Translations under genes and position numbers: made by a program | In this document: piece by piece, positions 1 through 64,000 of the stretch | Position numbering within the stretch: the first letter of the stretch is position 1 | Layout of the letters: each line of letters starts with the position of its first letter | Source: Saccharolobus islandicus REY15A | Lineage (GTDB): Archaea > Thermoproteota > Thermoprotei_A > Sulfolobales > Sulfolobaceae | Length of the DNA stretch: 64,000 nucleotides | NCBI RefSeq assembly: GCF_000189555.1 | Contig: NC_017276.1 | Direction: 5' to 3' (one strand) | Notes under the pieces: model-generated | Told to the model about the DNA's origin: nothing | What the model saw: only the letters and a program-made list of their open reading frames with translations | Databases searched by the model: none

Positions 1-723
1 GTAGGCCCAACTGGTAGCGGAAAGACCACTGCATTAAACTCACTATTAATGCTACTTAATCCATTAGCGAAATATTTAACGATTGAGGATACACCGGAGC
101 TAAAATTACCTCACAAATATTGGATACAATTCTATACTAGACCTTCAAACTATGAAGGGAGTAAGGATATCAGTTATTATGAACTAGTCAGACTCTCCTT
201 AAGATATAGACCAGATTACATTATAGTAGGGGAAGTAAGAGGGAAAGAAATAGAATGGCTAGTTCAAGCTGTTGCCAGTGGTCATGGTGGGCTCACAACA
301 TTTCATGGGTCTAATCACGTTGACTTAATAACTAGAATTAGTGGGTTATTGGGTCAAGATCTATCGTTACAATTTAAACAGCTAATTTCAGTGATTGCAA
401 TCATAAAGAGAATTGAAACCGAGAATAGAAAGATGAATAGGAAAATAATATCTATTGTTGAAAATGATGGAAACGGATTTAGGGAAGTATTTAAATATGA
501 TTATGAAAGGAAGAGCTTCCTTCCCAATAATTCAAAAGAAATTGGTAGCATACAGCTGGAAAAAGCTAGAGAATTATTAGGCTGGAGTAAGGATAAGTTG
601 TATAAGGAGATAGAAAATAGGCTATTATTAATAAGGGGGCTTGCTGAAAGGGGAGTTTACGACTACGACGCATTGGCAAAAGAGTTAGTTAAATATTATA
701 TAAATGGTGATAGGGGTGACTGA
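1..723 (+). CDS. Type II/IV secretion (VirB11/TadA-like) pilus-assembly ATPase, 5'-truncated by the window edge; possibly the BasE (bindosome assembly) orthologue
   Basis: Frame open from base 1 reads VGPTGSGKTT (Walker A), then LTIEDTPEL (Asp box) and YIIVGEVRG (Walker B), plus a GHGGLTTFH His box; overlaps the downstream TadC-like gene. Confidence 0.9.
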   Translation, partial: VGPTGSGKTTALNSLLMLLNPLAKYLTIEDTPELKLPHKYWIQFYTRPSNYEGSKDISYYELVRLSLRYRPDYIIVGEVRGKEIEWLVQAVASGHGGLTTFHGSNHVDLITRISGLLGQDLSLQFKQLISVIAIIKRIETENRKMNRKIISIVENDGNGFREVFKYDYERKSFLPNNSKEIGSIQLEKARELLGWSKDKLYKEIENRLLLIRGLAERGVYDYDALAKELVKYYINGDRGD

Positions 724-2692
724 AAGAAGAATTAAATTGGCTAGCATAATCTCATATGATTTCTTGTTTCTAGTTTTACTATCGGGTTTACTAGATTTAA
801 TCATTACGTTATTTAGAGAACGAATTCTATACGTAATTTCTAGTTTCTTTCAATATATAGTAATCAACCCTTCAGTAGCTCTTGGAGACGCATTAGGTTT
901 TCTATTTGTCCTTCAAGCATCGCTTTTAGGTCTATTTATTGGTGGTATAGTTATTTTAAGTATAAGTTTTACAATAAATTTAACGCGGATAAGGAGTGAA
1001 TATGAAGAGGGTGTTCCTTTATCAACTATTCTGAAGTCTAGGATAATTACAAGCAGTAGATTAGGTTTCATAGCAAATTGGATAAGCGAGCGTACTAAGA
1101 GGTATATTAACGCAAGTGCTGACTTAGAAAGTCCTACTGAAGTCGGTGTTAGATACGTCGCATATTTTTTGATCTCATTACTTCTCGTAATACCGATATC
1201 ACTAGCACTAAGTATAATATTACTGTCTCCACTACCATTTCTATTATTACTTTTTCCGTTCATTTTTGTCTTTTATCCAGAACAGAAATACAAAAGTAGG
1301 GCTAGGGAAGTAAGAGACAGCATCCAAGATGAGATCCCTTTCTTTGTGACCTTAATTACTATCATTAACGCCAGCGGTACGACTATATATGAGGGAATGA
1401 GAAAAATTGTGCAGTTTCCATTATTTAAAGCTATGAAAAAGGAAGCATTGCTCATTATAAGAGATATAGATTTCTTCGGAAAATCTCCACTTGACGCTTT
1501 AGAGCATAGAGCTCGATTAACGTTTAATAGAGATTACTCTTGGTTTTTGGCAGGTTATACTTCGATTATAAGGAGTGGTGGCGATATTGAAGCATACCTT
1601 TTTCAAAAGGCTAGAGAATTTCTTAATTGGCTCCAGTTTCGTTGGAGGTTTTACTCAGAAAGAACCTCATTCCTAGGAGAATTAATAGTAATCCTATTCC
1701 TCATTTTCCCCATGTTCTTAATTGTATTAGCGTTCTTCACAAATGGTGCAGTTATATCGTTCTTGCTTGTAATACCAATATTATTTGGTACAATATTATA
1801 CACAATTACAGCTAGCAATAGACCTAGATATATGGATAATATAGGTCTTAACAAGATAAAGCTGTTAATGGCCTTTCTTGCTGCACTTCTAATAGCGGGA
1901 ACAGTTGAAATATTTCTTAATGAAATATATTACGCAATTGGTTTAGGACTATTGGTGTTCTCTATAACCTCAACAATATTCATGTACAACCAAATAAGAG
2001 AAATTAATGACGTAGAGAACTCACTACCGCAATTTCTGAGAGATATTACAGAGTTCAGAAAGATAGGTTACGATCTAAGTAGGGCTATTAAAACATTGGC
2101 TGGGGAAAAGAAATATAGAAGGGAGTTTAATAGGGTTCTAGACGAGATAGTAAAACAAGATTCCATGGGGATTCCAATAACTAGAGCTAAAATAAACACT
2201 AGAAGCTGGTTAGGCAAGTTCTCTCTTACCACTGTTCAGATATTGATAGAGGGCGGTGCAGTAAGACCAGATCTATTAGAATATCTAACTGAATTTACAC
2301 TTAACTTTATACAATCCAAGAGAGAAGCATTCTCAAGGATGAGAGCCTATCAAGTTTTAGGAATTCTGACACCTATCCTCTTAATTGCCACTATACTTAT
2401 AGCGATTGTAATCATTAGCTCATTCACAGTAGTAACTTTACCGGCAAGCACCTTGGGTGTACCTCAATTCCCAAACATAATTGCCCAATTTATTTTATCT
2501 TCGTTTATCCTAGCTGAAATGTTCATATTCATTTTAATGTCGACCTTCGCCATAGGATTACTGATAGCTAAAGCACTATATGGTACTGTACAATACATGA
2601 TAATGCCGTTAATTGGGTTAGTCCTCGCATTACTCTCAATACACTTCTTTAGCGTATTAGAACCAATAATCTTGAGATTCTTCTCGATATAA
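704..2692 (+). CDS. TadC/GspF-family pilus platform membrane protein with two T2SSF domains; possibly BasF
   Basis: 662 aa polytopic protein with two repeats of the 'E(I/L)P.F...' T2SSF motif (DEIPFFV, NSLPQFL); directly follows the secretion ATPase. Confidence 0.85.
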   Translation: MVIGVTERRIKLASIISYDFLFLVLLSGLLDLIITLFRERILYVISSFFQYIVINPSVALGDALGFLFVLQASLLGLFIGGIVILSISFTINLTRIRSEYEEGVPLSTILKSRIITSSRLGFIANWISERTKRYINASADLESPTEVGVRYVAYFLISLLLVIPISLALSIILLSPLPFLLLLFPFIFVFYPEQKYKSRAREVRDSIQDEIPFFVTLITIINASGTTIYEGMRKIVQFPLFKAMKKEALLIIRDIDFFGKSPLDALEHRARLTFNRDYSWFLAGYTSIIRSGGDIEAYLFQKAREFLNWLQFRWRFYSERTSFLGELIVILFLIFPMFLIVLAFFTNGAVISFLLVIPILFGTILYTITASNRPRYMDNIGLNKIKLLMAFLAALLIAGTVEIFLNEIYYAIGLGLLVFSITSTIFMYNQIREINDVENSLPQFLRDITEFRKIGYDLSRAIKTLAGEKKYRREFNRVLDEIVKQDSMGIPITRAKINTRSWLGKFSLTTVQILIEGGAVRPDLLEYLTEFTLNFIQSKREAFSRMRAYQVLGILTPILLIATILIAIVIISSFTVVTLPASTLGVPQFPNIIAQFILSSFILAEMFIFILMSTFAIGLLIAKALYGTVQYMIMPLIGLVLALLSIHFFSVLEPIILRFFSI

Positions 2693-2725
2693 ACGTTTAT
2701 ATTTTCTCTTTCCGTAATTTTATTA

Positions 2726-4246
2726 ATGCAAGATAGTTTAGGATTACTTGCAATAACTCTAGCGGTTATACTACTATTTTCCATTTTAGCTGGTGTAATA
2801 ATATTAAACCATGATGATATTACCCAATTCTATAATGTTCAAGGTAATATAAATACCGAAAAGCTAAGTAAGGCTAAAGTAGGTTATTATTGGGTTGTAG
2901 AAGAGTTAAAAAACATAACAATTTCCTTCATACCTCATGTATATATACTAGATACTGAGGGGATATACAATATTCAAAGCATTTTAGAAACCACATTTAA
3001 CGGACAGACTTACACATTCCCAGTCAAAAACTTGATGATCTTTACCAATGGTTCATTAACTAGATATGGAGTAGTTTTGAGTCCGGGAGATGCAATAGTA
3101 ATTGGACCAAATATCACTAGTGGGCAAATAAGTTTTGTAAGCAATACGGGAAACTCTTTCTCATTAACCCTATTTCCACCCTCAGTTAAAACGCTTTTAC
3201 CAAATGAATATAACCAGAATTATACCGTCGTTACCATAGGAAATGAGAGTGTACTATCCATAAAGACAATAAATGAGAAGTTAATAGGGCTTAAAAACAT
3301 TACGAGTGATGAATTAATCTTTGACTCAACACCTCCGTTATACAATGAAACGTTCCCTCCAGTAAAATCTCCAATACCATATGATTCTTACAAGGTTGAT
3401 ATTACTTATTTTGAAAATGTAACCCCAGTAAAGGTTATTGATGCCAAGAATAATGAAACATATCTCATTTACTTAGGTTATGGCTACTGGATTGGTGAGG
3501 TCTATGGAAATATAGATGAAGGATCTGTACATATTGGGTCTTTCAATATCTCCTACAATACTACATACTTCTATTATACTTATGGTTCAGTAAACTTCCT
3601 TAGTAATTACAAAATTAATATCCACGAAGTCAGTAACGGATATGTCCCACTATGCATGATATTATACACTTACAATGTTACCAATCAAAGTTCTGGATAT
3701 AGTAGAATAGGAAACTATAGTCAATTATGGATTAAGCCGAAAGCAAACGTTAATATAGCTTATACTGGCACTAGTAATATTTACTACTACTATTACGATT
3801 TTATGATAAACTACGCTAATAATAATAGTTTAAACTCCATCCTTATCGGAGGTTCTACTACATACTTAGGCTATTTGCCAATAAACATAACAATAAACGT
3901 CATGGATAACCACAATTTAAACAATACAATCTCCTCTTTTAGGATAGCCTACAACAATTCACAACAATTAACTAGCTTGCCAACAATTATGAACGTTACA
4001 TACAACGTTACCTCATATTCCCCTCCATTTGTACTCAATTTTTCCTTGACTAATGTATCCCTTTCAATAATGTTTAATGGTACGGCTAACTTACCAAACT
4101 ATACCTTCTATAGTTACAATCTACCTATTGTAATTCCAACAAACGAAAGTATATTGAATATTAATGGCTATACTTCGCCAATGATCATTCCATTCTTTAT
4201 TATCATAGTTAATGGGAAAATAGTCGGAGAAAATTTACCTACTTAA
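2726..4246 (+). CDS. Membrane-anchored or secreted Y/N/T-rich surface protein, possible pilus-associated adhesin
   Basis: 506 aa; N-terminal hydrophobic helix, many N-x-S/T sequons, beta-rich composition; 33 bp after the TadC-like gene. Confidence 0.7.
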   Translation: MQDSLGLLAITLAVILLFSILAGVIILNHDDITQFYNVQGNINTEKLSKAKVGYYWVVEELKNITISFIPHVYILDTEGIYNIQSILETTFNGQTYTFPVKNLMIFTNGSLTRYGVVLSPGDAIVIGPNITSGQISFVSNTGNSFSLTLFPPSVKTLLPNEYNQNYTVVTIGNESVLSIKTINEKLIGLKNITSDELIFDSTPPLYNETFPPVKSPIPYDSYKVDITYFENVTPVKVIDAKNNETYLIYLGYGYWIGEVYGNIDEGSVHIGSFNISYNTTYFYYTYGSVNFLSNYKINIHEVSNGYVPLCMILYTYNVTNQSSGYSRIGNYSQLWIKPKANVNIAYTGTSNIYYYYYDFMINYANNNSLNSILIGGSTTYLGYLPINITINVMDNHNLNNTISSFRIAYNNSQQLTSLPTIMNVTYNVTSYSPPFVLNFSLTNVSLSIMFNGTANLPNYTFYSYNLPIVIPTNESILNINGYTSPMIIPFFIIIVNGKIVGENLPT

Positions 4247-4990
4247 TAAATTTATATAGTATAGGATCATTGAGGTAATTATTGCTACATCATAAGCTAT
4301 AGTATTAAAAAAGAGAATTAAGATACATACCGCTAGGACGGAGTAGACATATCTCCAAAGATCCTTTGAAATCATGATACCAAATGCCGAAAAGCCCAGT
4401 GAGAATATGAGAGCTGAATAAAACCAATCTTGGTAATCAGATGCAGTTGGTGGAAAAGCAGCTACTCCAATTAATGGGAAAACCTCTCTATACGTTAACC
4501 CCCTTAAATAATGCAATAAATATAAAGCCAGCATCTCAGCCATCATGGGATAGAAAAACCAGTAGCTATTTATCGAGTAGTAGAAGGCATAGTATAGTGT
4601 TGAAAACTTAGATGGACCAAACTGAGCAATACCGAAAGTAGATCCCATTAATATTTCATTCAATACTAATAGAAGTGAGAAAATGGCAATATGGATTCTT
4701 TCTCTATTAAACTTTGTATTTGAGAATTTGCTTATATTTAATAAAAAATAAATAATTAGGGGTATCATTGTGAAAGTGTTTATACCAAATGCTATTGCCA
4801 ACGATAAGGTTGATGGAGAGATTAAATAAACTGATGCCCCAATGAACATAGTTATCATCATTACGAGGGAAAAGTAAATGAAGAAGACTCCAACGTAAGT
4901 TCTTATCTTCTCTGTATAGTAAAGGATTAAGACTATGATAATAACCATAATCGAAGCTATGAACGATAAAACTATTAGTTCATCTGACAC
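4235..4990 (-). CDS. Hypothetical polytopic membrane protein
   Basis: 251 aa ORF with several hydrophobic segments; GTG start; upstream TTTTTATT TATA-like box on the minus strand. Confidence 0.75.
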   Translation of the reverse strand: MSDELIVLSFIASIMVIIIVLILYYTEKIRTYVGVFFIYFSLVMMITMFIGASVYLISPSTLSLAIAFGINTFTMIPLIIYFLLNISKFSNTKFNRERIHIAIFSLLLVLNEILMGSTFGIAQFGPSKFSTLYYAFYYSINSYWFFYPMMAEMLALYLLHYLRGLTYREVFPLIGVAAFPPTASDYQDWFYSALIFSLGFSAFGIMISKDLWRYVYSVLAVCILILFFNTIAYDVAIITSMILYYINLLSR

Positions 4991-5025
4991 ATGCGACTTA
5001 TTTTATATTAAAAATAAAAAATTAT

Positions 5026-5033
5026 GTGCAACT
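5026..5033. repeat. Left copy of 8-bp target-site duplication GTGCAACT
   Basis: Identical octamer at 11673-11680; each copy abuts an inverted 9-bp terminus. Confidence 0.85.
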
Positions 5034-5042
5034 GAGTGTGGA

Positions 5043-5811
5043 GATAGTGTCGTCGTTAAGCTATTTATATTTGTATAACGAGTATTACTTATGGGTAGGA
5101 AGGCTGTAGTTAGGCAAGACGTTTCTTGTCCCTCTTGTGGTAGTCATCATGTTGTTAAGTGTGGTTGGGTAGGCAGTGTGTAGGGATTGCGGTAGATACT
5201 TCTTGGGTGATGCTACTTACCATCATCATTCCAAGAAGTTGAGGGAGGAGGCTTTGAGGTTGTATGCTAATGGTATGAGTATGAGAGCCATTTCTAGGGT
5301 TTTGAATGTCCCCTTGGGTACTGTGTTCACTTGGATTAAGCGGTATGGTGGGCAGAAGTTGAGTTGTGGGGTAAGGCTAAGGAGCTGGTCAAGGGTGGTG
5401 TTGTTGCTAAGGTTGTTGATGAGATGTGGACTTACTTGTACAAGAATACTAGGGCTTTTTACAACTGGGTTTTCACTTGCTACGTTTACACGAAGCTGGG
5501 AGTTTATCTCATTTACTCTGTGGGGGATAGGGATGAGAGTACTTTCCTTGAGGTCAAAAAGTATTTGCTTGACGAGGGTAGATGGGTGAGCGATGATTAT
5601 AACTTGTACTTCTGGTTGAAAGACCACACGGTTGTCTCGCCAGTTAACCCGAACGAGTCCTTTCATTCCTCATTAAGGGATAGGCTAATTAGATTCAAGA
5701 GAGCAACGAAGGCAGTAAATAGGAGCATTAGTACCATGATGTACTCCATAGCCCTAGTCTTATGGGAGAGAAGGTTAATCCCAGAATTTGTAGCTTAATG
5801 ACGACACTATG
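5043..5811 (+). mobile_element. IS1-family element (ISC796-like), degenerate
   Basis: ~21-bp inverted repeats GATAGTGTCGTCGTTAAGCTA (5043-5063) and TAGCTTAATGACGACACTATG (5791-5811) enclosing a transposase reading frame. Confidence 0.85.
5091..5798 (+). pseudogene. IS1-family transposase, frameshifted
   Basis: ATG 5091 MGRKAVVRQDVSCPSCGSHH (Zn ribbon) stops early; CRDC and the HTH continue in a second frame; the DDE domain (VDEMW, SDDY, NESFHSSLR) is in a third frame. Confidence 0.85.
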
Positions 5812-5868
5812 GACACACTCCATGTTCACTAAGCTAACTTTTTAACGAGAATTAGGTAATGTTAAGTT

Positions 5869-6171
5869 ATGATAAGTTTCACACAAATTAACGGATACCC
5901 GATAATGATTTATGAAAAGGACGGTAAGAAATATTATTAGTTGGCTGGATGTCCTCATAAGAAAAGACCTTTAAATGAAGGAAAGGTATTTGACGATAAG
6001 ATAATGTGCCCCTTCCATAAGGCTGTATTTAGCCTAATTACTGGAGAATTAATTAAAGAACCAGAATCTAAAACTCCTTGTATTAATTGCAGATTAATAA
6101 AGGCAGATATAATAGGAGATAAAATAGTTTTTGAAGAAGAACCATTCATACCACAATTACCATCAAAATAA
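5869..6171 (+). pseudogene. Small Rieske [2Fe-2S] ferredoxin interrupted by an in-frame TAG (5938-5940)
   Basis: ATG 5869 MISFTQINGYPIMIYEKDGKKYY*LAGCPH...IMCPFH...F; both Rieske motifs (CxH, CxxH) lie downstream of the stop. Confidence 0.7.
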
Positions 6172-6381
6172 CTTTTTAACTCTAACTAATATAATCTTAG
6201 CTGTATTACTAATTACTTTTTAACTTAAATATATTAATAATTTTCATTAAATTCTAATCATCTATAAGTAAATTATATTTTATCATTACATAAATAGCAC
6301 TGTATTAAAAATTAATATAATATTAATAAATTGTTTAAATTTCTAATGTAATTTAAGTTTATCACTAGCCTTTATGAGAAT

Positions 6382-7023
6382 TCATTTATATATTGTTGGA
6401 TCCCTTATTTTAGCTTGTTTAAAAGCCTCAATCCTCTTTAAGCATTGACTACATTTACCACAGTGATATTTATGACCTAACAAGCACGAATAAGTAATGG
6501 ATGGATCTAATCCGCTTTTTATACCTATTTTTAGAAGTAGATATTTAGGAAAATTAACAAAAGGAGTTTCAAATCTAACACCTAATATCTCACCTAATTC
6601 CTTAAGCTTTTCCATTATATCCCTTCTATTGGGCTCGTACTCACAGTCCTCCTTTATCGTAGCCATGATAACTCTTTCGTAACCATTTTGCTTAGCGTAA
6701 GCAATAGCTATGGGAACTATTACTAAATTCCTATGAATTATGGGTTCATGTGGTCTTAACCAATCATTATTTACAAAAGCCTCACCAAGGTTTTTAGCAT
6801 TAATAATTATCAGCCTTCTTTTTAACTTCTCACATATAATTTTACCATATTTCAGCTGCATCCTAGCTGAGGATTGTCCGTAATTTATGAAAAGACAGTC
6901 GAAATCCAGACCTTTTTTAGCATAATAATATGCAACTGAAGATGAGTCCAAACCAGATGAGAAAAGTAATAAAAATTTCATAATATCTATTTCCAGTAAT
7001 TTCTTAGCCTTATTTATCTTCAT
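6382..7023 (-). CDS. queC: Stand-alone QueC-like (7-cyano-7-deazaguanine synthase family) PP-loop ATPase
   Basis: SSGLDS PP-loop, INYGQ, HRNLVI, and C-terminal SC...CGKCSQC Zn site; alternative start at 6981. Confidence 0.8.
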   Translation of the reverse strand: MKINKAKKLLEIDIMKFLLLFSSGLDSSSVAYYYAKKGLDFDCLFINYGQSSARMQLKYGKIICEKLKRRLIIINAKNLGEAFVNNDWLRPHEPIIHRNLVIVPIAIAYAKQNGYERVIMATIKEDCEYEPNRRDIMEKLKELGEILGVRFETPFVNFPKYLLLKIGIKSGLDPSITYSCLLGHKYHCGKCSQCLKRIEAFKQAKIRDPTIYK

Positions 7024-7108
7024 TACTAATTGAAATGCTTCAACTAGAGGCTATTAAATATGTACAAGGTTATAAAGAGCTTAAATTAAGTCTAATAACT
7101 TTACGGAA

Positions 7109-7270
7109 ATGCTAACGAATATAAGTGTAATAATTGATGGAGAGGTTTTAGGAATATATGTATCAAAAGAATACCTCGTAATAAGTAAGGAGAGGATGAG
7201 AAGATACAAGAACAATAAGAAGGGCTAGAAGAAATACTTAAACTAAAGCCTTGCGTATTAGTATTTTATA
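7109..7270 (+). pseudogene. IS110-family transposase N-terminal fragment (ISC1190-like, from recall)
   Basis: Reads EVLGIYVSKEYLVISKERMRRYKNNKKG, then after a frameshift EEILKLKPC; matches my recollection of Sulfolobus IS110 N-termini with the catalytic GID mutated to GIY. Confidence 0.5.
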
Positions 7271-7741
7271 AAAATATTAATATTTATACAAATTAAGTAA
7301 GTGAGCCTATAAAAGCATAATCAGTTATACTACGGATAAATTCCCTAAATAATTTATAGCTTAATATTAACGTTTTTATATATATAAAAGCAAAATTAGA
7401 GTTAAAATAATTTATTCAACTAATTAAGAAAGTATGGCTTACCTTTTACCTTTGTGTCGTATTTATAAATAAATTATATTATAAATATTAATTGAAAATT
7501 GAAATTAGAATCTAGCTAACTTAATGAAGGCATAATAACTGCATATGATCTAATAAAATAAACATGCTTCGTGGAATTATTTAATTTTTCTCAATAGAAA
7601 TGTATAACTAACTTATAATCCAGATTAGCTTAGAATTTATTCCAATTCATCTAGCTTAAGAACTAAGAAAGGTAAACTAATTCATAAATTAAAATAAACA
7701 AAAACTTAAATTCTTTAAATTCTCTTCTAGATATCTTCAAA

Positions 7742-9157
7742 TTATAATGTATAATTTATATAATAATAGTAAAATGGTATATAGTATTTCTCTCCACCAA
7801 TACAATAAGGTACACTAGCGTTCATCAAATATATGTAATAAGTATACGAGGAAAGATCAGTTATCGAGATTGTCGATGCAAAGTAAGAATAAGAATTTGT
7901 AAATGCAACAATCCCCACATAAGGTGAGACTACTGCCAAAAGTGATGACAACCATGAAGGAATACTCTCACTCAACGATTCAGCAATCTTAATAATTAAG
8001 CCAATAGGAACACTATAAGTACCGTAACCATTAGAAGTATAAATCGAAACTGAAGTATATGAATTAGTAAGTGTAGTAGGATTCACACTAAATAGGAATG
8101 TTAAGTTCTTTGAGAAATACTCACTAGGGGGAACGTTAGGAATTGTTGTATTATATAATGCTGGTAAATAACTTGATCCAGAACTAACAACTTCTAACCC
8201 AGTTAAAAATGCCTCATCACAATAACCGTAAAATTGTGGGGGAGCACGAGGTGTAGATAAACAATAGAAATACACACTATAATTTGCAACAGCAATCTGA
8301 CCCATAGTATAAATTTCCAAAAAATTAGTATTTGTACTTTTACCATAATTTCCTTTTTCACATATTACTAGATTACTAGCGCTTGTGGTTATTGAGAAGC
8401 CTGAAATGGTTACTGGGTATCCTAGTACTAAAACTCCGAATTTGAATTGTATTCCAGATGCTTGTGAATGGCCTTCCTTAAGTAATAAACTACCTACGTA
8501 ATCTTTGTAGTTTGTATCAGTTACGTAGGTTATTGATAGTGGTATTATTCCTAGGCTTTTGTTTGATGGGTAGAACCACACTTTGTTTAGGTAGAATATT
8601 AGGTTTCCTTTTGCTTGTTCTTGAGGTACTGTTGTTGTAGTAGTGGGGTCTTTTCTTTTTATTATAATTTTCCTTGGTTTAATGAATAGTTTTGCTACTG
8701 TTTTTCCTATCCCGTGTGTTATGTTGTATTGTGAGATTGTTATTGTGAATGGTTGTATGTATGCTATTGTCTCGTTTTGCTCGTTTATTGTATATGATGC
8801 GAATCCTAGTAGTGATGGGGAGATATTATAGCCATAGTGCTTTATCCAATGCTTTACTATTGTGGTTAAGCTGCTCAAGGGTATTTTCACGTAGCTAGTA
8901 TCATTTGCAACTAGTATTCTCCTAATTACGGTACCATTTGCTGTTGGGTAAAATGCGAAAATGCTTACGGAAACGTTTTGTAATAATGTTAATTTGTTGG
9001 GGGAGTATTTGAAGAATACCACATTTATATCCTTAGGATTAGTATACTTAACGTAGAGCATGTAGAAAGTATTGTAATTGTTGATTATAATTGTTAATAT
9101 TATGATGATAATTAATATCAAAGCAGAAACCATAACAATTTTAGTTCTCCTACTCAT
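7742..9157 (-). CDS. Membrane-anchored extracellular protein of unknown function
   Basis: 471 aa; basic N-terminus plus Ile-rich TM, Thr linker (DPTTTTTVP), Y/S/T-rich body with sequons. Confidence 0.75.
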   Translation of the reverse strand: MSRRTKIVMVSALILIIIIILTIIINNYNTFYMLYVKYTNPKDINVVFFKYSPNKLTLLQNVSVSIFAFYPTANGTVIRRILVANDTSYVKIPLSSLTTIVKHWIKHYGYNISPSLLGFASYTINEQNETIAYIQPFTITISQYNITHGIGKTVAKLFIKPRKIIIKRKDPTTTTTVPQEQAKGNLIFYLNKVWFYPSNKSLGIIPLSITYVTDTNYKDYVGSLLLKEGHSQASGIQFKFGVLVLGYPVTISGFSITTSASNLVICEKGNYGKSTNTNFLEIYTMGQIAVANYSVYFYCLSTPRAPPQFYGYCDEAFLTGLEVVSSGSSYLPALYNTTIPNVPPSEYFSKNLTFLFSVNPTTLTNSYTSVSIYTSNGYGTYSVPIGLIIKIAESLSESIPSWLSSLLAVVSPYVGIVAFTNSYSYFASTISITDLSSYTYYIYLMNASVPYCIGGEKYYIPFYYYYINYTL

Positions 9158-9304
9158 TTTCTCTAAACGATTAGTTAAAAGGATAACTATTAAACTTTTC
9201 TAGTAAATAACTAGAATGTAAATAAGGATATATATTTTATTGAAAATTTAATTTATCTTCTCTACGATTATAACTATTCCGTAAGCTATTATCTCGCCCA
9301 TACT

Positions 9305-9514
9305 GAGTGTGAACAACGATTTCGTTCATTTGAAATTTGGTTAAAATTTCCTTAAAGTCGTATCATTTAAACTCTCTGATTTACAATAAAACTCTTGAAC
9401 ATGGTTAAAATTACAAAATTATATTTTATTAACTAACAAATCTTGTGGTGAATTGAAAATAAATTTATACTTTATACAATTTATACTGAATTAACAAAAT
9501 TGTTATCCACATTC
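9305..9514. mobile_element. 210-bp MITE-like non-autonomous element with IS6-type ends
   Basis: Left 31 bp match the IS6 end at 10829 at 25/31 positions; right 24 bp match the IS6 end at 11649-11672 at 22/24; interior is AT-rich and non-coding. Confidence 0.7.
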
Positions 9515-9705
9515 CCTTTGGAAGAGATAAATTTTTAATAAAAGATCTAAAAATAATCATTTCATATAATATATAGATAAATTATGAGTAAACACTTAAA
9601 GAACAAGTCAAAAGCAGCTTATTCTTACTAGTAATATTTTATGTTTAGTATTATCAAGTATAGAAGAAAGGTTAAGGAAAAAAGCTATAATCAGGAGTAA
9701 AATCC

Positions 9706-10077
9706 TTAACTATTAACGGCAAATATAACTAGTTTCTTAACATCTTCCTTAAGTTTTTTAACTTCCTTCTCGTTTAAACTAAGCTCATGGAATCCTTCCA
9801 CATGAAGAGTCCATGCGCTTTTCCATAGAATTGGTATTTCAGGATTATTACTTCGTAATAATTTGGAAGCTTTAAACAAGTTTTCGCTTTCCCATCTTCC
9901 CTTGCTCTCAACATCATTTATTATTTCTTTTAGGTTATTTTCTATAACAAGAAGCTTTATAGCCTCCTCAGCAGCCTTATAGTACTTCTCACAAGCCTGA
10001 ACAAGATCACCCTTAGATAAAAACTCCTCCGCATCATTTAAGAACTTTAATGCTAAATCTTTGCTTGGCCTCCTCAA
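9706..10077 (-). CDS. PaREP1-family protein (copy 2)
   Basis: AEEFLSKGDLVQACEKYYKAAEEAIK signature, plus W..A..LH..GFHE. Confidence 0.85.
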   Translation of the reverse strand: MRRPSKDLALKFLNDAEEFLSKGDLVQACEKYYKAAEEAIKLLVIENNLKEIINDVESKGRWESENLFKASKLLRSNNPEIPILWKSAWTLHVEGFHELSLNEKEVKKLKEDVKKLVIFAVNS

Positions 10078-10372
10078 TTAGCGTCTTAATGTCTTTCTTA
10101 TAATTCTCTATTAAATCTTTATCCATAAATTTTCTTGCAGTAAAAAGTGTTACCGCTGATGCCCACATGTCTATTATATTATCTCCAAGCTTATAAGACA
10201 GTTCAGTTACCGCATCATTTAATGTCTTAGAATCCCACCCGTGCTCTTCTGCCTCATTTATTATTTCTTTTAGGTTATTTTCTATAACAAGAAGCTTTAT
10301 AGCCTCCTCAGCAGCCTTATAGTACTTCTCACAAGCCTGAACAAGATCACCCTTAGATAAAAACTCCTCCGC
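9914..10372. repeat. 119-bp identical direct repeat (9914-10032 and 10254-10372) shared by the two PaREP1 genes
   Basis: Base-by-base identity by eye; 340-bp offset. Confidence 0.9.
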
Positions 10373-10411
10373 TTCCTCGTAATATATCTCTGCACTAGTA
10401 CTTATACTCAT
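10034..10411 (-). CDS. PaREP1-family protein (copy 1)
   Basis: Same signature; probable start MSISTSAEIYYEEAEEFL at 10411 (the longer tracked ORF runs into the tnpA remnant). Confidence 0.85.
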   Translation of the reverse strand: MSISTSAEIYYEEAEEFLSKGDLVQACEKYYKAAEEAIKLLVIENNLKEIINEAEEHGWDSKTLNDAVTELSYKLGDNIIDMWASAVTLFTARKFMDKDLIENYKKDIKTLIEEAKQRFSIKVLK

Positions 10412-10454
10412 TACAATAAACATTATAAAACACACTTTTAACTCTTTCTGATAA

Positions 10455-10783
10455 AGAATGACAAGCCTCACCCGGACGAGGTTTGTGTATTTTCTTAACT
10501 CTGGGAATTTCTTCAAGACTAGTCTGGCTCATTTTCCCTTGAAGTAGTTTGCTAGATATGATGGTGAGTATCTGGGTGGGCAGTTTACGAAGAGGTGTAT
10601 GTGGACTGGCATTACTTCTAGGGTTATTATTTCACAATCTAATTCTTCTGAAATTGATTTCAAGATCTCTTTAATATATTCGGCCACTTCACCGACTAAC
10701 ATGTCTCTACGATGTTTTGGAATCCATACAAAATGATAGTTATATAGGTATTTCGCATGCCTTGTTGATTTGTATTCTACAAT
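10455..10783 (-). pseudogene. tnpA: IS200/IS605-family Y1 transposase (tnpA) remnant with subterminal hairpin
   Basis: VEYKSTRHAKYLYNYHFVWIPKHR...PVHIHLFV...YFKGK* (HUH motif; TGA at 10529-10531); the catalytic-Tyr region is missing; hairpin ACAAGCCTC-N8-GAGGTTTGT at 10461-10486. Confidence 0.8.
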
Positions 10784-10828
10784 ACTTTAAAGTATTCAGA
10801 GATTTAAAAGCTTAAGGAAAACTCTGGA

Positions 10829-11672
10829 GAGTATGGCCAACATTTTCATTCATTTGAAACATTTACATTTATTATCACCTCCTTATCTAACAAGTACGTT
10901 GGGGTGTAAAGGATGTTGTATATCAAGAAGAATGTTGATAACCACCTCACTATTGTTAACTTGTTGGAATTCCAAGGAAAGTGGAAGTCCATTGATGCAA
11001 GCCTATGTTTTAAACTTCTGAACCCTTGTTCTGCATAATCCCTCTCGTTGAATATTACCTTCTCATGTTCTACGTTTAGCCATGAGAAGGCGTTGTAAGC
11101 TGTTGCTTCATCGTGCAAGTAAATTACCTTATCCATCCTTACTTTGAATACTCTCCTTGCTATCTCTTCAGCCCTCTTCATACTTACTAGGACCACCAAG
11201 ACGTGTACTCCACTCCTAACGCTGGTAATCATGAAGAAAGGTATTCCCTTGGTTTTGACATCCCTAACAATCCACACGTAATAATACTGACCCTTGATTA
11301 GCCTTACCTTAGCCTCGTCAATCGCGTAAACCCCGCTCAATGGTACAGCGTACTTAACATAACTCAACCTCCTATGGTAGTAAAGCAGAGTGGGGCAAAA
11401 CGACCCTCCATGAGGATAATCCAGAAACGTAGTTAGCCAAGGCAGAGGCTACGGTCTCCCTAGAGTAAAACCTCGGGCTAAGGTTAATATACTCCATTAA
11501 TATTAGTATTACTTGGGTGAGCACGGGAACCTTCCATCTAGTTCCCGTAATCTCACCCTAAATAATACCTCCCGTGCTAACCCTAAAAAGGTATTATCAT
11601 CAACGTTCTATTAATAAAGCACAAACAATTCAAATAATTCATTTTAGATTAACAAAATTGTTGTCCACACTC
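10829..11672 (-). mobile_element. IS6-family insertion sequence, 844 bp, inactivated
   Basis: Imperfect terminal IRs GAGTATGGCCAACATTTT and GAGTGTGGACAACAATTTT (reverse complement of the right end) enclose a DDE transposase. Confidence 0.8.
10846..11548 (-). pseudogene. IS6-family DDE transposase, frameshifted, apparent start codon mutated to ACG
   Basis: AIDE...LHDE...AEQGFRSLK triad in 10846-11367; the N-terminal part (RWKVPVLTQV...LPHS) is in another frame. Confidence 0.75.
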
Positions 11673-11680
11673 GTGCAACT
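11673..11680. repeat. Right copy of 8-bp target-site duplication GTGCAACT
   Basis: Identical to 5026-5033. Confidence 0.85.
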
Positions 11681-11683
11681 TAC

Positions 11684-11699
11684 GGAAAACCTTTTATAC
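11684..11699 (+). promoter_or_regulatory. BRE/TATA (GGAAAA-CC-TTTTATAC) for the gene at 11720
   Basis: Canonical spacing about 25 bp upstream of the ATG, consistent with a leaderless transcript. Confidence 0.6.
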
Positions 11700-11719
11700 A
11701 ATGTTCCTTCATTTATAGT

Positions 11720-12112
11720 ATGAATCCTTTTAAAAAAGAAAAAACATATCCTAAACAAGTTGATTTAAATAAGGTAGTTAATGAGTTTGTATCTTACCTA
11801 AATAGCGATAAATGGAAAGTACAACAAAAAGTAGAGGGAAATAAGGCAATAGTTCAAGCACAGAAAGGTGGAATATTAAGAGATATAATCGCTGCAGATA
11901 GAGCTTTAACGTTTACTTTTGAGAATACACCTCAAGGTCTTAAGGTAACTGCAGGAGTAGGCAGTTGGATAAAGAATTTGGCAATAACTGCGGTAGAAAC
12001 ACTTTTACTATCTGAATTATTCCTAATAGTTGACGTACCAGAAATGTTATGGAACAAACATGTTGAATCAGAGCTTATGAAAAAACTAGATGAAATAGTA
12101 CAAAGATCATAA
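11720..12112 (+). CDS. Conserved hypothetical protein
   Basis: 130 aa ORF with a promoter; converges on the aminopeptidase. Confidence 0.75.
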   Translation: MNPFKKEKTYPKQVDLNKVVNEFVSYLNSDKWKVQQKVEGNKAIVQAQKGGILRDIIAADRALTFTFENTPQGLKVTAGVGSWIKNLAITAVETLLLSELFLIVDVPEMLWNKHVESELMKKLDEIVQRS

Positions 12113-12113
12113 T

Positions 12114-14468
12114 TTATGGCATCTTCTTTTTTAATCGAGAATATATTTTTATCCTTTCTTCAGATTCTTTGATAGGCCTTTCAATCTCCTTAAACTTCAC
12201 CTTTTCGAGAAAGTCTATAATTTCTCTAGGTTTATCTACACCACAAAATGACATACTCCTAACTATAGAACCTAAACCCCAAGGACCTCCATAAACCGTA
12301 TTTATAAATTTCTTAACTTCATCAAAATTATTTATCAGATACCCACATACTTCCTCTCTTATATGTGGATTATGTACTAGTGAAGATATAACGAATCTAG
12401 TATCTTGAGCCTTTATAGTCCTATTAAATATTAATGAGAAAACCTTGTTTACAATTGATGGGTCACGAAGTGAAGAAATTGCACTCAACATTCTATTCTT
12501 CTCCTCATCTATGGTATACTTCTTATACTTTTCTAGAAGAGTATTGAAATCGTTAGTGGTTGTTGCATAAGCTATTGCAACAGCCTCTTTCATGTTACTA
12601 TCTATATTTTCATATTGATCAAATAGGGTAGATAACCCTAATGCAAACTCTTCATCAATTGTAGCTAAAGCATTGATAATTGCTGAGTACGCTAATTTGC
12701 CTAAATCATCATTAAATTTCCTAAATATTTTCACTTGATTAACTAGAAAATCTTTTCCATAATGTTTCTTAAATAGATAGTATAATGTTAGAAGTTGTGA
12801 GGTAATCTCCCTTGATACGAAAGAGTTAGAAGTATTTGTAAATCTGCTAAGTAAATCAAAGTACGTCCTTGCGTCTATCAAATCAGCCAATAGGAAATTC
12901 CAATAATCGTTAACCAGCCCTAACTCCTCATAAACATTATGCTTGGACGAAAAAGCTAAATCAAGAGAATCATAAAGCACCCTATAAAATCCAGTCCTAT
13001 TTACATTAACCTTAATACTCTTCAAGCCCTCTTCTAACCTTATTTCAGTGAATTCCTTATCTAAAAGGAGAGTGCTAAATTTACCGTTAATCTCATATGT
13101 AAGTGGAACCTTGTACGTCTCATTTAACCCACTACCAAGGAGCATAAATCTCTTTTGAGAAAACCTAATGGAATTACCATAAGTGTTGACAAAAATTACA
13201 GGGTAACCGGGTTTTGTAATCCATTCAGCCATAATCTCCCCTATATTCTGCCTAGCCGCCTTGGAAATAGAATCCCACAAATCTTTGCCTTCTGCATTGC
13301 CAAGTTTGAATGAATTTAGGTAATTAACTACACCCCTTCTGAAATTCTCCTCACCAACATAAGCCTCAATCATCCTCAAAATACTAGCCCCCTTACCATA
13401 ACTAATATTATCAAACATTTGCTCGATTTCATGTGGATCCCTTACATGTGCCTCTATTGGGTGTGTAGTAGTTAGGGAATCATCTTCTAGCGCGCTTAAA
13501 GTTTCGTCGTAAATAAGATGACCTTCACTATCCCATTGTGGAAATAAATACTTTAGACTCTTAAAACTCATGAACGTTGCGAAACTCTCGTTTAACCATA
13601 AATCATCCCACCACTTTAAAGTTACCAAATTACCAAACCATTGGTGAGCTAACTCATGAGCAACAACCTCAGCAACCCTAAACTTCTGATAAACAGAAGA
13701 AGAATCATCAGCCAATAAAGCAGTCTCCCTAAAAGTAATTGCCCCCCAATTCTCCATAGCCCCAGCTGCGAATTCCGGAACTTGTATCAAATGAACTTTC
13801 GGTAATTGATAAGGTATCTCGAAATATTTTTCGTAAAACTCGATAACCTTTCTGGCAACGTTAATTGCGAATAGTCCTCTCTTCGACTTTCCAGGGACTG
13901 TAGCCAATATTATGGTAGGTCTCTTTGAGTCATCTGCAATTTCCTCAAAATCATCTATTCCTAAGTATAGCAGATATGTAGACATCCTAGGAGTTTCTTG
14001 AAAATGATAAATTACCTTACCGTTTGCATCTTCTTCTATTTTCTCAACTGGCATGTTCGATATTACCTTTAATCCCTTCTCCACTCTAACACTTAATCTA
14101 AATCTTGCCTTCATTGCAGGGTGATCAAAACATGGAATAAATCTTCTAGCATATATCGCCTCAAACTGTGTTGTAATCATACCTTTGCCATTATATGGAG
14201 CAACATAAATTCCCAAAATCGAATCACGAGAAGCTTTTCCTTTAAACCTTACTTCAAGTTCTCTTTCAACCTTATCATAAATTATTAATTTCTCACCTTT
14301 TACTTCAAATTTAACCTCTCTACCATCGGATTTCACACTTTCTACTTCGAGATCGAGACTATCAAGCTCTAATTTTTCTTCGTTTGAGGTAAGGTATATT
14401 TTCTCTATGCCTTCATAATCATATCCATTAAAATCCAGAAAAATTTCGTACTTCTCCACGTTATGCAT
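12114..14468 (-). CDS. M1-family zinc aminopeptidase (tricorn-interacting factor F2/F3-like)
   Basis: GAMEN and HELAH-x18-E motifs; ERAP1-like C-terminal domain; start at 14468 or GTG 14459. Confidence 0.95.
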   Translation of the reverse strand: MHNVEKYEIFLDFNGYDYEGIEKIYLTSNEEKLELDSLDLEVESVKSDGREVKFEVKGEKLIIYDKVERELEVRFKGKASRDSILGIYVAPYNGKGMITTQFEAIYARRFIPCFDHPAMKARFRLSVRVEKGLKVISNMPVEKIEEDANGKVIYHFQETPRMSTYLLYLGIDDFEEIADDSKRPTIILATVPGKSKRGLFAINVARKVIEFYEKYFEIPYQLPKVHLIQVPEFAAGAMENWGAITFRETALLADDSSSVYQKFRVAEVVAHELAHQWFGNLVTLKWWDDLWLNESFATFMSFKSLKYLFPQWDSEGHLIYDETLSALEDDSLTTTHPIEAHVRDPHEIEQMFDNISYGKGASILRMIEAYVGEENFRRGVVNYLNSFKLGNAEGKDLWDSISKAARQNIGEIMAEWITKPGYPVIFVNTYGNSIRFSQKRFMLLGSGLNETYKVPLTYEINGKFSTLLLDKEFTEIRLEEGLKSIKVNVNRTGFYRVLYDSLDLAFSSKHNVYEELGLVNDYWNFLLADLIDARTYFDLLSRFTNTSNSFVSREITSQLLTLYYLFKKHYGKDFLVNQVKIFRKFNDDLGKLAYSAIINALATIDEEFALGLSTLFDQYENIDSNMKEAVAIAYATTTNDFNTLLEKYKKYTIDEEKNRMLSAISSLRDPSIVNKVFSLIFNRTIKAQDTRFVISSLVHNPHIREEVCGYLINNFDEVKKFINTVYGGPWGLGSIVRSMSFCGVDKPREIIDFLEKVKFKEIERPIKESEERIKIYSRLKKKMP

Positions 14469-14504
14469 ACCTATATAAATAGAAGTGTAAATAAAAAATT
14501 AGTG
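14469..14504. promoter_or_regulatory. Compact bidirectional promoter between the aminopeptidase and GH116 genes
   Basis: TATATAAA at ~14472-14479 (+) and TTTTTATT on the minus strand at ~14491-14498, within 36 bp. Confidence 0.55.
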
Positions 14505-16448
14505 ATGAAGATAGAGAAGTATTTTGGTGTACCTTTAGGTGGAATAGGGACAGGGAAGATAAACTTCTACCCAGATCTTACGATTGATGATATAACTATT
14601 CTAAACAACTGGTCAAATCCACTTAGAAGAATAAGGGGTTTTCACATATTAACATTTCTAGATGGGGAACCTATTTTTCTTCAAACTAATCCTGGAAAAA
14701 ACGTGGAAACACCCCCTCGATATACTTACATTAAGGATATGGAGATGTCGGTAGAGTTCCCAGTTATTAAGTATTCAACACCTCTTGCTGAAATCGAAGT
14801 ATATTCAATTTTAAGAAAAAATGATATTAAGAATTCTTCTCTCCCAGCATTAAAGTTTAAAATAAAAGGAAAAGGAAGATTTGCAATTTCTTATCCAAAT
14901 ATAGTTGGTAGTAAGAGAGCTGGAAGAACAAATGAGGGCTATAAGGGAAAGTTAAATGGTGTTATAATGAGAAATGAAAAAGCCTTAAACTCCGATCCTG
15001 CTTATGGAGAAATTTTCTTGGGATGTGTTGGCTGTAAGGTTATAACAAATTTCGCCTACTATAAGCCAGCTAAGGTTGGAATGACTGAAGATATCACCTA
15101 TTTTTATAATTTGGAAGAATATGATGAAAAATATATAATAAGACCTTATGCTAGAGAGGAAATAGGGGGTATCATATATAAAGATGTGAATGAAGAAGAA
15201 ACGTTTATCCTTTCATGGTTTTTCAACGGAAGACCTCATCATTATCCATATGGGCATTACTACGAGAACTTCTTTAAAGATTCGATAGATGTTGCAGAAT
15301 ACACTCTTAAGTTAGAACCAGATTTAGGTACAGAGGAAAAAGTAGAGTGGCTAAAGGAAGCTTTGGTGAATAGTTTGTACATCCTAACCTCAAATACTTG
15401 GTTAACTAAAGATGGCAGATTTGCCGTATATGAAGATCCTTACATTAGTAAATTAATGAACACTATTGGTTCTATGACCTTTGACGGCCTCGGATTTACC
15501 CTTTTAGAGCTTTATAGAGATTTAGTGATATCAGCCGACAATCATTTAGTGAACTATATAAATAATGGGGAAGCACCGCATGATATCGGGGAGGAAAGTA
15601 TTGAAGATCCAATTTACGGTGCGTCATATCCATATTGGTGGACAGACTTGGGACCAACCTTAGTCTTAATGCTATACAGAGACTATGTATTTACTTCTGA
15701 TAGGGGAATTTTAGAGAAAAATTATAATAAAATAAAGGAGATAATTGATTGGCTCATAAGAAAGGATATGGATAACGATTGTATACCTGACTCAAAGGGT
15801 GGTTACGACAATTCTTATGATGGAACTCATATGTATGGAGCCTCATCCTATGTTGCATCAATGTTCCTTTCAGCACTAGCTGCATTTATTAAAATATCTG
15901 AAATACTAGACGTTAAGATTGACACTAAATATTATAGATTTTTAGAGTGTGGCAAGAAGACATTTAACTCATTATGGAATGGAAAATATTTCGTTTTGTG
16001 GAAGAAGAACGATGAGGAAAACAGATCGTGCCTAAACTCACAATTACTAGGTCAATTCTGGTGTGATATTTTGGGATTACCGCCTATTACTGATAATGAT
16101 AAGATAAACACAGCTTTGAGAAGTATTTATGAGCTGAACTTTAGAGCTTCTAAATACTGTTTAACCAATGCAGTGAAGGAAGATAGAGACATAGATACTT
16201 CAACAGGTCAACTTAGATCATGTTGGCCTAGAGTTTCCTTTGCAGTAGCGGCACATATGATATTAAGGGGTATGGTTAAGGAGGGAATGGAGGTAGCGAA
16301 AAGGGAATGGGAAACAATTAAGGAGCTCAACCCTTTTGATCAATCTTCTAGAATAGACGCAATAGAAGGAAAGTATGTAGGGTTAATGTCATATATAGGA
16401 AGTACTTCGGTTTGGCTAGTGAAATTAGCTTTGGATAAGCTACGTTAA
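14505..16448 (+). CDS. GH116 glycoside hydrolase (non-lysosomal glucosylceramidase-like beta-glycosidase or beta-N-acetylglucosaminidase)
   Basis: GVPLGGIGTG N-terminal motif, candidate nucleophile (AVYED) and acid/base (DNSYD), SQLLGQFW, CWP; probable start ATG 14505. Confidence 0.9.
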   Translation: MKIEKYFGVPLGGIGTGKINFYPDLTIDDITILNNWSNPLRRIRGFHILTFLDGEPIFLQTNPGKNVETPPRYTYIKDMEMSVEFPVIKYSTPLAEIEVYSILRKNDIKNSSLPALKFKIKGKGRFAISYPNIVGSKRAGRTNEGYKGKLNGVIMRNEKALNSDPAYGEIFLGCVGCKVITNFAYYKPAKVGMTEDITYFYNLEEYDEKYIIRPYAREEIGGIIYKDVNEEETFILSWFFNGRPHHYPYGHYYENFFKDSIDVAEYTLKLEPDLGTEEKVEWLKEALVNSLYILTSNTWLTKDGRFAVYEDPYISKLMNTIGSMTFDGLGFTLLELYRDLVISADNHLVNYINNGEAPHDIGEESIEDPIYGASYPYWWTDLGPTLVLMLYRDYVFTSDRGILEKNYNKIKEIIDWLIRKDMDNDCIPDSKGGYDNSYDGTHMYGASSYVASMFLSALAAFIKISEILDVKIDTKYYRFLECGKKTFNSLWNGKYFVLWKKNDEENRSCLNSQLLGQFWCDILGLPPITDNDKINTALRSIYELNFRASKYCLTNAVKEDRDIDTSTGQLRSCWPRVSFAVAAHMILRGMVKEGMEVAKREWETIKELNPFDQSSRIDAIEGKYVGLMSYIGSTSVWLVKLALDKLR

Positions 16449-16523
16449 AAAATATTCAATAATAATGTATGAATATTATGATGAATTTGTACAATATCAG
16501 TGAATAATCCTTAGTTTTTATAA

Positions 16524-17615
16524 TTATTTTTTAAAAATTGAGAAGACTACACTTCCACTTTTTAACGTCATCAACACGTTAAGGTTTTCGTCCAATATAA
16601 CTAAATCTGCAACATAGCCCCTAGATATCTGTCCTATATCATCTATGTTAAGTAAGGATGCTGGAGAATACGTTGCATATTTAATTGCCTCTTTCAATCC
16701 AACAACTTTACTAACCCTTCTTACACCTTCATCTAAAGTTATGTTACTACCTACAAGCTTGTTATTACCTTCAAAACAAGCCTTATTACAGATAATTTTT
16801 TCGCCATAAAGTAAAAATTCACCTTCGCCTAACCCTGCAGCTTGTAAGGAATCTGATACTAGTATTGTATTATTTCCTTTTAACTTACTTATAATATTTA
16901 TTGTAATTTCATTAACATGCACTAAATCTGGTATTACTTCAGTGTATATTGGAGAAGTCAACGATACACCAATTATTCCAGGGTCTCTATGATGAAATGG
17001 CCTCATCGCATTAAACAAATGCGTAACTGATGATGCACCAAAGCCTATAGCTCTTCTGGTATCATCTGAGTTAGCATCTGTATGACCTAAAGAAACCTGA
17101 AAGTTGTCTACGAGGGTCTCCAATTCTCTATCACTCAGAATCTCGGGTGCTACAGTAATCCTCTTGATTTTAAATAGTTTCGAAATTTCTAAAATTCTTT
17201 CATCGAATCTAGTGAAGAATTTATGCGCCCCAGCTCTATTCGGATTTAGTATAGGTCCTTCAAGGTGTATTCCAATACTTTTAGCTTCATTCAGAATTCC
17301 CGCTATGCTAATCAATTTTTCAACATTCTCAGAAATTGTAGATGGAATGAAAGTCGTTACGCCATGTGAATAGTAGTATTTTGTCAATTTTTCATAACTT
17401 TCAACACTCTTAACGTCATTCACTAGAATTCCTCCCATACCATGGGTGTGAATGTCAATTAACCCAGGTACTACGTACTTGCCTTTCTCTATCTTTATTT
17501 CCTCATTACATACTTCACTTCCAATTTTTCTTATTTTTCCACCGGATATTATTATATCATCTCTAAAACTTTCTAATGGTGTTATTATCTCTAACCCTCT
17601 AATGCACTTGTTCAC
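16524..17615 (-). CDS. nagA: N-acetylglucosamine-6-phosphate deacetylase
   Basis: PGLIDIHTHG, HLEGP, GAH, LGHT, THLFNAM and LVSD motifs. Confidence 0.9.
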   Translation of the reverse strand: MNKCIRGLEIITPLESFRDDIIISGGKIRKIGSEVCNEEIKIEKGKYVVPGLIDIHTHGMGGILVNDVKSVESYEKLTKYYYSHGVTTFIPSTISENVEKLISIAGILNEAKSIGIHLEGPILNPNRAGAHKFFTRFDERILEISKLFKIKRITVAPEILSDRELETLVDNFQVSLGHTDANSDDTRRAIGFGASSVTHLFNAMRPFHHRDPGIIGVSLTSPIYTEVIPDLVHVNEITINIISKLKGNNTILVSDSLQAAGLGEGEFLLYGEKIICNKACFEGNNKLVGSNITLDEGVRRVSKVVGLKEAIKYATYSPASLLNIDDIGQISRGYVADLVILDENLNVLMTLKSGSVVFSIFKK

Positions 17616-18582
17616 TTTCCTTCACCTTGCCATATAGGAAACAAGCAACGTCATGGGAGTATTTAAATAATCCAGGCTCTTCATTATTACATATATCCAT
17701 TGCAAATGGACATCTTAACTTATACGGACATCCTTTTTCTACCCTTTCGTAATTTATCTTAACGTCCACTTCCCTATATAGGTTATCGATAGATGGTGTA
17801 AGTTTTATTAAGTCCTTTGTATAAGGATGTAATGGGTCCTTCAGTATTTCCTCCAAATCTCCACTCTCTACTATTCTACCAGCAAACATTACTATTGCAT
17901 TACCCTTGTTAAATAGATGATAAAAGTATCTGGCTATTGGGATATCATGAGTAATGAACACCATTGTGAGATTGAGTCTATTCTTTATTTCAGCTAGTGT
18001 ATTTAGTATACCAATCCTCAAAGAAGCGTCAACCATAGTTACGGGTTCATCGGCAACTATTATCTTAGGGTTTACTGAAAGACTTCTAGCTATATTAAGC
18101 CTTTGCTTCTGTCCGCCTGAAAGCTGATGAGGATATTTACTCAAAAACTCCCCTGCAGGTGTCAATTTTACTAATTCCAATAAGTTAATTAAACGCTTTC
18201 TTAGCTCATCTTTGTTGATCTTTTCCCAACGTAATATTGGAGCTGTTAAAATCTCTTCCACAGTCTTATTAAAGGGAAGTGTTGAGTAGGGGTCTTGAGG
18301 AATTAGTTGAACATCCTTTCTATATTTCTTAAATATTTTTCTCTTATTCTTCCAGATGTTATATCCATCATAAATTACTTCACCAGAGGTTGGTTTTTGT
18401 AAACCGACAATTACTCGTCCTAAAGTAGTTTTACCAGCTCCACTTTCACCTAATACTATAAGTAGATCCCCTTGATTTATGCTCAAAGATATATCCTTTA
18501 AAGCATAGAATTGTCGCTTTTTGAGCAATCCAACCTTATCTTCAAAAATTACTAAAACTTTTTTAAGCTCCATTAAACCCAT
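17599..18582 (-). CDS. Oligopeptide/oligosaccharide ABC transporter ATPase (OppF/DppF-like)
   Basis: GESGAGKT, LSGGQKQR, ADEP, C-terminal GC...RC...C oligo_HPY domain. Confidence 0.92.
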   Translation of the reverse strand: MGLMELKKVLVIFEDKVGLLKKRQFYALKDISLSINQGDLLIVLGESGAGKTTLGRVIVGLQKPTSGEVIYDGYNIWKNKRKIFKKYRKDVQLIPQDPYSTLPFNKTVEEILTAPILRWEKINKDELRKRLINLLELVKLTPAGEFLSKYPHQLSGGQKQRLNIARSLSVNPKIIVADEPVTMVDASLRIGILNTLAEIKNRLNLTMVFITHDIPIARYFYHLFNKGNAIVMFAGRIVESGDLEEILKDPLHPYTKDLIKLTPSIDNLYREVDVKINYERVEKGCPYKLRCPFAMDICNNEEPGLFKYSHDVACFLYGKVKESEQVH

Positions 18583-19522
18583 ATAAGTGACACCTTACCT
18601 TTCTATCTTTTACTAAACGAATCTCAGGTAATTCTTCTTTACACCTTCCGAAAGCTTTGGGACACCTATTTAGAAAAGGGCAACCCTTTTCTTTTGACAG
18701 TAATGGATCCTCTAAGGGAACGTTGATGATCTTCACTTCTCCTTTTAAGGAAGGAATCGAGGACACTAATAATGATGTATATGGGTTTAATGCATTATTA
18801 ATGATATCCTCAGTTTTGCCCTCTTCCATGACATAGCCTTTATACATAACCAACAATCTATTAGCTATTTGAGCTATATTAAGTATATCATGCGTTACAT
18901 AAATTATTGTAATTCCTAATTCTTGATTTATAGTTTTTATCAACTTTAATAATAATTCTTGATTAAGCATATCTAATGCACTTGCCGGCTCGTCCATTAA
19001 TATTAACTTAGGATTTAGGAGAAGGCTTAACGCTATCATAACCCTCTGTCTCATACCACCAGATAATTGGAATGGATACATGCTAAGAACACGATTAGGA
19101 TCTAAACTTACTAATTTCAATAATTCCCTTGCTCTCTCAATTACACTTTTCTTATCTGCTTCTCCGTGACTCATTGCTATATAATAGAAAGTCTCACTAA
19201 CAGGTAAAACCGGATTTAAGGCATTCTGACTAGCTTGGGGGACATATGAAATTTCTTTCCACAATAATTTTCTAAACTCGTCTATAGGAATAGCAAATAA
19301 ATCAATGCCACTAAAAACTACTTTCCCAGAGACTACTTTACCTGGGGGTCTTATAGCTCTAAGTATAGCGTTAATGAGTGTAGACTTACCAGAGCCACTT
19401 TCACCAATAATTCCAAGAACTTCACTCTTTTCAACTCCAAAACTGACATCATTAACCGCCCTTACAATCCTATTATTACCACCATCGTAAATCACATTCA
19501 GATTATAAACTTCTAATATCAT
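18563..19522 (-). CDS. Oligopeptide/oligosaccharide ABC transporter ATPase (OppD/DppD-like)
   Basis: GESGSGKS, LSGGMRQR, MDEP, oligo_HPY domain. Confidence 0.92.
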   Translation of the reverse strand: MILEVYNLNVIYDGGNNRIVRAVNDVSFGVEKSEVLGIIGESGSGKSTLINAILRAIRPPGKVVSGKVVFSGIDLFAIPIDEFRKLLWKEISYVPQASQNALNPVLPVSETFYYIAMSHGEADKKSVIERARELLKLVSLDPNRVLSMYPFQLSGGMRQRVMIALSLLLNPKLILMDEPASALDMLNQELLLKLIKTINQELGITIIYVTHDILNIAQIANRLLVMYKGYVMEEGKTEDIINNALNPYTSLLVSSIPSLKGEVKIINVPLEDPLLSKEKGCPFLNRCPKAFGRCKEELPEIRLVKDRKVRCHLYGFNGA

Positions 19523-19583
19523 AACATGTATATAGCTTGTATTTGTTACTTATAGATTTTTCTTCTCGAGAAAATAAAAGGGT

Positions 19584-20471
19584 GTGAAGCAAATTTATAT
19601 TATGATGCAGAATAAATTATTCGAGTATTTTCTGCTTGTATGGAAGAACAAAAAATCTAGGGCAGGATTAATTATAACTGTATTTTATATTATAATCGCA
19701 GTGTTTGGAGAAATTATATTTCCTAAGACGTACTCTTTACACCCTAGCTCAACTACTATATTCATGCCACCACAATTATCAAACTTTTATCTAATCTTTG
19801 GGACTGGGCCATTTGCGGAAAGTATATTGGTGCAAATCGTTCAAGGTGCTCAGTCAGTAATTGAGGTAAGTTTCTTAGCTGGCCTATTCGCTACACTAAT
19901 AGGGATAGCTGTAGGGATAGTGGCAGGCTATCTAGGTGGAATAATTGATGATATACTCATGGGAATAACTGATATTGTGCTAACTTTGCCTAGTATAATA
20001 TTATTAATTGTAGTAGTAAGCGCTTTCAAGACTAGTAATCCAATTATCCTTTCTCTGATATTGAGTATAACTAGTTGGGCTGGATTAGCTAGAGCTGTAA
20101 GATCTCAAGTTCTAGTAATTAGAAATTCCCCGACAATAGAAGTATTAAGGGTATTGGGATTGTCTAGGGGATACATCATATTTAGGGAAGTAGTTCCAAC
20201 CTTGGGTTCATATATTATAATACACTATATATTTAACGTAGAAGCAGCGGTTTACGCGGAAGTAGGATTATACTACTTGGGAGTATTACCCTATAACCCA
20301 AATAATTGGGGAGCAATGATACAACAAGCACTTTCCTATGGAGCAGCTCTAGGTGGGAAGGCAATATATTATCTAGCCTTTCCCACACTTGCAATTGTAG
20401 GCTTTATGAGTGGTCTAATATTGCTAAGTTACGGAATTGATGAAATATCTAATCCTAGAATAAGATCATAA
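19584..20471 (+). CDS. ABC transporter permease (OppC/DppC-like)
   Basis: FGTG..., EAA-like loop and EA.LYYLG motif; multiple TMs. Confidence 0.9.
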   Translation: MKQIYIMMQNKLFEYFLLVWKNKKSRAGLIITVFYIIIAVFGEIIFPKTYSLHPSSTTIFMPPQLSNFYLIFGTGPFAESILVQIVQGAQSVIEVSFLAGLFATLIGIAVGIVAGYLGGIIDDILMGITDIVLTLPSIILLIVVVSAFKTSNPIILSLILSITSWAGLARAVRSQVLVIRNSPTIEVLRVLGLSRGYIIFREVVPTLGSYIIIHYIFNVEAAVYAEVGLYYLGVLPYNPNNWGAMIQQALSYGAALGGKAIYYLAFPTLAIVGFMSGLILLSYGIDEISNPRIRS

Positions 20472-20522
20472 TAAATGAAAAGTGTTAAAAAATCAAATAA
20501 CTTTTTTATATTATAACCCTCT

Positions 20523-22601
20523 CTATCTCCTTCTCATCAAGAATACCACAATTGCAATAATAACGATAATGATAATAATTACAGCAGCAACAATTGGAAT
20601 AATTGAAGATGATGTTGTTGTAACTGTAGTTGTACTCACAGAAGTAGTGACCACAGAAGTGGTTGTCGTAGCTACAGACGTGGTTGTCGTAGTTAAAGTA
20701 GTAGGAACAGTAGTTGTAGTCACAAAGGTCGTAGTTGAAGTAACTATGGTACTCTTGTATAATGGAGCATACCAATAATCTATTAGAGCTTGCATCATTG
20801 CAGTACCACCTATACCGTATTGTGCCTCCGACCATATCCATGAATTGGCAGGTGGAGCTGCAATAAGAAGTGAAGGATTGACGATGACGTAATTCTCAAT
20901 CTCAACTAGAGGTAAAATTGGAAGTAAATATTGGTTCATATAGTATGATAACTGCTGATTAGATTGTATTAGCTGTTGTGTACTATTAGGAGACTCAGTT
21001 TCCTCGAGCAATTTATGGAAGTCAATTACAGTACCATTAGGAAGTGTAAGATTTTCATTCCATTGGGTAACATTCCATGGGTATCCTCCAAAATATGAAA
21101 GCACTAAACTCCATGGCGCAGTACCCGGGGAATATGAACTACCCCAATTCTCAAACCATAAATCATAGCCAGTACCATTTTGCCACGCCTGATGCCACTG
21201 GCTAACTACAGTATATATATGTAATTGTACATTAATTCCAAATTGTTGTAATTCTTTCTGAACCTCCTCCATCATAGCTAAGGCTTGTGTTGGTGGCGCA
21301 CCTGCACCTATAGTTAAAGTAAATGGTGTCCCGTTAGGAGTGTACCACATTCCAGATTTCTGATAGAACCCTACACTTTCAAGTAGTTGCGCAGCCTTCG
21401 TTAAATTGATATTATATGGATTTAACGATGAATAGTATTGCGGAGATGCCATGAATGAATAGTATGACACGTTGGGAATTGCATTAGGGATGGTAACTGG
21501 TGCTGTTAAAGGACCACCCACTGCTGCTATTGCAGTCCTATTTAGAATATATGCAATTGCAGCCCTAACTTGATAGTCTCTTAGCCAAGGATTCTTCAAA
21601 TTGAATGCCAAACCCCAACCGAAGGGTTGAGGTATTTTGATAACCTCAAGCGTAGTTGGCAAACTCTCTAGTTGGGTTGGTGATAATCCAGTTAAACCCG
21701 ACCAGTCCAGAGAAACTTGGCCCCCAGTTATTGCAGCTGCTGCTAAATCTGCTTGTCCATATTGATACACTACTATTTGGTTAAATGGTATATATTTGGC
21801 GTTATAGTAATAGGGATTCTTATTCAGTACTATTTCATTAGATGACAGTTGTGATAGGTAGAATGGACCACTATACGGATATGTTGTAGGATTGGGTCTA
21901 AAATGAGTAATTTCTGATCGAATATTCTTAATTATCTGTTGCGCAAGGTTCATATTGCTAGTGTTTTGTATTTTCGTCCAATTACCTAGTATTTGAGCAA
22001 TTATAGGTTTCCAAACCTGATAGGGTATTATAATAGCAACTTCCCCTAAGCCTACCGTATTAATTAGTGTATTAGTAAATAATATTGGTGATAAGGTATC
22101 ATTGGGCCAAGTTTCTATCAGCGTATAATTATTAACTACAGTGTAATTTGGGAATGGAGGCGCACCAAACATATCTAGTATTAAACACGTTGCCATAAGA
22201 TCATAAGCTGTTAGGGGTTGCCCATTACTCCATCCAGTATCATTTCTAATAACTAATGTGACATTTATTGGTTTAGTCTGCCAAATTTGTTGCCAATTTG
22301 AGGGGGAGAAGTTCCAAGAAGTTACTATCACTGGAATTGCTTGTCCGTTAGTAACGTTAATTAAAGCAGAATATGCATACAGTAAACCGTAAAAAGCCCC
22401 ACCTAATCCTCCTGCGAATATATTAGGGTTATATGTCGCAAATGAGGAAAATGCTCCCACGTTGGAATTATACCATCCTAGGTAAAGTGTTGATGGGAAT
22501 ACAGAAGATGCTGAACTGGCTATCAATATACCACTCACTGAAGAAAGCATTACAAATATTGAGAATATTATCCCTAGTTCTAATACTAATTCCTTTCGCA
22601 T
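20523..22601 (-). CDS. Family-5 extracellular solute-binding protein (cello-/oligosaccharide CbtA-like by locus context)
   Basis: 692 aa; signal peptide, GPFYL, NPYYY, S/T-rich linker and C-terminal TM with RRR. Confidence 0.88.
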   Translation of the reverse strand: MRKELVLELGIIFSIFVMLSSVSGILIASSASSVFPSTLYLGWYNSNVGAFSSFATYNPNIFAGGLGGAFYGLLYAYSALINVTNGQAIPVIVTSWNFSPSNWQQIWQTKPINVTLVIRNDTGWSNGQPLTAYDLMATCLILDMFGAPPFPNYTVVNNYTLIETWPNDTLSPILFTNTLINTVGLGEVAIIIPYQVWKPIIAQILGNWTKIQNTSNMNLAQQIIKNIRSEITHFRPNPTTYPYSGPFYLSQLSSNEIVLNKNPYYYNAKYIPFNQIVVYQYGQADLAAAAITGGQVSLDWSGLTGLSPTQLESLPTTLEVIKIPQPFGWGLAFNLKNPWLRDYQVRAAIAYILNRTAIAAVGGPLTAPVTIPNAIPNVSYYSFMASPQYYSSLNPYNINLTKAAQLLESVGFYQKSGMWYTPNGTPFTLTIGAGAPPTQALAMMEEVQKELQQFGINVQLHIYTVVSQWHQAWQNGTGYDLWFENWGSSYSPGTAPWSLVLSYFGGYPWNVTQWNENLTLPNGTVIDFHKLLEETESPNSTQQLIQSNQQLSYYMNQYLLPILPLVEIENYVIVNPSLLIAAPPANSWIWSEAQYGIGGTAMMQALIDYWYAPLYKSTIVTSTTTFVTTTTVPTTLTTTTTSVATTTTSVVTTSVSTTTVTTTSSSIIPIVAAVIIIIIVIIAIVVFLMRRR

Positions 22602-22696
22602 AGATATTATTTGTATTTTCCCATTTATAAACTTTGCCTAAACCTTAATGGTATAGTTGAGAAACACTTATATCTTATTAGAAGTAATAATAATTT

Positions 22697-23698
22697 ATGA
22701 ATTATAAATGGCTGATTAGGAGACTGGCATCGGTAATTGTTGCGATATTTGCTACAATAGTCATAAGCTGGGCCTTATTGGAGTTTTCTCCCTACTCTCC
22801 CGCAAATTACATCATGCAATTCATAAATCCACAAGAATTTGCTCAAAAACCTGAACTATATAGTTCACTCATAGATTATTTAAACACTCTGAGACCCCAT
22901 GGGAATCCGTTAATTAGCGCTGCGGATTACATTTGGAATACGTTACATGGAAATCTGGGCTTCTCGATAATAAGCAACGTACCAGTGGCTCAACTGATTG
23001 CAGTTGCGTTACCTTGGACCTTATTCATCGTAGTAACATCTCTTCTAATAAGTTTCTTCCTTGGGATAAGAATAGGCCAGAAACTAGGGTATATGAGGGG
23101 GACTAAGACCGATTCCATATCTACCGTTTCGCTATCGATCTTAAGATCTGTACCAATTTACATCTATGCCGTATTACTTATTTACATACTTGCGTTCACA
23201 TACCATATCTTCCCCACGGGGGGTGCTTACAGCGTAAATGTAACTCCAGGATTTAATCTTCCCTTCATAGCTAGCGTGTTGTATCATGCATTTTTACCAA
23301 TATTCACATTGACCATAGTAAATTTAGTAGGATGGATCTTACAGATGAGGGCAAACACAATATATGTACTTGGCGAAGATTTCGTAAACTTTGCTGAAGT
23401 CTCTGGAATTAAGAAGGATATAATAGAAAAGAAGTATATTGGAAAAAATGCAATACTGCCCCTATACACTAGCTTAGTCATAGCAATAGGATTTTCCTTT
23501 AGTGGGTCAGTATTCGTAGAGCAGACATTTTCCTACCCCGGAGTAGGAAACTTACTAATCAACTCCATAACCTCTAATGACTATCCCACTGAAATGGGAG
23601 TATTCATCATAATAATTGTAGCAGTAATTGTAGGTAATTTAATCGCAGACTTGACATATTCGTTCTTAGATCCTAGAGCTAAGGTAGGTGAAGAATAA
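22697..23698 (+). CDS. ABC transporter permease (OppB/DppB-like)
   Basis: GNLGFS, LPWT, EQTFSYPGVG, DY, LDPR motifs. Confidence 0.9.
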   Translation: MNYKWLIRRLASVIVAIFATIVISWALLEFSPYSPANYIMQFINPQEFAQKPELYSSLIDYLNTLRPHGNPLISAADYIWNTLHGNLGFSIISNVPVAQLIAVALPWTLFIVVTSLLISFFLGIRIGQKLGYMRGTKTDSISTVSLSILRSVPIYIYAVLLIYILAFTYHIFPTGGAYSVNVTPGFNLPFIASVLYHAFLPIFTLTIVNLVGWILQMRANTIYVLGEDFVNFAEVSGIKKDIIEKKYIGKNAILPLYTSLVIAIGFSFSGSVFVEQTFSYPGVGNLLINSITSNDYPTEMGVFIIIIVAVIVGNLIADLTYSFLDPRAKVGEE

Positions 23699-23868
23699 TG
23701 GAGGCGTATAAAACGCTATTGGCTATAGGTTATACACTGTTGCTACTTGACGTTTTTTCACTGGTAATCTATAGGAGTTCCGCAACATTATTTCCTCAGA
23801 TAGTTGTATTGATATTATCAACTTTCATGATAGTATATGCGATCATCCAGATAAGGAACTTAAAATAG
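23698..23868 (+). CDS. Small 56-aa two-TM membrane protein (below the ORF-track cutoff)
   Basis: TAATG stop/start overlap with the permease; MEAYKTLLAIGYTLLLLDVFSLVIYRSSATLFPQIVVLILSTFMIVYAIIQIRNLK. Confidence 0.65.
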   Translation: MEAYKTLLAIGYTLLLLDVFSLVIYRSSATLFPQIVVLILSTFMIVYAIIQIRNLK

Positions 23869-24349
23869 CTTCCTTAAAATTTGAATCGGATTTAAAAAGA
23901 GCAGTATAGATTTTATCTTCTTTACCGTTGATAAGTATTGAATTATTAGATACTGATACTGAAGCAAATTTGAGATTAACATGACCTGAATCACGTAATT
24001 TTTTTAACACTTGTTTGTATGCTAAATCGTATATTCTAAGAAGAGAAGATAAGGTAATCTCCGCCTCCCTTTTTCTGAAGTACAATCCGGGATTATATAG
24101 GCCTGATAATAAGTAATCTAAAGTATCTAGCCTCTCTTTCTTCTCGTTAAGACTCTTTAGGTCTACATAACCATCCTCTAGTAATTTGACAACTTGATTT
24201 AGGGGGATTGGTTCTAATTTTTCCCCGTTCTCTTCAGGTTTAAGATTAGTCCTTACCAATAAAATTCTAGTATGAGGCTTCGATATGTTTTCAAGAAAAT
24301 ACGCATCTATAAAAATATTATCAGTCATATAGAATGGCAATAATTTCAT
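23843..24349 (-). CDS. Hypothetical protein
   Basis: Probable start MKLLPFY at 24349, with an ATGA overlap on the upstream gene. Confidence 0.7.
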   Translation of the reverse strand: MKLLPFYMTDNIFIDAYFLENISKPHTRILLVRTNLKPEENGEKLEPIPLNQVVKLLEDGYVDLKSLNEKKERLDTLDYLLSGLYNPGLYFRKREAEITLSSLLRIYDLAYKQVLKKLRDSGHVNLKFASVSVSNNSILINGKEDKIYTALFKSDSNFKEAILSSLSG

Positions 24350-24819
24350 CCCCTTCGCCTCTCCTTTAATTGAACAGCGTAACCAAGAAGTATAAGACCG
24401 ATAAATAATATGACTCCAGAAGATAAATAGCCAATTCCGGAGAACCAAGAGTTGAAAACTTTTATGGTAAACGAAATAGTAGTTAAATTAGAATACGGAA
24501 GCGATCTAAACTGAATATAAACTGTACCAGAATTCGGAGAAATATATGATATACTAAATGTATTTGCGTTACTTGCAACCTGTTGGGGTAGAATCCCTAT
24601 AATGTAAATGTTAATAGGTTTTGTAGAATTTCCTTCTATTACTATCTTATCATTTTCTTTAATCACAACTGGAAATCCTTGTGCTCCTTCTTCGGCCAAG
24701 GAAATGGTATCCTTTAGAGCGTATACTACTAGAGAAGAATAGAGATACGTAAAAATTACGTCTATCAGACCTATAGCTAATATTACCATTGAAACTGCTA
24801 AAATTGTTCTCCTTTTCAT
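24346..24819 (-). CDS. Hypothetical membrane protein (N- and C-terminal TMs flanking a beta-rich ectodomain)
   Basis: 157 aa ORF; hydropathy pattern. Confidence 0.7.
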
Positions 24820-24883
24820 ACAATATATACCCTATTTTCTAGCTGATAAAAACTTTATTTTTTCTAAACCTTTACTTACATAC

Positions 24884-26065
24884 ATGACAAAGATTTCGGA
24901 AATTGAAGCGTATATTTTAGGCAAGGAGATTACGAGTGCCCAATGGGCGTCATTAATGGTATTGGTAAAGGTTAAAACAACCGATGGCAGAGTAGGCTGG
25001 GGAGAAACTGTAAGCGCGTTGAGAGCCGAAGCTGTGGCAAATTTTGTAAAGAAGATAAATACTGTATTAAAAGGAAGTGACGTATTTAACGTAGAAAAGA
25101 ACAAGCTAGAATGGTACAAGCATGATTTCAATATGACCATCTCCTTAGAGTCTACAACAGCCTATAGTGCAGTAGATATCGCGTCCTGGGATGTAATTGG
25201 AAAAGAATTGGGAGCTCCATTATATAAATTGCTTGGAGGAAAAACGAGAGATAAAATACTTGTCTACGCAAATGGATGGTATCAAAATTGCGTTAGGCCA
25301 GAGGACTTTGCGGATAAGGCCAAAGAAGTCGTAAAAAAGGGCTACAAGGCTTTGAAGTTCGATCCATTTGGTCCATACTTTAACGATATTTCAAAGAGAG
25401 GTCTAGATATGGCTGAGGAGAGGGTAAAGGCTGTTAGGGAGGCTGTAGGTGATAATGTGGATATTTTAATAGAGCATCATGGTAGGTTTAATGCAAATTC
25501 AGCAATAATGATAGCGAAAAGGTTAGAGAAGTATAATCCATTGTTTATGGAGGAACCAGTTCACCCTGAGGATATGGAAGGGCTTAAAAAATATAGGGCT
25601 AATACGAGCTTAAAGATTGCATTAGGTGAGAGGATAATCAATAAACATCAAGCTTTGCACTTTATGAAAGAGGGATTGGTTGACTTCTTACAAGCTGATC
25701 TATACAGAATTGGTGGAGTTACCGAGACTAAGAAAGTAGTGGGAATTGCTGAAGTCTTTGACGTACTGATGGCTTTCCACAATGCTCAAGGTCCGATATT
25801 AAATGCTGCAACACTACAATTTGATGCGTTTATTCCCAACTTCTTAATACAAGAGTCCTTCTATGATTGGTTCCCAAGTTGGAAGAGGGAGCTAATATAT
25901 GATGGTACACCAGTTGATAGTGGATATGCAATAATACCGGAAAGACCAGGGTTGGGAGTTGAGGTAAACGAGAAAATGTTAGAGAGTTTAAAGGTTAAGG
26001 GTGAGGAATACTTTAATCCAGAGGAACCGGTGTGGGTAGTTAAAGGAACGTGGAAGAATTACTAG
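24884..26065 (+). CDS. Mandelate racemase/enolase-superfamily aldonate (sugar-acid) dehydratase
   Basis: KxD (ALKFDPF), metal ligands IEHHGR / MEEP / GER, His in AFHNA, RPGLGVE. Confidence 0.9.
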
Positions 26066-26824
26066 TTAGACCTCACCTTTAGAAATTTCCTCTGGATCTG
26101 GTTTTCTACTTATTAGCCTGCCTCCATCTATTACAATCTCAGTTCCAGTAATAAAGGTGTTTAAGTCTGATGCTAGAAAGGCTAATAGGTAAGAGACCTC
26201 TATTGTCCTTCCCATTCTTCCTAATAGAGTTGCAGCTCTTTCATCTAAACTTGCTGGAGGTTCATTATCTTTGGAGTAAATTGGGCCTGGTAACACAGTA
26301 ATAACTTGTATTCCGTATTTTCCCAAATCCACAGCCATACTTCTAGTCATAGATATCAAACCACCTTTAGTAGTGACATAGGCGAAGGATCTCTGTAATG
26401 GAAACTTAGATTGAATTGCAGAGATATTAATTATTTTTCCCTTAATGCCGTTTTTAATCATAAGCCTTGCAGCCATTCTTGATAAAAGAAAAGGCGCAGT
26501 CAAGTTTAAGCTAATCATTTCATTCCACTCTTTTATTGGAATATCAAGCACTGAATATCGTGAATTTCGTGACGCATTATTTATCAAAACATGAATTATT
26601 CCCACGTTTTTCTCATACCATTCAATAAATGAAATAACTTCTTCTCTCCTTGTTAAATCGACTTTTTTGAAATGTAAACCTTTAGGTAGAGAACCAACTT
26701 CTTTCCTGCCTATAACGTAAACATTTGCACCTAATTTACTGAAGAGCTCAGCAGTCTTTAGACCTATACCGGAAGTTCCACCAGTTATAAGAGAAACTTT
26801 TCCGCTTAAATCCAGCTTAATCAT
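26066..26824 (-). CDS. Short-chain dehydrogenase/reductase
   Basis: [12 protein letters not shown], YxxxK (YVTTK), PG motif. Confidence 0.92.
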
Positions 26825-27118
26825 ATAAAATAATCTTAAACTTGAATAAATAAACTTTGAAGATGTGTAGACTACATTATATATTTTCCAATTATTACGG
26901 CTTGTAATATATAAATATATAAATAGTTACTATATAATTATCTAAGACATAAAAACCAGCCTCGTATATTGATATAAATATCGTATTGTACTTTGATGCT
27001 TTAAAATGATTAATCATATACGCTAGACTTTAAAAAGTTAATAAGGGTAGTTCTCAAACAAAGTAGAAAATTATTCATTGCTATAAAAGTTCTTAAACCG
27101 ATTATGCTACTTTATAAT

Positions 27119-27685
27119 ATGATCTTAAGTTTAATCAAGAATGGGAATACCACATTTAAACCACTAATCCTTCCTATAGTTCTTCTTGCAATTTCTGTTA
27201 ACCCATACACAGAAAGTCTAGAATTTCACTATCCTGCAATTTATATGATTTCTCACTATCTAGTTTACTTCTCTGGAATATTTGTCGGTTATAAGTACTT
27301 TAAGGGCGACGAAATTTCTTTAGCACTTGGGTTGATACCACCTATCTTGTGGCACTTACCATATTTTTTCGCATTAGGTGCTGCTTTCACAACGTACCGG
27401 GCAATTCTCGAAATAACACTTCTTGTTGGCGGAATTCTTGTGGGTTCCTCAATTAAATACGTAAAGTTTTACCTAAAAGTTACATTATTCGCACTCTGGA
27501 TGTTGGGAGACAGTGCACTGGCAATAATATTCATCGTATCGAGTCCTATATATTCAAACGTTGCTTACAATTTCTCTCCTTATTCTCCCTCATCCCTTCC
27601 AATCGCTGGTGTAGCGATGTTCATTGCAATGAATGTGTTCCTAGGATACGTTATAGCTAAATACATAAAAGGAATAGTAGGGTGA
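27119..27685 (+). CDS. DUF1404 (CtaG-like) membrane protein, possible oxidase assembly factor
   Basis: MISHY, ILWHLP, WMLGDS motifs; next to the sox cluster; start 27119 or 27104. Confidence 0.7.
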   Translation: MILSLIKNGNTTFKPLILPIVLLAISVNPYTESLEFHYPAIYMISHYLVYFSGIFVGYKYFKGDEISLALGLIPPILWHLPYFFALGAAFTTYRAILEITLLVGGILVGSSIKYVKFYLKVTLFALWMLGDSALAIIFIVSSPIYSNVAYNFSPYSPSSLPIAGVAMFIAMNVFLGYVIAKYIKGIVG

Positions 27686-27722
27686 GCGAAAAGTCTTTCA
27701 CTAAAAAGGGGTTCTTTAAAAA

Positions 27723-28133
27723 TTAAATTGTATAAAATAGAACAGATGATGTACAAAATAGAGATCCGAAGAATCCTAGTGCCATTAAATAGGCATAGTC
27801 TGGAATTAATAAGCCATAAAAAGCTAAACCACCAGCTGCTGCTATTCCTATAAACAATAGATTCAAGAGAGAAAATAGGTATACTGATCTTATACCTTCT
27901 CTAACAGATTGAGCAAGCATTGCAGCACCGAAAAACCCCACAAGCATGGCAAGGGTTATATGACTTGACAATATTAACGCCTCTGAATAGGCATTTAGTG
28001 GGAATTTATCATAAAATAATGTAGCTATCCCCGCGTAGAATAATCCTGCCAGAAGTATAGTCTCAGCTAAGGAGATATATAACATCAGTCTACTTGGTCT
28101 TATTCTAGACTGTGAAACTACCAACTTACTCAC
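27723..28133 (-). CDS. Four-TM hypothetical membrane protein
   Basis: 136 aa; overlaps the upstream paralogue. Confidence 0.7.
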   Translation of the reverse strand: MSKLVVSQSRIRPSRLMLYISLAETILLAGLFYAGIATLFYDKFPLNAYSEALILSSHITLAMLVGFFGAAMLAQSVREGIRSVYLFSLLNLLFIGIAAAGGLAFYGLLIPDYAYLMALGFFGSLFCTSSVLFYTI

Positions 28134-28509
28134 CCCTTCTTATACTATATATTAAACAACCGGAGGCAGTTATAAGTGCAAATACAAAACCCATTCCCAT
28201 TTGGAGCAAGTAATTCACATCTATCACACCTCCAAAATAAAATGATCCAGCAAACGCTGCAAAAAGGACTGAAAGAACGTTTAGAATAGAGATTACAATT
28301 GCACCATTATCCTTATAACTAACTGCGGATGCGAGCAAACCCATGCTTAATATAGCAACTAGAATTGCACCATATAAATGTATTATTAAGGGTACTCCTT
28401 GAAGAGGAAGGTTGTATACAGCTAATAACATGCCTCCAGCGTAGAGAGCCAATAATATCGCCACCTCACCAGAAGCTATTGCTGGCATATAATTCATTCT
28501 TGACATCAT
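28126..28509 (-). CDS. Four-TM hypothetical membrane protein
   Basis: Probable start MMSRMNY at 28509/28506; the longer tracked ORF overlaps the Rieske gene. Confidence 0.7.
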   Translation of the reverse strand: MMSRMNYMPAIASGEVAILLALYAGGMLLAVYNLPLQGVPLIIHLYGAILVAILSMGLLASAVSYKDNGAIVISILNVLSVLFAAFAGSFYFGGVIDVNYLLQMGMGFVFALITASGCLIYSIRRGE

Positions 28510-28567
28510 CTTGCTTATTTGGATATACTTCTCATACATTAATTCAATAGTTCCCAACCCAATCACC

Positions 28568-29554
28568 CTACTGATAGGTGTTTCCAGCATTCTGAAGCTC
28601 TGTATAGCAATTACTCGGAGTTTGACCAGATTGTAATAGCATTTTTTGACATCCAGTTGCCTGGTCATATGAAGATAGATATGCATATCCAGAAAGATCA
28701 TTAGTGCGTCCTAATATTGTAGGAGCATTTAAGTTCATGCCAATTGCGTAAAGGTAATCAGTATTGGAATCCCAATATAATTGCACGTAAGGTAATGGTC
28801 TAACTGTGGGTCCAGTCAGTACAGAAGCTCCGTGGTAAGGATCATAAGTAGAACCGTGGCAATCACAATGTATAACTCCGGGTGCATTTGCTTGTTGAGC
28901 CGCTTGAAGTGCCACTTCGGGCAAGAAGTTAGGAGTAGGCAAACCAACTTTCATGTATTTTGGCGGAAAGAAGTGAATCTCAGGTGGCGTACATCCCAAA
29001 TGTTGGCATATGGCTGAAAAAGCTACTATTGAATTATTGGGTCCAACTCCGCCAGGAAAAGTATAAGTCTTACCGTTTTCCGGAATTACAACCGTAGTTG
29101 GAGGGATTTTTATAGGATTATCGTTCTCATCGCCTAAATTCAAGAGGAAAGTTATATCACCTTGCATTGGATATTCAAATAATAAGATCTCCGGATTATT
29201 TACCGGAATTTGAGACGTCTTAATTGGATTACCGCTGGAGTCGACTATTATTACCCAAGGAAATTGTTTCAAACTTATTTCAGGTTGATTTAGATACGAA
29301 ATGACCGGAATTGCACTTAATACTGCAGCTGCACCTATACCTATGAGAATGCCCTTTAGGAAAGCTCTCTTGCTGGGATCAAGAGGACCTACATTTTTCT
29401 CAGCGTAATTGTACAAATAATCTCTTCCACTTTTCATAAACTCCTTCTCATCAAACCTAGTTTTTGGATCTCTCATTTTTCTCAGAAGTTTAATGGCAAA
29501 TATAAGATCATCACGCTTAATGATAGGTATTCCCTTAGCCATATTACTTACCAA
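28568..29554 (-). CDS. soxL: Rieske iron-sulfur protein (SoxL type)
   Basis: CQHLGC and CDCHGS motifs; Tat-like KRAFLK leader plus TM. Confidence 0.85.
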   Translation of the reverse strand: MVSNMAKGIPIIKRDDLIFAIKLLRKMRDPKTRFDEKEFMKSGRDYLYNYAEKNVGPLDPSKRAFLKGILIGIGAAAVLSAIPVISYLNQPEISLKQFPWVIIVDSSGNPIKTSQIPVNNPEILLFEYPMQGDITFLLNLGDENDNPIKIPPTTVVIPENGKTYTFPGGVGPNNSIVAFSAICQHLGCTPPEIHFFPPKYMKVGLPTPNFLPEVALQAAQQANAPGVIHCDCHGSTYDPYHGASVLTGPTVRPLPYVQLYWDSNTDYLYAIGMNLNAPTILGRTNDLSGYAYLSSYDQATGCQKMLLQSGQTPSNCYTELQNAGNTYQ

Positions 29555-29982
29555 TTTTAGAATGCGAGCTATGCCTTAAAAAATTTTATTTTAAAATTTT
29601 CCATTGCAAATGTTAGCTTTATTTATTGCACAAAGTTTTTAGTAATTTTATAGTAACATACCTTTTACGAGGGAGTTTATTATGCAATGAAATTAACTAA
29701 ATAAATAAGTAAAAATAAGCACAAACCTTTACGTGTTAGAAATTATATGATAAAGTGAATAACATATTTATATTTATTTGGGTAAAACTATTATGTTAGT
29801 AAATTAAGATTTGACATAATAGTAAATGCCAGTACCTACAATTTTTCTTATAGTAAACTAGATTATGTAATTCTAATTTTAATTAACTTAACTTTAACGG
29901 AGTTTAAGTTATTAAATCTTCGAAAAATTTCAAATAAAGATTTATAAGCCTCAGTACTGTAAAAAAGAATTAGGTGTAAATT

Positions 29983-30489
29983 ATGGATATTAAGGAACAC
30001 GCCGAGGAAGTGTGGTTTATAATTATGTTGATCTTGGTTGCAACATTCTTCAGTTGGAACGTTTACTATATTCTAACTGGAAAGAGCTTCAGTTTAAGAT
30101 ATGGTTTACCAGAATTCTCTGGCTTACCTCCACAAGGACAAGAGGCAGTAAAGTATTTTGAAACTCACCCTCCACCTCCCGGGGAGTATTCTGAGGTCAT
30201 AAATGGTACACTAGTAGTTAATATTACTGCAGTACAATACAAGTGGATTCCCAACGTTATAGTAGCTAACGTGAGTGAACCAGTAGTACTGATAGTAAAC
30301 TCTCCACAAGCGGATACTGGATTCTACTTAAGGCTCCCAAATGGGCTAATTAATATAAATGATGTTCCAGGGATTACAAGCTATGTTTATTTTATAACTC
30401 CTAATCAGCCGGGAAATTATACGTGGTATAATGCAGAATATGATGGTTATGCTTCTTCATATATGACTGGAACTCTGGAGGTGATATAA
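29983..30489 (+). CDS. soxA: Quinol oxidase subunit II (SoxA), no CuA ligands
   Basis: 168 aa; one TM plus cupredoxin fold without CxxxC; first gene of the oxidase operon. Confidence 0.85.
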   Translation: MDIKEHAEEVWFIIMLILVATFFSWNVYYILTGKSFSLRYGLPEFSGLPPQGQEAVKYFETHPPPPGEYSEVINGTLVVNITAVQYKWIPNVIVANVSEPVVLIVNSPQADTGFYLRLPNGLININDVPGITSYVYFITPNQPGNYTWYNAEYDGYASSYMTGTLEVI

Positions 30490-32018
30490 TGAGTATTATA
30501 AAACAAATAAAAGATACTATAATGCCTAAAAACACGTTAAACGTAGTGTGGCTTTACACAATAGGTTCCATATTCTGGCTAGGAGTTTTAGGAATTGCAG
30601 CCATGAATCTAAGGACTTATTTAACGTTTAATAGTAATTCCCCCAACGTGGGAGAACTATACTATAGTGCATTAACTATTCACGGCTGGGCCGGTATGTT
30701 TGGATTTGTACCTTTAGCTGCGGTAGCTGTAATCGCGTTTGCAATGTATAAGAGTAACTTATCAATTGTACACACTAAGTTAATGTCTATTTTCTTCTGG
30801 TTGTCTAACATATTCTTAGCAATTGGGTTTGCTGGATCTCCTGATATGGGTTGGTACATGTACCCTCCACTAGCAATAGAATCGGATAGTAACTTCCACG
30901 CCTTTCTGTTTTATACTTCACCAGCCTTGATGGGTATGGCTTACTTATCCCTAACTTTAGCCTTCATATTACAGACAGCGATGTTCATAACGCTGATTGC
31001 AGATGCATACGCTACAAAACCAAGAAATGAAAGACTGAACATATTTGGAGCTTATGGAGTAGCTTTTGCAATAGTTATTGCAATAACTCTTCCCGCATTA
31101 GCAGCATCTACATTATGGTATACGTTATATTTCTTTGCAGGAGTTCCAGTTAACCCATTGTTATGGGCATTGCTATTTTGGTTCTATGGACATCCCGTAG
31201 TATATTACGTTCCATTCCCGTTGTTTGGCGCTTTATACTACTATGTACCAAAATACGCTGGAAGGGCACTCTTCAGTGAGAAATGGGCTAGATGGAATAT
31301 ATACTTACTATCAATAGGCTCAATGCTTATATGGGTTCACCATCTGCAAACTTGGCCATTACCTATAGATCTGAGAATATGGGTAAACTTATCCACACTG
31401 ATTTTAGCCTCAGGGTCTGGTCTTACCGTGCTGAACTTAGGGTTAACAATACTTCTTTCTCAAAAATATAACTGGAAAGACCCAGTAGGAATGGGAGCAC
31501 TGATTGCATTAGTAGGATTCATATTAGCTGGTGTTCAAGCATTAGTTTTGCCAGAGAATTCGATAAATCCACTATTCCACAATACCTATTACGTAGTAGG
31601 GCATTTCCACCTAATGATATGGACATTAATAGTAATGGGCTTCACTACAGCATTTTTAGATATGTTAAGAAGCACATTTGGTGGATTCAATTTCAGTGAA
31701 CAAGCTTCTAAGTGGATGAGAATTGGAATGATATGGTGGACTGCGCCATTTTTGGGTGTAGGTTATACCATGTCAGTTATTGGCTATCTAGGAATGTTAA
31801 GGAGAATGATAGCTTATCCAGCAATGTTCCAACCATATAACTTGCTAGAGTCGTTCCTAGCTGAAATAGGAATTCCAGGGTTATTAGTAACGATATTTGT
31901 AGGTATTTTCGATGCGTTAGCTTATGCTTCTAAGCAAAATGTTTTTTCCACTTCTACCCCCTCAACTCCCTCTAATTTACCCGTAATGGCGGAAGATGGG
32001 GTGAGTAAAAATGGGTGA
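30489..32018 (+). CDS. soxB: Heme-copper oxidase subunit I (SoxB)
   Basis: IHGW, GHPVVY, VHH and GHFH ligands. Confidence 0.92.
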   Translation: MSIIKQIKDTIMPKNTLNVVWLYTIGSIFWLGVLGIAAMNLRTYLTFNSNSPNVGELYYSALTIHGWAGMFGFVPLAAVAVIAFAMYKSNLSIVHTKLMSIFFWLSNIFLAIGFAGSPDMGWYMYPPLAIESDSNFHAFLFYTSPALMGMAYLSLTLAFILQTAMFITLIADAYATKPRNERLNIFGAYGVAFAIVIAITLPALAASTLWYTLYFFAGVPVNPLLWALLFWFYGHPVVYYVPFPLFGALYYYVPKYAGRALFSEKWARWNIYLLSIGSMLIWVHHLQTWPLPIDLRIWVNLSTLILASGSGLTVLNLGLTILLSQKYNWKDPVGMGALIALVGFILAGVQALVLPENSINPLFHNTYYVVGHFHLMIWTLIVMGFTTAFLDMLRSTFGGFNFSEQASKWMRIGMIWWTAPFLGVGYTMSVIGYLGMLRRMIAYPAMFQPYNLLESFLAEIGIPGLLVTIFVGIFDALAYASKQNVFSTSTPSTPSNLPVMAEDGVSKNG

Positions 32019-33684
32019 GGAAAAGAAGGGAATTATAGATACTATAATTGATAGAGTAGGTGTAACTGAAGCACCACTGTTTAAGACACCAGATTACATG
32101 TATAATCTATCCTATTGGCTAGGTGCAATGGTATCTGCTGCTTTCATTTATACCGTTATTACTGGACTATTCCTCTTAATGTATTACCAACCGGCCTTTG
32201 CATATCAATCTACACAAAGTATCATATCTAGTGTACCCTATGGCCCAGTATTGTTATTTAGCCATTTATATGGCTCATACATAATGATAATATTAGCATA
32301 TATACACATGTTTAGAAACTTCTACAAGGGGGCATACAAAAAGCCGAGAGAATTGCAGTGGATAACCGGAGTGATTCTCCTTTTACTAACATTAGGGGCA
32401 TCGTTCTTTGGATACAGCTTAGTAAGTGATGTCCTTGGAGTAAACGCGATAGATATTGGAGATCAATTATTGGTTGGTACTGGTATTCCAGGTGCAACAA
32501 CTATAGTAGGCTGGCTGTTTGGTCCAGGAGGAAGTGCAGCATTATCTTCAGATCCCTTAGTGAGATCAGAATTGTTTGATAGATTATTAGGGTGGCATAT
32601 ATTGCTAGTATTTCTGCTGGGAGCTCTTTTCCTATTCCACTTCATGCTGGCAGAGAGGTATGGGATGACACCTTCAGCTAAGGATAAACCTAAAGTACCA
32701 GCATATTACACTAAGGAAGAACAGCAAAGATTTAATGAGTGGTGGCCTAGGAACTTTGTTTATATGCTATCAGTTGTATTACTAACATGGGGAATAATAT
32801 TATTTGTTCCCAACTTATTAGCAAATATAAATGGATTACCAATAGTGATTAATCCCTATCCAGCCCCGCAAGCAGGTTCGCCAGAGTCTACGAGTGTACA
32901 ACCCTATCCACCATGGTTCTTCTTATTCCTATACAAATTTGTTGATTTCCTATTACCTAACGGAATGCCAATCACTCCAATATTAGTTTTGGCGGTGCTC
33001 ATTATAGGTCTTTTAGTATTAATCTTCCTTCCATTCTTAGATCCCAGTGACGACTTACGTGTTACTAGGAGAAAGTTCTGGACATGGATAGTTAGTACTT
33101 TAGCTGTATATCTGATAGAGCTATCTGTGTGGGGATACTTGGAACCAGGTGTGCCAGTTCCGTTCTCACAAGAGATAGAATACTTAGGGTTACCGTTAAT
33201 TGTTATAGGAATACTTGTCTACTTATGGCCAGTAAAGCAAAATAATACTCCAATTACAAGGACTGAAACAAAGGTAATTAAAATGAACATAACTCCAATG
33301 GAAATACTCTTAGCTTCCGTATCCGCATTATCCTTGGCAGGGACATTTGTAAACTTCCTAGAATTCCCGACAATTATAAACGGAATTATTTTAATACCAG
33401 TGGGATTATTTACATTGTATATGCTAAGAAGAGTTGCCGCATTTATAGTCGGAAAAAAACCAGTAGCAGCTGTAGGAAGCAGTGTAGCAGCCAGTTGGAA
33501 CAAGAAAGCTGCGTTTTATGGAATAGTAATAATTTTTATCATCTCCTTATTCCTATTAGGTCTAATGTGGACATTACCAAGTATAGGGCCACAATCAACT
33601 TATGCTGGAATGGATTTAGGCGTAATTCTAATGCTGTGGGGAATGGCAGTGCAACTTTATCATTATGAAATCTATGTAAAGTAG
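32011..33684 (+). CDS. soxC: Cytochrome b-like subunit (SoxC)
   Basis: SHLYGS, IHMFR, GWHIL, FHF His ligands; PPWF in place of PEWY. Confidence 0.9.
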   Translation: MGEEKKGIIDTIIDRVGVTEAPLFKTPDYMYNLSYWLGAMVSAAFIYTVITGLFLLMYYQPAFAYQSTQSIISSVPYGPVLLFSHLYGSYIMIILAYIHMFRNFYKGAYKKPRELQWITGVILLLLTLGASFFGYSLVSDVLGVNAIDIGDQLLVGTGIPGATTIVGWLFGPGGSAALSSDPLVRSELFDRLLGWHILLVFLLGALFLFHFMLAERYGMTPSAKDKPKVPAYYTKEEQQRFNEWWPRNFVYMLSVVLLTWGIILFVPNLLANINGLPIVINPYPAPQAGSPESTSVQPYPPWFFLFLYKFVDFLLPNGMPITPILVLAVLIIGLLVLIFLPFLDPSDDLRVTRRKFWTWIVSTLAVYLIELSVWGYLEPGVPVPFSQEIEYLGLPLIVIGILVYLWPVKQNNTPITRTETKVIKMNITPMEILLASVSALSLAGTFVNFLEFPTIINGIILIPVGLFTLYMLRRVAAFIVGKKPVAAVGSSVAASWNKKAAFYGIVIIFIISLFLLGLMWTLPSIGPQSTYAGMDLGVILMLWGMAVQLYHYEIYVK

Positions 33685-33696
33685 GGGTGAGTGAGA

Positions 33697-33819
33697 ATGA
33701 ATAAGCTAGGTATAGCAATTTTGGCTCTAATATTTGGAGCCACCGCATTCATGGCTGGGTTTATGGCGTATAACTTGTTATGGGACTCTGTTAAAATTAT
33801 AGCGATATTGGTGGGATAA
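33697..33819 (+). CDS. soxD: SoxD-like 40-aa single-TM subunit (below the ORF-track cutoff)
   Basis: MNKLGIAILALIFGATAFMAGFMAYNLLWDSVKIIAILVG; GGGGTGA RBS upstream; position after soxC. Confidence 0.7.
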   Translation: MNKLGIAILALIFGATAFMAGFMAYNLLWDSVKIIAILVG

Positions 33820-33820
33820 A

Positions 33821-34015
33821 ATGAAAAGCTACACTATAGCTGGAATTATATCGGGAATAATGACTATATTTTTTATAATACTCTCCTTACCTCTTAACTT
33901 CATTTCGGCACGTAGTATAGGAGTTGATCCAACAAGTATAATAATGGCAACAGTATACATGCTCTTAGCGAGCATAATATTCATAATACTCTTTAAGGGA
34001 ATAAACAAGCTATGA
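33821..34015 (+). CDS. Small two-TM protein (SoxD'-like) ending the sox operon
   Basis: 64 aa; 1 bp after soxD; followed by a T-tract. Confidence 0.65.
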   Translation: MKSYTIAGIISGIMTIFFIILSLPLNFISARSIGVDPTSIIMATVYMLLASIIFIILFKGINKL

Positions 34016-34026
34016 AGATCTATAAG

Positions 34027-34047
34027 CTTTTTTTAAATTATTTTTTA
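34027..34047 (+). terminator. Poly-T terminator after the sox operon
   Basis: T7 followed by a further T-rich run just after the stop. Confidence 0.5.
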
Positions 34048-34230
34048 TTTATAACTCAAGTTTAACTTACATATATTAATTACAATCACCGTAAACTAGT
34101 AGTTAGTTTCAAATATCTTATGCGTCTATATAAAACATTTTTCATAGAAAGATATAAAAAGAAATAGCGTCATGAACTCAGATTTGGATTAACTATATAT
34201 ACTAAATAGTTCTATGATAGCCTATTAGAC

Positions 34231-34890
34231 ATGAAGTGGAAATACATTGCATCAATTTATGCAATATACATAATTATATCTGTAATGGTTAAAATTGTAG
34301 GAGAAGCTAATTTTCCAGGGAATATATATTTCCTTTATTTGATCAACCATTCCCAACTTCCAGCATTTAATCCTGTAATGTTATTCTTCAGTAAATACGG
34401 CAGGGAGTATATTTGGATACCAGTAACTGCGATCTTGTTCATTATGGGTGGGAAGTTTAGGCGAAGTTCACTCTTATTAATTGGAGGATTTATAATAGCT
34501 ATAATTTTAGGAGAGGTTTCAAAATATGTAATGGCTCAGCCAAGACCATTTCTAATTCTACATAACGTAAATTTACTAGTTCCAGAACCCACTGATTATT
34601 CTTATCCTTCAGGACACGCATTGATAGTGTCTGTAGGTGCAATGATAGTTCTCTTAACTTTACCATATTACATCTCAATACCGTTACTTATGGAAGCACT
34701 GCTCACAAGCTATTCTAGAGTTTATATAGGAGTTCATTGGCCTTTAGATGTATTAACTGGGTGGATATTAGGAATAGCAGTAGCTTTAACTGCAATGAAT
34801 CTAGAAAAGTTTATTTCAACAATTTATAATAGACTAGTTAACTCCATTGTTGGTAATGGAAGAAAAACAAATTTAAAACGGCAAAAGTAA
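34231..34890 (+). CDS. PAP2-family membrane phosphatase
   Basis: K...RP, PSGH, SR...GVH..DV motifs. Confidence 0.9.
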   Translation: MKWKYIASIYAIYIIISVMVKIVGEANFPGNIYFLYLINHSQLPAFNPVMLFFSKYGREYIWIPVTAILFIMGGKFRRSSLLLIGGFIIAIILGEVSKYVMAQPRPFLILHNVNLLVPEPTDYSYPSGHALIVSVGAMIVLLTLPYYISIPLLMEALLTSYSRVYIGVHWPLDVLTGWILGIAVALTAMNLEKFISTIYNRLVNSIVGNGRKTNLKRQK

Positions 34891-34902
34891 AGGAAAAATC
34901 TT

Positions 34903-35394
34903 GTGGAAAAGCTAACAGATTTAGAATTTAGAGCATTGGAAATTTTAAGAGAAGACTCTAGGATAAGTGTTACGGAACTGGCAAAAAGGCTTAATATTAG
35001 TAGGAGTACTGCCACAAGGCTTTTAAGAAATCTTAGCAGAAAAGGTGTAAAATTTACTATTAAATTTCAGAATGAACCCCTTATCGCTTTTACAATTTCA
35101 GAGTCTTGTCAAAGTGACGAGTGTTATAAACTGTTGGATGGTAGATTTATCAACATAATAAGAGCTAATACATTAGAAGATTTAGAAAATAAACTAAAAA
35201 ATGTGAAGGGAAAAGATCTAGTATTCATAGGCAAGAGTAGCTTTGTAGTTAAATGTGATTACTGCGGTAAGGAAATATACGATAATCCCTTAACATATAA
35301 AATTGGAAGAAGAACGTATTACGCTTGTTGCAACTCTTGTTTGACTGGGTTAAAGGAAAAGTTTGCACGTAATAATGATTTGAATTTACATTAG
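34903..35394 (+). CDS. copR: Copper-responsive regulator (AsnC-type HTH plus TRASH domain)
   Basis: N-terminal HTH; C-terminal CDYC...CCNSC; upstream of the chaperone and P1B ATPase. Confidence 0.88.
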   Translation: MEKLTDLEFRALEILREDSRISVTELAKRLNISRSTATRLLRNLSRKGVKFTIKFQNEPLIAFTISESCQSDECYKLLDGRFINIIRANTLEDLENKLKNVKGKDLVFIGKSSFVVKCDYCGKEIYDNPLTYKIGRRTYYACCNSCLTGLKEKFARNNDLNLH

Positions 35395-35484
35395 TTTTAG
35401 ATTCACTTTGACTCTTCTAAATTTCAAGTAGATACGAATTGACAGAAGAAAAAGTTCTTTATAATAAAACCAATAATTAATATT

Positions 35485-35655
35485 ATGATAATCGATCCTG
35501 TTTGTGGAATGGAAGTAGATGAAAAAAGCCAATATAAGACAATGTATAAAGGAAAAGTCTACTATTTTTGCTCATCACATTGCCTTAAGGAGTTTCAGAA
35601 GAACCCAGAAGAATATCTAAGGGGTGGACCTAAGGGAATGCCTCATGGTCACTGA
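35485..35655 (+). CDS. copT: TRASH/YHS copper chaperone, 56 aa (below the ORF-track cutoff)
   Basis: MIIDPVCGMEVDEK...YYFCSSHCLKEF; overlaps the copA start. Confidence 0.9.
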   Translation: MIIDPVCGMEVDEKSQYKTMYKGKVYYFCSSHCLKEFQKNPEEYLRGGPKGMPHGH

Positions 35656-37891
35656 GAAGAAAGAGGAGTTGAGAATTACAGATAAGGAGGAACAGCTAAA
35701 GATAATTGGAATGCATTGCGCCACATGCGTAATGAGTGTATCTAAGTCTTTGAAGTCAGTTAGTGGTGTTAAAGATGCGGAAGTAAATCTAGCAACTGGT
35801 AGTGCAAAAGTAATCCTAAGTGGTAACGTTAGATTAAAGGAATTAGTAAAAGCTGTGAGAAAGGCTGGTTATGATGTTGCCACAGAAAAGTTCACTATAA
35901 AATTGAATGTCAACCCAGAGGAAATGCCTAAAATAGAGAGGAAGTTCGAAAACGTTAAGGGGGTAGTCGATGTAAAATCCAATCCTGGTCTAGGAATAGT
36001 AAGTGTGGAGTATAATCTTGAATCCACTACCCCGGAGGAAATATTGAAGGAAGCTGGAGTAAAGGGGGAAATAATAAATGAACAACGTAGTGAAAGAAGT
36101 ATACTCTATAAAGACTTCTATGACTTATTAAAGAGATTGGTAATAGGCATAACATTTACACCTTTAACGTATCTATTTCCATTCTTTTTAGGTATCTTAC
36201 TATCGATACCGATACAATTTTACTCAGGATTGAGATTTCATAAAGGTGCTTATAGAGCCTTAAAGAATAGAACTACTAACATGGATGTGCTTGTCTCCTT
36301 AGCGTCAAACATATTGTGGTTCTCTGGTATTTTCCTTCATAGCACATTTTACGCTGATGCTTCATTATTGATAACCTTCATACTCGTTGGTAAAACGTTA
36401 GAAGCTTATATTAAAGCAAAGATGAGTTCCGAAATACGTATAGAGCCTTACAAGGCTACTTTGAAAGACGGAAGAGTAGTTAACTCCAATGAACTAAAGG
36501 TAGGTGATATAGTAATTGTTAGGACAGGAGAGAGAATACCAGCTGATGGAATTATTGAGAGTGGGGAGGGAGAAGTAAACGAGGCAATAATTACTGGGGA
36601 ACAGAAACCAGTATTAAAGAGAAAAGGAGATAACGTCTTAGCTGGTGGTATCTTAGTAAATGGATACCTAGAAATATACGTAACTAGAAACTGGGATAGG
36701 AGCTATATTATACAAGTGATAGAGAGTGTAAGAGGAGCTTATAATGCCAGAGTTTCTATCCAAAATCTGGTGGACAAAGTTTCCTCCGTATTCGTACCCA
36801 TAGTTATTACTCTTTCAGCACTTACGTTTCTTGTTTGGAAATTTGTACTGGGCTATAACTTGTATTCCTCTCTATTTTTCAGTGTAGCTGTATTAGCTGC
36901 AGCGTGCCCTTGCGCATTAGGCTTAGCGTCACCTATGGCGATGTTAGTTAGTGTTCGTAGAGCATTAAAAAGAGGTATTATAATTAGGGATGGTAGTATT
37001 TTAGAGGAAATAAGGAATGTTAACGTTGCGGTCTTAGACAAAACTGGGACTGTAACTGAAGGTGAGTATGTGATTGTTAGTAAGAAGGAGTTCATTAACG
37101 GAGCGTTAGATTTAGCCGCAATTGCAGAAAGTAGAAGTATACATCCTATTGCTAAAGCTTTTCATAAAATGAATATGAAAGATGGTAAGGTTGAACAATT
37201 TGAGGAATTCCCGGGAAGAGGAATATATGCTAGAATAAATGGAAATGATGTAATTGTAGGAAGCAAGGATTTCGTGAAAAGCAATTGTGATTGGAATGTT
37301 GAAGACGAAGGAGATATTTTAGTTTGTATTAATGGGAGAGCTGGAGGGATAGTTAACATAAGGGACAAGCTTAGGGATGACGCTAAAAGAGTGATAAATT
37401 ATATGAAAGAAAGGGGAATTAGGGTGATAATAGCCACTGGAGATAGTAGTAATTATGCTGATCAAATAGGGAAGGAGTTAGGTGTTGAAGTTCGCAAGGG
37501 ATTAACTCCAGATGACAAAGCGGAATTGGTGAAGGAATTGAGGGAAAATGGTAATAAAGTCATGTTTATAGGTGATGGGATAAATGATGCAATTGCTATG
37601 AGAGAGGCTGACGTAGGTATTGCTGTCTCTAGTGGTACTGATTTGGCTAAGAGTGCTGGTAAAGTCGTGATTAACTCATTAGATGACGTAATAGGATTAT
37701 TTGAACAAGCGAAATTGGGAGTTAGGAAAATTAAGGAGAATTTGGCGTGGGCATTTGGCTATAATACAGTAATAATACCTATTGCAGCAGGATTATTTTA
37801 CCCAACTATATATTTACCGCCAGAATACGCAGCACTCGCAATGGGATTCAGTAGTGTGATAGTGAGTTTATGGTCTCTAGTACCAATTTAA
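35645..37891 (+). CDS. copA: Cu(+)-exporting P1B-type ATPase
   Basis: GMHCATC HMA, TGE, CPC, DKTGT, GDGIND, YN and M..SS motifs; probable start ATG 35645. Confidence 0.95.
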   Translation: MVTEKKEELRITDKEEQLKIIGMHCATCVMSVSKSLKSVSGVKDAEVNLATGSAKVILSGNVRLKELVKAVRKAGYDVATEKFTIKLNVNPEEMPKIERKFENVKGVVDVKSNPGLGIVSVEYNLESTTPEEILKEAGVKGEIINEQRSERSILYKDFYDLLKRLVIGITFTPLTYLFPFFLGILLSIPIQFYSGLRFHKGAYRALKNRTTNMDVLVSLASNILWFSGIFLHSTFYADASLLITFILVGKTLEAYIKAKMSSEIRIEPYKATLKDGRVVNSNELKVGDIVIVRTGERIPADGIIESGEGEVNEAIITGEQKPVLKRKGDNVLAGGILVNGYLEIYVTRNWDRSYIIQVIESVRGAYNARVSIQNLVDKVSSVFVPIVITLSALTFLVWKFVLGYNLYSSLFFSVAVLAAACPCALGLASPMAMLVSVRRALKRGIIIRDGSILEEIRNVNVAVLDKTGTVTEGEYVIVSKKEFINGALDLAAIAESRSIHPIAKAFHKMNMKDGKVEQFEEFPGRGIYARINGNDVIVGSKDFVKSNCDWNVEDEGDILVCINGRAGGIVNIRDKLRDDAKRVINYMKERGIRVIIATGDSSNYADQIGKELGVEVRKGLTPDDKAELVKELRENGNKVMFIGDGINDAIAMREADVGIAVSSGTDLAKSAGKVVINSLDDVIGLFEQAKLGVRKIKENLAWAFGYNTVIIPIAAGLFYPTIYLPPEYAALAMGFSSVIVSLWSLVPI

Positions 37892-37971
37892 CATAGAGGA
37901 AAAAGAAGTAAAAAGTATATCTTAAAAATTAGAACATAAAATTTTTGTATATACAAAAATACTATCTTTTA

Positions 37972-38409
37972 TTAGGCGTTAATGACAACTTCTTTCTTAT
38001 TAGCCTCTTCTTGTTTCTTCTTTCCTTCAACCTTAGACATAATGTAATTTATCGCTCTTTGTAACTCTGCCTTATGCTTAGTCGTAATGTGTTTTTCTAA
38101 TTTCCCTTCGTCAAGTTTTTCATTGCAGAGAAGGCATGTATACATTCCATCTGTTTTGTATACAATAGGACTCACTTTGGCATTTGATTGCTTTATCAAC
38201 GCTATTAGTTTTTTAGCCTTCCCTTCTCCACTAGCTTTCTCCACGAATCTCATTATGTTTCCTCTGATTGTGTGCTTTGTTATTCCATATTTGTATGCCA
38301 GTACACTTGGTCTTTCTCCCTCTACAAGATAGCTATATATAGCATCAACTACATATGCTTTATCAGCTAGCATCTTTATGGCTATATATTTTATACTCTC
38401 ATTAGTCAT
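37972..38409 (-). CDS. Putative DNA-binding protein (HTH-like N-terminus plus C2H2 zinc finger)
   Basis: LAYKYGITKHTIRG HTH-like segment; CLLC-x12-H-x4-H. Confidence 0.7.
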   Translation of the reverse strand: MTNESIKYIAIKMLADKAYVVDAIYSYLVEGERPSVLAYKYGITKHTIRGNIMRFVEKASGEGKAKKLIALIKQSNAKVSPIVYKTDGMYTCLLCNEKLDEGKLEKHITTKHKAELQRAINYIMSKVEGKKKQEEANKKEVVINA

Positions 38410-38449
38410 ACATGATATATTCTCCTAGTAGTTTTTAAACCTTTCTATT

Positions 38450-38505
38450 ATAAGTATCTAATACTTATACCCTATTAATCTTATCAACAATACTAATTTA
38501 GTATT
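38450..38505. promoter_or_regulatory. Two perfect 8-bp palindromes in a divergent promoter region
   Basis: ATAAGTAT-cta-ATACTTAT (38450-38468) and AATACTAA-t-TTAGTATT (38489-38505). Confidence 0.4.
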
Positions 38506-38583
38506 AAAGGGAGTTAACTTAGAAAGAAAAATCCTTATGTTTTCTGCAAAAAGTTTTTAGCATTATTGTCAATACTTTAACTA

Positions 38584-39513
38584 ATGATTAAAACAATTGA
38601 CATTTCAAAGACTTTTAAAATAAAGGATAAGGTGATAAAAGCTGTAGATGATGTTTCCTTTGAGATAGAAAGAAATACGGCTGGGGCTTTAGTGGGACCA
38701 AATGGGGCAGGAAAAACAACCGTGATTAAAATGCTTTCAACTCTCATAATACCTAGTTCTGGAGATGCGATAGTTAATGGTTATAGTATAACTAGGGAGG
38801 AAAAGAAAGTTAGAGAATCAATAGGTTTAGTTACAGTGAGTGAAAGGCTATTCTATTATAGATTGACTGCCTTGGAGAACTTAGTATTCTTCGCTAGTTT
38901 GCAAAACTTATCCCTATCCGATGCTAGGAGAAGAGCAAGGGAGGTATTGGAAATTGTAGGATTATCTGAATGGGAAAACATACCATATATGAAGTTTAGT
39001 ACTGGGATGCAGAGAAAATTAGCATTAGCTAGAGCACTAATAATGGATCCGCCAGTGTTACTATTGGATGAACCTACCTTAGGTTTAGATCCACTCTCAG
39101 CTAGAATGTTTAGAGATTTAGTTAGAAGAATTGGTAGAGATAAGACTATTCTCCTTACCTCACATTACATGAAGGATATTGAGGAGTTAGCAGAGAAGAT
39201 AATACTATTAAAGAAAGGCAAAGTAATATCTGAAGGAAACAAGGAGAATTTAAAGAATTACTTAGGCAAAGTAATAGAAGTAGAAGTAAACGAGTATCCA
39301 TTAGCATTAGGTAAATACGTAGTGGAAACTTCAACAAACTACTACATTTTGAGGATACCAGAAAAGGAACTTGATGAATTAAAGGATTATAGGGTAATTA
39401 AGGAGGAAGAGCCATCATTAGAAGATGTGTATATATTTTTAATAGGAGATGTTGAGGATTCGGCAAGGTTAGAGGCGGTAAGGAGAGGAGGATGGAGAGG
39501 AAGATGGGGATAA
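38584..39513 (+). CDS. ABC-2 type exporter ATPase
   Basis: [21 protein letters not shown]. Confidence 0.92.
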
Positions 39514-40307
39514 GCGGAAAACTCTACTCTTTCTTATATTTGAGAGGATTTAAGGTATGGATATCATATAGAACCCAAACAATATTAACGGTATTAGGTT
39601 GGGTTCTCCCAGTTTTCACGTATTACTTCACTGGAACTGCGTTAGGAAATAGAATAGTTAGTGAAGTAGGAGTAAGTAATTATACAGCATTTTTCACTAT
39701 AGGTTTAGCTTTCCAAGGATATGTATCTTCCGTAATTTCAACCATAAGTCAAAGATTACGTAATGAACAGCTTTATGGAACAATAGAGTATTATGTTATT
39801 TCAAGAACTGGAACGTTTGGATTTTTGTTGTATTCAGCACTTTGGGGTCTTACTCTAAATACAATAAATGCAATTATAATTTTGGCCATAGGATTTGCTT
39901 TAAATATACATTATAACGTTAATGTACTCAGCGCAATAGTGATTATAGTACTGTTGATATTATCAACCTTAGGTATAGGTATGATAGCTGGGGCTGTAAC
40001 AATGATAACAAAACAAGGTAATCCCATTTCATTCTTCTTCAACACCTTTACAAATCTTATTGGGGGTACAGTATTTCCAATCACAGTGCTTCCACTATTT
40101 GTAAGGTATATAAGTTACGGAATTCCTTTAACATGGGCATTAGAGGGATTAAGAGAGGCATTTTTAAACGGAACTCCTATAACTGGTGTTGCCCAATTTA
40201 TTATAATATTAGCCATATTTGATATAGTTCTATTACCATTAGGCATATTTTCATATAATTACGCATTCAAAAAAGCTAGAGTAAAGGGTACTCTAGCAGA
40301 ATACTAA
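39492..40307 (+). CDS. ABC-2 type exporter permease
   Basis: [26 protein letters not shown]. Confidence 0.88.
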
Positions 40308-40374
40308 TAGACAAATGACTATTGACCACCATGGCAATACCTTAAAAACTATAAGAGGAAAGATTACTCGTGAG

Positions 40375-40797
40375 TCAAAATGTTATACCGAGAGAGTATA
40401 GATTTAGATGAGTTTTTGACCCTAGAGGCTCTAGGTGCTTACTAATCATGTTATTTTTGTTACTGTCAATTTCACTATCAACAGTTTTATTAACAACAGT
40501 ACGAAATCCGACAACTATTCTATCTTTCTGCAATCTATTACTATATAATACAATTATTGAACAATCAGTCCTTATCCTAATTAATTCGTTTTTGATTGTA
40601 TTGCCTAAATCATCGTTACTAATTGGTAATATAACAAGGACGTCACTTACATCTTTAGGCAGTATGAGGTTAAAGAACTTCGTATAATCAGAAATTATCC
40701 TTAAGCTATAACTTTTAAGGTTGAAAATCTCTCTGCTTCTCGCTACAGTCATAATGAAGTCTTCGAGGTTTCTAATATCGGCAGAATTAGCTAGCAT
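40375..40797 (-). CDS. Hypothetical protein
   Basis: 140 aa ORF with upstream TATA (TTTAAA). Confidence 0.6.
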   Translation of the reverse strand: MLANSADIRNLEDFIMTVARSREIFNLKSYSLRIISDYTKFFNLILPKDVSDVLVILPISNDDLGNTIKNELIRIRTDCSIIVLYSNRLQKDRIVVGFRTVVNKTVDSEIDSNKNNMISKHLEPLGSKTHLNLYSLGITF

Positions 40798-40940
40798 AAC
40801 TCCTTACCTTTAATTAAAAATAGTTAACATTTGGCTTTTTAAAGTTTATATGTATATGGCACTTTTTATGCTCTATACAAAAGTTATGGCGTAATACATT
40901 ATTATTAGGTCCAATTATAGTGGTATTCCTTAAAAGACTT

Positions 40941-41513
40941 TTAAATCTTTTCACAAACATCATACGCTTCTGTGATCAAATCCTCTGCTAGGCTCTTATC
41001 TATTTTAGTTGAATATCTATAATTCTCATGAATTACATGAACTTCCATATCAGTGCTTTTCTCACCCTCAAGATCAAATGTTAAATATTGGACTGTGGAG
41101 AACTCTCTACCTTGTTCCCTTCCTCCTTCTGGGATTCCTTGAATTAGCTTGTTTCCTACCTTTAGAAATATTGAATTATATATTCCTCTCAGATTATCGT
41201 AGATCCAATCCAGGTCCTTAAAATCATAGGAATGAATATAAAGAGAGGCCTTTATCTTACCGTCGCATGGAAGCAATGTTGAGTAAATTCTTATCTCTTC
41301 TAGTATATCCTCCTTCTTTCCCTTCTTATCTAGATATACCATCTCTTGAATCTGTTGAAGAACTGTATCCCTATTTTCAAACAATAACGTTAATCTATCT
41401 CCTAACTCTATTCTTCTTTTGCTCTTTATCTCAATAATTCTCCTTATTCTATCCATTCTTACTTTTTCGTATATCTCCCAAGGTAGGATATCTTGTAAGG
41501 TTATTTTAACCAT
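40941..41513 (-). CDS. DUF3501-family protein
   Basis: IGDRLTLLFEN.DTV..QIQEM...E motif; downstream of rubrerythrin and the Fe-S oxidoreductase. Confidence 0.85.
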   Translation of the reverse strand: MVKITLQDILPWEIYEKVRMDRIRRIIEIKSKRRIELGDRLTLLFENRDTVLQQIQEMVYLDKKGKKEDILEEIRIYSTLLPCDGKIKASLYIHSYDFKDLDWIYDNLRGIYNSIFLKVGNKLIQGIPEGGREQGREFSTVQYLTFDLEGEKSTDMEVHVIHENYRYSTKIDKSLAEDLITEAYDVCEKI

Positions 41514-42693
41514 TTTTCATCGCCTCCTTTAGCAATTGAATCGGATGTAAGGGTCTTCTGCCAGAAGACTTCTCTATTTGAAGCCCCGCAAGAGGGCATT
41601 CAGTTGAAAAAAGATCAGCTTTACTTTGTTTGAAAGCTTCCATCATTTTACTTCCTACCCTTTTAGCAGTGTCATAATTTCTTAATCCCCAGCCCCCATC
41701 TATACCGGAACAACCGTTATTGGAAATATCAACTTTCGCTCCCATAGACCTCAACAGTCTAACCCCAGGTAAACCTACTTGTAAGAACTTAAGATGGCAT
41801 GGAGGATGGTAATACACGTTCTTCTCAATCTTACCCTTTAATTCTATCTTACCTTCATTCTTCAATTTAAATAGGTACTCCATTGCATCATAAACCTTAG
41901 GTATTTCATTATCAAGAATCTTCTTATACTCCCTAATCATCAAAGTACAAGTTGGTATGGGCGAAACCACGTCATAACCTTTCTTTACCAAATCCTCTAT
42001 GATTTTGGTATTATACTCAGCGTTTTTCTTAAGCCTATCAACGTCCCCAGAATCAAGCATTGGAGCCCCACAACAAACAAAATTAGGAATAATTACTTCT
42101 ATACCCAATTCGTTATATAACTCTATTAAATCCTCACCGATTTCTGGGAAGAAATTCTCAATTAAGCAAGTGGGAAATAATGCAACCTTTGCTTTAGGAT
42201 TGTCAATACTTCTCTGCTTAACTCTTTCCCTCAAACCTTTCTCCGCAACGGGTAGCGTGGGAGCTTCTTTATGAATACCTAATAGCTCCTTATTCTTCTC
42301 CATAATTACTTTGGCCAAGGGTCTTGCGAACTTCACACCATCTAACATCTCAAATATAAAGTCCCTTACTGTCAGTCCTCTCTTTTTCTTATAATATAGC
42401 CACGCCCATTCCATTAGACTTGGAAAGTCCATGTTAAATTCGTGAGGAGGAACATAGGGACAATTAACGTAACACATCTTACAGTGGAAGCACTTAGAGG
42501 CCACATTAAATAAGTCATCTAAGGTTAAGTTTTTGGGACCTTTTTTATCAGTATAAGTAAACATAAGGGGAAAGGAGTCACAATAATTAAAGCATAACCT
42601 ACAACCGTGACAAACACTTGCTTGTCTTATAAACTCTGACAATAATTTATCGGAATCAAAAAAAGTAGGATTACTTGGATTTAAAGAATACAT
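41506..42693 (-). CDS. Fe-S oxidoreductase (GlpC/HdrD-like, CCG domains)
   Basis: CHGCRLC, CFHCKMC...CP, CCG, PCH and GCSG motifs. Confidence 0.88.
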   Translation of the reverse strand: MYSLNPSNPTFFDSDKLLSEFIRQASVCHGCRLCFNYCDSFPLMFTYTDKKGPKNLTLDDLFNVASKCFHCKMCYVNCPYVPPHEFNMDFPSLMEWAWLYYKKKRGLTVRDFIFEMLDGVKFARPLAKVIMEKNKELLGIHKEAPTLPVAEKGLRERVKQRSIDNPKAKVALFPTCLIENFFPEIGEDLIELYNELGIEVIIPNFVCCGAPMLDSGDVDRLKKNAEYNTKIIEDLVKKGYDVVSPIPTCTLMIREYKKILDNEIPKVYDAMEYLFKLKNEGKIELKGKIEKNVYYHPPCHLKFLQVGLPGVRLLRSMGAKVDISNNGCSGIDGGWGLRNYDTAKRVGSKMMEAFKQSKADLFSTECPLAGLQIEKSSGRRPLHPIQLLKEAMKNG

Positions 42694-43127
42694 TACTTGC
42701 CTCCCTTTAGTTGATTAAGTACAGCAGTGAATTTCTCTGCATGGCTCTTTTCTGCTCTTGCCAAGGTTTCAAACCACTCAGCAACTTCATTGAATCCTTC
42801 TTCCCTAGCTATCTTAGCATAGCCTGGATACATTTGAGTCCATTCATAAGTTTCTCCTGCTACCGCTGATTCTATCATTTGCTCTAATGTCCCTATTGGC
42901 TTGTCAGTAGCTGGATCACCAATTCCTCCTTGCCTTATGAAATCTAAGTGACCAAATGCGTGGGCAGTTTCACCTTCTGCTATGCTTCTCAATAACCCAG
43001 CAATTTCGGGGTATCCTTCCTCATCAGCCCTCCTAGCGAAATATAGATATCTTCTATTTGCCATAGCCTCTCCGCAGAATGCATGTTTTAAGTTCTCAGC
43101 AGTTTTAGTTCCTTTTATCTCTTTCAT
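42693..43127 (-). CDS. Sulerythrin (rubrerythrin without a rubredoxin domain)
   Basis: GEAMANRRY, EGETAHA, GETYE, AEKSHA di-iron motifs; 144 aa. Confidence 0.92.
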   Translation of the reverse strand: MKEIKGTKTAENLKHAFCGEAMANRRYLYFARRADEEGYPEIAGLLRSIAEGETAHAFGHLDFIRQGGIGDPATDKPIGTLEQMIESAVAGETYEWTQMYPGYAKIAREEGFNEVAEWFETLARAEKSHAEKFTAVLNQLKGGK

Positions 43128-43209
43128 CTTCTCACGCTATACTACTTTATTACTGCTAGTTTTTAAAAGTTTCTATCATTACTATCTACAAGTGTATTTT
43201 AAAAAAGAG

Positions 43210-43686
43210 TTATTCTAACCTATAGGAGAAGGTAGATTTGGAAAGTGCTAGGAATATTACTCCTATTAATAATAGGATTGTTGGTATATAAATGCGAGGC
43301 TCTGGAGCGATAAAGTCAAACACAGAGGTAAGAAGTCCGTAATAGAATAGTAATATCGAAAGTATAACTAATACAACACCTGTTATTATAAAGGTCTTGT
43401 TGTAGGTATAATACGTGAATAAATCCTGCCAATCAGCTTTCTCATTATCAACAATTATACATAGACCTTTCATAAAGGTTAAAGACTTACCACTGCCGAA
43501 CATTGCAAAGCCATTTATCTTGTTAAAACCTAATTCTTTTGCCTCTTCATTACCTTTTTTCAAATTAAATTTTATTATATCAACTAATTTTGATGGATAA
43601 TCAATATTTGAACTTTCTTCAATTTTTCCTTCCTCATTAATTTTTATATGCCCAATATATCCTTTCAGCTTCTTTATATTATCCAC
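43210..43686 (-). CDS. Roadblock-like (DUF2173-like) domain plus C-terminal TMs
   Basis: NEEAKELGF...GFAM motif shared with its neighbour; two C-terminal hydrophobic helices. Confidence 0.6.
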   Translation of the reverse strand: MDNIKKLKGYIGHIKINEEGKIEESSNIDYPSKLVDIIKFNLKKGNEEAKELGFNKINGFAMFGSGKSLTFMKGLCIIVDNEKADWQDLFTYYTYNKTFIITGVVLVILSILLFYYGLLTSVFDFIAPEPRIYIPTILLLIGVIFLALSKSTFSYRLE

Positions 43687-43990
43687 TTCTTATCACCTCA
43701 CCTTTTAGGATAGCCTTTATTAATAAGTCCCAATTGGTTTTCTTGGCATTAGTTATTACTAAGTAATCATCTACGAATACAACTCCCATGTCATCTAATA
43801 TCATTGCAAACCCTCTAAATGACTCTAGAAATTTTAACTCTTTAGCTTCATTTTCTCCAATTCTCATATTCTCCATTATAATGTTGCTTAATTTATCAAG
43901 ATCGATCAAGATATCTTGCCCTTGTATTTTAGTGAGCTTACCCTCACGAAATCTAAAGATGGCAATTATACCTGGTATATTATCTAGCAT
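43679..43990 (-). CDS. Roadblock-like (DUF2173-like) small protein
   Basis: GENEAKELKF...GFAM motif; 103 aa. Confidence 0.6.
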   Translation of the reverse strand: MLDNIPGIIAIFRFREGKLTKIQGQDILIDLDKLSNIIMENMRIGENEAKELKFLESFRGFAMILDDMGVVFVDDYLVITNAKKTNWDLLIKAILKGEVIRSG

Positions 43991-44121
43991 TTTCCTTCAC
44001 TCATTATCTAAATATGACATTTTACATAAATAAGCTTTTCCTTCAAATTATTAATTTATTACACTAGATCCAAAAGTTATTTATTAATTATATTCCTAAA
44101 AAATAATTAAGAGAGAAGTTA

Positions 44122-46371
44122 TTATCTTTTACTCATGATTGCCTTCATAATTTCCTCTGGAGTAGTTGGAGTTTTGGTGAATCTGGCACCAACGGCGTCC
44201 TCCAATGCTCTAATTATTACTGCTGGACCTACTATCAATGCAGCTTCACCAACTCCTTTACTTCCAGTTGGATAGTTAGATGGATGATATTGATCAGCAA
44301 ATATTGAGGTGAACTTAGGCACCTCGACAGCTGTAGGAACATAATAGTCAGCGTAAGTTACGATTAATTGGCCATTCTCGTTAAGCAAGGCTTGTTCATA
44401 TAGTGCTTGCCCAACAGCTTGAACACCTCCTCCATGAATTTGTGCCTCTGCTAATGCTGGATTTACAACATTTCCAATATCGTCGTACGCTCTATACTCC
44501 AACACTCTAGCAATTCCAGTATCATCCACTTCCACTGTCGCTATATGGACTCCATATGGGAAAGTTACATCGTTCTCGTATATTATCTTCTCTACCAGTC
44601 CCGGATCATGACTTCTATAAGCTATATTAGCAACATCGTCCCAACTCATCCTCTTACTTGGGTCACTCCTTAACTTGAACTCTCCTTTTTCATATTGAAC
44701 TTCTTGAACATCGACATTCCAAGTAGATGCAGCGATTCTCTTCATCTTATCCAAAATCTTTTCCGCAACTTTAATCGCTGCAGAGCCGCCTATTGTTACA
44801 GATCTTGAACCGTAAGTTCCCATACTAGCTGCAACAGTATCAGTATCTCCCCATATTACCCTAACCCTGCTTATATCTATTTGCAATGCATCAGCGACTA
44901 TTTGAGCTATGGCAGTTTCCGTTCCTTGTCCATGTGGTGTAGTACCAGTTATTACTAATACATCTCCCCTCTCATCCACTCTAACTTCAGCATATTCCCA
45001 CGGACCAAAACTGCATATCTCCAGATAATATGCTAACCCTACTCCAACCCTATGCCCTTTCTTTCTCTCCTCTTCAGCCCACTTCTTAAGTTCGTAATAA
45101 CCTAACCTCTTTACGCCTTCTCTTAATAATCCCACATAGTCTCCACTATCGTACCTTAAACCAAATGGATTTGCATATGGTAATTCAGTGACTAGATTCT
45201 TTTCCCTAATACTAACATCGTCTAAGCCTAACTCGTCAGCTACTGTACTCATTATCCTTTCAATTATATATGTTGCTTCTGGTCTACTAGCTCCTCTGTA
45301 CATAGTAATTGGGGGAGTATTGGTGTAAACTGCAACACTTTCAATATCTAAGTTACGTATCTTGTAGGGACCGGGTATCATCATTGGTATTATCAATGGT
45401 TGGATTCCAGCAGTTACTGTTATATAAGCTCCTAGATCTAGTAACAATTTACCCTTGATACCTAAAATGGTACCATCTCTTTTAACTGCTACCTCACCAG
45501 TGAAAACATTATGCCTAGCTTCACTGGCTAACATTTCCTCACTTCTGGTAGCCGTCCATCTCACTGGCCTTCCTAAAATGACTGATGAAGCTACAACTGC
45601 TAGTTCTTCTGGCATTAAATGAACTTTAGCTCCAAAGGCACCCCCAACATCCGGCATGCTAACCTTTATCTTACTTTCGGGTATACCAAGTATTCTAGAA
45701 AATTCTGAACGCATATAGTGGGGTACTTGCGTAGAATACCATACTGACAGTGTACCTGCTTCATATCTAGCCACTATTCCCCTAGGTTCCATAGGATTAG
45801 GAATTAATCTTTCATTTATGGCCTCAACTCTAACTACCTTATCGGCTTCGTTAAACGCCTTATCTACTTCTCCTGCTTTAAATGGAATCTTATAAGATAT
45901 ATTAGTCTTTAACTCTTCATGGATTATCACTTGATCTTTCTCCGCTTCTTCCATTGTAGTTACTGGTTTTAAGGGTTCATAATCAACTACCACCTTATCT
46001 ATGGCATCCCTAACACTATACTTATCTTGGCCAAGAACAATTGCAACTGGTTCGCCTACGTATTTAACCTTATTGTTTGGAAACGCCTTCCTCTCACTAT
46101 ACCTAAATGATCTTATATCTATATACGTTGGCCAAGGTCTAATTCCACCCTTTAATAAGGGGTTGATTTCCTTTGCAGTAAATACTGCAACTATACCATT
46201 AACCTTTAATGCGTCTCTAACATCAATTCTCTTAATGATTGCATGAGGATAAGTGCTCCTAACAAAGCCGGCATATAGGGCTGGTATCCTTATATCGTCA
46301 ACGTATGTACTTTTACCAGTCACGAACTTATCATCATATAGTCTTTTTATTGGTTTACCCACGTAGCTCAT
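44122..46371 (-). CDS. cutA: Xanthine dehydrogenase-family molybdopterin large subunit (CutA/CoxL-like; aldehyde oxidoreductase)
   Basis: [30 protein letters not shown]. Confidence 0.92.
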
Positions 46372-46859
46372 GTTCTTAACCTCCTTGCAGCATCTAAAAC
46401 TGCCTTAACAATGTTTTGATATCCAGTACACCTACAAATATTACCGTGAAGTCCATCCCTAACCTCCTCTTCAGAAGGATTTGGATTTTCCTTTAATAAG
46501 AAATACGTCTGCATTATCATTCCCGGTGTACAGAAACCACACTGAAGAGCGAAATTTTCCTTGAACGCCTCTTGAATTGGATGAAGTTTAGAATCTACTG
46601 AGAGACCCTCAATTGTAGTTATTTCAGCACCATCAGCTTGTACTGCAAACAATGTACAAGATTTCACTGATTTGCCGTTTAGTATAACTGTACATGCGCC
46701 GCAAGTCGTAGTATCACAACCGATTTTTGTTCCCGTTAAACCTAACTCTTCCCTTAAGAAGTCCACTAACAACATCCTTGGACTTACGTATCTCTCATAC
46801 AATACTCCATTTACCTTAACTTTTATTTTAACTTTCTCTCCTTGATTAACCATTAACAT
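46368..46859 (-). CDS. cutC: 2x[2Fe-2S] small subunit (CutC/CoxS-like)
   Basis: [10 protein letters not shown]...C and QCGFCTPG...CRC. Confidence 0.93.
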
Positions 46860-47708
46860 TTAACTTAACACCTCCTTTAAGGCTTTTCTAGTTATAACCT
46901 TCATAAGTTCCCTCCTATACCAAGAACTCCCCCTAGTATCGGAAGGGGGATTTACTTGACTTGAAACCTTACTTACAATTTCCTCAATTAACTCATCATT
47001 TAGCCTTTTACCTGTTACACTTTTTTCAACTTCTAATGCTCTGAATGGTCTCTCCCCAACTCCACCATAGGCTAATCTAATATCCTCTATCTCATTTTGC
47101 CTTAATTTTATGGCTAATGCTAGGGATACAAGTGCAAAATCTCCAGCTCTTCTGACAATTTTTTTATAAATTGTTCGATATCCCTCCAAGTTTGGTAAAA
47201 CAATTTCAGATATAATTTCACCTTTTCTTAAATCTGTGGTAAATGCACCTTTGAAGAAATCTAGAGCGTTGACTGATCTATTGCCAGATACCGAGGATAA
47301 AACAATTTCAGCATTTAACGCAGTAAGTACAGTGGGCATATCAGCAGATGGATCAGCATTTGCAGCGCTACCACCAATAGTACCTAAGTTTCTAACTTGC
47401 ATATCTCCTACAACCTTAACTGCTTGGTGAAGTAATGGCACGTTTACCTTTACTAGATCGTTCTTTAGTATTTCATTATATCGAGTTAAAGCGCCGATTC
47501 TAGTTGAATTATATGAACTTCTTACATAACTTAATGACGTTACAGGATTTAGGTCAACTATGTAATTGGGCGATATTACACGAAGTTTAAGCATTGGAAT
47601 TAGACTCTGCCCTCCAGCTAGAGGCCTTGCATCTTCGTGAGACTCTAGGAATTTTGTAGCTTCCTCAGTGCTACTGACCCTAACATATGTAAAATCTGGC
47701 GGATACAC
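46860..47708 (-). CDS. cutB: FAD-binding medium subunit (CutB/CoxM-like)
   Basis: AGGQSL, RNLGTIGGS, AD, D.RGS..YR. Confidence 0.93.
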   Translation of the reverse strand: MYPPDFTYVRVSSTEEATKFLESHEDARPLAGGQSLIPMLKLRVISPNYIVDLNPVTSLSYVRSSYNSTRIGALTRYNEILKNDLVKVNVPLLHQAVKVVGDMQVRNLGTIGGSAANADPSADMPTVLTALNAEIVLSSVSGNRSVNALDFFKGAFTTDLRKGEIISEIVLPNLEGYRTIYKKIVRRAGDFALVSLALAIKLRQNEIEDIRLAYGGVGERPFRALEVEKSVTGKRLNDELIEEIVSKVSSQVNPPSDTRGSSWYRRELMKVITRKALKEVLS

Positions 47709-47913
47709 ATATTATATTGTACTTTTAGCTATTTATTTTATCACGTAAAAAATGTTTAGGTAGGAATATTAGGTAATAAAATGTTTCTTTATTTTTCTAC
47801 ATCTAAGTCACAAGGAGAGTTCTAATATAAAAACCAATAGTTGAACATTTTACATTAACATAGATAAAAAGATTAAATATATGTGATGAGAAATATTTTT
47901 CTAGAGAAATATT

Positions 47914-49329
47914 TCACTTTATTTTGAACTGTCTTAACACATTGTTTCTATGAATGTACTTTGTAATAGTTGGTGGGACTATAACAGTACCATTTCCCTT
48001 ACCTATAACCTTACCTATAATGTGAGGCTCTAGCGACTTTCTCTTCAACTCATCGAAAATTTCATCAATAACCTTCTTATGAGCAAAAATAACTATAGCC
48101 CCATTTGTCCCTGCAGTAGAATTTGGTATGATAAAATTCTCTGTTGCAAATTCATGTATATCTGGGTCTATTACTGGGATATCGAACAGCTCTACATCTA
48201 CTTGTGCCTTTTCAGCAAATTCCTTTATCACAAATAACCCTGGACCAGTAACATCAGTGGTCATAGCTATATGAGAGTTTTCGTCAAATGTCCCTCCAAA
48301 TGGTGGTAGATGATCATATATTATCTTAGCTATCTCAGTATTAGGTTCTCTCATGTAATTTAGAGCCTTTTTCTTAGCTTCTTCCACTCTCTGTATGGTA
48401 ATTCCCCTAGCTTCCATATCTTCTATTAGCTCTGGTACAGTCAGCATCCACATAAAGACGTTTATTGGCGTTAATTCACCAACTGGTCTAGTCACTAAGA
48501 TTTCCATATTCTCATTAACCATATTGTAGTATGTCGGTAATTCGTGATCGGACTTACCTATTACAGTAGCTCCTATCATCAACGTCTTGGAATTGGGTTG
48601 AACATCACTTAATAATTCAATTGAATACTCTCTAGAGTAATTTTCAGCATTTCTTAGCAATTGTTGCTTTAGATCATCAGTTGGAGCATCAACAACGGGG
48701 ATCATTCTTAAATCTTGAAAAACGCCCTTAGTGAAAAGATCATTTAGAGAATTGGAAATGGCAACATCGACTTGCATCTGAGATCCTGGATCATCCAAGG
48801 GATCTACTATTTGAATCGTATCGTTATTTGCAACAGTGTAAGATTTCTCCTTTGCTCCATCAAGTCTGAATAGATCCAATACTGCCACTTCACCCTTGGG
48901 ATTTGAGGTAACTATTGAATGTCCTTTACCTATTGTGAGCTTTCTGCTAGTTTTTATCGAAGTGTAAACTTTCAGTAGAAACTCAGCGAATTTATCTGGA
49001 TTCCCTGAAGTCTCTTGATTGACTTGAATAAGGCTAACAGCCCTATCCGCATCAAATTCCCCACCGTTTATTACTCTCTTTATATAAATTTTCTCTCTGC
49101 TTACGAAAATATCAGCATCTTCTCTAGGTAGTATTTCTATATTTCTTCTAACCAGCTCATCTCTTATCTTATGTATGGCTGGGTAAACTGTATCTATTAG
49201 ATCTACTTTTACTGCACAACCGGTTGCAAGGGATAATGGATTCAGTCCCATTTTTTTGTACTTATCTAAATTAACTCTAAATTTATCAATCAGCTTATCA
49301 ATAGCCATCAAGTTAGCATATTCTCCCAA
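47914..49329 (-). CDS. SelD-like (selenophosphate synthetase / PurM superfamily) protein
   Basis: N-terminal GCAVKV (CxxK, TGT codon), [23 protein letters not shown] motifs. Confidence 0.8.
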
Positions 49330-49450
49330 GAAAATAAAAAGTTAGCTATCATAATGTTTATACATTTTTTGTAACTTTCATTTTAAATAAAAGTAGTTTT
49401 GAAAATCAAAAATTCCAACAAATTTAAATTCTCAATAAAAGGTTTAGATT

Positions 49451-49858
49451 ATGATGTTAATAACCGAGAGAAGGTCCCCTTTTTATCCTAACATACAAAA
49501 CGTACCGCCATCGGTAATTAGAAAACTTGTCAAGAATAAGGAAATTCAACTAATTGATATTAGACAACCGTGGGAATACGAAGATCACCATATATCGGGA
49601 TCAATATTATTACCTTTGGATTACTTTGAAGACTTATTTCAGTTAATGTTAAACAAAAGTAATATAGGGATTATATGTGAACACGCCAATAGGTCTACAT
49701 GGCTGGTTTATACTAAACCTTCTCTATTTAAAGAAGTAAAAGTTTACAATATGTTAGGTGGAATAGAATTGTGGATGATGATGGGCTATGAAGTTGAAAA
49801 AGGAATGGATGATAATGGTACATTATGGTATAAATTACTAACTAAAAATTTAAGATGA
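49451..49858 (+). CDS. Rhodanese-domain sulfurtransferase
   Basis: IDIRQPWEYEDHHISGS, active loop CEHANRS, GG...W. Confidence 0.88.
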   Translation: MMLITERRSPFYPNIQNVPPSVIRKLVKNKEIQLIDIRQPWEYEDHHISGSILLPLDYFEDLFQLMLNKSNIGIICEHANRSTWLVYTKPSLFKEVKVYNMLGGIELWMMMGYEVEKGMDDNGTLWYKLLTKNLR

Positions 49859-49911
49859 AGCTACTTTTTGCATATAGCGAAAGTCTTAAGAAATATGAAT
49901 AAAAACATAAA

Positions 49912-50151
49912 ATGATGGAAAGACTTCCGCCCTCAGCAAAACTTGTATTAAAGGTTATCTTGGAAAAGAAGGTAATTAGATTTAAAGAATTGCAGGAGCA
50001 AACTAAATTACCTACACGTACGTTAAGATATGCTCTAAGAGTACTTAGGGAAAAAGGCCTAATAAAAACACTACCTTGTTTAGATGACGCAAGAGAAAGA
50101 ATGTACTCACTATATGAGATAGACGAGTGCTATAAACTGTTTAACGATTAA
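49912..50151 (+). CDS. Small winged-HTH regulator
   Basis: LPPSAKLVL...TRTLRYALRVL...DARER.Y. Confidence 0.8.
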   Translation: MMERLPPSAKLVLKVILEKKVIRFKELQEQTKLPTRTLRYALRVLREKGLIKTLPCLDDARERMYSLYEIDECYKLFND

Positions 50152-50501
50152 AACTCTTCCATTTCTTCTGCATACATTTCTTCTTCTAATTCTTCCTTCA
50201 TGTTTTTCTTTATCTCCTCTAAATGCTCCAATACTTCCTTGAGATTTCCATATTTTGTAGGAATATATCTTAGTCTACCGTACGACATCATATAAGAACC
50301 GGGGCATAAGAACTTCGGGCCTACCACTATTGCATCTACATTTAGATCTAAAATTACTGACATGGTAGCCTCTTTGCTACCTACTCCAGGGTTCTCATAC
50401 TGTTCAACTTCCCTTTTCTCCTCATCAATGATTCCTATAATTTCCGCTTCGTCGAGAGGTTTTAATTCTTGTGACTTATCATATGTTAAAGCTATTCTCA
50501 T
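50148..50501 (-). CDS. NifB/NifX-like (dinitrogenase cofactor-binding fold) protein
   Basis: YENP...L..VDAIVV...CPGS pattern; 117 aa. Confidence 0.5.
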   Translation of the reverse strand: MRIALTYDKSQELKPLDEAEIIGIIDEEKREVEQYENPGVGSKEATMSVILDLNVDAIVVGPKFLCPGSYMMSYGRLRYIPTKYGNLKEVLEHLEEIKKNMKEELEEEMYAEEMEEF

Positions 50502-50570
50502 AAGCCTCTATTTCAAAACATTTCTTAAATATTTTGTGATCAATAGAGTTAGAAAAATTAGGAAAAAAAC

Positions 50571-52078
<1,508 letters not shown>

Positions 52079-52079
52079 C

Positions 52080-53237
52080 TTAAACCACAGCTTTAGCTGT
52101 AACAGTCCAGTACATCTTATTGTACATTATCTTTCCCCACCAATGTACATATGAAGGTGGTGGTGGACTCTCGTTCATAGTATAGCTGAATCTTATGTAA
52201 GTCGCTTGATCAGTGCCAGTAGCTATATAGCATAGAACATCTCCTCCATAGTGTTTAACTCCAAGATTACCCTTTATGTCGTTTGCAATATTGTGAGCAA
52301 CAACATAAGATTCGAAATCTGCAGTTGAACCTGCCTTAGAAACTGGCAAATCAGTAGCATCACCCATTACGTAAACGTTAGAGTGATCCTTCATTCTAAG
52401 TGTAAATTTGTCTGTTGGAACCCATCTCCTTCTATCACCTATTCCAGAGTCCTCAATAACCTTAGCACCCATATTGGGCGGTATGCCAATCAGCATATCG
52501 AACTTTAACTTCTCACCTTCTTGGGATTCTATAACTTTGTTACTAGGATCAACACTGGTTACCGTAAATGGTGAGTGAACCTCTATTCCTCTTTGTTCAA
52601 ATAATCTCAGCATAAACTTGTTAGTTATCGGCCTACCAAATACTCCTTGAACGGGATATGTGTAAATTATTTTAGTTTTATCCCTAATCCCTCTCTTTCT
52701 TAAATAATCGTCCAAAATTAATGTAGCTTCTAATGGAGCTACTGGGCATCTATGAGGTAGTTTTGCCGTGTTAACAACAATTGTACCTCCATCAAATTTC
52801 TCCAGTGCTTCCCTCATTTTAATAGCAGCATCATACTCGTATACCGTATGTGCAGCAGATCTATAGCCTGGAATCTCGTCCCATGTGTAATCCACACCCG
52901 TAGTTATTACCAAGTAGTCATAGTTATGTGACGCTCCATCCGCGGTTTGAACTGAATGATTAGCAACATCTATCTTACTAATCGTACCCTTCTCTCCATG
53001 TAGGAATTTGATTCTAGGATCCAGTAATTCGCTCTCTTTTCTAACTAATTCACCTGGAGTTTCGAGACCAAAACCAACTAATAGTTGTCCTGGCAAATAG
53101 ATGTGCTCATCTGATTTATTTAACGCTACTATTTCAACGTCTCCTCTATTAACCTCGTGTTCTAGCTTTTGAACTAATCTGTTTGCTACAATCGTACCCG
53201 CAACGTTTCCTCCTGCTATTATAATCCTTTTAGCCAT
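52080..53237 (-). CDS. Sulfide:quinone oxidoreductase / FCSD-like flavoprotein
   Basis: N-terminal Rossmann motif, [24 protein letters not shown]. Confidence 0.82.
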
Positions 53238-53249
53238 TTACTTCATCTC

Positions 53250-53495
53250 CTATTTACTTATCAATAACACGTATTTGCTACCTTCTTGTGATTCTTGGAC
53301 GATCTTTAAACCCCTCTTCTTACTCCACAAAGTAATGTCCTTTTTAGTAGCATCATCACCCAAAATAACCTTAACTGCTTCGCCCTCCCTCAACTCATCA
53401 ACAACACTAGACAACTCACCAATAGGCCCAGCACATGAAGAACTAGTTAGATCAAGCTCCTTATATATCTTAAGACTACTCAATTTTTGACTCAC
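53250..53495 (-). CDS. TusA/SirA-family sulfur carrier
   Basis: LDL...CAGP; 81 aa; D...I..W. Confidence 0.85.
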   Translation of the reverse strand: MSQKLSSLKIYKELDLTSSSCAGPIGELSSVVDELREGEAVKVILGDDATKKDITLWSKKRGLKIVQESQEGSKYVLLISK

Positions 53496-53653
53496 CTATA
53501 TTCTATGTTACATTCATACTTTATAAATATTACGTTTATTTCAACAATATATTTTTTCAAGAATGTTATTACTTAATTTAGTTATACCTAAAATTACAAA
53601 TGTTTTTAAATTTAAGTATCTCTATACTGTATATAATTATACATAAAACTACA

Positions 53654-54016
53654 TTATGAAATTATAAGCTGGAAATCTTTGTTAATCAAATCAGTGAAAG
53701 CGTAATGATGTTCCTCATCTCCAATCAATTTTATTGTGTTAGATAGTTTATCCCTAATGTTCAAATGAGGTGGAGATGCGCAATAACCACACGCACCTAA
53801 TACAATGCCTTCTCTTAACGCCTTTTCATAGGCCGGTCTTAATCCTTTATAGGGACTTTCAGATACTGGTATTTTAGTACCTAATCCATCAAAATAGACG
53901 TAAACCTCATGTCCTTCTTTCTTAAGCTCTACTGCATAATGTAGGGCATGAGCTGCCCTTATGGATTCAGATAGATTATTTGGATCATCCATTATTACGA
54001 AAAGAAGTTTAGCCAT
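53654..54016 (-). CDS. DsrE-family protein
   Basis: A.H.A.EL, V.VYFDGLG, ACGYCA. Confidence 0.8.
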   Translation of the reverse strand: MAKLLFVIMDDPNNLSESIRAAHALHYAVELKKEGHEVYVYFDGLGTKIPVSESPYKGLRPAYEKALREGIVLGACGYCASPPHLNIRDKLSNTIKLIGDEEHHYAFTDLINKDFQLIIS

Positions 54017-54070
54017 GTTTATTATTTCTCTTAATTAGTTTTAAAATTAACTATTTTTGCTTATTATAAA

Positions 54071-55381
54071 TTACTCTTTAATAACTACCCTCTTAGATTT
54101 ACCCTCAAATCTAGGCAATGTGCCCAAACTTACAAACTCCACTTCTGGCGTTACAAATGCTACTGTTCTAATTTCTTCTATCAGTTTTTCAACTAACTTT
54201 TCTGATGGTTTCTCAGTTTCTACTTTAATTATTAATCTATTCTCTCTATTAGTCTTATCGACAACTATTTGAAACTCTTTCACTTCCTCGTAAGACATTA
54301 AAACATTAGCAATAGCAGTAGGGAAAAGCTTAACCCCTTTATAGAATATAACATCATCTAATCTCCCCTTTAACATTCTGATCTTAGGAAACGGTATTTC
54401 ATCATCGCTTTCAATAAGACTAGTGATATCTCTTGTCCTATATCGGATTAGTGGCATCGCCTCTTTACTAAGCGTAGTTATCACCATTTCTCCTTTTTCA
54501 TCTTCAGAAACTCTCTCACCGGTCTCTGGGTCAATAATCTCAACCAAATAATGATCAGTCCATATATGTAACCATTCGTGATTATCGTCTGGACACTCTT
54601 GCGCAACTCCTGGTCCTAAAGCTTCAGTCAAACCATAAATTTCTAATGCTCTTCCTCCCCTAGTCTTTAGGCTTAATTCATCCTCAATTCTCTTCAACAT
54701 CTCTTTCGTCATCGCCTCAGCACCGGGAATTGCTAGCCTAAGTTGCAATTCCTTCTCAGCATCTATGTTAAGTTTACGCAGAGTCTCAGCAACTAGTAAT
54801 TCGTAAGAGGGAGTACCAGTTATTACAGTAGTTTTAAAATCCTTTAATGCTCTAGCTAACGCTTCTGTTCTACCGGTACTCCACGGTATTACCTTTGCAC
54901 CTATTCTCTGAATACCTTGATGCAAACCTATCCCACCAGTGAATAGCCCGTAACCATAAATGTTCATAACAATATCGTTCTTTGTAACTCCGGCAGCGAC
55001 TAGACTTCTTGCCACGAGGTTCGACCACACTTCAACGTCACTCCAGGTGTAAGCGTTTACTGTAGGAATTCCCGTCGTCCCAGACGTCATGTGCCATCCA
55101 ACTAAATTTTCAAAAGGTACTGCTAAGAAATCACCACCATGTGGATAAGCATGCCTCCTTAGATCATCCTTATATGTAAAAGGAAGTTTAACCAAATCTT
55201 CTGGGGCTTTTATATCATCTGGCGTTAATCCCCTTTCTTTAAACAACTTATGATAATATGGGGAATTTTCATAAACTCTCTTGATTAAACTCCTAAGTCT
55301 AAATCTCTGAACCTCTCTAACCTCTTCCTTAGTTAATGCCTTGGGATCTACCTCGTTATAAGTTAACTTAAGGCTCATCAA
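54071..55381 (-). CDS. paaK: Phenylacetate-CoA ligase family protein
   Basis: TSGTTG, YGYGLFTGG.G, YGLTE, RYRTRD, GR.DD....GV. Confidence 0.88.
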   Translation of the reverse strand: MMSLKLTYNEVDPKALTKEEVREVQRFRLRSLIKRVYENSPYYHKLFKERGLTPDDIKAPEDLVKLPFTYKDDLRRHAYPHGGDFLAVPFENLVGWHMTSGTTGIPTVNAYTWSDVEVWSNLVARSLVAAGVTKNDIVMNIYGYGLFTGGIGLHQGIQRIGAKVIPWSTGRTEALARALKDFKTTVITGTPSYELLVAETLRKLNIDAEKELQLRLAIPGAEAMTKEMLKRIEDELSLKTRGGRALEIYGLTEALGPGVAQECPDDNHEWLHIWTDHYLVEIIDPETGERVSEDEKGEMVITTLSKEAMPLIRYRTRDITSLIESDDEIPFPKIRMLKGRLDDVIFYKGVKLFPTAIANVLMSYEEVKEFQIVVDKTNRENRLIIKVETEKPSEKLVEKLIEEIRTVAFVTPEVEFVSLGTLPRFEGKSKRVVIKE

Positions 55382-55761
55382 ACCACCTCGCCAATTATTC
55401 TCGTGCCATCCGTAATTAGTCTTACCTTCCCACCCACCTTAGGCTGGCCTTTAATCCACGCCATTAGATTTATCCCATCTTTCGCCCTCACTATTCCTAT
55501 AATGTAATCCTCATAATTTTCGAAACCTTGGGGTTTCTGAGATACTATACTATATGTCATTATTTCACCCTCATTAGATACCTTAATCCACTCCATCTCG
55601 TTCTTGCCACAATTGTAACAATCCTTTTGAGGGGGAAAGTAGACCGAACCGCAATTCTTACATCTAGTAGCTACGATTTCCCCTCGCTTTACAGCTTCAA
55701 TAAATTCGTCGGGGTACTTAATCTTGTACTTTATTGATAACGGTATTGCGTCTACTTGCAT
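55378..55761 (-). CDS. DUF35 Zn-ribbon/OB-fold protein (thiolase partner)
   Basis: CKNCG...PP...C..C; directly after the thiolase. Confidence 0.88.
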   Translation of the reverse strand: MQVDAIPLSIKYKIKYPDEFIEAVKRGEIVATRCKNCGSVYFPPQKDCYNCGKNEMEWIKVSNEGEIMTYSIVSQKPQGFENYEDYIIGIVRAKDGINLMAWIKGQPKVGGKVRLITDGTRIIGEVV

Positions 55762-55767
55762 TCAAGA

Positions 55768-56931
55768 TCACCTTCTTAAAACCATAACATATGCAAAGTG
55801 ACCAGTACCGCCTACATTGTGGACAAGCCCGATATACTTTTTAAGAGGCTGTTGTAATTTGTCAGCCTCATCCCTCAATTGTTTAGTTATCTCGTAAATC
55901 ATCGAAAGTCCAGTAGCCCCTAATGGATGTCCCTTAGCTTTTAGACCACCGAATAAATTCACTCCTACTTTGCCTCCTTTCTCGCTTTGCCCCTCTTCTA
56001 TGAACTTGCCTCCCTTTCCCTTTTCTGTAAAACCTAAATCTTCATATCCCATTATCTCAGCAATTGTAAATGCGTCATGTACTGTTGCTACTTCAATATC
56101 GTTAGGAGTTACCTTAGCCATGTTATAAGCTTGCCTTGCCGCCAATTGAGTCGCTTTAAATCCAACCCACTCTCCCCTTCTTGCAACGTAAGCATAGTCA
56201 TTCGCATAACCAATTCCAGTTATCCAAACCGGGGAATCAATTTTCAATTCCTTCACTTTCTCCTCTGATGCAAATATTGCAGTGGCCGAACCATCACTTA
56301 TGGGACAAGAGTCAAGTAGCTTTATTGGCCATGAGATTGCTCTGGACTTGAGAACTTCTTCTACGGTGACTGGTTTTTGAAAGTGGGCTTTAGGGTTCAT
56401 TGCACCGTACTTATGCGCTTTTACCGAAACTAGAGCCATCTGCTCTTCAGTCGTACCATAAACTGCCATATGTCTTGTGGCATAAAGGGCGTAATAGGTT
56501 GGGAAGGTGGTTCCATAAAAGTGGTATTCCCATTGATAATTACCCCCTCTACCTCCTATTGCCAACGATGTTGAAGTGTCAACTTCAGTCATCTTATCAA
56601 CTCCTACAGCAATTGCCATATCAACTAAGCCTGAAGCGACAGCGGTATATGCAGATAAGCTTGCGGCTAATCCCGTAGCACACATTGCCTCTACACGTAA
56701 GGGAACCTTCCCTGTCAATCCAGAGTATTCAGCAACAATTGGAGCAGGGTATAATTCTATACCCCTATAAGCAGTACTACCTACAACGACTAGTTCTATA
56801 TCAGTTTGAGATACGCCACTATCATTTAATGCTTCTTTAATAGATTCCCAAGCTAACTCTTGAACGGAAACGTCATCTCTTCTCCCGAATTTTGAATTAC
56901 CTACTCCTATTACAGCGACTCTTCTTGTCAT
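55768..56931 (-). CDS. Thiolase (SCP-x/archaeal acetyl-CoA acetyltransferase type)
   Basis: EAMCATG, HDAF, GHPLGATG, HNVGG. Confidence 0.92.
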   Translation of the reverse strand: MTRRVAVIGVGNSKFGRRDDVSVQELAWESIKEALNDSGVSQTDIELVVVGSTAYRGIELYPAPIVAEYSGLTGKVPLRVEAMCATGLAASLSAYTAVASGLVDMAIAVGVDKMTEVDTSTSLAIGGRGGNYQWEYHFYGTTFPTYYALYATRHMAVYGTTEEQMALVSVKAHKYGAMNPKAHFQKPVTVEEVLKSRAISWPIKLLDSCPISDGSATAIFASEEKVKELKIDSPVWITGIGYANDYAYVARRGEWVGFKATQLAARQAYNMAKVTPNDIEVATVHDAFTIAEIMGYEDLGFTEKGKGGKFIEEGQSEKGGKVGVNLFGGLKAKGHPLGATGLSMIYEITKQLRDEADKLQQPLKKYIGLVHNVGGTGHFAYVMVLRR

Positions 56932-56992
56932 ATTGGACTAACCAAGATTTCTTACAATACTAAACTATATAAACTTTTGTGAATAGTACTAT

Positions 56993-57790
56993 ATGCGGGT
57001 GAATTACATATATATGTATAGTACAATACAAATAGAAGCTAGAGAAAATATAGCAATTATAAAACTTAACAGACCAGATAAGTTAAATGCAATCAATTTC
57101 CAGATGGTTGATGAATTAGTTGATGCCTTGAATAAGTTAGATAGTGATGACAAGATTAAGGTCATAATAATAACAGGAAATGGTAAAGCGTTTTCTGCTG
57201 GAGCAGATGTTAAAGAAATGCTGGAAACACCTCTCGAGGAGATAATGAAAAAGGGTCATATGCCATTATGGGAAAAATTGAGGACATTTAAAAAACCAGT
57301 GATAGCTGCATTAAATGGCATTACAGCTGGAGGTGGGCTGGAATTGGCAATGGCTTGTGATATCATAATTGCTTCAGAATCTGCAAAATTAGGTCAACCG
57401 GAAATAAACTTAGGAATCATGCCAGGAGCAGGGGGAACTCAGAGATTAACTAGGGTATTAGGAAAGTATAAGGCTATGGAGCTAGTACTCACTGGGAAGT
57501 TAATTGACTCTAAAGAAGCGGAAAGATACGGTTTAGTGAACAAGGTAGTACCAGATAATGCGTTAATTGACGAGGCAATTAGGTTAGCAAAGGAAATAGC
57601 TGAAAAACCAATGATATCCCTAATGTTAGCCAAAGAGGCTGTTGCCAAAGCATGGGATACCTTACTACAACAAGGATTGGATTTCGAAAGAAGGAATTTC
57701 TATTTGGCTTTAAGCTCGGAGGAAGCTAAAGAAGGTATGAGAGCGTTTTTAGAGAAGAGAAAGCCCAGGTGGGAGAATGATAAAAGTTGA
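56993..57790 (+). CDS. Enoyl-CoA hydratase (PaaF-like)
   Basis: FSAGADV, GGGLELA, PE..LG..PGAGGTQRL; start may be 57014. Confidence 0.9.
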   Translation: MRVNYIYMYSTIQIEARENIAIIKLNRPDKLNAINFQMVDELVDALNKLDSDDKIKVIIITGNGKAFSAGADVKEMLETPLEEIMKKGHMPLWEKLRTFKKPVIAALNGITAGGGLELAMACDIIIASESAKLGQPEINLGIMPGAGGTQRLTRVLGKYKAMELVLTGKLIDSKEAERYGLVNKVVPDNALIDEAIRLAKEIAEKPMISLMLAKEAVAKAWDTLLQQGLDFERRNFYLALSSEEAKEGMRAFLEKRKPRWENDKS

Positions 57791-58526
57791 AAATAGGGAA
57801 GGTTATGCAATAGTTATAATGACTAGAGCTGATAAATTAAACGCATTAAACTTGCAAATGAGAAATGAATTGATATCAAAACTTAAGCAAATTAACGCGG
57901 ATCCGAAAATTAGGACTGTAATAGTAACTGGAGAAGGAAGAGCATTCTGTGTGGGAGCTGACGTAAACGAGTTCGCTCCCGATTTCACCATTGACTTACG
58001 GGAGACATTTTATCCAATAATTAAGGAGATTCGTTTCTCAGATAAAATCTATATAGCTGCAATAAATGGCATTACAGCTGGAGCTTGTATAGGAATAAGC
58101 TTATCTACAGATTTTAAATTCGCCAAGCGTGGTGTGAAATTCGTTACTGCATTTCAAAGACTTGGGCTAGCTTCAGATACTGGAGTAGCCTATTTCCTTT
58201 TGAAGTTGACTAGAGATCAAAGAGCTTATGAAATAGCTGTCCTAGGTGGGGAATTCACTGCTGAAGAGGCTGAGAGATGGGGATTATTAAAGGTATCGGA
58301 AAATCCGCTTCACGATGCTGAGGAGATGGCGAATAGAATAAATAATGGACCATTTCAGTCTTATATTGCTGGAAAGAGGATGGCTAATCTAGTATTATAT
58401 AATGATCTAGAAAGGTTCTTAGAGTACGAATCCGCCATACAAGGTTATTTAGGCAAAACGGAAGATTTTAAAGAAGGTATATCATCGTTCAAAGAGAAAA
58501 GAGAGCCTAAATTTAAGGGAATTTAA
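57777..58526 (+). CDS. Crotonase-family isomerase (PaaG-like)
   Basis: FCVGAD, AGA, F..LGL..D.G with Asp in place of the catalytic Glu. Confidence 0.75.
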   Translation: MIKVENREGYAIVIMTRADKLNALNLQMRNELISKLKQINADPKIRTVIVTGEGRAFCVGADVNEFAPDFTIDLRETFYPIIKEIRFSDKIYIAAINGITAGACIGISLSTDFKFAKRGVKFVTAFQRLGLASDTGVAYFLLKLTRDQRAYEIAVLGGEFTAEEAERWGLLKVSENPLHDAEEMANRINNGPFQSYIAGKRMANLVLYNDLERFLEYESAIQGYLGKTEDFKEGISSFKEKREPKFKGI

Positions 58527-58907
58527 ATGCTGAAAGAAAGTCCTTTCCTTAAATTTCTTGACATAGAATTAGAGGAGATAAGGGAAGGCTATGCTAGAGT
58601 TTCTGGAGTTATAACTAAAGATTTCCTAAACGTACATAACACTGCCCATGGCTCGTTTATCTTCGCTATTGCTGATGCCGCTTTCGAGTACGTTAGTAAC
58701 TTTACCCGTGATTCAGTAGCCTTACATATGGATATTGATTTTAGAAGACCTGTAAAAGAAGGAGAGAAAGTCATAGCAGAGGCATTTGAGGAGAGTACCG
58801 GAAAAACTACTTCTCTATATAAAATAATTGTAAAAAATGAAGAAGGAAAGCTTGTAGCATACGTTACTGCCTTAGTTTATCATCTAGATAATAAGAGAGA
58901 AATCTAA
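58527..58907 (+). CDS. Hotdog-fold thioesterase (PaaI-like)
   Basis: N.H.TAHGSFIFAIAD motif. Confidence 0.85.
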   Translation: MLKESPFLKFLDIELEEIREGYARVSGVITKDFLNVHNTAHGSFIFAIADAAFEYVSNFTRDSVALHMDIDFRRPVKEGEKVIAEAFEESTGKTTSLYKIIVKNEEGKLVAYVTALVYHLDNKREI

Positions 58908-59004
58908 TTTCCCTCCTTTTTATAATGTGCCTAATCTTCATAATTTCGTAAAGTATCTGGAAAAACTTATATATTAGAATTAATGACATATATATGGTGA
59001 ACGG

Positions 59005-60015
59005 ATGGATATAAATTATGAGAATGATCCAATATATCCAGAGAATAATGTGTATCCACCAACATGGGAGTTTGATGACGAGAAAGCTATGAGACTTTAT
59101 AGGAGAGCTAAAAAGGAGCAGTGGGACGAGGAAGATTTAAACTGGAAAAAGTACGAGGAAATAGTTTCAGGCCTTGATAGAAAACAGAGATTGGCGTTAG
59201 CGTACTGGTGGGCTCTGCTATCTAACTTCGATAATGCGACACCGGTATTCGCTTACGCATTAGTTAAAGCCAGTGAAAGGAGTCTACCAGTAACTATCAG
59301 AGCTCTCCTAACAACCATAACTTATGATGAAAATAGGCATAACGTATTGTGCGGATTTGCAATAGATAAGGCTATGAAAGGATTTCCCTTTAATTTCAAA
59401 CCGCAGGATGATTTGGAAAGAAAGGCTAAACTTAATGTCGAGTGGGTTTGGTGGAATGGTTCTAGATATTGGAAAGGTTATGTTGAAGCTTATAATAAAT
59501 ACACATTGGATATTTTATTTACCTCATTTATGATGGGCGAAGCAGCAGCTACAACAGTATTTAGCGGAATGAAGGATAAGACTAAAATACCTACCTTTAA
59601 GGATGCCTTCAGAAATCTAACTGTAGACGAGACTAGACATTATGCTTTTACTCATCTTATATTAAATAATAACTTGAATAAGATGAATGAAGAGAAGAAA
59701 ATGTTTGTAACTAAACAGATGAGAGCTGGATTTGTATTCCTATCACTGATAACTTATAAGCCTCCTAAGGAGTTCTGGAAATTACCTCCTTGGTATGAGG
59801 AGGTACATGAGAAAATGGAGGAGCTAGCAATTGATGCTGGTTTAGGATTACCAACAATAGAGGAGAGAGAAAGGATATGGAGAGAGGCTGTAGCGAGAGT
59901 TGCTAGCAATGTTAAGAGGTTTAACGTTAAGGTTCCATCAATGCCAGAGATTGGCATAAATGGGGACGAGGATATAGAACTAAAAGAAGACGATTTAGTA
60001 GCTGCAATATTCTAA
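59005..60015 (+). CDS. Ferritin-like carboxylate di-iron protein (R2/R2lox/PaaA-like)
   Basis: D...DENRH...E...DETRH ligand pattern; RLYRRAKKEQW N-terminus. Confidence 0.75.
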   Translation: MDINYENDPIYPENNVYPPTWEFDDEKAMRLYRRAKKEQWDEEDLNWKKYEEIVSGLDRKQRLALAYWWALLSNFDNATPVFAYALVKASERSLPVTIRALLTTITYDENRHNVLCGFAIDKAMKGFPFNFKPQDDLERKAKLNVEWVWWNGSRYWKGYVEAYNKYTLDILFTSFMMGEAAATTVFSGMKDKTKIPTFKDAFRNLTVDETRHYAFTHLILNNNLNKMNEEKKMFVTKQMRAGFVFLSLITYKPPKEFWKLPPWYEEVHEKMEELAIDAGLGLPTIEERERIWREAVARVASNVKRFNVKVPSMPEIGINGDEDIELKEDDLVAAIF

Positions 60016-60057
60016 ATTCGCAAACCTTTTTAGTAGGTCTTTAATTTTTATATATTA

Positions 60058-61002
60058 ATGGAGAAGAATATGAGGAGAAGAATTCAGAAGATTAAAGGTG
60101 GCAGTTACATAATAACATTACCTCCAGAATGGGTTAGGAGAAATAGCTTAGATGCTAAAAGTGAGGTTTTTGTTATAGAAAAAGATGGAGAATTAGTAAT
60201 AAAACCTATAAGAGATTACATTACCAAGAAGACCCTTGATCTTGATCTTATTGATTTAGAAACTAGCAAATACTTGATAACAGTATACTACATGCAAGGG
60301 ATTTCAGAAATAGAAATAACATCTAAGTCTGTAATATCAGCCTCTATAAAAGATGAGCTGAAAAATTTGCAATTGTACTTGCCAGGTTTAACAATTGAGA
60401 GTGAAAGTTTTAACTATATTACATTTAAAGTTCAAGATAGTTATAACACCAATCTGGTTGAAAGGATGAAAACTTTCTCTAGTAAATTATTGAGACTACT
60501 GGAGGATCTGGAAAAGATAATTGAAAATCCTAACAAGGAAATGGCTGTAGATTTGAAAAATCGAGCTGAGGAGTTAAATAAATTATACACTTCAATAATA
60601 AGGGAAATAGCCATAGTTTCACAAAAAGAGGAGGAATTTGAGATAAAAAATCTACCCACTAGAGATTTAATACTCTATGCTATAGCAATGCGTGACATGG
60701 GAAGAATGCTATCTCATATAAAAACCGCATCCCTAGCCGTAACTGAATGTATAAACACATCCAATAAAGAACTAAAATTCATAATTAAAACCATCGTGAA
60801 TATGTTTAAGAGATCTCAAGAGGTGTTTTTTGATAAAGATATAGATCACATAAGGGATATAAGGGAAAGTATGAAAGAAATAAACAAGATAGTGTATGGA
60901 AACGAGATAGAATGTAAAGAACTGGCAAGAGAGTTGGCTAGAATAGCGAGCTACTGTGTAGCTCTAATGGATGATGGAGTGCATAAAAGTGTTAAGATAT
61001 AG
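60058..61002 (+). CDS. AbrB-PhoU family regulator
   Basis: RRIQKIKGGSYIITLPPEW AbrB-type domain followed by helical PhoU-like repeats. Confidence 0.8.
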   Translation: MEKNMRRRIQKIKGGSYIITLPPEWVRRNSLDAKSEVFVIEKDGELVIKPIRDYITKKTLDLDLIDLETSKYLITVYYMQGISEIEITSKSVISASIKDELKNLQLYLPGLTIESESFNYITFKVQDSYNTNLVERMKTFSSKLLRLLEDLEKIIENPNKEMAVDLKNRAEELNKLYTSIIREIAIVSQKEEEFEIKNLPTRDLILYAIAMRDMGRMLSHIKTASLAVTECINTSNKELKFIIKTIVNMFKRSQEVFFDKDIDHIRDIRESMKEINKIVYGNEIECKELARELARIASYCVALMDDGVHKSVKI

Positions 61003-61145
61003 TGTAGATATTTCTCTACGATAAGATCAAGTAAATTTTAATTCGTAAAGTCCTATCATTATTATTTTAAAAAAGTCTACATATAAACGATGCATATTTC
61101 CATAAATTTTTTAAACATAGAATGATAAGCATCTTGGGATTATAA

Positions 61146-63332
61146 ATGTCTAGCCTAAAGGGTTTAGCTTTTTTATTAATAATTTTAACAAGCATGATTA
61201 TACCATCACTATTTTTCTTACAAACTTCAGCACAAACATCACTCACAATATCTCCATCAAACTCATCTATACTTGTCGACGTTTCCCAAGTAGCGCCTCC
61301 AGATGCACTTGACCCAGCGACTGGGTTTTACGTTCAAGATGGACCATTATATCAAGCAATCTTTCAAGAGCTAGTGGAATATAACGGTTCGAATTACTTA
61401 CAAGTTGTCCCAGTTATAGCCCAGAACTGGTCAACAACAAACTATGAGAACTGGACATTCTACATCAGACATGGAGTATACTTTCCAGATGGAGTACAAG
61501 TAAATGCTAGTACTGTTTGGTTCTCTTTTTACAGGGTTATACTAATGGGACAAGGTCCTGGTGTGGCTAACTATATTGAACTATTATTCAATTCAACTCA
61601 GTATGGGCAGACTGGATATGCCTTACCGTGGGGTGTCGCAGCAGCAATACAAAATGTTACTGGATTACCAACTACTAAGAACGCAACGCTAGCTGCGAAG
61701 GTACTTGCATCGATACTATCCCATTTCAACGCTGCAAACACTACAATACAGAAAATCATGGAATACCCGTATCAAGCAGTAGTGGTTGAGGGGCCTTATA
61801 AGGTTAAGATAAGTACACTTGAACCCTATAGGTATTTCCTATTAGATATAGCTAGCTGGTGGGGAGCGATAGTTAATCCAGTCTTTATTGATGAACATGG
61901 CGGAGTTCAACCAAATACTCCTAACTCATATATTAATGACAATGGCATGGAAGGGACTGGTCCCTATGTGATCAAAAGTGTGGGACCTAGTTTATCTGAA
62001 ATTGTATTAGTGAAGAATCCAAACTACTGGGCTAACAATTTATCTAACATACCAGTTGTAGCTCAACCTGGACATATATCAGTTATTGACATAAAATACG
62101 GATTAAGCCACAACGCTAGAGTGGAAGATTTTGCAACGAATCAAGCTCAAATTTCATATGTTAGCTTACCATTCCTACAGCAGATGTACTCTGCATATCA
62201 GTATAATAAATATGTAAGTTTCAATCAAATATTTTTGAATTTAGGTTATGAGGCAGCAGTATTCTATATCGCAATGAATACACAAATCTTCCCTACTAAC
62301 ATTACTGCATTTAGACAAGCAATAGTTCACGCTATAAACTATACTGCAGAGTTAGATATATTCAAATTCCAAAATCAAACACTAGCAATAGAGTATTTAG
62401 GTCCAATATCTCCAGTATTCCCACTGTATAATGAAGTTATGCAATTAGATAATTTACATCCCTACACCTATAACTTATCCTTAGCCTTACACTACTTGAA
62501 TGAAGCTGGATACGAGGGACACTTCTATGTTGTGTTGCCTAATGGAACTACGATAGGTAATCCCAATGGTAAGCAATTAGGCACATTAACTATATATGCT
62601 TTAGCACCTGTGAATGAGTTAGAGCAAGAGCAATTAACAATAGTTCAGGATAGTTTACAAAAGATAGGGATTTCGACATCAATACAATATGTCTTACCTT
62701 CCGTAACAGACAACTGGATAACACCAAATGGTACACCAGCGCTAATAGATTTAGGGTGGTTCCCAGATTGGCCAGATCCGATTTTCCAGGAATTAATGGC
62801 ACAAACTGATGTATTATATGGCGGAATATCTGGAGATTTAGCTTGGGTTAATATTTCAACATTACAGCAAATATATGAGAATTTACCATTCTTAACAAAC
62901 CAGACACAACAAACTTTAGAGGTTGCTAAAGTATATCAAATATTGTATCAAGAAGCGCCATACGCTTGGTTACCAAACCCTGTAGTATATTACTTTGTCC
63001 AGCCTTATGTGAAAGGATTTGTATACAACCCATTTATAGGCTATTACTATAACTTAATGTACTATCAACCATATACTGTAACCATATCAACTTCAACTAG
63101 CATAACCTCTTCTTCAACTACAACTTCTTCACTTACTACTACAACAACTACAACAAGTACTGTAACTACTACAACAACTCAAGTAACTACTACTACTACA
63201 ACAACAACTACCTCATCTTCACCATCCACACTAATTTATGCAACAATAGGAATAGTAGTCGTGATAGTTATAATAGTAGTTGCGATAGTCCTCTTAAGAG
63301 GAAGAGGTAGAGGAGGAGGCCCAGGATTTTAA
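61146..63332 (+). CDS. Oligopeptide ABC transporter solute-binding protein (OppA/DppA-like)
   Basis: LDPA, GTGPY, GW.PDWPDP; S/T linker, C-terminal TM and RGRGRGGGPGF tail. Confidence 0.9.
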   Translation: MSSLKGLAFLLIILTSMIIPSLFFLQTSAQTSLTISPSNSSILVDVSQVAPPDALDPATGFYVQDGPLYQAIFQELVEYNGSNYLQVVPVIAQNWSTTNYENWTFYIRHGVYFPDGVQVNASTVWFSFYRVILMGQGPGVANYIELLFNSTQYGQTGYALPWGVAAAIQNVTGLPTTKNATLAAKVLASILSHFNAANTTIQKIMEYPYQAVVVEGPYKVKISTLEPYRYFLLDIASWWGAIVNPVFIDEHGGVQPNTPNSYINDNGMEGTGPYVIKSVGPSLSEIVLVKNPNYWANNLSNIPVVAQPGHISVIDIKYGLSHNARVEDFATNQAQISYVSLPFLQQMYSAYQYNKYVSFNQIFLNLGYEAAVFYIAMNTQIFPTNITAFRQAIVHAINYTAELDIFKFQNQTLAIEYLGPISPVFPLYNEVMQLDNLHPYTYNLSLALHYLNEAGYEGHFYVVLPNGTTIGNPNGKQLGTLTIYALAPVNELEQEQLTIVQDSLQKIGISTSIQYVLPSVTDNWITPNGTPALIDLGWFPDWPDPIFQELMAQTDVLYGGISGDLAWVNISTLQQIYENLPFLTNQTQQTLEVAKVYQILYQEAPYAWLPNPVVYYFVQPYVKGFVYNPFIGYYYNLMYYQPYTVTISTSTSITSSSTTTSSLTTTTTTTSTVTTTTTQVTTTTTTTTTSSSPSTLIYATIGIVVVIVIIVVAIVLLRGRGRGGGPGF

Positions 63333-63337
63333 AGTCA

Positions 63338-63360
63338 TTCCTTTTTTCTTTTTTCCCTTT
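63338..63360 (+). terminator. Pyrimidine/T-tract terminator
   Basis: TTCCTTTTTTCTTTTTTCCCTTT just after the SBP stop. Confidence 0.6.
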
Positions 63361-63422
63361 CCACGTTATTCTGTGAGAATAAATATATTAGTACCTTCAA
63401 ACTTTATTTAAATGGACATGGT

Positions 63423-64000
63423 ATGTCCATAAATACTGTCTTCTTTATTATAAGAAGGATCATTAATGCTTTCATTACCTTACTATTACTAATTATATTA
63501 GTTTTTATTATGATACATATCATAGCACCAAATCCTTTAGCCTTGGCAAGGCTATATACTGGACCACATGCAACTTATACAGAGTTAGAACAAGTAGCGA
63601 AACAATACGGACTAGATCAGCCTCTTTATATCCAAATAATTAACTACATAATTAATGTATTGCATGGAAATTTAGGTATAGATCCAACATATAAGGTACC
63701 AGTAGTAACGCTTATCGGTAAATATTTGCCAAGAACTCTAGAATTGGTAATACCAGCAACAATACTTTCCGTAGTTATTGGCTTATTCACTGGTGCTATA
63801 GCAGCATCAAACAGGAATAAACCACTGGATTATCTAGTCCGTGGCGTTTACTTAGTTACTTGGGCATCTCCGCCATTCTTAATCGCTGTTATATTGCAAT
63901 TAGTGATAGCGTATTATCTCAGATTATTACCTCCTACCGGTACTGTTAATCCCGTTCTTACTCCACCAAAGCCTATAACACCTTTTCCTTTGCTAAACGC
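63423..64000 (+). CDS. ABC permease (OppB/DppB-like), 3'-truncated by the window edge
   Basis: MSINTVFFIIRRII...YGLDQPLYIQ...GNLG...LPRTLEL. Confidence 0.88.
   Translation, partial: MSINTVFFIIRRIINAFITLLLLIILVFIMIHIIAPNPLALARLYTGPHATYTELEQVAKQYGLDQPLYIQIINYIINVLHGNLGIDPTYKVPVVTLIGKYLPRTLELVIPATILSVVIGLFTGAIAASNRNKPLDYLVRGVYLVTWASPPFLIAVILQLVIAYYLRLLPPTGTVNPVLTPPKPITPFPLLN

Follow-up and report, generated by a model that had tools for sequence, protein, structure and literature searches.

A 6.6-kb insertion in Saccharolobus islandicus REY15A is most likely two nested mobile elements, later trimmed

Genetic studies of Sulfolobales rely mainly on Saccharolobus islandicus REY15A and its derivative E233S. 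We analyzed a 64-kb stretch of the REY15A chromosome (the window; its base 1 corresponds to about base 2,356,001 of CP002425) in which a 6.6-kb block, bordered by inverted 9-mers and repeated octamers, separates two divergent genes. Did this block arrive as one cargo transposon moved by IS6-type ends, as a first-pass annotation proposed, or by another route? Comparison with related genomes points most likely to two nested mobile elements that were later trimmed, and not to a single new cargo transposon. A single comparison unites the unoccupied site, an intermediate form, its trimmed derivative and a likely donor, an unusually complete example for archaea. It is useful for users of REY15A to know that the foreign genes here, several of them decayed, entered by an insertion in the strain's lineage.

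An insertion with a true 8-bp target duplication

The octamer GTGCAACT directly adjoins the 9-mer GAGTGTGGA on the left and its reverse complement TCCACACTC (11664-11672) on the right, and the junctions read GTGCAACT followed by GAGTGTGGA (5026-5042) and TCCACACTC followed by GTGCAACT (11664-11680; Table 1). The 9-mer was found only at these two sites in the window (0.22 expected). The octamer occurred three times (0.94 expected), two of them beside the 9-mers, and by itself is without significance in the window. Short repeats are common in AT-rich DNA, and the repeats might have arisen by chance, or the short allele of strain M.16.4 might be a deletion, in which case nothing was inserted here. 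We give this reading virtually no probability; it is refuted by the empty-site contigs and by the identity of the cargo (96%) to the chromosome of another species, and the inserted DNA ends in transposon tips.

In M.16.4 (CP001402, L031), the 251-aa and 130-aa flanking genes lie 82 bp apart, and the same empty site was found in six Logan contigs (L032-L036, L081) and a JGI metagenome contig (L080). Each of these eight independent contigs contains exactly one octamer, ATGCGACT, at the position of the doubled GTGCAACT of REY15A, and is collinear with REY15A on either side of it. The M.16.4 octamer differs from that of REY15A at two bases, identically in both REY15A copies; duplication of a single local target would have this result. 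The 82-bp spacer corresponds to 4991-5033 plus 11681-11719 in REY15A, where 43 bp (left) and 39 bp (right) of it are kept beside the flanking genes. Thus the block was indeed inserted, and its 8-bp target duplication is a true one. The insertion, its duplicated octamer and the 82-bp divergent spacer had all been predicted in the first-pass annotation and are borne out; no relative carried the cargo without the doubled octamer, and no empty allele had shifted breakpoints.

The two mismatches in the M.16.4 octamer explain why an exact search of one-genome-per-species contigs did not return the rejoined empty site; an aminopeptidase search of the same contigs returned no close relative. Exact look-ups of the flanking proteins and QueC recovered only REY15A-derived assemblies, with contigs broken at IS ends.

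Table 1. Features of the REY15A insertion and its borders (window positions)
Feature	Position	Strand	Basis or remark
Left flanking gene, 251-aa membrane protein	4235-4990	-	ORF list; no family match
Target duplication, left copy, GTGCAACT	5026-5033	.	Single octamer here in empty allele
9-bp tip GAGTGTGGA	5034-5042	+	Same as uninterrupted IS6 tip GAGTGTGGACAAC in L023
IS1a, IS1-family, 769-bp core GATAGTG...CACTATG	5043-5811	+	Inverted repeats, NCBIfam, homologue
9-mer GACACACTC	5812-5820	.	Directly outside IS1a right end
Cargo	5821-10828	.	Pfam; comparison with LAL14/1 and S. caldissimus
Rieske gene, in-frame stop TAG at 5938	5869-6171		Pfam
QueC-like gene	6382-7023	-	Pfam
471-aa protein, no family match	7742-9157	-	
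ISC774-type MITE, 210 bp	9305-9514	.	Repeats D2 and D7
PaREP1 gene pair	9706-10077 and 10034-10516	-	Pfam
IS200-type TnpA fragment	10529-10702	-	
ISC774-type 'IS6-family' element, 844 bp, mosaic	10829-11672	-	NCBIfam, alignment, frame analysis
Target duplication, right copy, GTGCAACT	11673-11680	.	Single octamer in empty allele
Right flanking gene, 130-aa conserved Sulfolobales protein	11720-12112	+	ORF list

Insertion sequences at the two borders

The 9-bp termini at both ends had been attributed to IS6-type elements, and this holds: they are ISC774/IS6-type tips. The left one most plausibly represents the first 9 bp of the inner inverted repeat of the IS6 element, apparently severed from the rest. 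It includes the left copy of a second duplication, AGTGTGGA (5035-5042). The left end was previously described as a mere 9-bp remnant; instead, a complete, decayed IS1-family element with its own inverted repeats (GATAGTGTCGTCGTTAAGC and CATAGTGTCGTCATTAAGC) starts at 5043. Its core ends are fixed by an independent copy (L040) with a perfect 8-bp duplication, TTCGGCGT, on either side, and in a further copy (L072) the flanking 8-bp duplication matches at 7/8 positions; terminal inverted repeats with 8-9 bp duplications are a feature of the IS1 family. Repeats of 30 nt (5034-5063 and 5791-5820) were rejected as IS1 ends, since independent copies place the core start 9 bp further inward. The IS1a transposase gene is not intact but spread over three frames, with gaps totaling 14 nt and 13 nt relative to the L039 copy. 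Two fragments matched the NCBIfam IS1 model NF033558 (profile positions 24-82 and 100-198, both below the whole-protein cut-off), and one fragment shares 97% identity with a 244-aa protein annotated as an IS1 family transposase. These matches agree with the InsA-like zinc finger, helix-turn-helix and catalytic region expected of IS1. The S. caldissimus IS1 copy gave a weak Zn_ribbon_InsA match, below the Pfam cut-off. Pfam gave no match to the catalytic cores of IS1 and IS6, for which NCBIfam was needed.

The right-hand element carries a DDE transposase matching the family model NF033588 (transpos_ISC774; 215.8 bits against a cut-off of 200, profile positions 52-195), with a separate N-terminal piece covering positions 1-44. 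Its terminal inverted repeats read GAGTATGGCCAACATTTTC and GAGTGTGGACAACAATTTTG; in the L023 element both tips are GAGTGTGGACAAC. Compared with the LAL14/1 copy, the inner ~570 bp shows about 10% divergence, and the outer ~270 bp is nearly identical. The alignment indicates that the element is a mosaic, its inner part derived from a diverged copy and its outer part from the resident one. A 5-bp deletion at the switch point frameshifts the transposase, which in LAL14/1 is an intact 202-aa ORF. Look-ups of the IS6 transposases did not find an independent copy, and a search of viral contigs gave no match. ISFinder lists 8-bp duplications for Sulfolobus ISSis1 and ISSte1 and 'nd' for ISC774 (PMC6807381). 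The authors of that paper argue that ISC774 and other archaeal elements might fall outside the IS6 family altogether (PMC6807381).

A foreign cargo and its longer form in LAL14/1

The cargo is 99% identical to LAL14/1 and 96% identical to the S. caldissimus chromosome (AP025226), where it lies in a different chromosomal setting without bracketing IS1 copies. One cargo protein is 95% identical to its S. caldissimus counterpart, compared with 82% for the flanking core gene. An ATP-cone gene whose 5' end is cut by the cargo border is intact in S. caldissimus. Both ends of the MITE within the cargo resemble the two ends of the ISC774-type IS6; its flanks (CCCATACT and CCTTTGGA) show no visible duplication. 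PADLOC returned only a generic QueC match and no defence system.

LAL14/1 retains an 8.8-kb form with two IS1 copies, of which REY15A keeps only IS1a. It runs from the target duplication through the 9-bp tip, IS1a, the cargo and the inverted twin IS1b to AGTGTGGA-CAAC...IS6 and the second target duplication. The two IS1 copies are identical at 770/772 positions. The right AGTGTGGA copy follows IS1b and continues into the CAAC of IS6, and AGTGTGGA stands on both sides of the unit. Removing IS1a, cargo, IS1b and one AGTGTGGA restores an intact IS6 flanked by GTGCAACT, and the joined flanks equal the uninterrupted IS6 end of L023 base for base. The target of the unit is thus known in uninterrupted form. 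The comparison indicates that the LAL14/1 form is the older and REY15A a deletion derivative. The LAL14/1 genome paper does not include the locus in its list of atypical regions.

These data bear on how the cargo came here. The first-pass annotation had it arriving as one unit moved by IS6-type ends. Its foreign origin stands, and so do the IS6-type tips; a 6.6-kb arriving unit does not, given the older 8.8-kb form. As for the mover, IS1 twins bracket the cargo in a unit that sits inside an IS6 tip with its own AGTGTGGA. Read most simply, this means that the genes were carried by IS1 ends rather than IS6 ends, and that GTGCAACT stems from a plain IS6 insertion. A search for the cargo elsewhere with different octamers had also been proposed; exact look-ups place it only at this locus in S. 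islandicus and found no second site of the composite unit. The locus records recent gene flow, carried by an IS1 composite, into Icelandic S. islandicus from a lineage resembling S. caldissimus.

Probable order of events and insertion into IS6-type tips

We hold with moderate confidence that IS6 came first, that an IS1 composite then entered its tip, and that IS6 x IS6 trimming followed in REY15A. In an Icelandic S. islandicus ancestor, an ISC774-type IS6 (~849 bp) would have entered the 82-bp spacer, duplicating GTGCAACT. A 7.9-kb composite, comprising inverted IS1a and IS1b around 6.35 kb of S. caldissimus-like chromosome, would then have landed 1 bp inside the inner IS6 tip, duplicating AGTGTGGA and stranding 9 bp of the IS6 repeat at the far left. 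In the REY15A lineage, a second, diverged IS6 may have inserted behind ...CTCTGGA in the cargo. Recombination between it and the resident copy would have deleted IS1b, 1.3 kb of cargo and the inner portion of the older IS6, giving the mosaic element. The comparisons demonstrate the insertion with its two duplications, the intermediate in LAL14/1, the origin of the cargo, the mosaic element and an IS1 entry into an IS6-type tip at another locus; we infer the order of the first two steps and the transposase acting in each. In REY15A, GTGCAACT adjoins the outer IS6 tip and the stranded 9-bp tip; only under this nested model does it flank one IS6. No genome was found with the intermediate that this model predicts, in which two GTGCAACT copies enclose nothing but an intact IS6; L023 has an intact IS6 at this site with different DNA at its inner flank.

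The 9-mer directly outside the right end of IS1a may be either the tip of a donor IS6-type element or an extended IS1 end. It is missing from S. caldissimus at this border, and strain CP046616 has TCCACACTC there. The presence of 9-mers outside IS1 right ends, differing between strains at the same border (GACACACTC vs TCCACACTC), counts against the nested model. Some IS1 copies, metagenomic ones among them, have tip-like 9-mers outside both ends, with 8-mers beyond them that match at 7/8 (L044) or 6/8 (L058) positions, and IS1a of REY15A resembles such copies. An IS1 composite with extra tip-like 9-mers could accordingly have gone straight into GTGCAACT, with IS6 inserting later between the IS1b core and its 9-mer. 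This route cannot yield the observed junction, CACTATC followed directly by AGTGTGGACAAC: a normal IS6 insertion leaves extra 8-mer copies on both sides, so two more 9-bp deletions would be needed. Moreover, the left 9-mer is the IS6 tip GAGTGTGGA, not the GAGTGTGTC beside IS1 right ends. Given the LAL14/1 junction, the route is disfavored and, in our estimate, very improbable.

A one-step arrival deserves more weight, though we consider it rather unlikely. A unit with a 9-bp IS6-type tip on the left and a full IS6 on the right would have moved whole and made GTGCAACT; the left tip could come from a gutted IS6-type element or from an IS6 split elsewhere by the IS1 composite, with the IS1 copies nesting into tips before or after the move. 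Both outermost 9-mers are indeed IS6-type tips, the duplication has the 8 bp recorded for Sulfolobus IS6-type elements (PMC6807381), and the L044 and L058 copies place IS1 between two 9-bp tips with outer 8-mers that match in part. L044-type copies hint that units bounded by tips alone might move. In CP046616, perfect flanks of G-AGTGTGGA / AGTGTGGA-CAAC surround the IS1 beside IS6, and the cargo end comes immediately beyond them, as though the cargo had formerly bordered an IS6. Yet the transposase would have to use an end with just 9 bp of repeat followed by unrelated IS1 sequence, and more events are required, among them the gutting of the left IS6 and the 2-nt mismatch at the IS1b duplication (GAGTGTGTC vs AGTGTGGA), which LAL14/1 and CP046616 share. 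A second copy of the unit was not found, and compound structures of the IS26 type in bacteria are not mobile as units (PMC6807381).

The locus is ordinary mobile-DNA biology with one neat twist, and does not overturn the current understanding of transposition. In enterobacterial IS1 composites such as Tn9 and Tn1681, an IS1 pair brackets passengers and the outer ends cooperate, giving an 8-9 bp duplication. The LAL14/1 form resembles them in its nearly identical inverted twins and flanking AGTGTGGA copies. It differs in its archaeal host, a transposase only distantly related to E. coli IS1, passengers that are ordinary chromosomal genes of another Saccharolobus species rather than resistance or toxin genes, and a target that is the tip of another insertion sequence; REY15A retains a single, decayed IS1 copy. 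A second parallel is the nesting of insertion sequences, where a mobile element disables another by breaking up its end and every layer retains a separate duplication: the IS1 unit interrupts an IS6 end and each has its own duplication. Unlike general nesting, the same tip base position is taken by IS1-type ends in independent cases. With IS26/IS6 pseudo-compound transposons (PMC6807381) the locus shares an 8-bp duplication, an IS6-type border element and a deletion beside the IS that arose when two IS copies recombined. Complete, directly repeated copies bound IS26 structures, which are not mobile as a unit (PMC6807381); here, the left IS6 copy is missing, with just 9 bp leading directly into IS1.

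In S. caldissimus, an IS1 with 78% identity sits at the same position in the tip of the ISC774-type MITE that lies at 9305-9514 in REY15A, flanked by the 8-bp duplication TCCACACT/TTCACACT; the uninterrupted version of this tip is present in S. islandicus. This second case suggests tip targeting. The position after the first G of GAGTGTGRA has thus been taken in at least two independent IS1-type cases, and L039, where an IS1 end adjoins a tip without its first G, is probably a third. From these junctions, IS1-type ends look to be targeting IS6-type tips sequence-specifically across families. As the entry position of IS1 seems never to vary, the AGTGTGGA copies could stem from two separate tips, and we did not accept the matching pair alone as proof of a single event: two events with tip targeting would look the same. 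The literature searched contains no description of such targeting by IS1 for archaeal ISC774-type elements, and two pattern scans of viral contigs for IS1/tip junctions returned chance matches in GC-rich DNA or nothing. A broader rule, that Sulfolobales IS1 elements home to a fixed tip position of ISC774-type elements and MITEs, disabling or gutting them while units with 9-bp tips can still move, is a tentative and on balance improbable proposal. If it were true, the REY15A block could be a hybrid-ended transposon moved in one step. The targeting of one IS family's ends by another, as these cases suggest, would shape how mobile elements accumulate and die.

Insertion site and terminal elements

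Exact protein look-ups assigned the window to Saccharolobus (Sulfolobus) islandicus REY15A (CP002425). The end strings from which the first-pass annotation had delimited a transposon are present; the terminal 9-mer has no further copy within the window (0.22 expected), and the octamer GTGCAACT has one extra, distant copy there. Empty sites were reached through variants of the 130-aa right-flank protein: one, with 96% identity, occurs in S. islandicus M.16.4 (CP001402) and five Logan contigs, another in a single JGI metagenome contig plus a sixth Logan contig. The spacing between the 251-aa and 130-aa genes is 82 bp in 8/8 empty-site contigs, collinear with REY15A 4991-5033 plus 11681-11719, and holds a single octamer, ATGCGACT, exactly at the position of the doubled GTGCAACT. 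Both the insertion and the 8-bp duplication are therefore genuine, with breakpoints where they had been predicted. Both REY15A octamers carry the identical two differences from the M.16.4 octamer, which fits duplication of the local allele. Two copies of the motif ATGCGACTTA lie in the empty spacer, one at its start and one at the insertion target (window 4991-5000; M.16.4 contig L031, 9919-9965).

Features of the block in REY15A and layout of the corresponding insert in LAL14/1
Feature	Position	Length	Remarks
Left flanking gene	4235-4990	251 aa	
Left terminus	5026-5042		GTGCAACT followed by GAGTGTGGA
30-nt inverted repeats	5034-5063 and 5791-5820	30 nt	from repeat analysis
IS1a core	5043-5811		IS1 family
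Rieske-domain gene	5869-6171		in-frame TAG at 5938-5940
471-aa protein gene	7742-9157	471 aa	
MITE	9305-9514	210 bp	both ends common to IS6 (repeat analysis)
Stretch common to the two PaREP1 genes	9914-10035 and 10254-10375	122 nt	99% identity
IS6	10829-11672		ISC774-type "IS6-family" element, 215.8 bits against the ISC774 model
Right terminus	11664-11680		TCCACACTC followed by GTGCAACT
Right flanking gene	11720-12112	130 aa	
LAL14/1 insert, left part			GTGCAACT, GAGTGTGGA, IS1a, GACACACTC, then 6.35 kb cargo
LAL14/1 insert, right part			cargo, then GAGTGTGTC, inverted IS1b, AGTGTGGA-CAAC...IS6...TCCACACTC, GTGCAACT

An IS1-family element (IS1a) lies directly beyond the left 9-mer. ORFs between the 30-nt repeats gave a two-piece match to the NCBIfam IS1 model and are 97% identical to a protein named IS1 family transposase by NCBI; the gene runs through three frames, with gaps of 14 nt and 13 nt in total relative to another copy. 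Core ends were defined from 22 metagenome contigs with the same IS1. Conservation begins at (G/C)ATAGTG, window position 5043, and a 777-bp copy (L040) has a perfect 8-bp duplication, TTCGGCGT, abutting GATAGTG...CACTATC. These observations set the core limits in the window, leaving the 9 bp at 5034-5042 outside, and the L040 flanks indicate that IS1 of the REY15A type makes 8-bp duplications.

The IS6 at the right end has inverted repeats beginning GAGTATGGCCAAC and GAGTGTGGACAAC, and its N-terminal transposase piece lies in a different frame. The transposase genes of IS1a and IS6 in REY15A are both broken. The block contains no second IS6 copy and is thus not an IS26-type pseudo-compound transposon. 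Just two MITE classes, SMN1 and SM3A, are named for S. islandicus in the LAL14/1 genome paper (PMC3718332), where the class of the cargo MITE, with its ISC774-type ends, may be unrecorded.

The LAL14/1 form and its probable trimming in REY15A

The site is also filled in LAL14/1 (CP003928) and CP046616, which represent earlier states of the locus. The LAL14/1 insert totals 8,768 bp; its two IS1 copies are identical at 770/772 positions, and the inner IS6 tip, without its first G, follows directly after the IS1b core end. In silico removal of IS1a...IS1b plus one AGTGTGGA yields the exact uninterrupted IS6 end of L023, a contig of another strain, and the rebuilt IS6 then has GTGCAACT at both sides. 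The junctions, G-[AGTGTGGA]-{IS1a...IS1b}-[AGTGTGGA]-CAAC, would represent an IS1 composite put 1 bp inside an IS6 tip with an 8-bp duplication. Judged from sequence, this nested reading leaves no base of the LAL14/1 layout unexplained. The form is like Tn9, an IS1 composite transposon, here nested in an IS6-type element, whereas REY15A itself does not have the two IS copies of a composite transposon.

REY15A follows LAL14/1 with 99% identity as far as 10828, where it passes directly into IS6. That IS6 is a mosaic: divergence from the LAL14/1 copy is ~10% across the inner ~570 bp, whereas the outer ~270 bp are near-identical, and a 5-bp deletion marks the switch point. The simplest reading of these differences is that a second IS6 variant entered the REY15A-lineage cargo after ...CTCTGGA and then recombined with the resident IS6, which would have removed IS1b and the inner end of the earlier IS6 together with 1.3 kb of cargo. 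Such a deletion would make the 6.6-kb block a trimmed derivative of a LAL14/1-like form. The first-pass interpretation thus stands for the insertion, its duplication and breakpoints, but not for the left end as a mere 9-bp remnant, which IS1a contradicts, nor for 6.6 kb as the unit that arrived. Between the IS1a copies of REY15A and LAL14/1 (L022 1195-1966) there are 41 differences, at least 40 of them in the first ~480 bp, which, against the 99% identity of the surrounding cargo, suggests gene conversion of the REY15A copy from another IS1.

The LAL14/1 genome paper does not flag this locus and reports IS1 transposases as over-represented (PMC3718332). LAL14/1 (L077/L078) is without most of the neighbouring cluster of REY15A (window ~1-4246) and M.16.4 (L014 10745-17111), including a 506-aa protein, T2SSF-like and T2SSE-like proteins and three ~130-aa proteins; a 114-aa remnant alone adjoins its 251-aa gene. 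In L023 (SRR23610156, 1043-2652) IS6 occupies the same position and keeps its inner tip intact, but its inner neighbour is an AAA_14/DUF4143 ATPase gene instead of IS1b; one more rearrangement is likely here, probably of one IS6 copy with another.

Source and genes of the cargo

The entire LAL14/1-type cargo is found in S. caldissimus AP025226 at 96% nucleotide identity in another chromosomal setting. Its borders there have no IS1, and similarity ends exactly at the two 9-mers. One border removes the first 15 codons of an ATP-cone gene, intact in S. caldissimus and fused to IS1b sequence in LAL14/1. For the 471-aa cargo protein, identity to a S. caldissimus protein reaches 95%, compared with just 82% between the flanking 130-aa core protein and its counterpart there. 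Together, the match and the borders point to a S. caldissimus-like chromosome as the likely source and, as the borders read, the extent of captured DNA is set by the IS1 copies.

The Rieske gene of LAL14/1 reads TGG where REY15A has the TAG, and its ORF is complete at 100 aa. An IS200-type TnpA fragment is fused to the upstream PaREP1 gene of S. caldissimus, the two forming one 222-aa ORF. The 471-aa protein had no match in Pfam, NCBIfam or PADLOC and just 15 relatives among 5.8 billion proteins, scattered over S. caldissimus, Sulfurisphaera tokodaii, where the gene sits amid sugar-use genes, and Acidianus.

IS6-type tips and IS1 ends

The S. caldissimus cargo MITE is interrupted by a different IS1 (78% identical) at GTTG-TCCACACT-[GATAGTG...CACTATC]-TTCACACT-C, a tip uninterrupted in S. 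islandicus. The position is identical to that in the LAL14/1 IS6, after the first G of GAGTGTGRA, and a third IS1 end (L039) adjoins AATTTGGATAAC, the tip minus its G. These instances, two clean and one probable, suggest targeting of IS6-type tips by IS1-type ends, the single point meriting further attention in what is a well-resolved case of already known kinds of mobile-DNA events.

Comparison with S. caldissimus showed that the 9-mers lying just beyond the right ends of IS1 do not belong to the native cargo. REY15A and LAL14/1 have GACACACTC at the very cargo border where CP046616 has TCCACACTC; in CP046616 the cargo lies between the IS1 copies in the orientation opposite to that in REY15A. 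Tip-like 9-mers border several metagenomic IS1 copies at both sides, and in one (L044) the 8-mers beyond them agree at 7/8 positions. The 9-mers beyond the IS1 right ends could be tips left by IS6-type elements formerly flanking the cargo, blurred by gene conversion between IS1 twins; alternatively, they could mark units moving on tips alone. Given this ambiguity, and given that tip targeting would place AGTGTGGA at both junctions even through separate events, the block may instead have moved in one step on IS6-type ends, as originally proposed. We consider that proposal less likely than nesting, as it requires more events and a transposase acting on a 9-bp end. Compound structures of bacterial IS26 are not mobilised as units, and for the archaeal elements experimental data do not exist (PMC6807381).

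Other IS1 copies are themselves interrupted. In L039 (AHJO01000001, 236-2247) a DDE_Tnp_2-type element, another nested IS, splits the copy just past the start codon, separating its left end from the remaining coding region. In CP046616 (L021 380-400, 7440-8660) a 1,216-bp IS with CCTATATAGG-type ends lies inside the IS1 adjoining IS6, the second IS1 copy being split at the identical internal position.

What the first reader, a model, noticed from the sequence alone, without database searches (positions are those of the whole stretch)
6382..7023. Stand-alone QueC-like enzyme carried as mobile cargo
Seen: intact 213-aa QueC fold (SSGLDS, YGQ, RN, CGKCSQC) amid otherwise decayed IS debris. It has no GAT domain, the usual YPDC segment is replaced by EDCEYEPNR, and no queD/queE/folE/tgt/dpdA gene lies nearby. 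Established: Sulfolobales archaeosine synthesis is associated with a GAT-QueC fusion, and QueC-like proteins also act in 7-deazaguanine DNA modification and anti-phage systems (QatC, type IV CBASS). Inference: this is probably not the housekeeping copy and may be a mobile antiviral or nucleotide-modifying enzyme. Staying intact while its neighbours decayed suggests selection.
Basis: partly seen in the sequence, partly recalled or inferred. Interest (0 to 1): 0.72.

Follow-up and report, generated by a model that had tools for sequence, protein, structure and literature searches.

The report
Relocated QueC-like enzyme gene in Saccharolobus
This is an intact, conserved second QueC-type enzyme gene in Saccharolobus islandicus; in other Sulfolobaceae its relatives sit inside the lipoate and sulfur-oxidation gene cluster, so it probably has a new, non-queuosine job, and nothing here supports an antiviral role.

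Summary
The ORF is real (6382-7023, minus strand, 213 aa; possibly 199 aa from M15). It has a QueC fold with a P-loop and a four-Cys zinc motif.

It is not the housekeeping enzyme. It scores 77.9 bits against TIGR00364 (cutoff 150.3). It has lost several residues of the canonical signature. The same genome (S. islandicus REY15A) also encodes a 464-aa GAT-QueC.

It belongs to a very small Sulfolobaceae-only clade. In all 14 loci examined outside Saccharolobus, the gene lies inside the sHdr/LbpA lipoate-assembly sulfur-oxidation cluster, in the order u117 | QueC-like | HAD-like | LbpA. In Saccharolobus that slot is empty.

Here the gene sits on a ~5 kb segment bounded by IS ends. This segment is ~96% identical between S. 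islandicus and S. caldissimus. A syntenic core locus of two other Saccharolobus lineages, used as proxies, is only ~74% identical. That points to recent lateral transfer.

The CDS is better conserved than its flanks (p=4e-6; dN/dS ~0.25).

No CD-NTase, TGT, Qat or que genes are nearby, and no neighbour matches a PADLOC defence model.

Best reading: an ATP-dependent carboxylate-activating enzyme tied to the LbpA/lipoamide sulfur relay, substrate unknown. The "antiviral" claim is not.

The parts
6382..7023 (-). QueC-like PP-loop ATPase gene (213 aa; alternative start M15 at 6981 gives 199 aa). P-loop SSGLDS, YGQxS, WLRPHEPIIHRN, EDCEYE, PF(x)4K, C180/C188/C191/C194 zinc motif.
7024..7741 (-). 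718-bp AT-rich upstream intergenic region. The 6001-8000 composition bin that spans it is 27% GC. It holds TATA-like sequences upstream of both candidate starts, has no Rfam match, and is 96% identical to S. caldissimus.
5821..10828 (.). ~5 kb block shared at ~96% DNA identity with S. caldissimus JCM 32116. Contents: Rieske remnant, QueC-like gene, 471-aa ORF, two PaREP1 genes and an IS200/605 TnpA fragment. The contexts outside the block differ between the two genomes.
7742..9157 (-). 471-aa ORF of unknown function with a hydrophobic N-terminal stretch and no Pfam or PADLOC hit. It is co-transferred with the QueC-like gene (97.5% identical to S. caldissimus).
9706..10516 (-). Two tandem PaREP1 (HEPN-like) genes (9706-10077 and 10034-10516) sharing a 122-nt, 99% direct repeat.
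10529..10702 (-). 57-aa fragment of an IS200/IS605 Y1 transposase (89% DNA identity to the ISSis2 tnpA on an S. islandicus plasmid).
5869..6171 (+). Small Rieske ferredoxin gene inactivated by a nonsense codon at 5938-5940. It is intact (100 aa) in S. caldissimus.
5034..5820 (.). 787-bp IS with 30-bp terminal inverted repeats (5034-5063 and 5791-5820). Its HTH_23 transposase is split into two overlapping ORFs. It forms the left boundary of the shared block.
10829..11524 (-). IS remnant with an IS-end-like sequence at 10829-10859 and decayed DDE transposase ORFs. It forms the right boundary of the shared block.

Best explanation
The gene encodes an intact, selectively maintained, divergent member of the QueC (PF06508) PP-loop ATPase family. 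It is not the cell's preQ0/archaeosine enzyme; that role most likely falls to the 464-aa GAT-QueC encoded elsewhere in the same genome.

It belongs to a very small clade found only in Sulfolobaceae. The conserved, presumably ancestral, position of that clade is inside the sHdr/LbpA sulfur-oxidation and lipoate-assembly cluster. There it lies between a conserved 117-aa protein (the SSO1107 family) and a HAD-like gene followed by the lipoate-binding protein gene LbpA.

In Saccharolobus that slot is empty. The gene survives instead on a ~5 kb segment bounded by IS ends, and that segment has recently been exchanged between S. islandicus and S. caldissimus.

Shown: the fold, the retained ATP-binding P-loop, the RN motif, the conserved Lys and the four-Cys zinc site, the family's distribution, its gene context, and its sequence conservation.

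Inferred mechanism: like QueC and Cap9, it uses ATP to adenylate a carboxyl group, and a nitrogen (or sulfur) nucleophile then captures the activated group. The substrate is probably not 7-carboxy-7-deazaguanine. It is more likely a component of the LbpA/lipoamide/TusA sulfur relay, acting in trans on the sHdr-LbpA system that all Sulfolobaceae are reported to carry.
For: Fold and motifs.

Not canonical QueC:
- TIGR00364 score is 77.9 against a cutoff of 150.3. S. solfataricus GAT-QueC scores 162.7.
- hhalign against canonical QueC shows H39->Ser, E42->Gln, P-D-C -> E-x-N, and Cys-Tyr -> Cys-Leu. Y189 is reported as essential in PMC13329287.

Second QueC in the same genome.

Tight clade:
- The exhaustive HMMER search gave four representatives at 200-340 bits, then a gap to 147 bits.
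- Only 21 clusters were found at 90% identity, all from Sulfolobaceae or unnamed metagenome contigs.

Context:
- 14 of 14 loci outside Saccharolobus place the gene in the LplA / radical-SAM x2 / TusA / MarR / u117 | QueC-like | HAD-like | LbpA cluster.
- The link survives three rearrangements (L011, L012, L013).
- A more divergent member lies beside CoA_binding_2-TrmB and an E3-like Pyr_redox_2 gene.

Empty slot in Saccharolobus.

Lateral transfer:
- The block is 96% identical against a 74% baseline.
- u117 is 78% identical at the protein level, whereas the QueC-like protein is 98.6% identical.
- IS ends lie at both boundaries.

Selection:
- 6/642 substitutions in the CDS against 46/927 in the flanks (p=4.4e-6), with omega 0.25.
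- Only 3 of 62 family-conserved columns are changed in this copy.
- 15 sequence variants in its 90%-identity cluster, drawn from several S. islandicus strains, S. caldissimus and unnamed assemblies, are at least 97% identical.
Against: - No experiment or published expression data for this gene were found.
- The functional link to LbpA/lipoate rests only on gene neighbourhood. The gene is transcribed divergently or convergently with respect to both neighbours, so it is not in an operon with them.
- The family is patchy. The sHdr system is reported in all Sulfolobaceae (PMC11323534), and u117 occurs in many species where this family was not detected. It is therefore at most an accessory factor.
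- In this window the gene is 100% detached from that cluster.
- Three of the four residues shown to be essential in E. coli QueC are retained (Y35, R99, Y131), so residual deazaguanine chemistry is not excluded.
- The P-loop has Ser in place of the first Gly.
- The baseline for the lateral-transfer argument uses proxy genomes (a metagenome contig carrying a u117 protein identical to that of S. caldissimus, and Saccharolobus sp. E5-1-F), not REY15A itself.
Confidence: 0.6

Rival explanations
1. It is an archaeal antiviral QueC-family enzyme that works like Cap9 or QatC. On this view it ligates a 7-deazaguanine carboxylate to the N-terminus of a partner protein, and it is carried on a mobile defence islet together with the PaREP1 (HEPN-like) genes.
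For: - The best Foldseek match is Cap9 (9nto_B, E=4.6e-10), and the PDB sequence search gives Cap9 at 1.2e-5.
- It shares Cap9's Y-x-Q-(x)5 spacing, the PF(x)4K motif and the ~190-aa minimal size.
- In Saccharolobus it lies on a laterally transferred, IS-bounded block next to PaREP1 genes.
Against: - No CD-NTase, Cap10/TGT-like, QatA, QatB or QatD genes lie nearby.
- No neighbour hits PADLOC.
- The QatC model matches only 29 C-terminal residues (18 bits against a 280-bit cutoff).
- Cap9's H(x)4YxDC motif and its Glu are not conserved.
- QueC matches almost as well as Cap9.
- All orthologues outside Saccharolobus lie in a metabolic cluster.
- The family is absent from plasmid, phage and viral-contig collections.
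Confidence: 0.08
2. It is a genuine, redundant preQ0 synthase (true QueC activity) that supplements GAT-QueC.
For: - Sources annotate it as 7-cyano-7-deazaguanine synthase.
- It retains the P-loop, YGQ, RN, a Tyr aligned with the Tyr of YPDC, the conserved Lys and the four-Cys zinc site.
Against: - Its TIGR00364 score is about half the cutoff.
- His39, Glu42, Pro-Asp-Cys and the essential Tyr after the first zinc Cys are all replaced.
- It is never adjacent to queD or queE.
- Its distribution is patchy, although archaeosine occurs in virtually all archaeal tRNA (PMC5485725).
- Most Sulfolobaceae manage with GAT-QueC alone.
Confidence: 0.1
3. In Saccharolobus the gene is a functionless relic that has hitch-hiked on a mobile segment and has not yet decayed.
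For: - It is detached from its ancestral cluster.
- The P-loop carries a Gly->Ser change.
- The neighbouring Rieske gene and transposases are broken.
- Stop-loss and truncated variants occur in a few assemblies.
Against: - The CDS diverges about five times less than its flanks (p=4e-6), and omega is 0.25.
- Only 3 of 62 conserved columns have changed, which is within the family's range.
- It is intact in several S. islandicus strains and in S. caldissimus.
- Two other family members also lack the first P-loop Gly.
Confidence: 0.1
4. The adjacency to LbpA/lipoate genes is inherited synteny with no functional meaning. On this view the enzyme acts on an unrelated small molecule.
For: - The gene is monocistronic and oriented against both neighbours.
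- It is missing from many genomes that carry the cluster.
- It functions, or at least persists, away from the cluster in Saccharolobus.
Against: - The association survives several independent rearrangements of the cluster (L011, L012, L013).
- A distant member (P0022) is again next to an E3-like oxidoreductase and the CoA_binding_2-TrmB pair of the same cluster.
Confidence: 0.12

Closest known systems
Canonical QueC (7-cyano-7-deazaguanine synthase; TIGR00364; PDB 3BL5, 2PG3)
   Same: The PP-loop Rossmann fold is shared (Foldseek TM 0.71-0.77). So are the P-loop, YGQ, RN, a Tyr aligned with the Tyr of YPDC, the conserved Lys, the four-Cys zinc motif and the ~200-aa size.
   Different: His39->Ser, Glu42->Gln, P-D-C -> E-x-N, and the Tyr after the first zinc Cys -> Leu. 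It has a new invariant WLxPHEP lid loop and an EDC motif. Its score is half the TIGR00364 cutoff. It is never next to queD or queE and is not universal in its lineage.
GAT-QueC (crenarchaeal archaeosine-pathway fusion; the S. solfataricus protein AAK40383.1 is an example)
   Same: It contains the same QueC-family domain, occurs in the same organisms and carries the same source annotation.
   Different: GAT-QueC has an N-terminal class-II glutamine amidotransferase domain, passes the TIGR00364 cutoff and was found widely across named Sulfolobaceae genomes. The window protein has no GAT domain, is patchy in distribution, and is a paralogue present in addition to GAT-QueC.
Cap9 (type IV CBASS QueC-like protein deazaguanylase; PDB 9NTO)
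   Same: It is the best structural match. Both share a minimal ~190-aa architecture, the Q-(x)5 spacing after YxQ, the PF(x)4K motif and a Cys-rich zinc motif.
   Different: No CD-NTase or Cap10 partner is present. Cap9's Glu and its H(x)4YxDC motif are not conserved. The context here is archaeal and metabolic, not a defence operon.
QatC (QatABCD defence)
   Same: Both have a QueC-family core and a C-terminal Cys motif.
   Different: QatC is ~400 aa with N- and C-terminal extensions and its own set of motifs, and it is encoded with qatA, qatB and qatD. None of these features apply here (NF041925 scores 18 bits against a 280-bit cutoff).
PP-loop sulfur-transfer enzymes (LarE, TtuA)
   Same: They share the PP-loop fold, adenylate a carboxyl or carbonyl group, and appear in the Foldseek list (TtuA ~5e-7, LarE ~2e-5). 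This gene's orthologues lie in a sulfur-relay neighbourhood (TusA, DsrE).
   Different: The window protein keeps the QueC-type four-Cys zinc motif rather than the three-Cys [4Fe-4S] site. Similarity to these enzymes is much weaker than to QueC or Cap9.

Membership tests
Canonical QueC (TIGR00364 / PF06508 SSN cluster 1) | SGGxDS phosphate-binding loop | tested here: met
   The motif is SSGLDS in the window and in S. caldissimus, and SGGLDS or SGGMDS in most other members. The first Gly is also replaced in P0022 and P0023.
Canonical QueC (TIGR00364 / PF06508 SSN cluster 1) | C(x)8CxxCxxC zinc motif | tested here: met
   C180-(x)7-C188-xx-C191-xx-C194 is invariant in the family. The spacing is one residue shorter than in canonical QueC.
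Canonical QueC (TIGR00364 / PF06508 SSN cluster 1) | YxQxHxxE, VPxRN, YPDC and the Tyr after the first zinc Cys (catalytic signature from PMC13329287) | tested here: not met
   hhalign gives YGQxS...Q (His->Ser, Glu->Gln), PIxHRN (only RN kept), Y-E-x-N (only Tyr kept) and SC-L (Tyr lost).
Canonical QueC (TIGR00364 / PF06508 SSN cluster 1) | Score above NCBIfam's curated cutoff | tested here: not met
   77.9 bits against 150.3. GAT-QueC of S. solfataricus scores 162.7.
Canonical QueC (TIGR00364 / PF06508 SSN cluster 1) | Genomic linkage to queD/queE | tested here: not met
   None was found in the window or in 14 orthologous loci.
Canonical QueC (TIGR00364 / PF06508 SSN cluster 1) | Converts CDG to preQ0 | not testable with these tools
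   This needs an enzyme assay or E. coli delta-queC complementation.
GAT-QueC | N-terminal class-II glutamine amidotransferase domain fused to QueC | tested here: not met
   The protein is 213 aa with only PF06508. Genuine GAT-QueC proteins are 460-464 aa and carry PF13522/PF13537.
Cap9 (type IV CBASS) | Encoded next to a CD-NTase (and Cap10) | tested here: not met
   Neither gene is in the window or in orthologous loci.
Cap9 (type IV CBASS) | Motifs Y/FxQ(x)5E, RN, H(x)4YxDCxxxF and PF(x)4K | tested here: inconclusive
   YGQ(x)5Q (Gln in place of Glu), RN and PF(x)4K are present. H(x)4YxDC is absent.
QatC (QatABCD) | ~400-aa protein with extensions, the QatC motifs and qatA/B/D neighbours | tested here: not met
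   NF041925 scores 18.3 bits against 280, and PADLOC QatC scores 14.9 bits, both over the C-terminal 29 residues only. No Qat neighbours are present.
Sulfolobaceae LbpA-cluster QueC-like clade (defined here) | Family motifs WLxPHEPIxHRN, EDCEYE, TYSCLLGHxxHCGxCSQCxxR and DPTxY | tested here: met
   All are present. Only 3 of 62 columns conserved at 90% or more differ in the window protein. The profile score gap separates the clade from all other QueC-like proteins.
Sulfolobaceae LbpA-cluster QueC-like clade (defined here) | Position between u117 and HAD-like/LbpA in the sHdr lipoate-assembly cluster | tested here: not met
   No cluster gene lies within the window. The slot is empty in Saccharolobus. 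This is a lineage-specific relocation.

The most novel reading that the evidence does not exclude
The clade is a previously unrecognised functional branch of the QueC superfamily. On this reading it carries out an ATP-dependent amide-forming or thiocarboxylate-forming modification of a cofactor or protein of the archaeal sHdr-LbpA (lipoamide/TusA) sulfur-oxidation system. That would extend QueC-fold chemistry from deazapurines and anti-phage protein tagging into dissimilatory sulfur metabolism.
Probability: 0.3. Interest if true: 0.75.

Novelty: new variant of a known kind. Interest (0 to 1): 0.55.

Why it matters
The QueC fold has recently been shown to be reused for protein deazaguanylation (Cap9, QatC) and for other chemistries. 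The 2026 survey of PF06508 left the small archaeal clusters unexamined.

This clade links a QueC-like enzyme to the lipoate-binding-protein and sHdr sulfur-oxidation cluster. The sHdr/LbpA papers I searched do not mention such a gene.

The copy studied here is in S. islandicus REY15A, the standard genetic model for Sulfolobales. Knockout, complementation and biochemical tests are therefore straightforward.

It is also a clean example of a gene leaving a conserved metabolic cluster and then moving between species on a segment bounded by IS ends.

Tried and rejected
- Searched the window for remnants of the ancestral neighbours (u117, HAD-like, LbpA, MarR, YHS) by tblastx and tblastn down to E=10. 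None was found, apart from an unrelated TusA at 53253-53474.
- Searched the Saccharolobus sHdr-LbpA loci for a QueC-like remnant. None was found.
- Modelled u117 (pLDDT 95.4) and searched the PDB. There was no significant match, so it gave no functional clue. The UniRef 'Cmr5-like' name is not supported.
- Tried to read the gene contexts of the nearest outgroup (the ~205-aa KDDxxxYxSxS proteins). P0026 is not on record.
- NCBIfam and PADLOC gave only generic QueC hits for that outgroup.
- Rfam scan of 4500-12000 found nothing.
- The bacterial-type promoter and terminator scan was uninformative for an archaeon.
- Literature searches for ExsB, the annotated enzyme name with 'islandicus', SSO1107, and QueC together with LbpA/sHdr found nothing relevant to this gene.
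- Compared the 471-aa neighbour with the 506-aa ORF at 2726-4246. They are unrelated.

Full report
**Observation.** The ORF at 6382-7023 (minus strand, 213 aa) is present as described.
- It matches Pfam QueC PF06508 over nearly its whole length (E=1.2e-24, 87 bits).
- An AlphaFold2 model built on 22 homologues has mean pLDDT 84.9. Its best PDB matches are Cap9 (9nto_B, E=4.6e-10) and B. subtilis QueC (3bl5, E=2.8e-9, TM 0.71/0.77).
- The quoted motifs are all there, and there is no GAT domain.
- All orthologues outside Saccharolobus begin at the equivalent of Met15, and residues 1-13 are modelled with pLDDT below 50. The functional protein may therefore be 199 aa (6382-6981). One S. islandicus annotation uses that start.

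**Source.** The exact protein is encoded on CP002425.1, the 2,522,992-bp chromosome of Saccharolobus islandicus REY15A. The gene order around it is that of the window.

**Not canonical QueC.**
- The protein scores 77.9 bits against the QueC equivalog TIGR00364, whose cutoff is 150.3. The S. solfataricus GAT-QueC scores 162.7.
- A profile-profile alignment to canonical QueC sequences can be read against the experimentally defined signature of PMC13329287.
- Kept: the P-loop, Tyr35, Arg-Asn, a Tyr aligned with the Tyr of YPDC, the conserved Lys and the four zinc cysteines.
- Replaced: His39->Ser, Glu42->Gln, Pro-Asp-Cys -> Glu-x-Asn, and the essential Tyr after the first zinc Cys -> Leu.
- New invariant features of the family are a WLxPHEP loop before HRN and an EDC motif.

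**A second QueC exists.** A profile of GAT-QueC sequences retrieved 460-464-aa GAT-QueC proteins from Sulfolobaceae.
- One is from S. islandicus REY15A (ADX86037.1, on a contig of the same 2,522,992-bp length as the one carrying the window gene).
- Others come from the genomes of Sulfurisphaera javensis and Stygiolobus caldivivus, which also carry the stand-alone gene (matching contig lengths), and from Ca. Aramenus sulfurataquae.
- PMC5485725 describes GAT-QueC as the crenarchaeal archaeosine-pathway enzyme.
- The stand-alone gene is therefore an extra paralogue.

**Family extent.**
- The word-indexed search found only 21 clusters at 90% identity. All are from Sulfolobaceae or from unnamed metagenome contigs.
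- The exhaustive HMMER search of 1.84 billion representatives gave four family representatives (340, 242, 215 and 201 bits). There was then a gap to 147 bits, followed by a continuum of other QueC-like proteins.
- A scan of GTDB species genomes found 12 loci from 11 genomes: Metallosphaera yellowstonensis, M. javensis, Ca. Acidianus copahuensis, Ca. Aramenus, a Stygiolobus sp., and several unnamed isolates or MAGs.

**Conserved context.** In all 14 loci outside Saccharolobus, the gene lies in the cluster that encodes lipoate-protein ligase, two radical-SAM lipoyl synthase-type proteins, DUF8155, a deacetylase-family protein, TusA, a YHS-like protein, MarR/TrmB regulators and the lipoate-binding protein LbpA. 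DsrE, TusA and Hdr genes are seen further upstream in one locus (L003).
- The immediate order is u117(-) | QueC-like(+) | HAD-like(-) | LbpA(+).
- u117 is adjacent in 13 of the 14 loci, and the HAD-like gene plus LbpA are adjacent in 10.
- The link persists where the cluster has been rearranged (L011, L012, L013).
- A more divergent member (P0022) lies beside the CoA_binding_2-TrmB pair and an E3-like Pyr_redox_2 gene of the same system.
- u117 (SSO1107 in S. solfataricus) occurs in many more species than the QueC-like gene. The QueC-like gene is therefore an accessory of this cluster, not a core part.

**Saccharolobus.** None of the cluster genes is in the window.
- In the sHdr-LbpA loci examined (contigs whose u117 protein is identical to that of S. 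caldissimus, and Saccharolobus sp. E5-1-F and E11-6), the HAD-like gene and u117 are directly adjacent. No QueC-like remnant lies between them.
- The Saccharolobus protein is 67% identical to that of Sulfurisphaera javensis. This falls within the 50-80% range of the cluster proteins between the same genera.
- It branches as its own lineage within the clade.
- This fits vertical descent followed by relocation.

**Mobility.** Window 5821-10828 aligns with S. caldissimus JCM 32116 at ~96% DNA identity, and the sequence outside this block does not align.
- Identities within the block are: QueC-like CDS 99.1%, upstream intergenic 96.0%, downstream intergenic 91.9%, and the 471-aa ORF 97.5%.
- By contrast, the syntenic sHdr-LbpA locus is 74% identical over 15 kb between the S. 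caldissimus-type contig and Saccharolobus sp. E5-1-F. u117 is 78% identical at the protein level.
- The left boundary of the block is a 787-bp IS with 30-bp inverted ends (5034-5820). The right boundary starts with an IS-end-like sequence (10829-10859). A related IS sits at a different place in S. caldissimus.
- I infer recent lateral exchange of the block. The caveat is that the baseline comes from proxy genomes.
- No member of the clade was found on plasmids, phages or viral contigs. Only generic QueC proteins at 30% identity or less appear there.

**Selection.**
- The CDS has 6 substitutions in 642 sites, against 46 in 927 flanking sites (Fisher p=4.4e-6). There are 3 synonymous and 3 non-synonymous changes, giving omega 0.25.
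- Only 3 of 62 family-conserved columns are changed in this copy, which is within the range of other members.
- Fifteen variants in its 90%-identity cluster, from several S. islandicus strains, S. caldissimus and unnamed assemblies, are at least 97% identical. One is a truncated form and two are stop-loss forms.
- The adjacent Rieske gene carries a nonsense codon in REY15A but is intact in S. caldissimus.

**Defence hypothesis.**
- PADLOC gives only a generic QueC hit (71 bits) and a 29-residue QatC tail match.
- None of the block's other proteins hits PADLOC.
- No CD-NTase, TGT-like, Qat, DpdA or que genes were found by Pfam in the ORFs scanned.
- The resemblance to Cap9 is real but no stronger than the resemblance to QueC.

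**Mechanism (inferred).** The retained P-loop, RN, Lys and zinc site argue for the family's common chemistry: ATP-dependent adenylation of a carboxyl group, then capture by a nucleophile. The loss of part of the deazaguanine signature, together with the conserved neighbourhood, argues for a different substrate connected with LbpA, lipoamide or the sulfur relay. Which substrate it is, and whether the product is an amide or a thiocarboxylate, is unknown.

**Literature.** None of the sHdr/LbpA papers I could search mentions a QueC-like, ExsB or PP-loop gene. The 2026 PF06508 survey did not analyse the small archaeal clusters.

Noticed in passing
window 5869-6171 (+): The small Rieske ferredoxin gene has a nonsense codon at 5938-5940 (Trp in S. 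caldissimus). The 100-aa gene is intact in S. caldissimus JCM 32116. The 76-aa TTG ORF that remains still holds both Cys/His motifs.
   Followed up: yes
window 5034-5820; 9305-9335; 10829-10859: A 787-bp IS has 30-bp terminal inverted repeats and a split HTH_23 transposase. An 80%-identical copy with an intact 244-aa ORF is inserted in S. caldissimus at the position equivalent to window ~9306-9313. At that position the window has only a 31-nt IS-end-like sequence, and a similar sequence begins the IS remnant at 10829.
   Followed up: partly
window 9706-10702 (-): Two tandem PaREP1 (HEPN-like) genes share a 122-nt, 99% direct repeat (9914-10035 and 10254-10375). An IS200/605 TnpA fragment lies upstream. 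In S. caldissimus the fragment and a PaREP1 domain are annotated as one 222-aa ORF.
   Followed up: partly
L001 9607-9963 and orthologues (SSO1107 family): A 116-121-aa all-helical protein ('u117') occurs in many Sulfolobaceae and lies in the sHdr-LbpA cluster in every locus examined. It is highly conserved (66-72% mean column identity). It has no Pfam domain, a confident AF2 model (pLDDT 95) and no significant PDB match. Some UniRef entries call it Cmr5-like, which the fold search does not support.
   Followed up: partly
L001 10598-11077 and orthologues: A ~160-aa HAD-like protein (weak Pfam hits, E=5e-5) lies between the QueC-like gene and LbpA. Its N-terminal motif reads WLDGV, so the first (nucleophile) Asp of the HAD DxD motif appears to be missing.
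   Followed up: no
proteins P0025-P0035, P0042-P0072: The nearest outgroup is a set of ~205-aa QueC-like proteins with the motifs PHxPxPHRN and [KR]DDxxxYxSxS. They also fall below the TIGR00364 cutoff (105-113 bits). Their context and function are unknown.
   Followed up: partly
proteins P0309, P0311, P0314: A few S. islandicus-type assemblies carry a stop-loss variant (226 aa, read-through to ...WILIKASDKLKLH) or a truncated 146-aa variant of the QueC-like protein.
   Followed up: no
window 6001-8000: GC content falls to 27% here, against ~35% for the rest of the window. The gene is flanked by 718 bp and 210 bp of AT-rich DNA with no ORFs.
   Followed up: partly
window 40941-43127; 49451-49858; 53253-53474: The window also holds a rubrerythrin / CCG-domain (HdrD-like) / DUF3501 gene trio, a rhodanese and a stand-alone TusA. 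These are unrelated to the sHdr cluster proper.
   Followed up: no
window 49-4246; 30489-37891: Other content of the window: a type IV pilus-like assembly ATPase and membrane protein (T2SSE/T2SSF) followed by a 506-aa ORF with no Pfam match; terminal oxidase subunit I and cytochrome b; and a TRASH-domain regulator next to a heavy-metal (HMA-domain) P-type ATPase.
   Followed up: no
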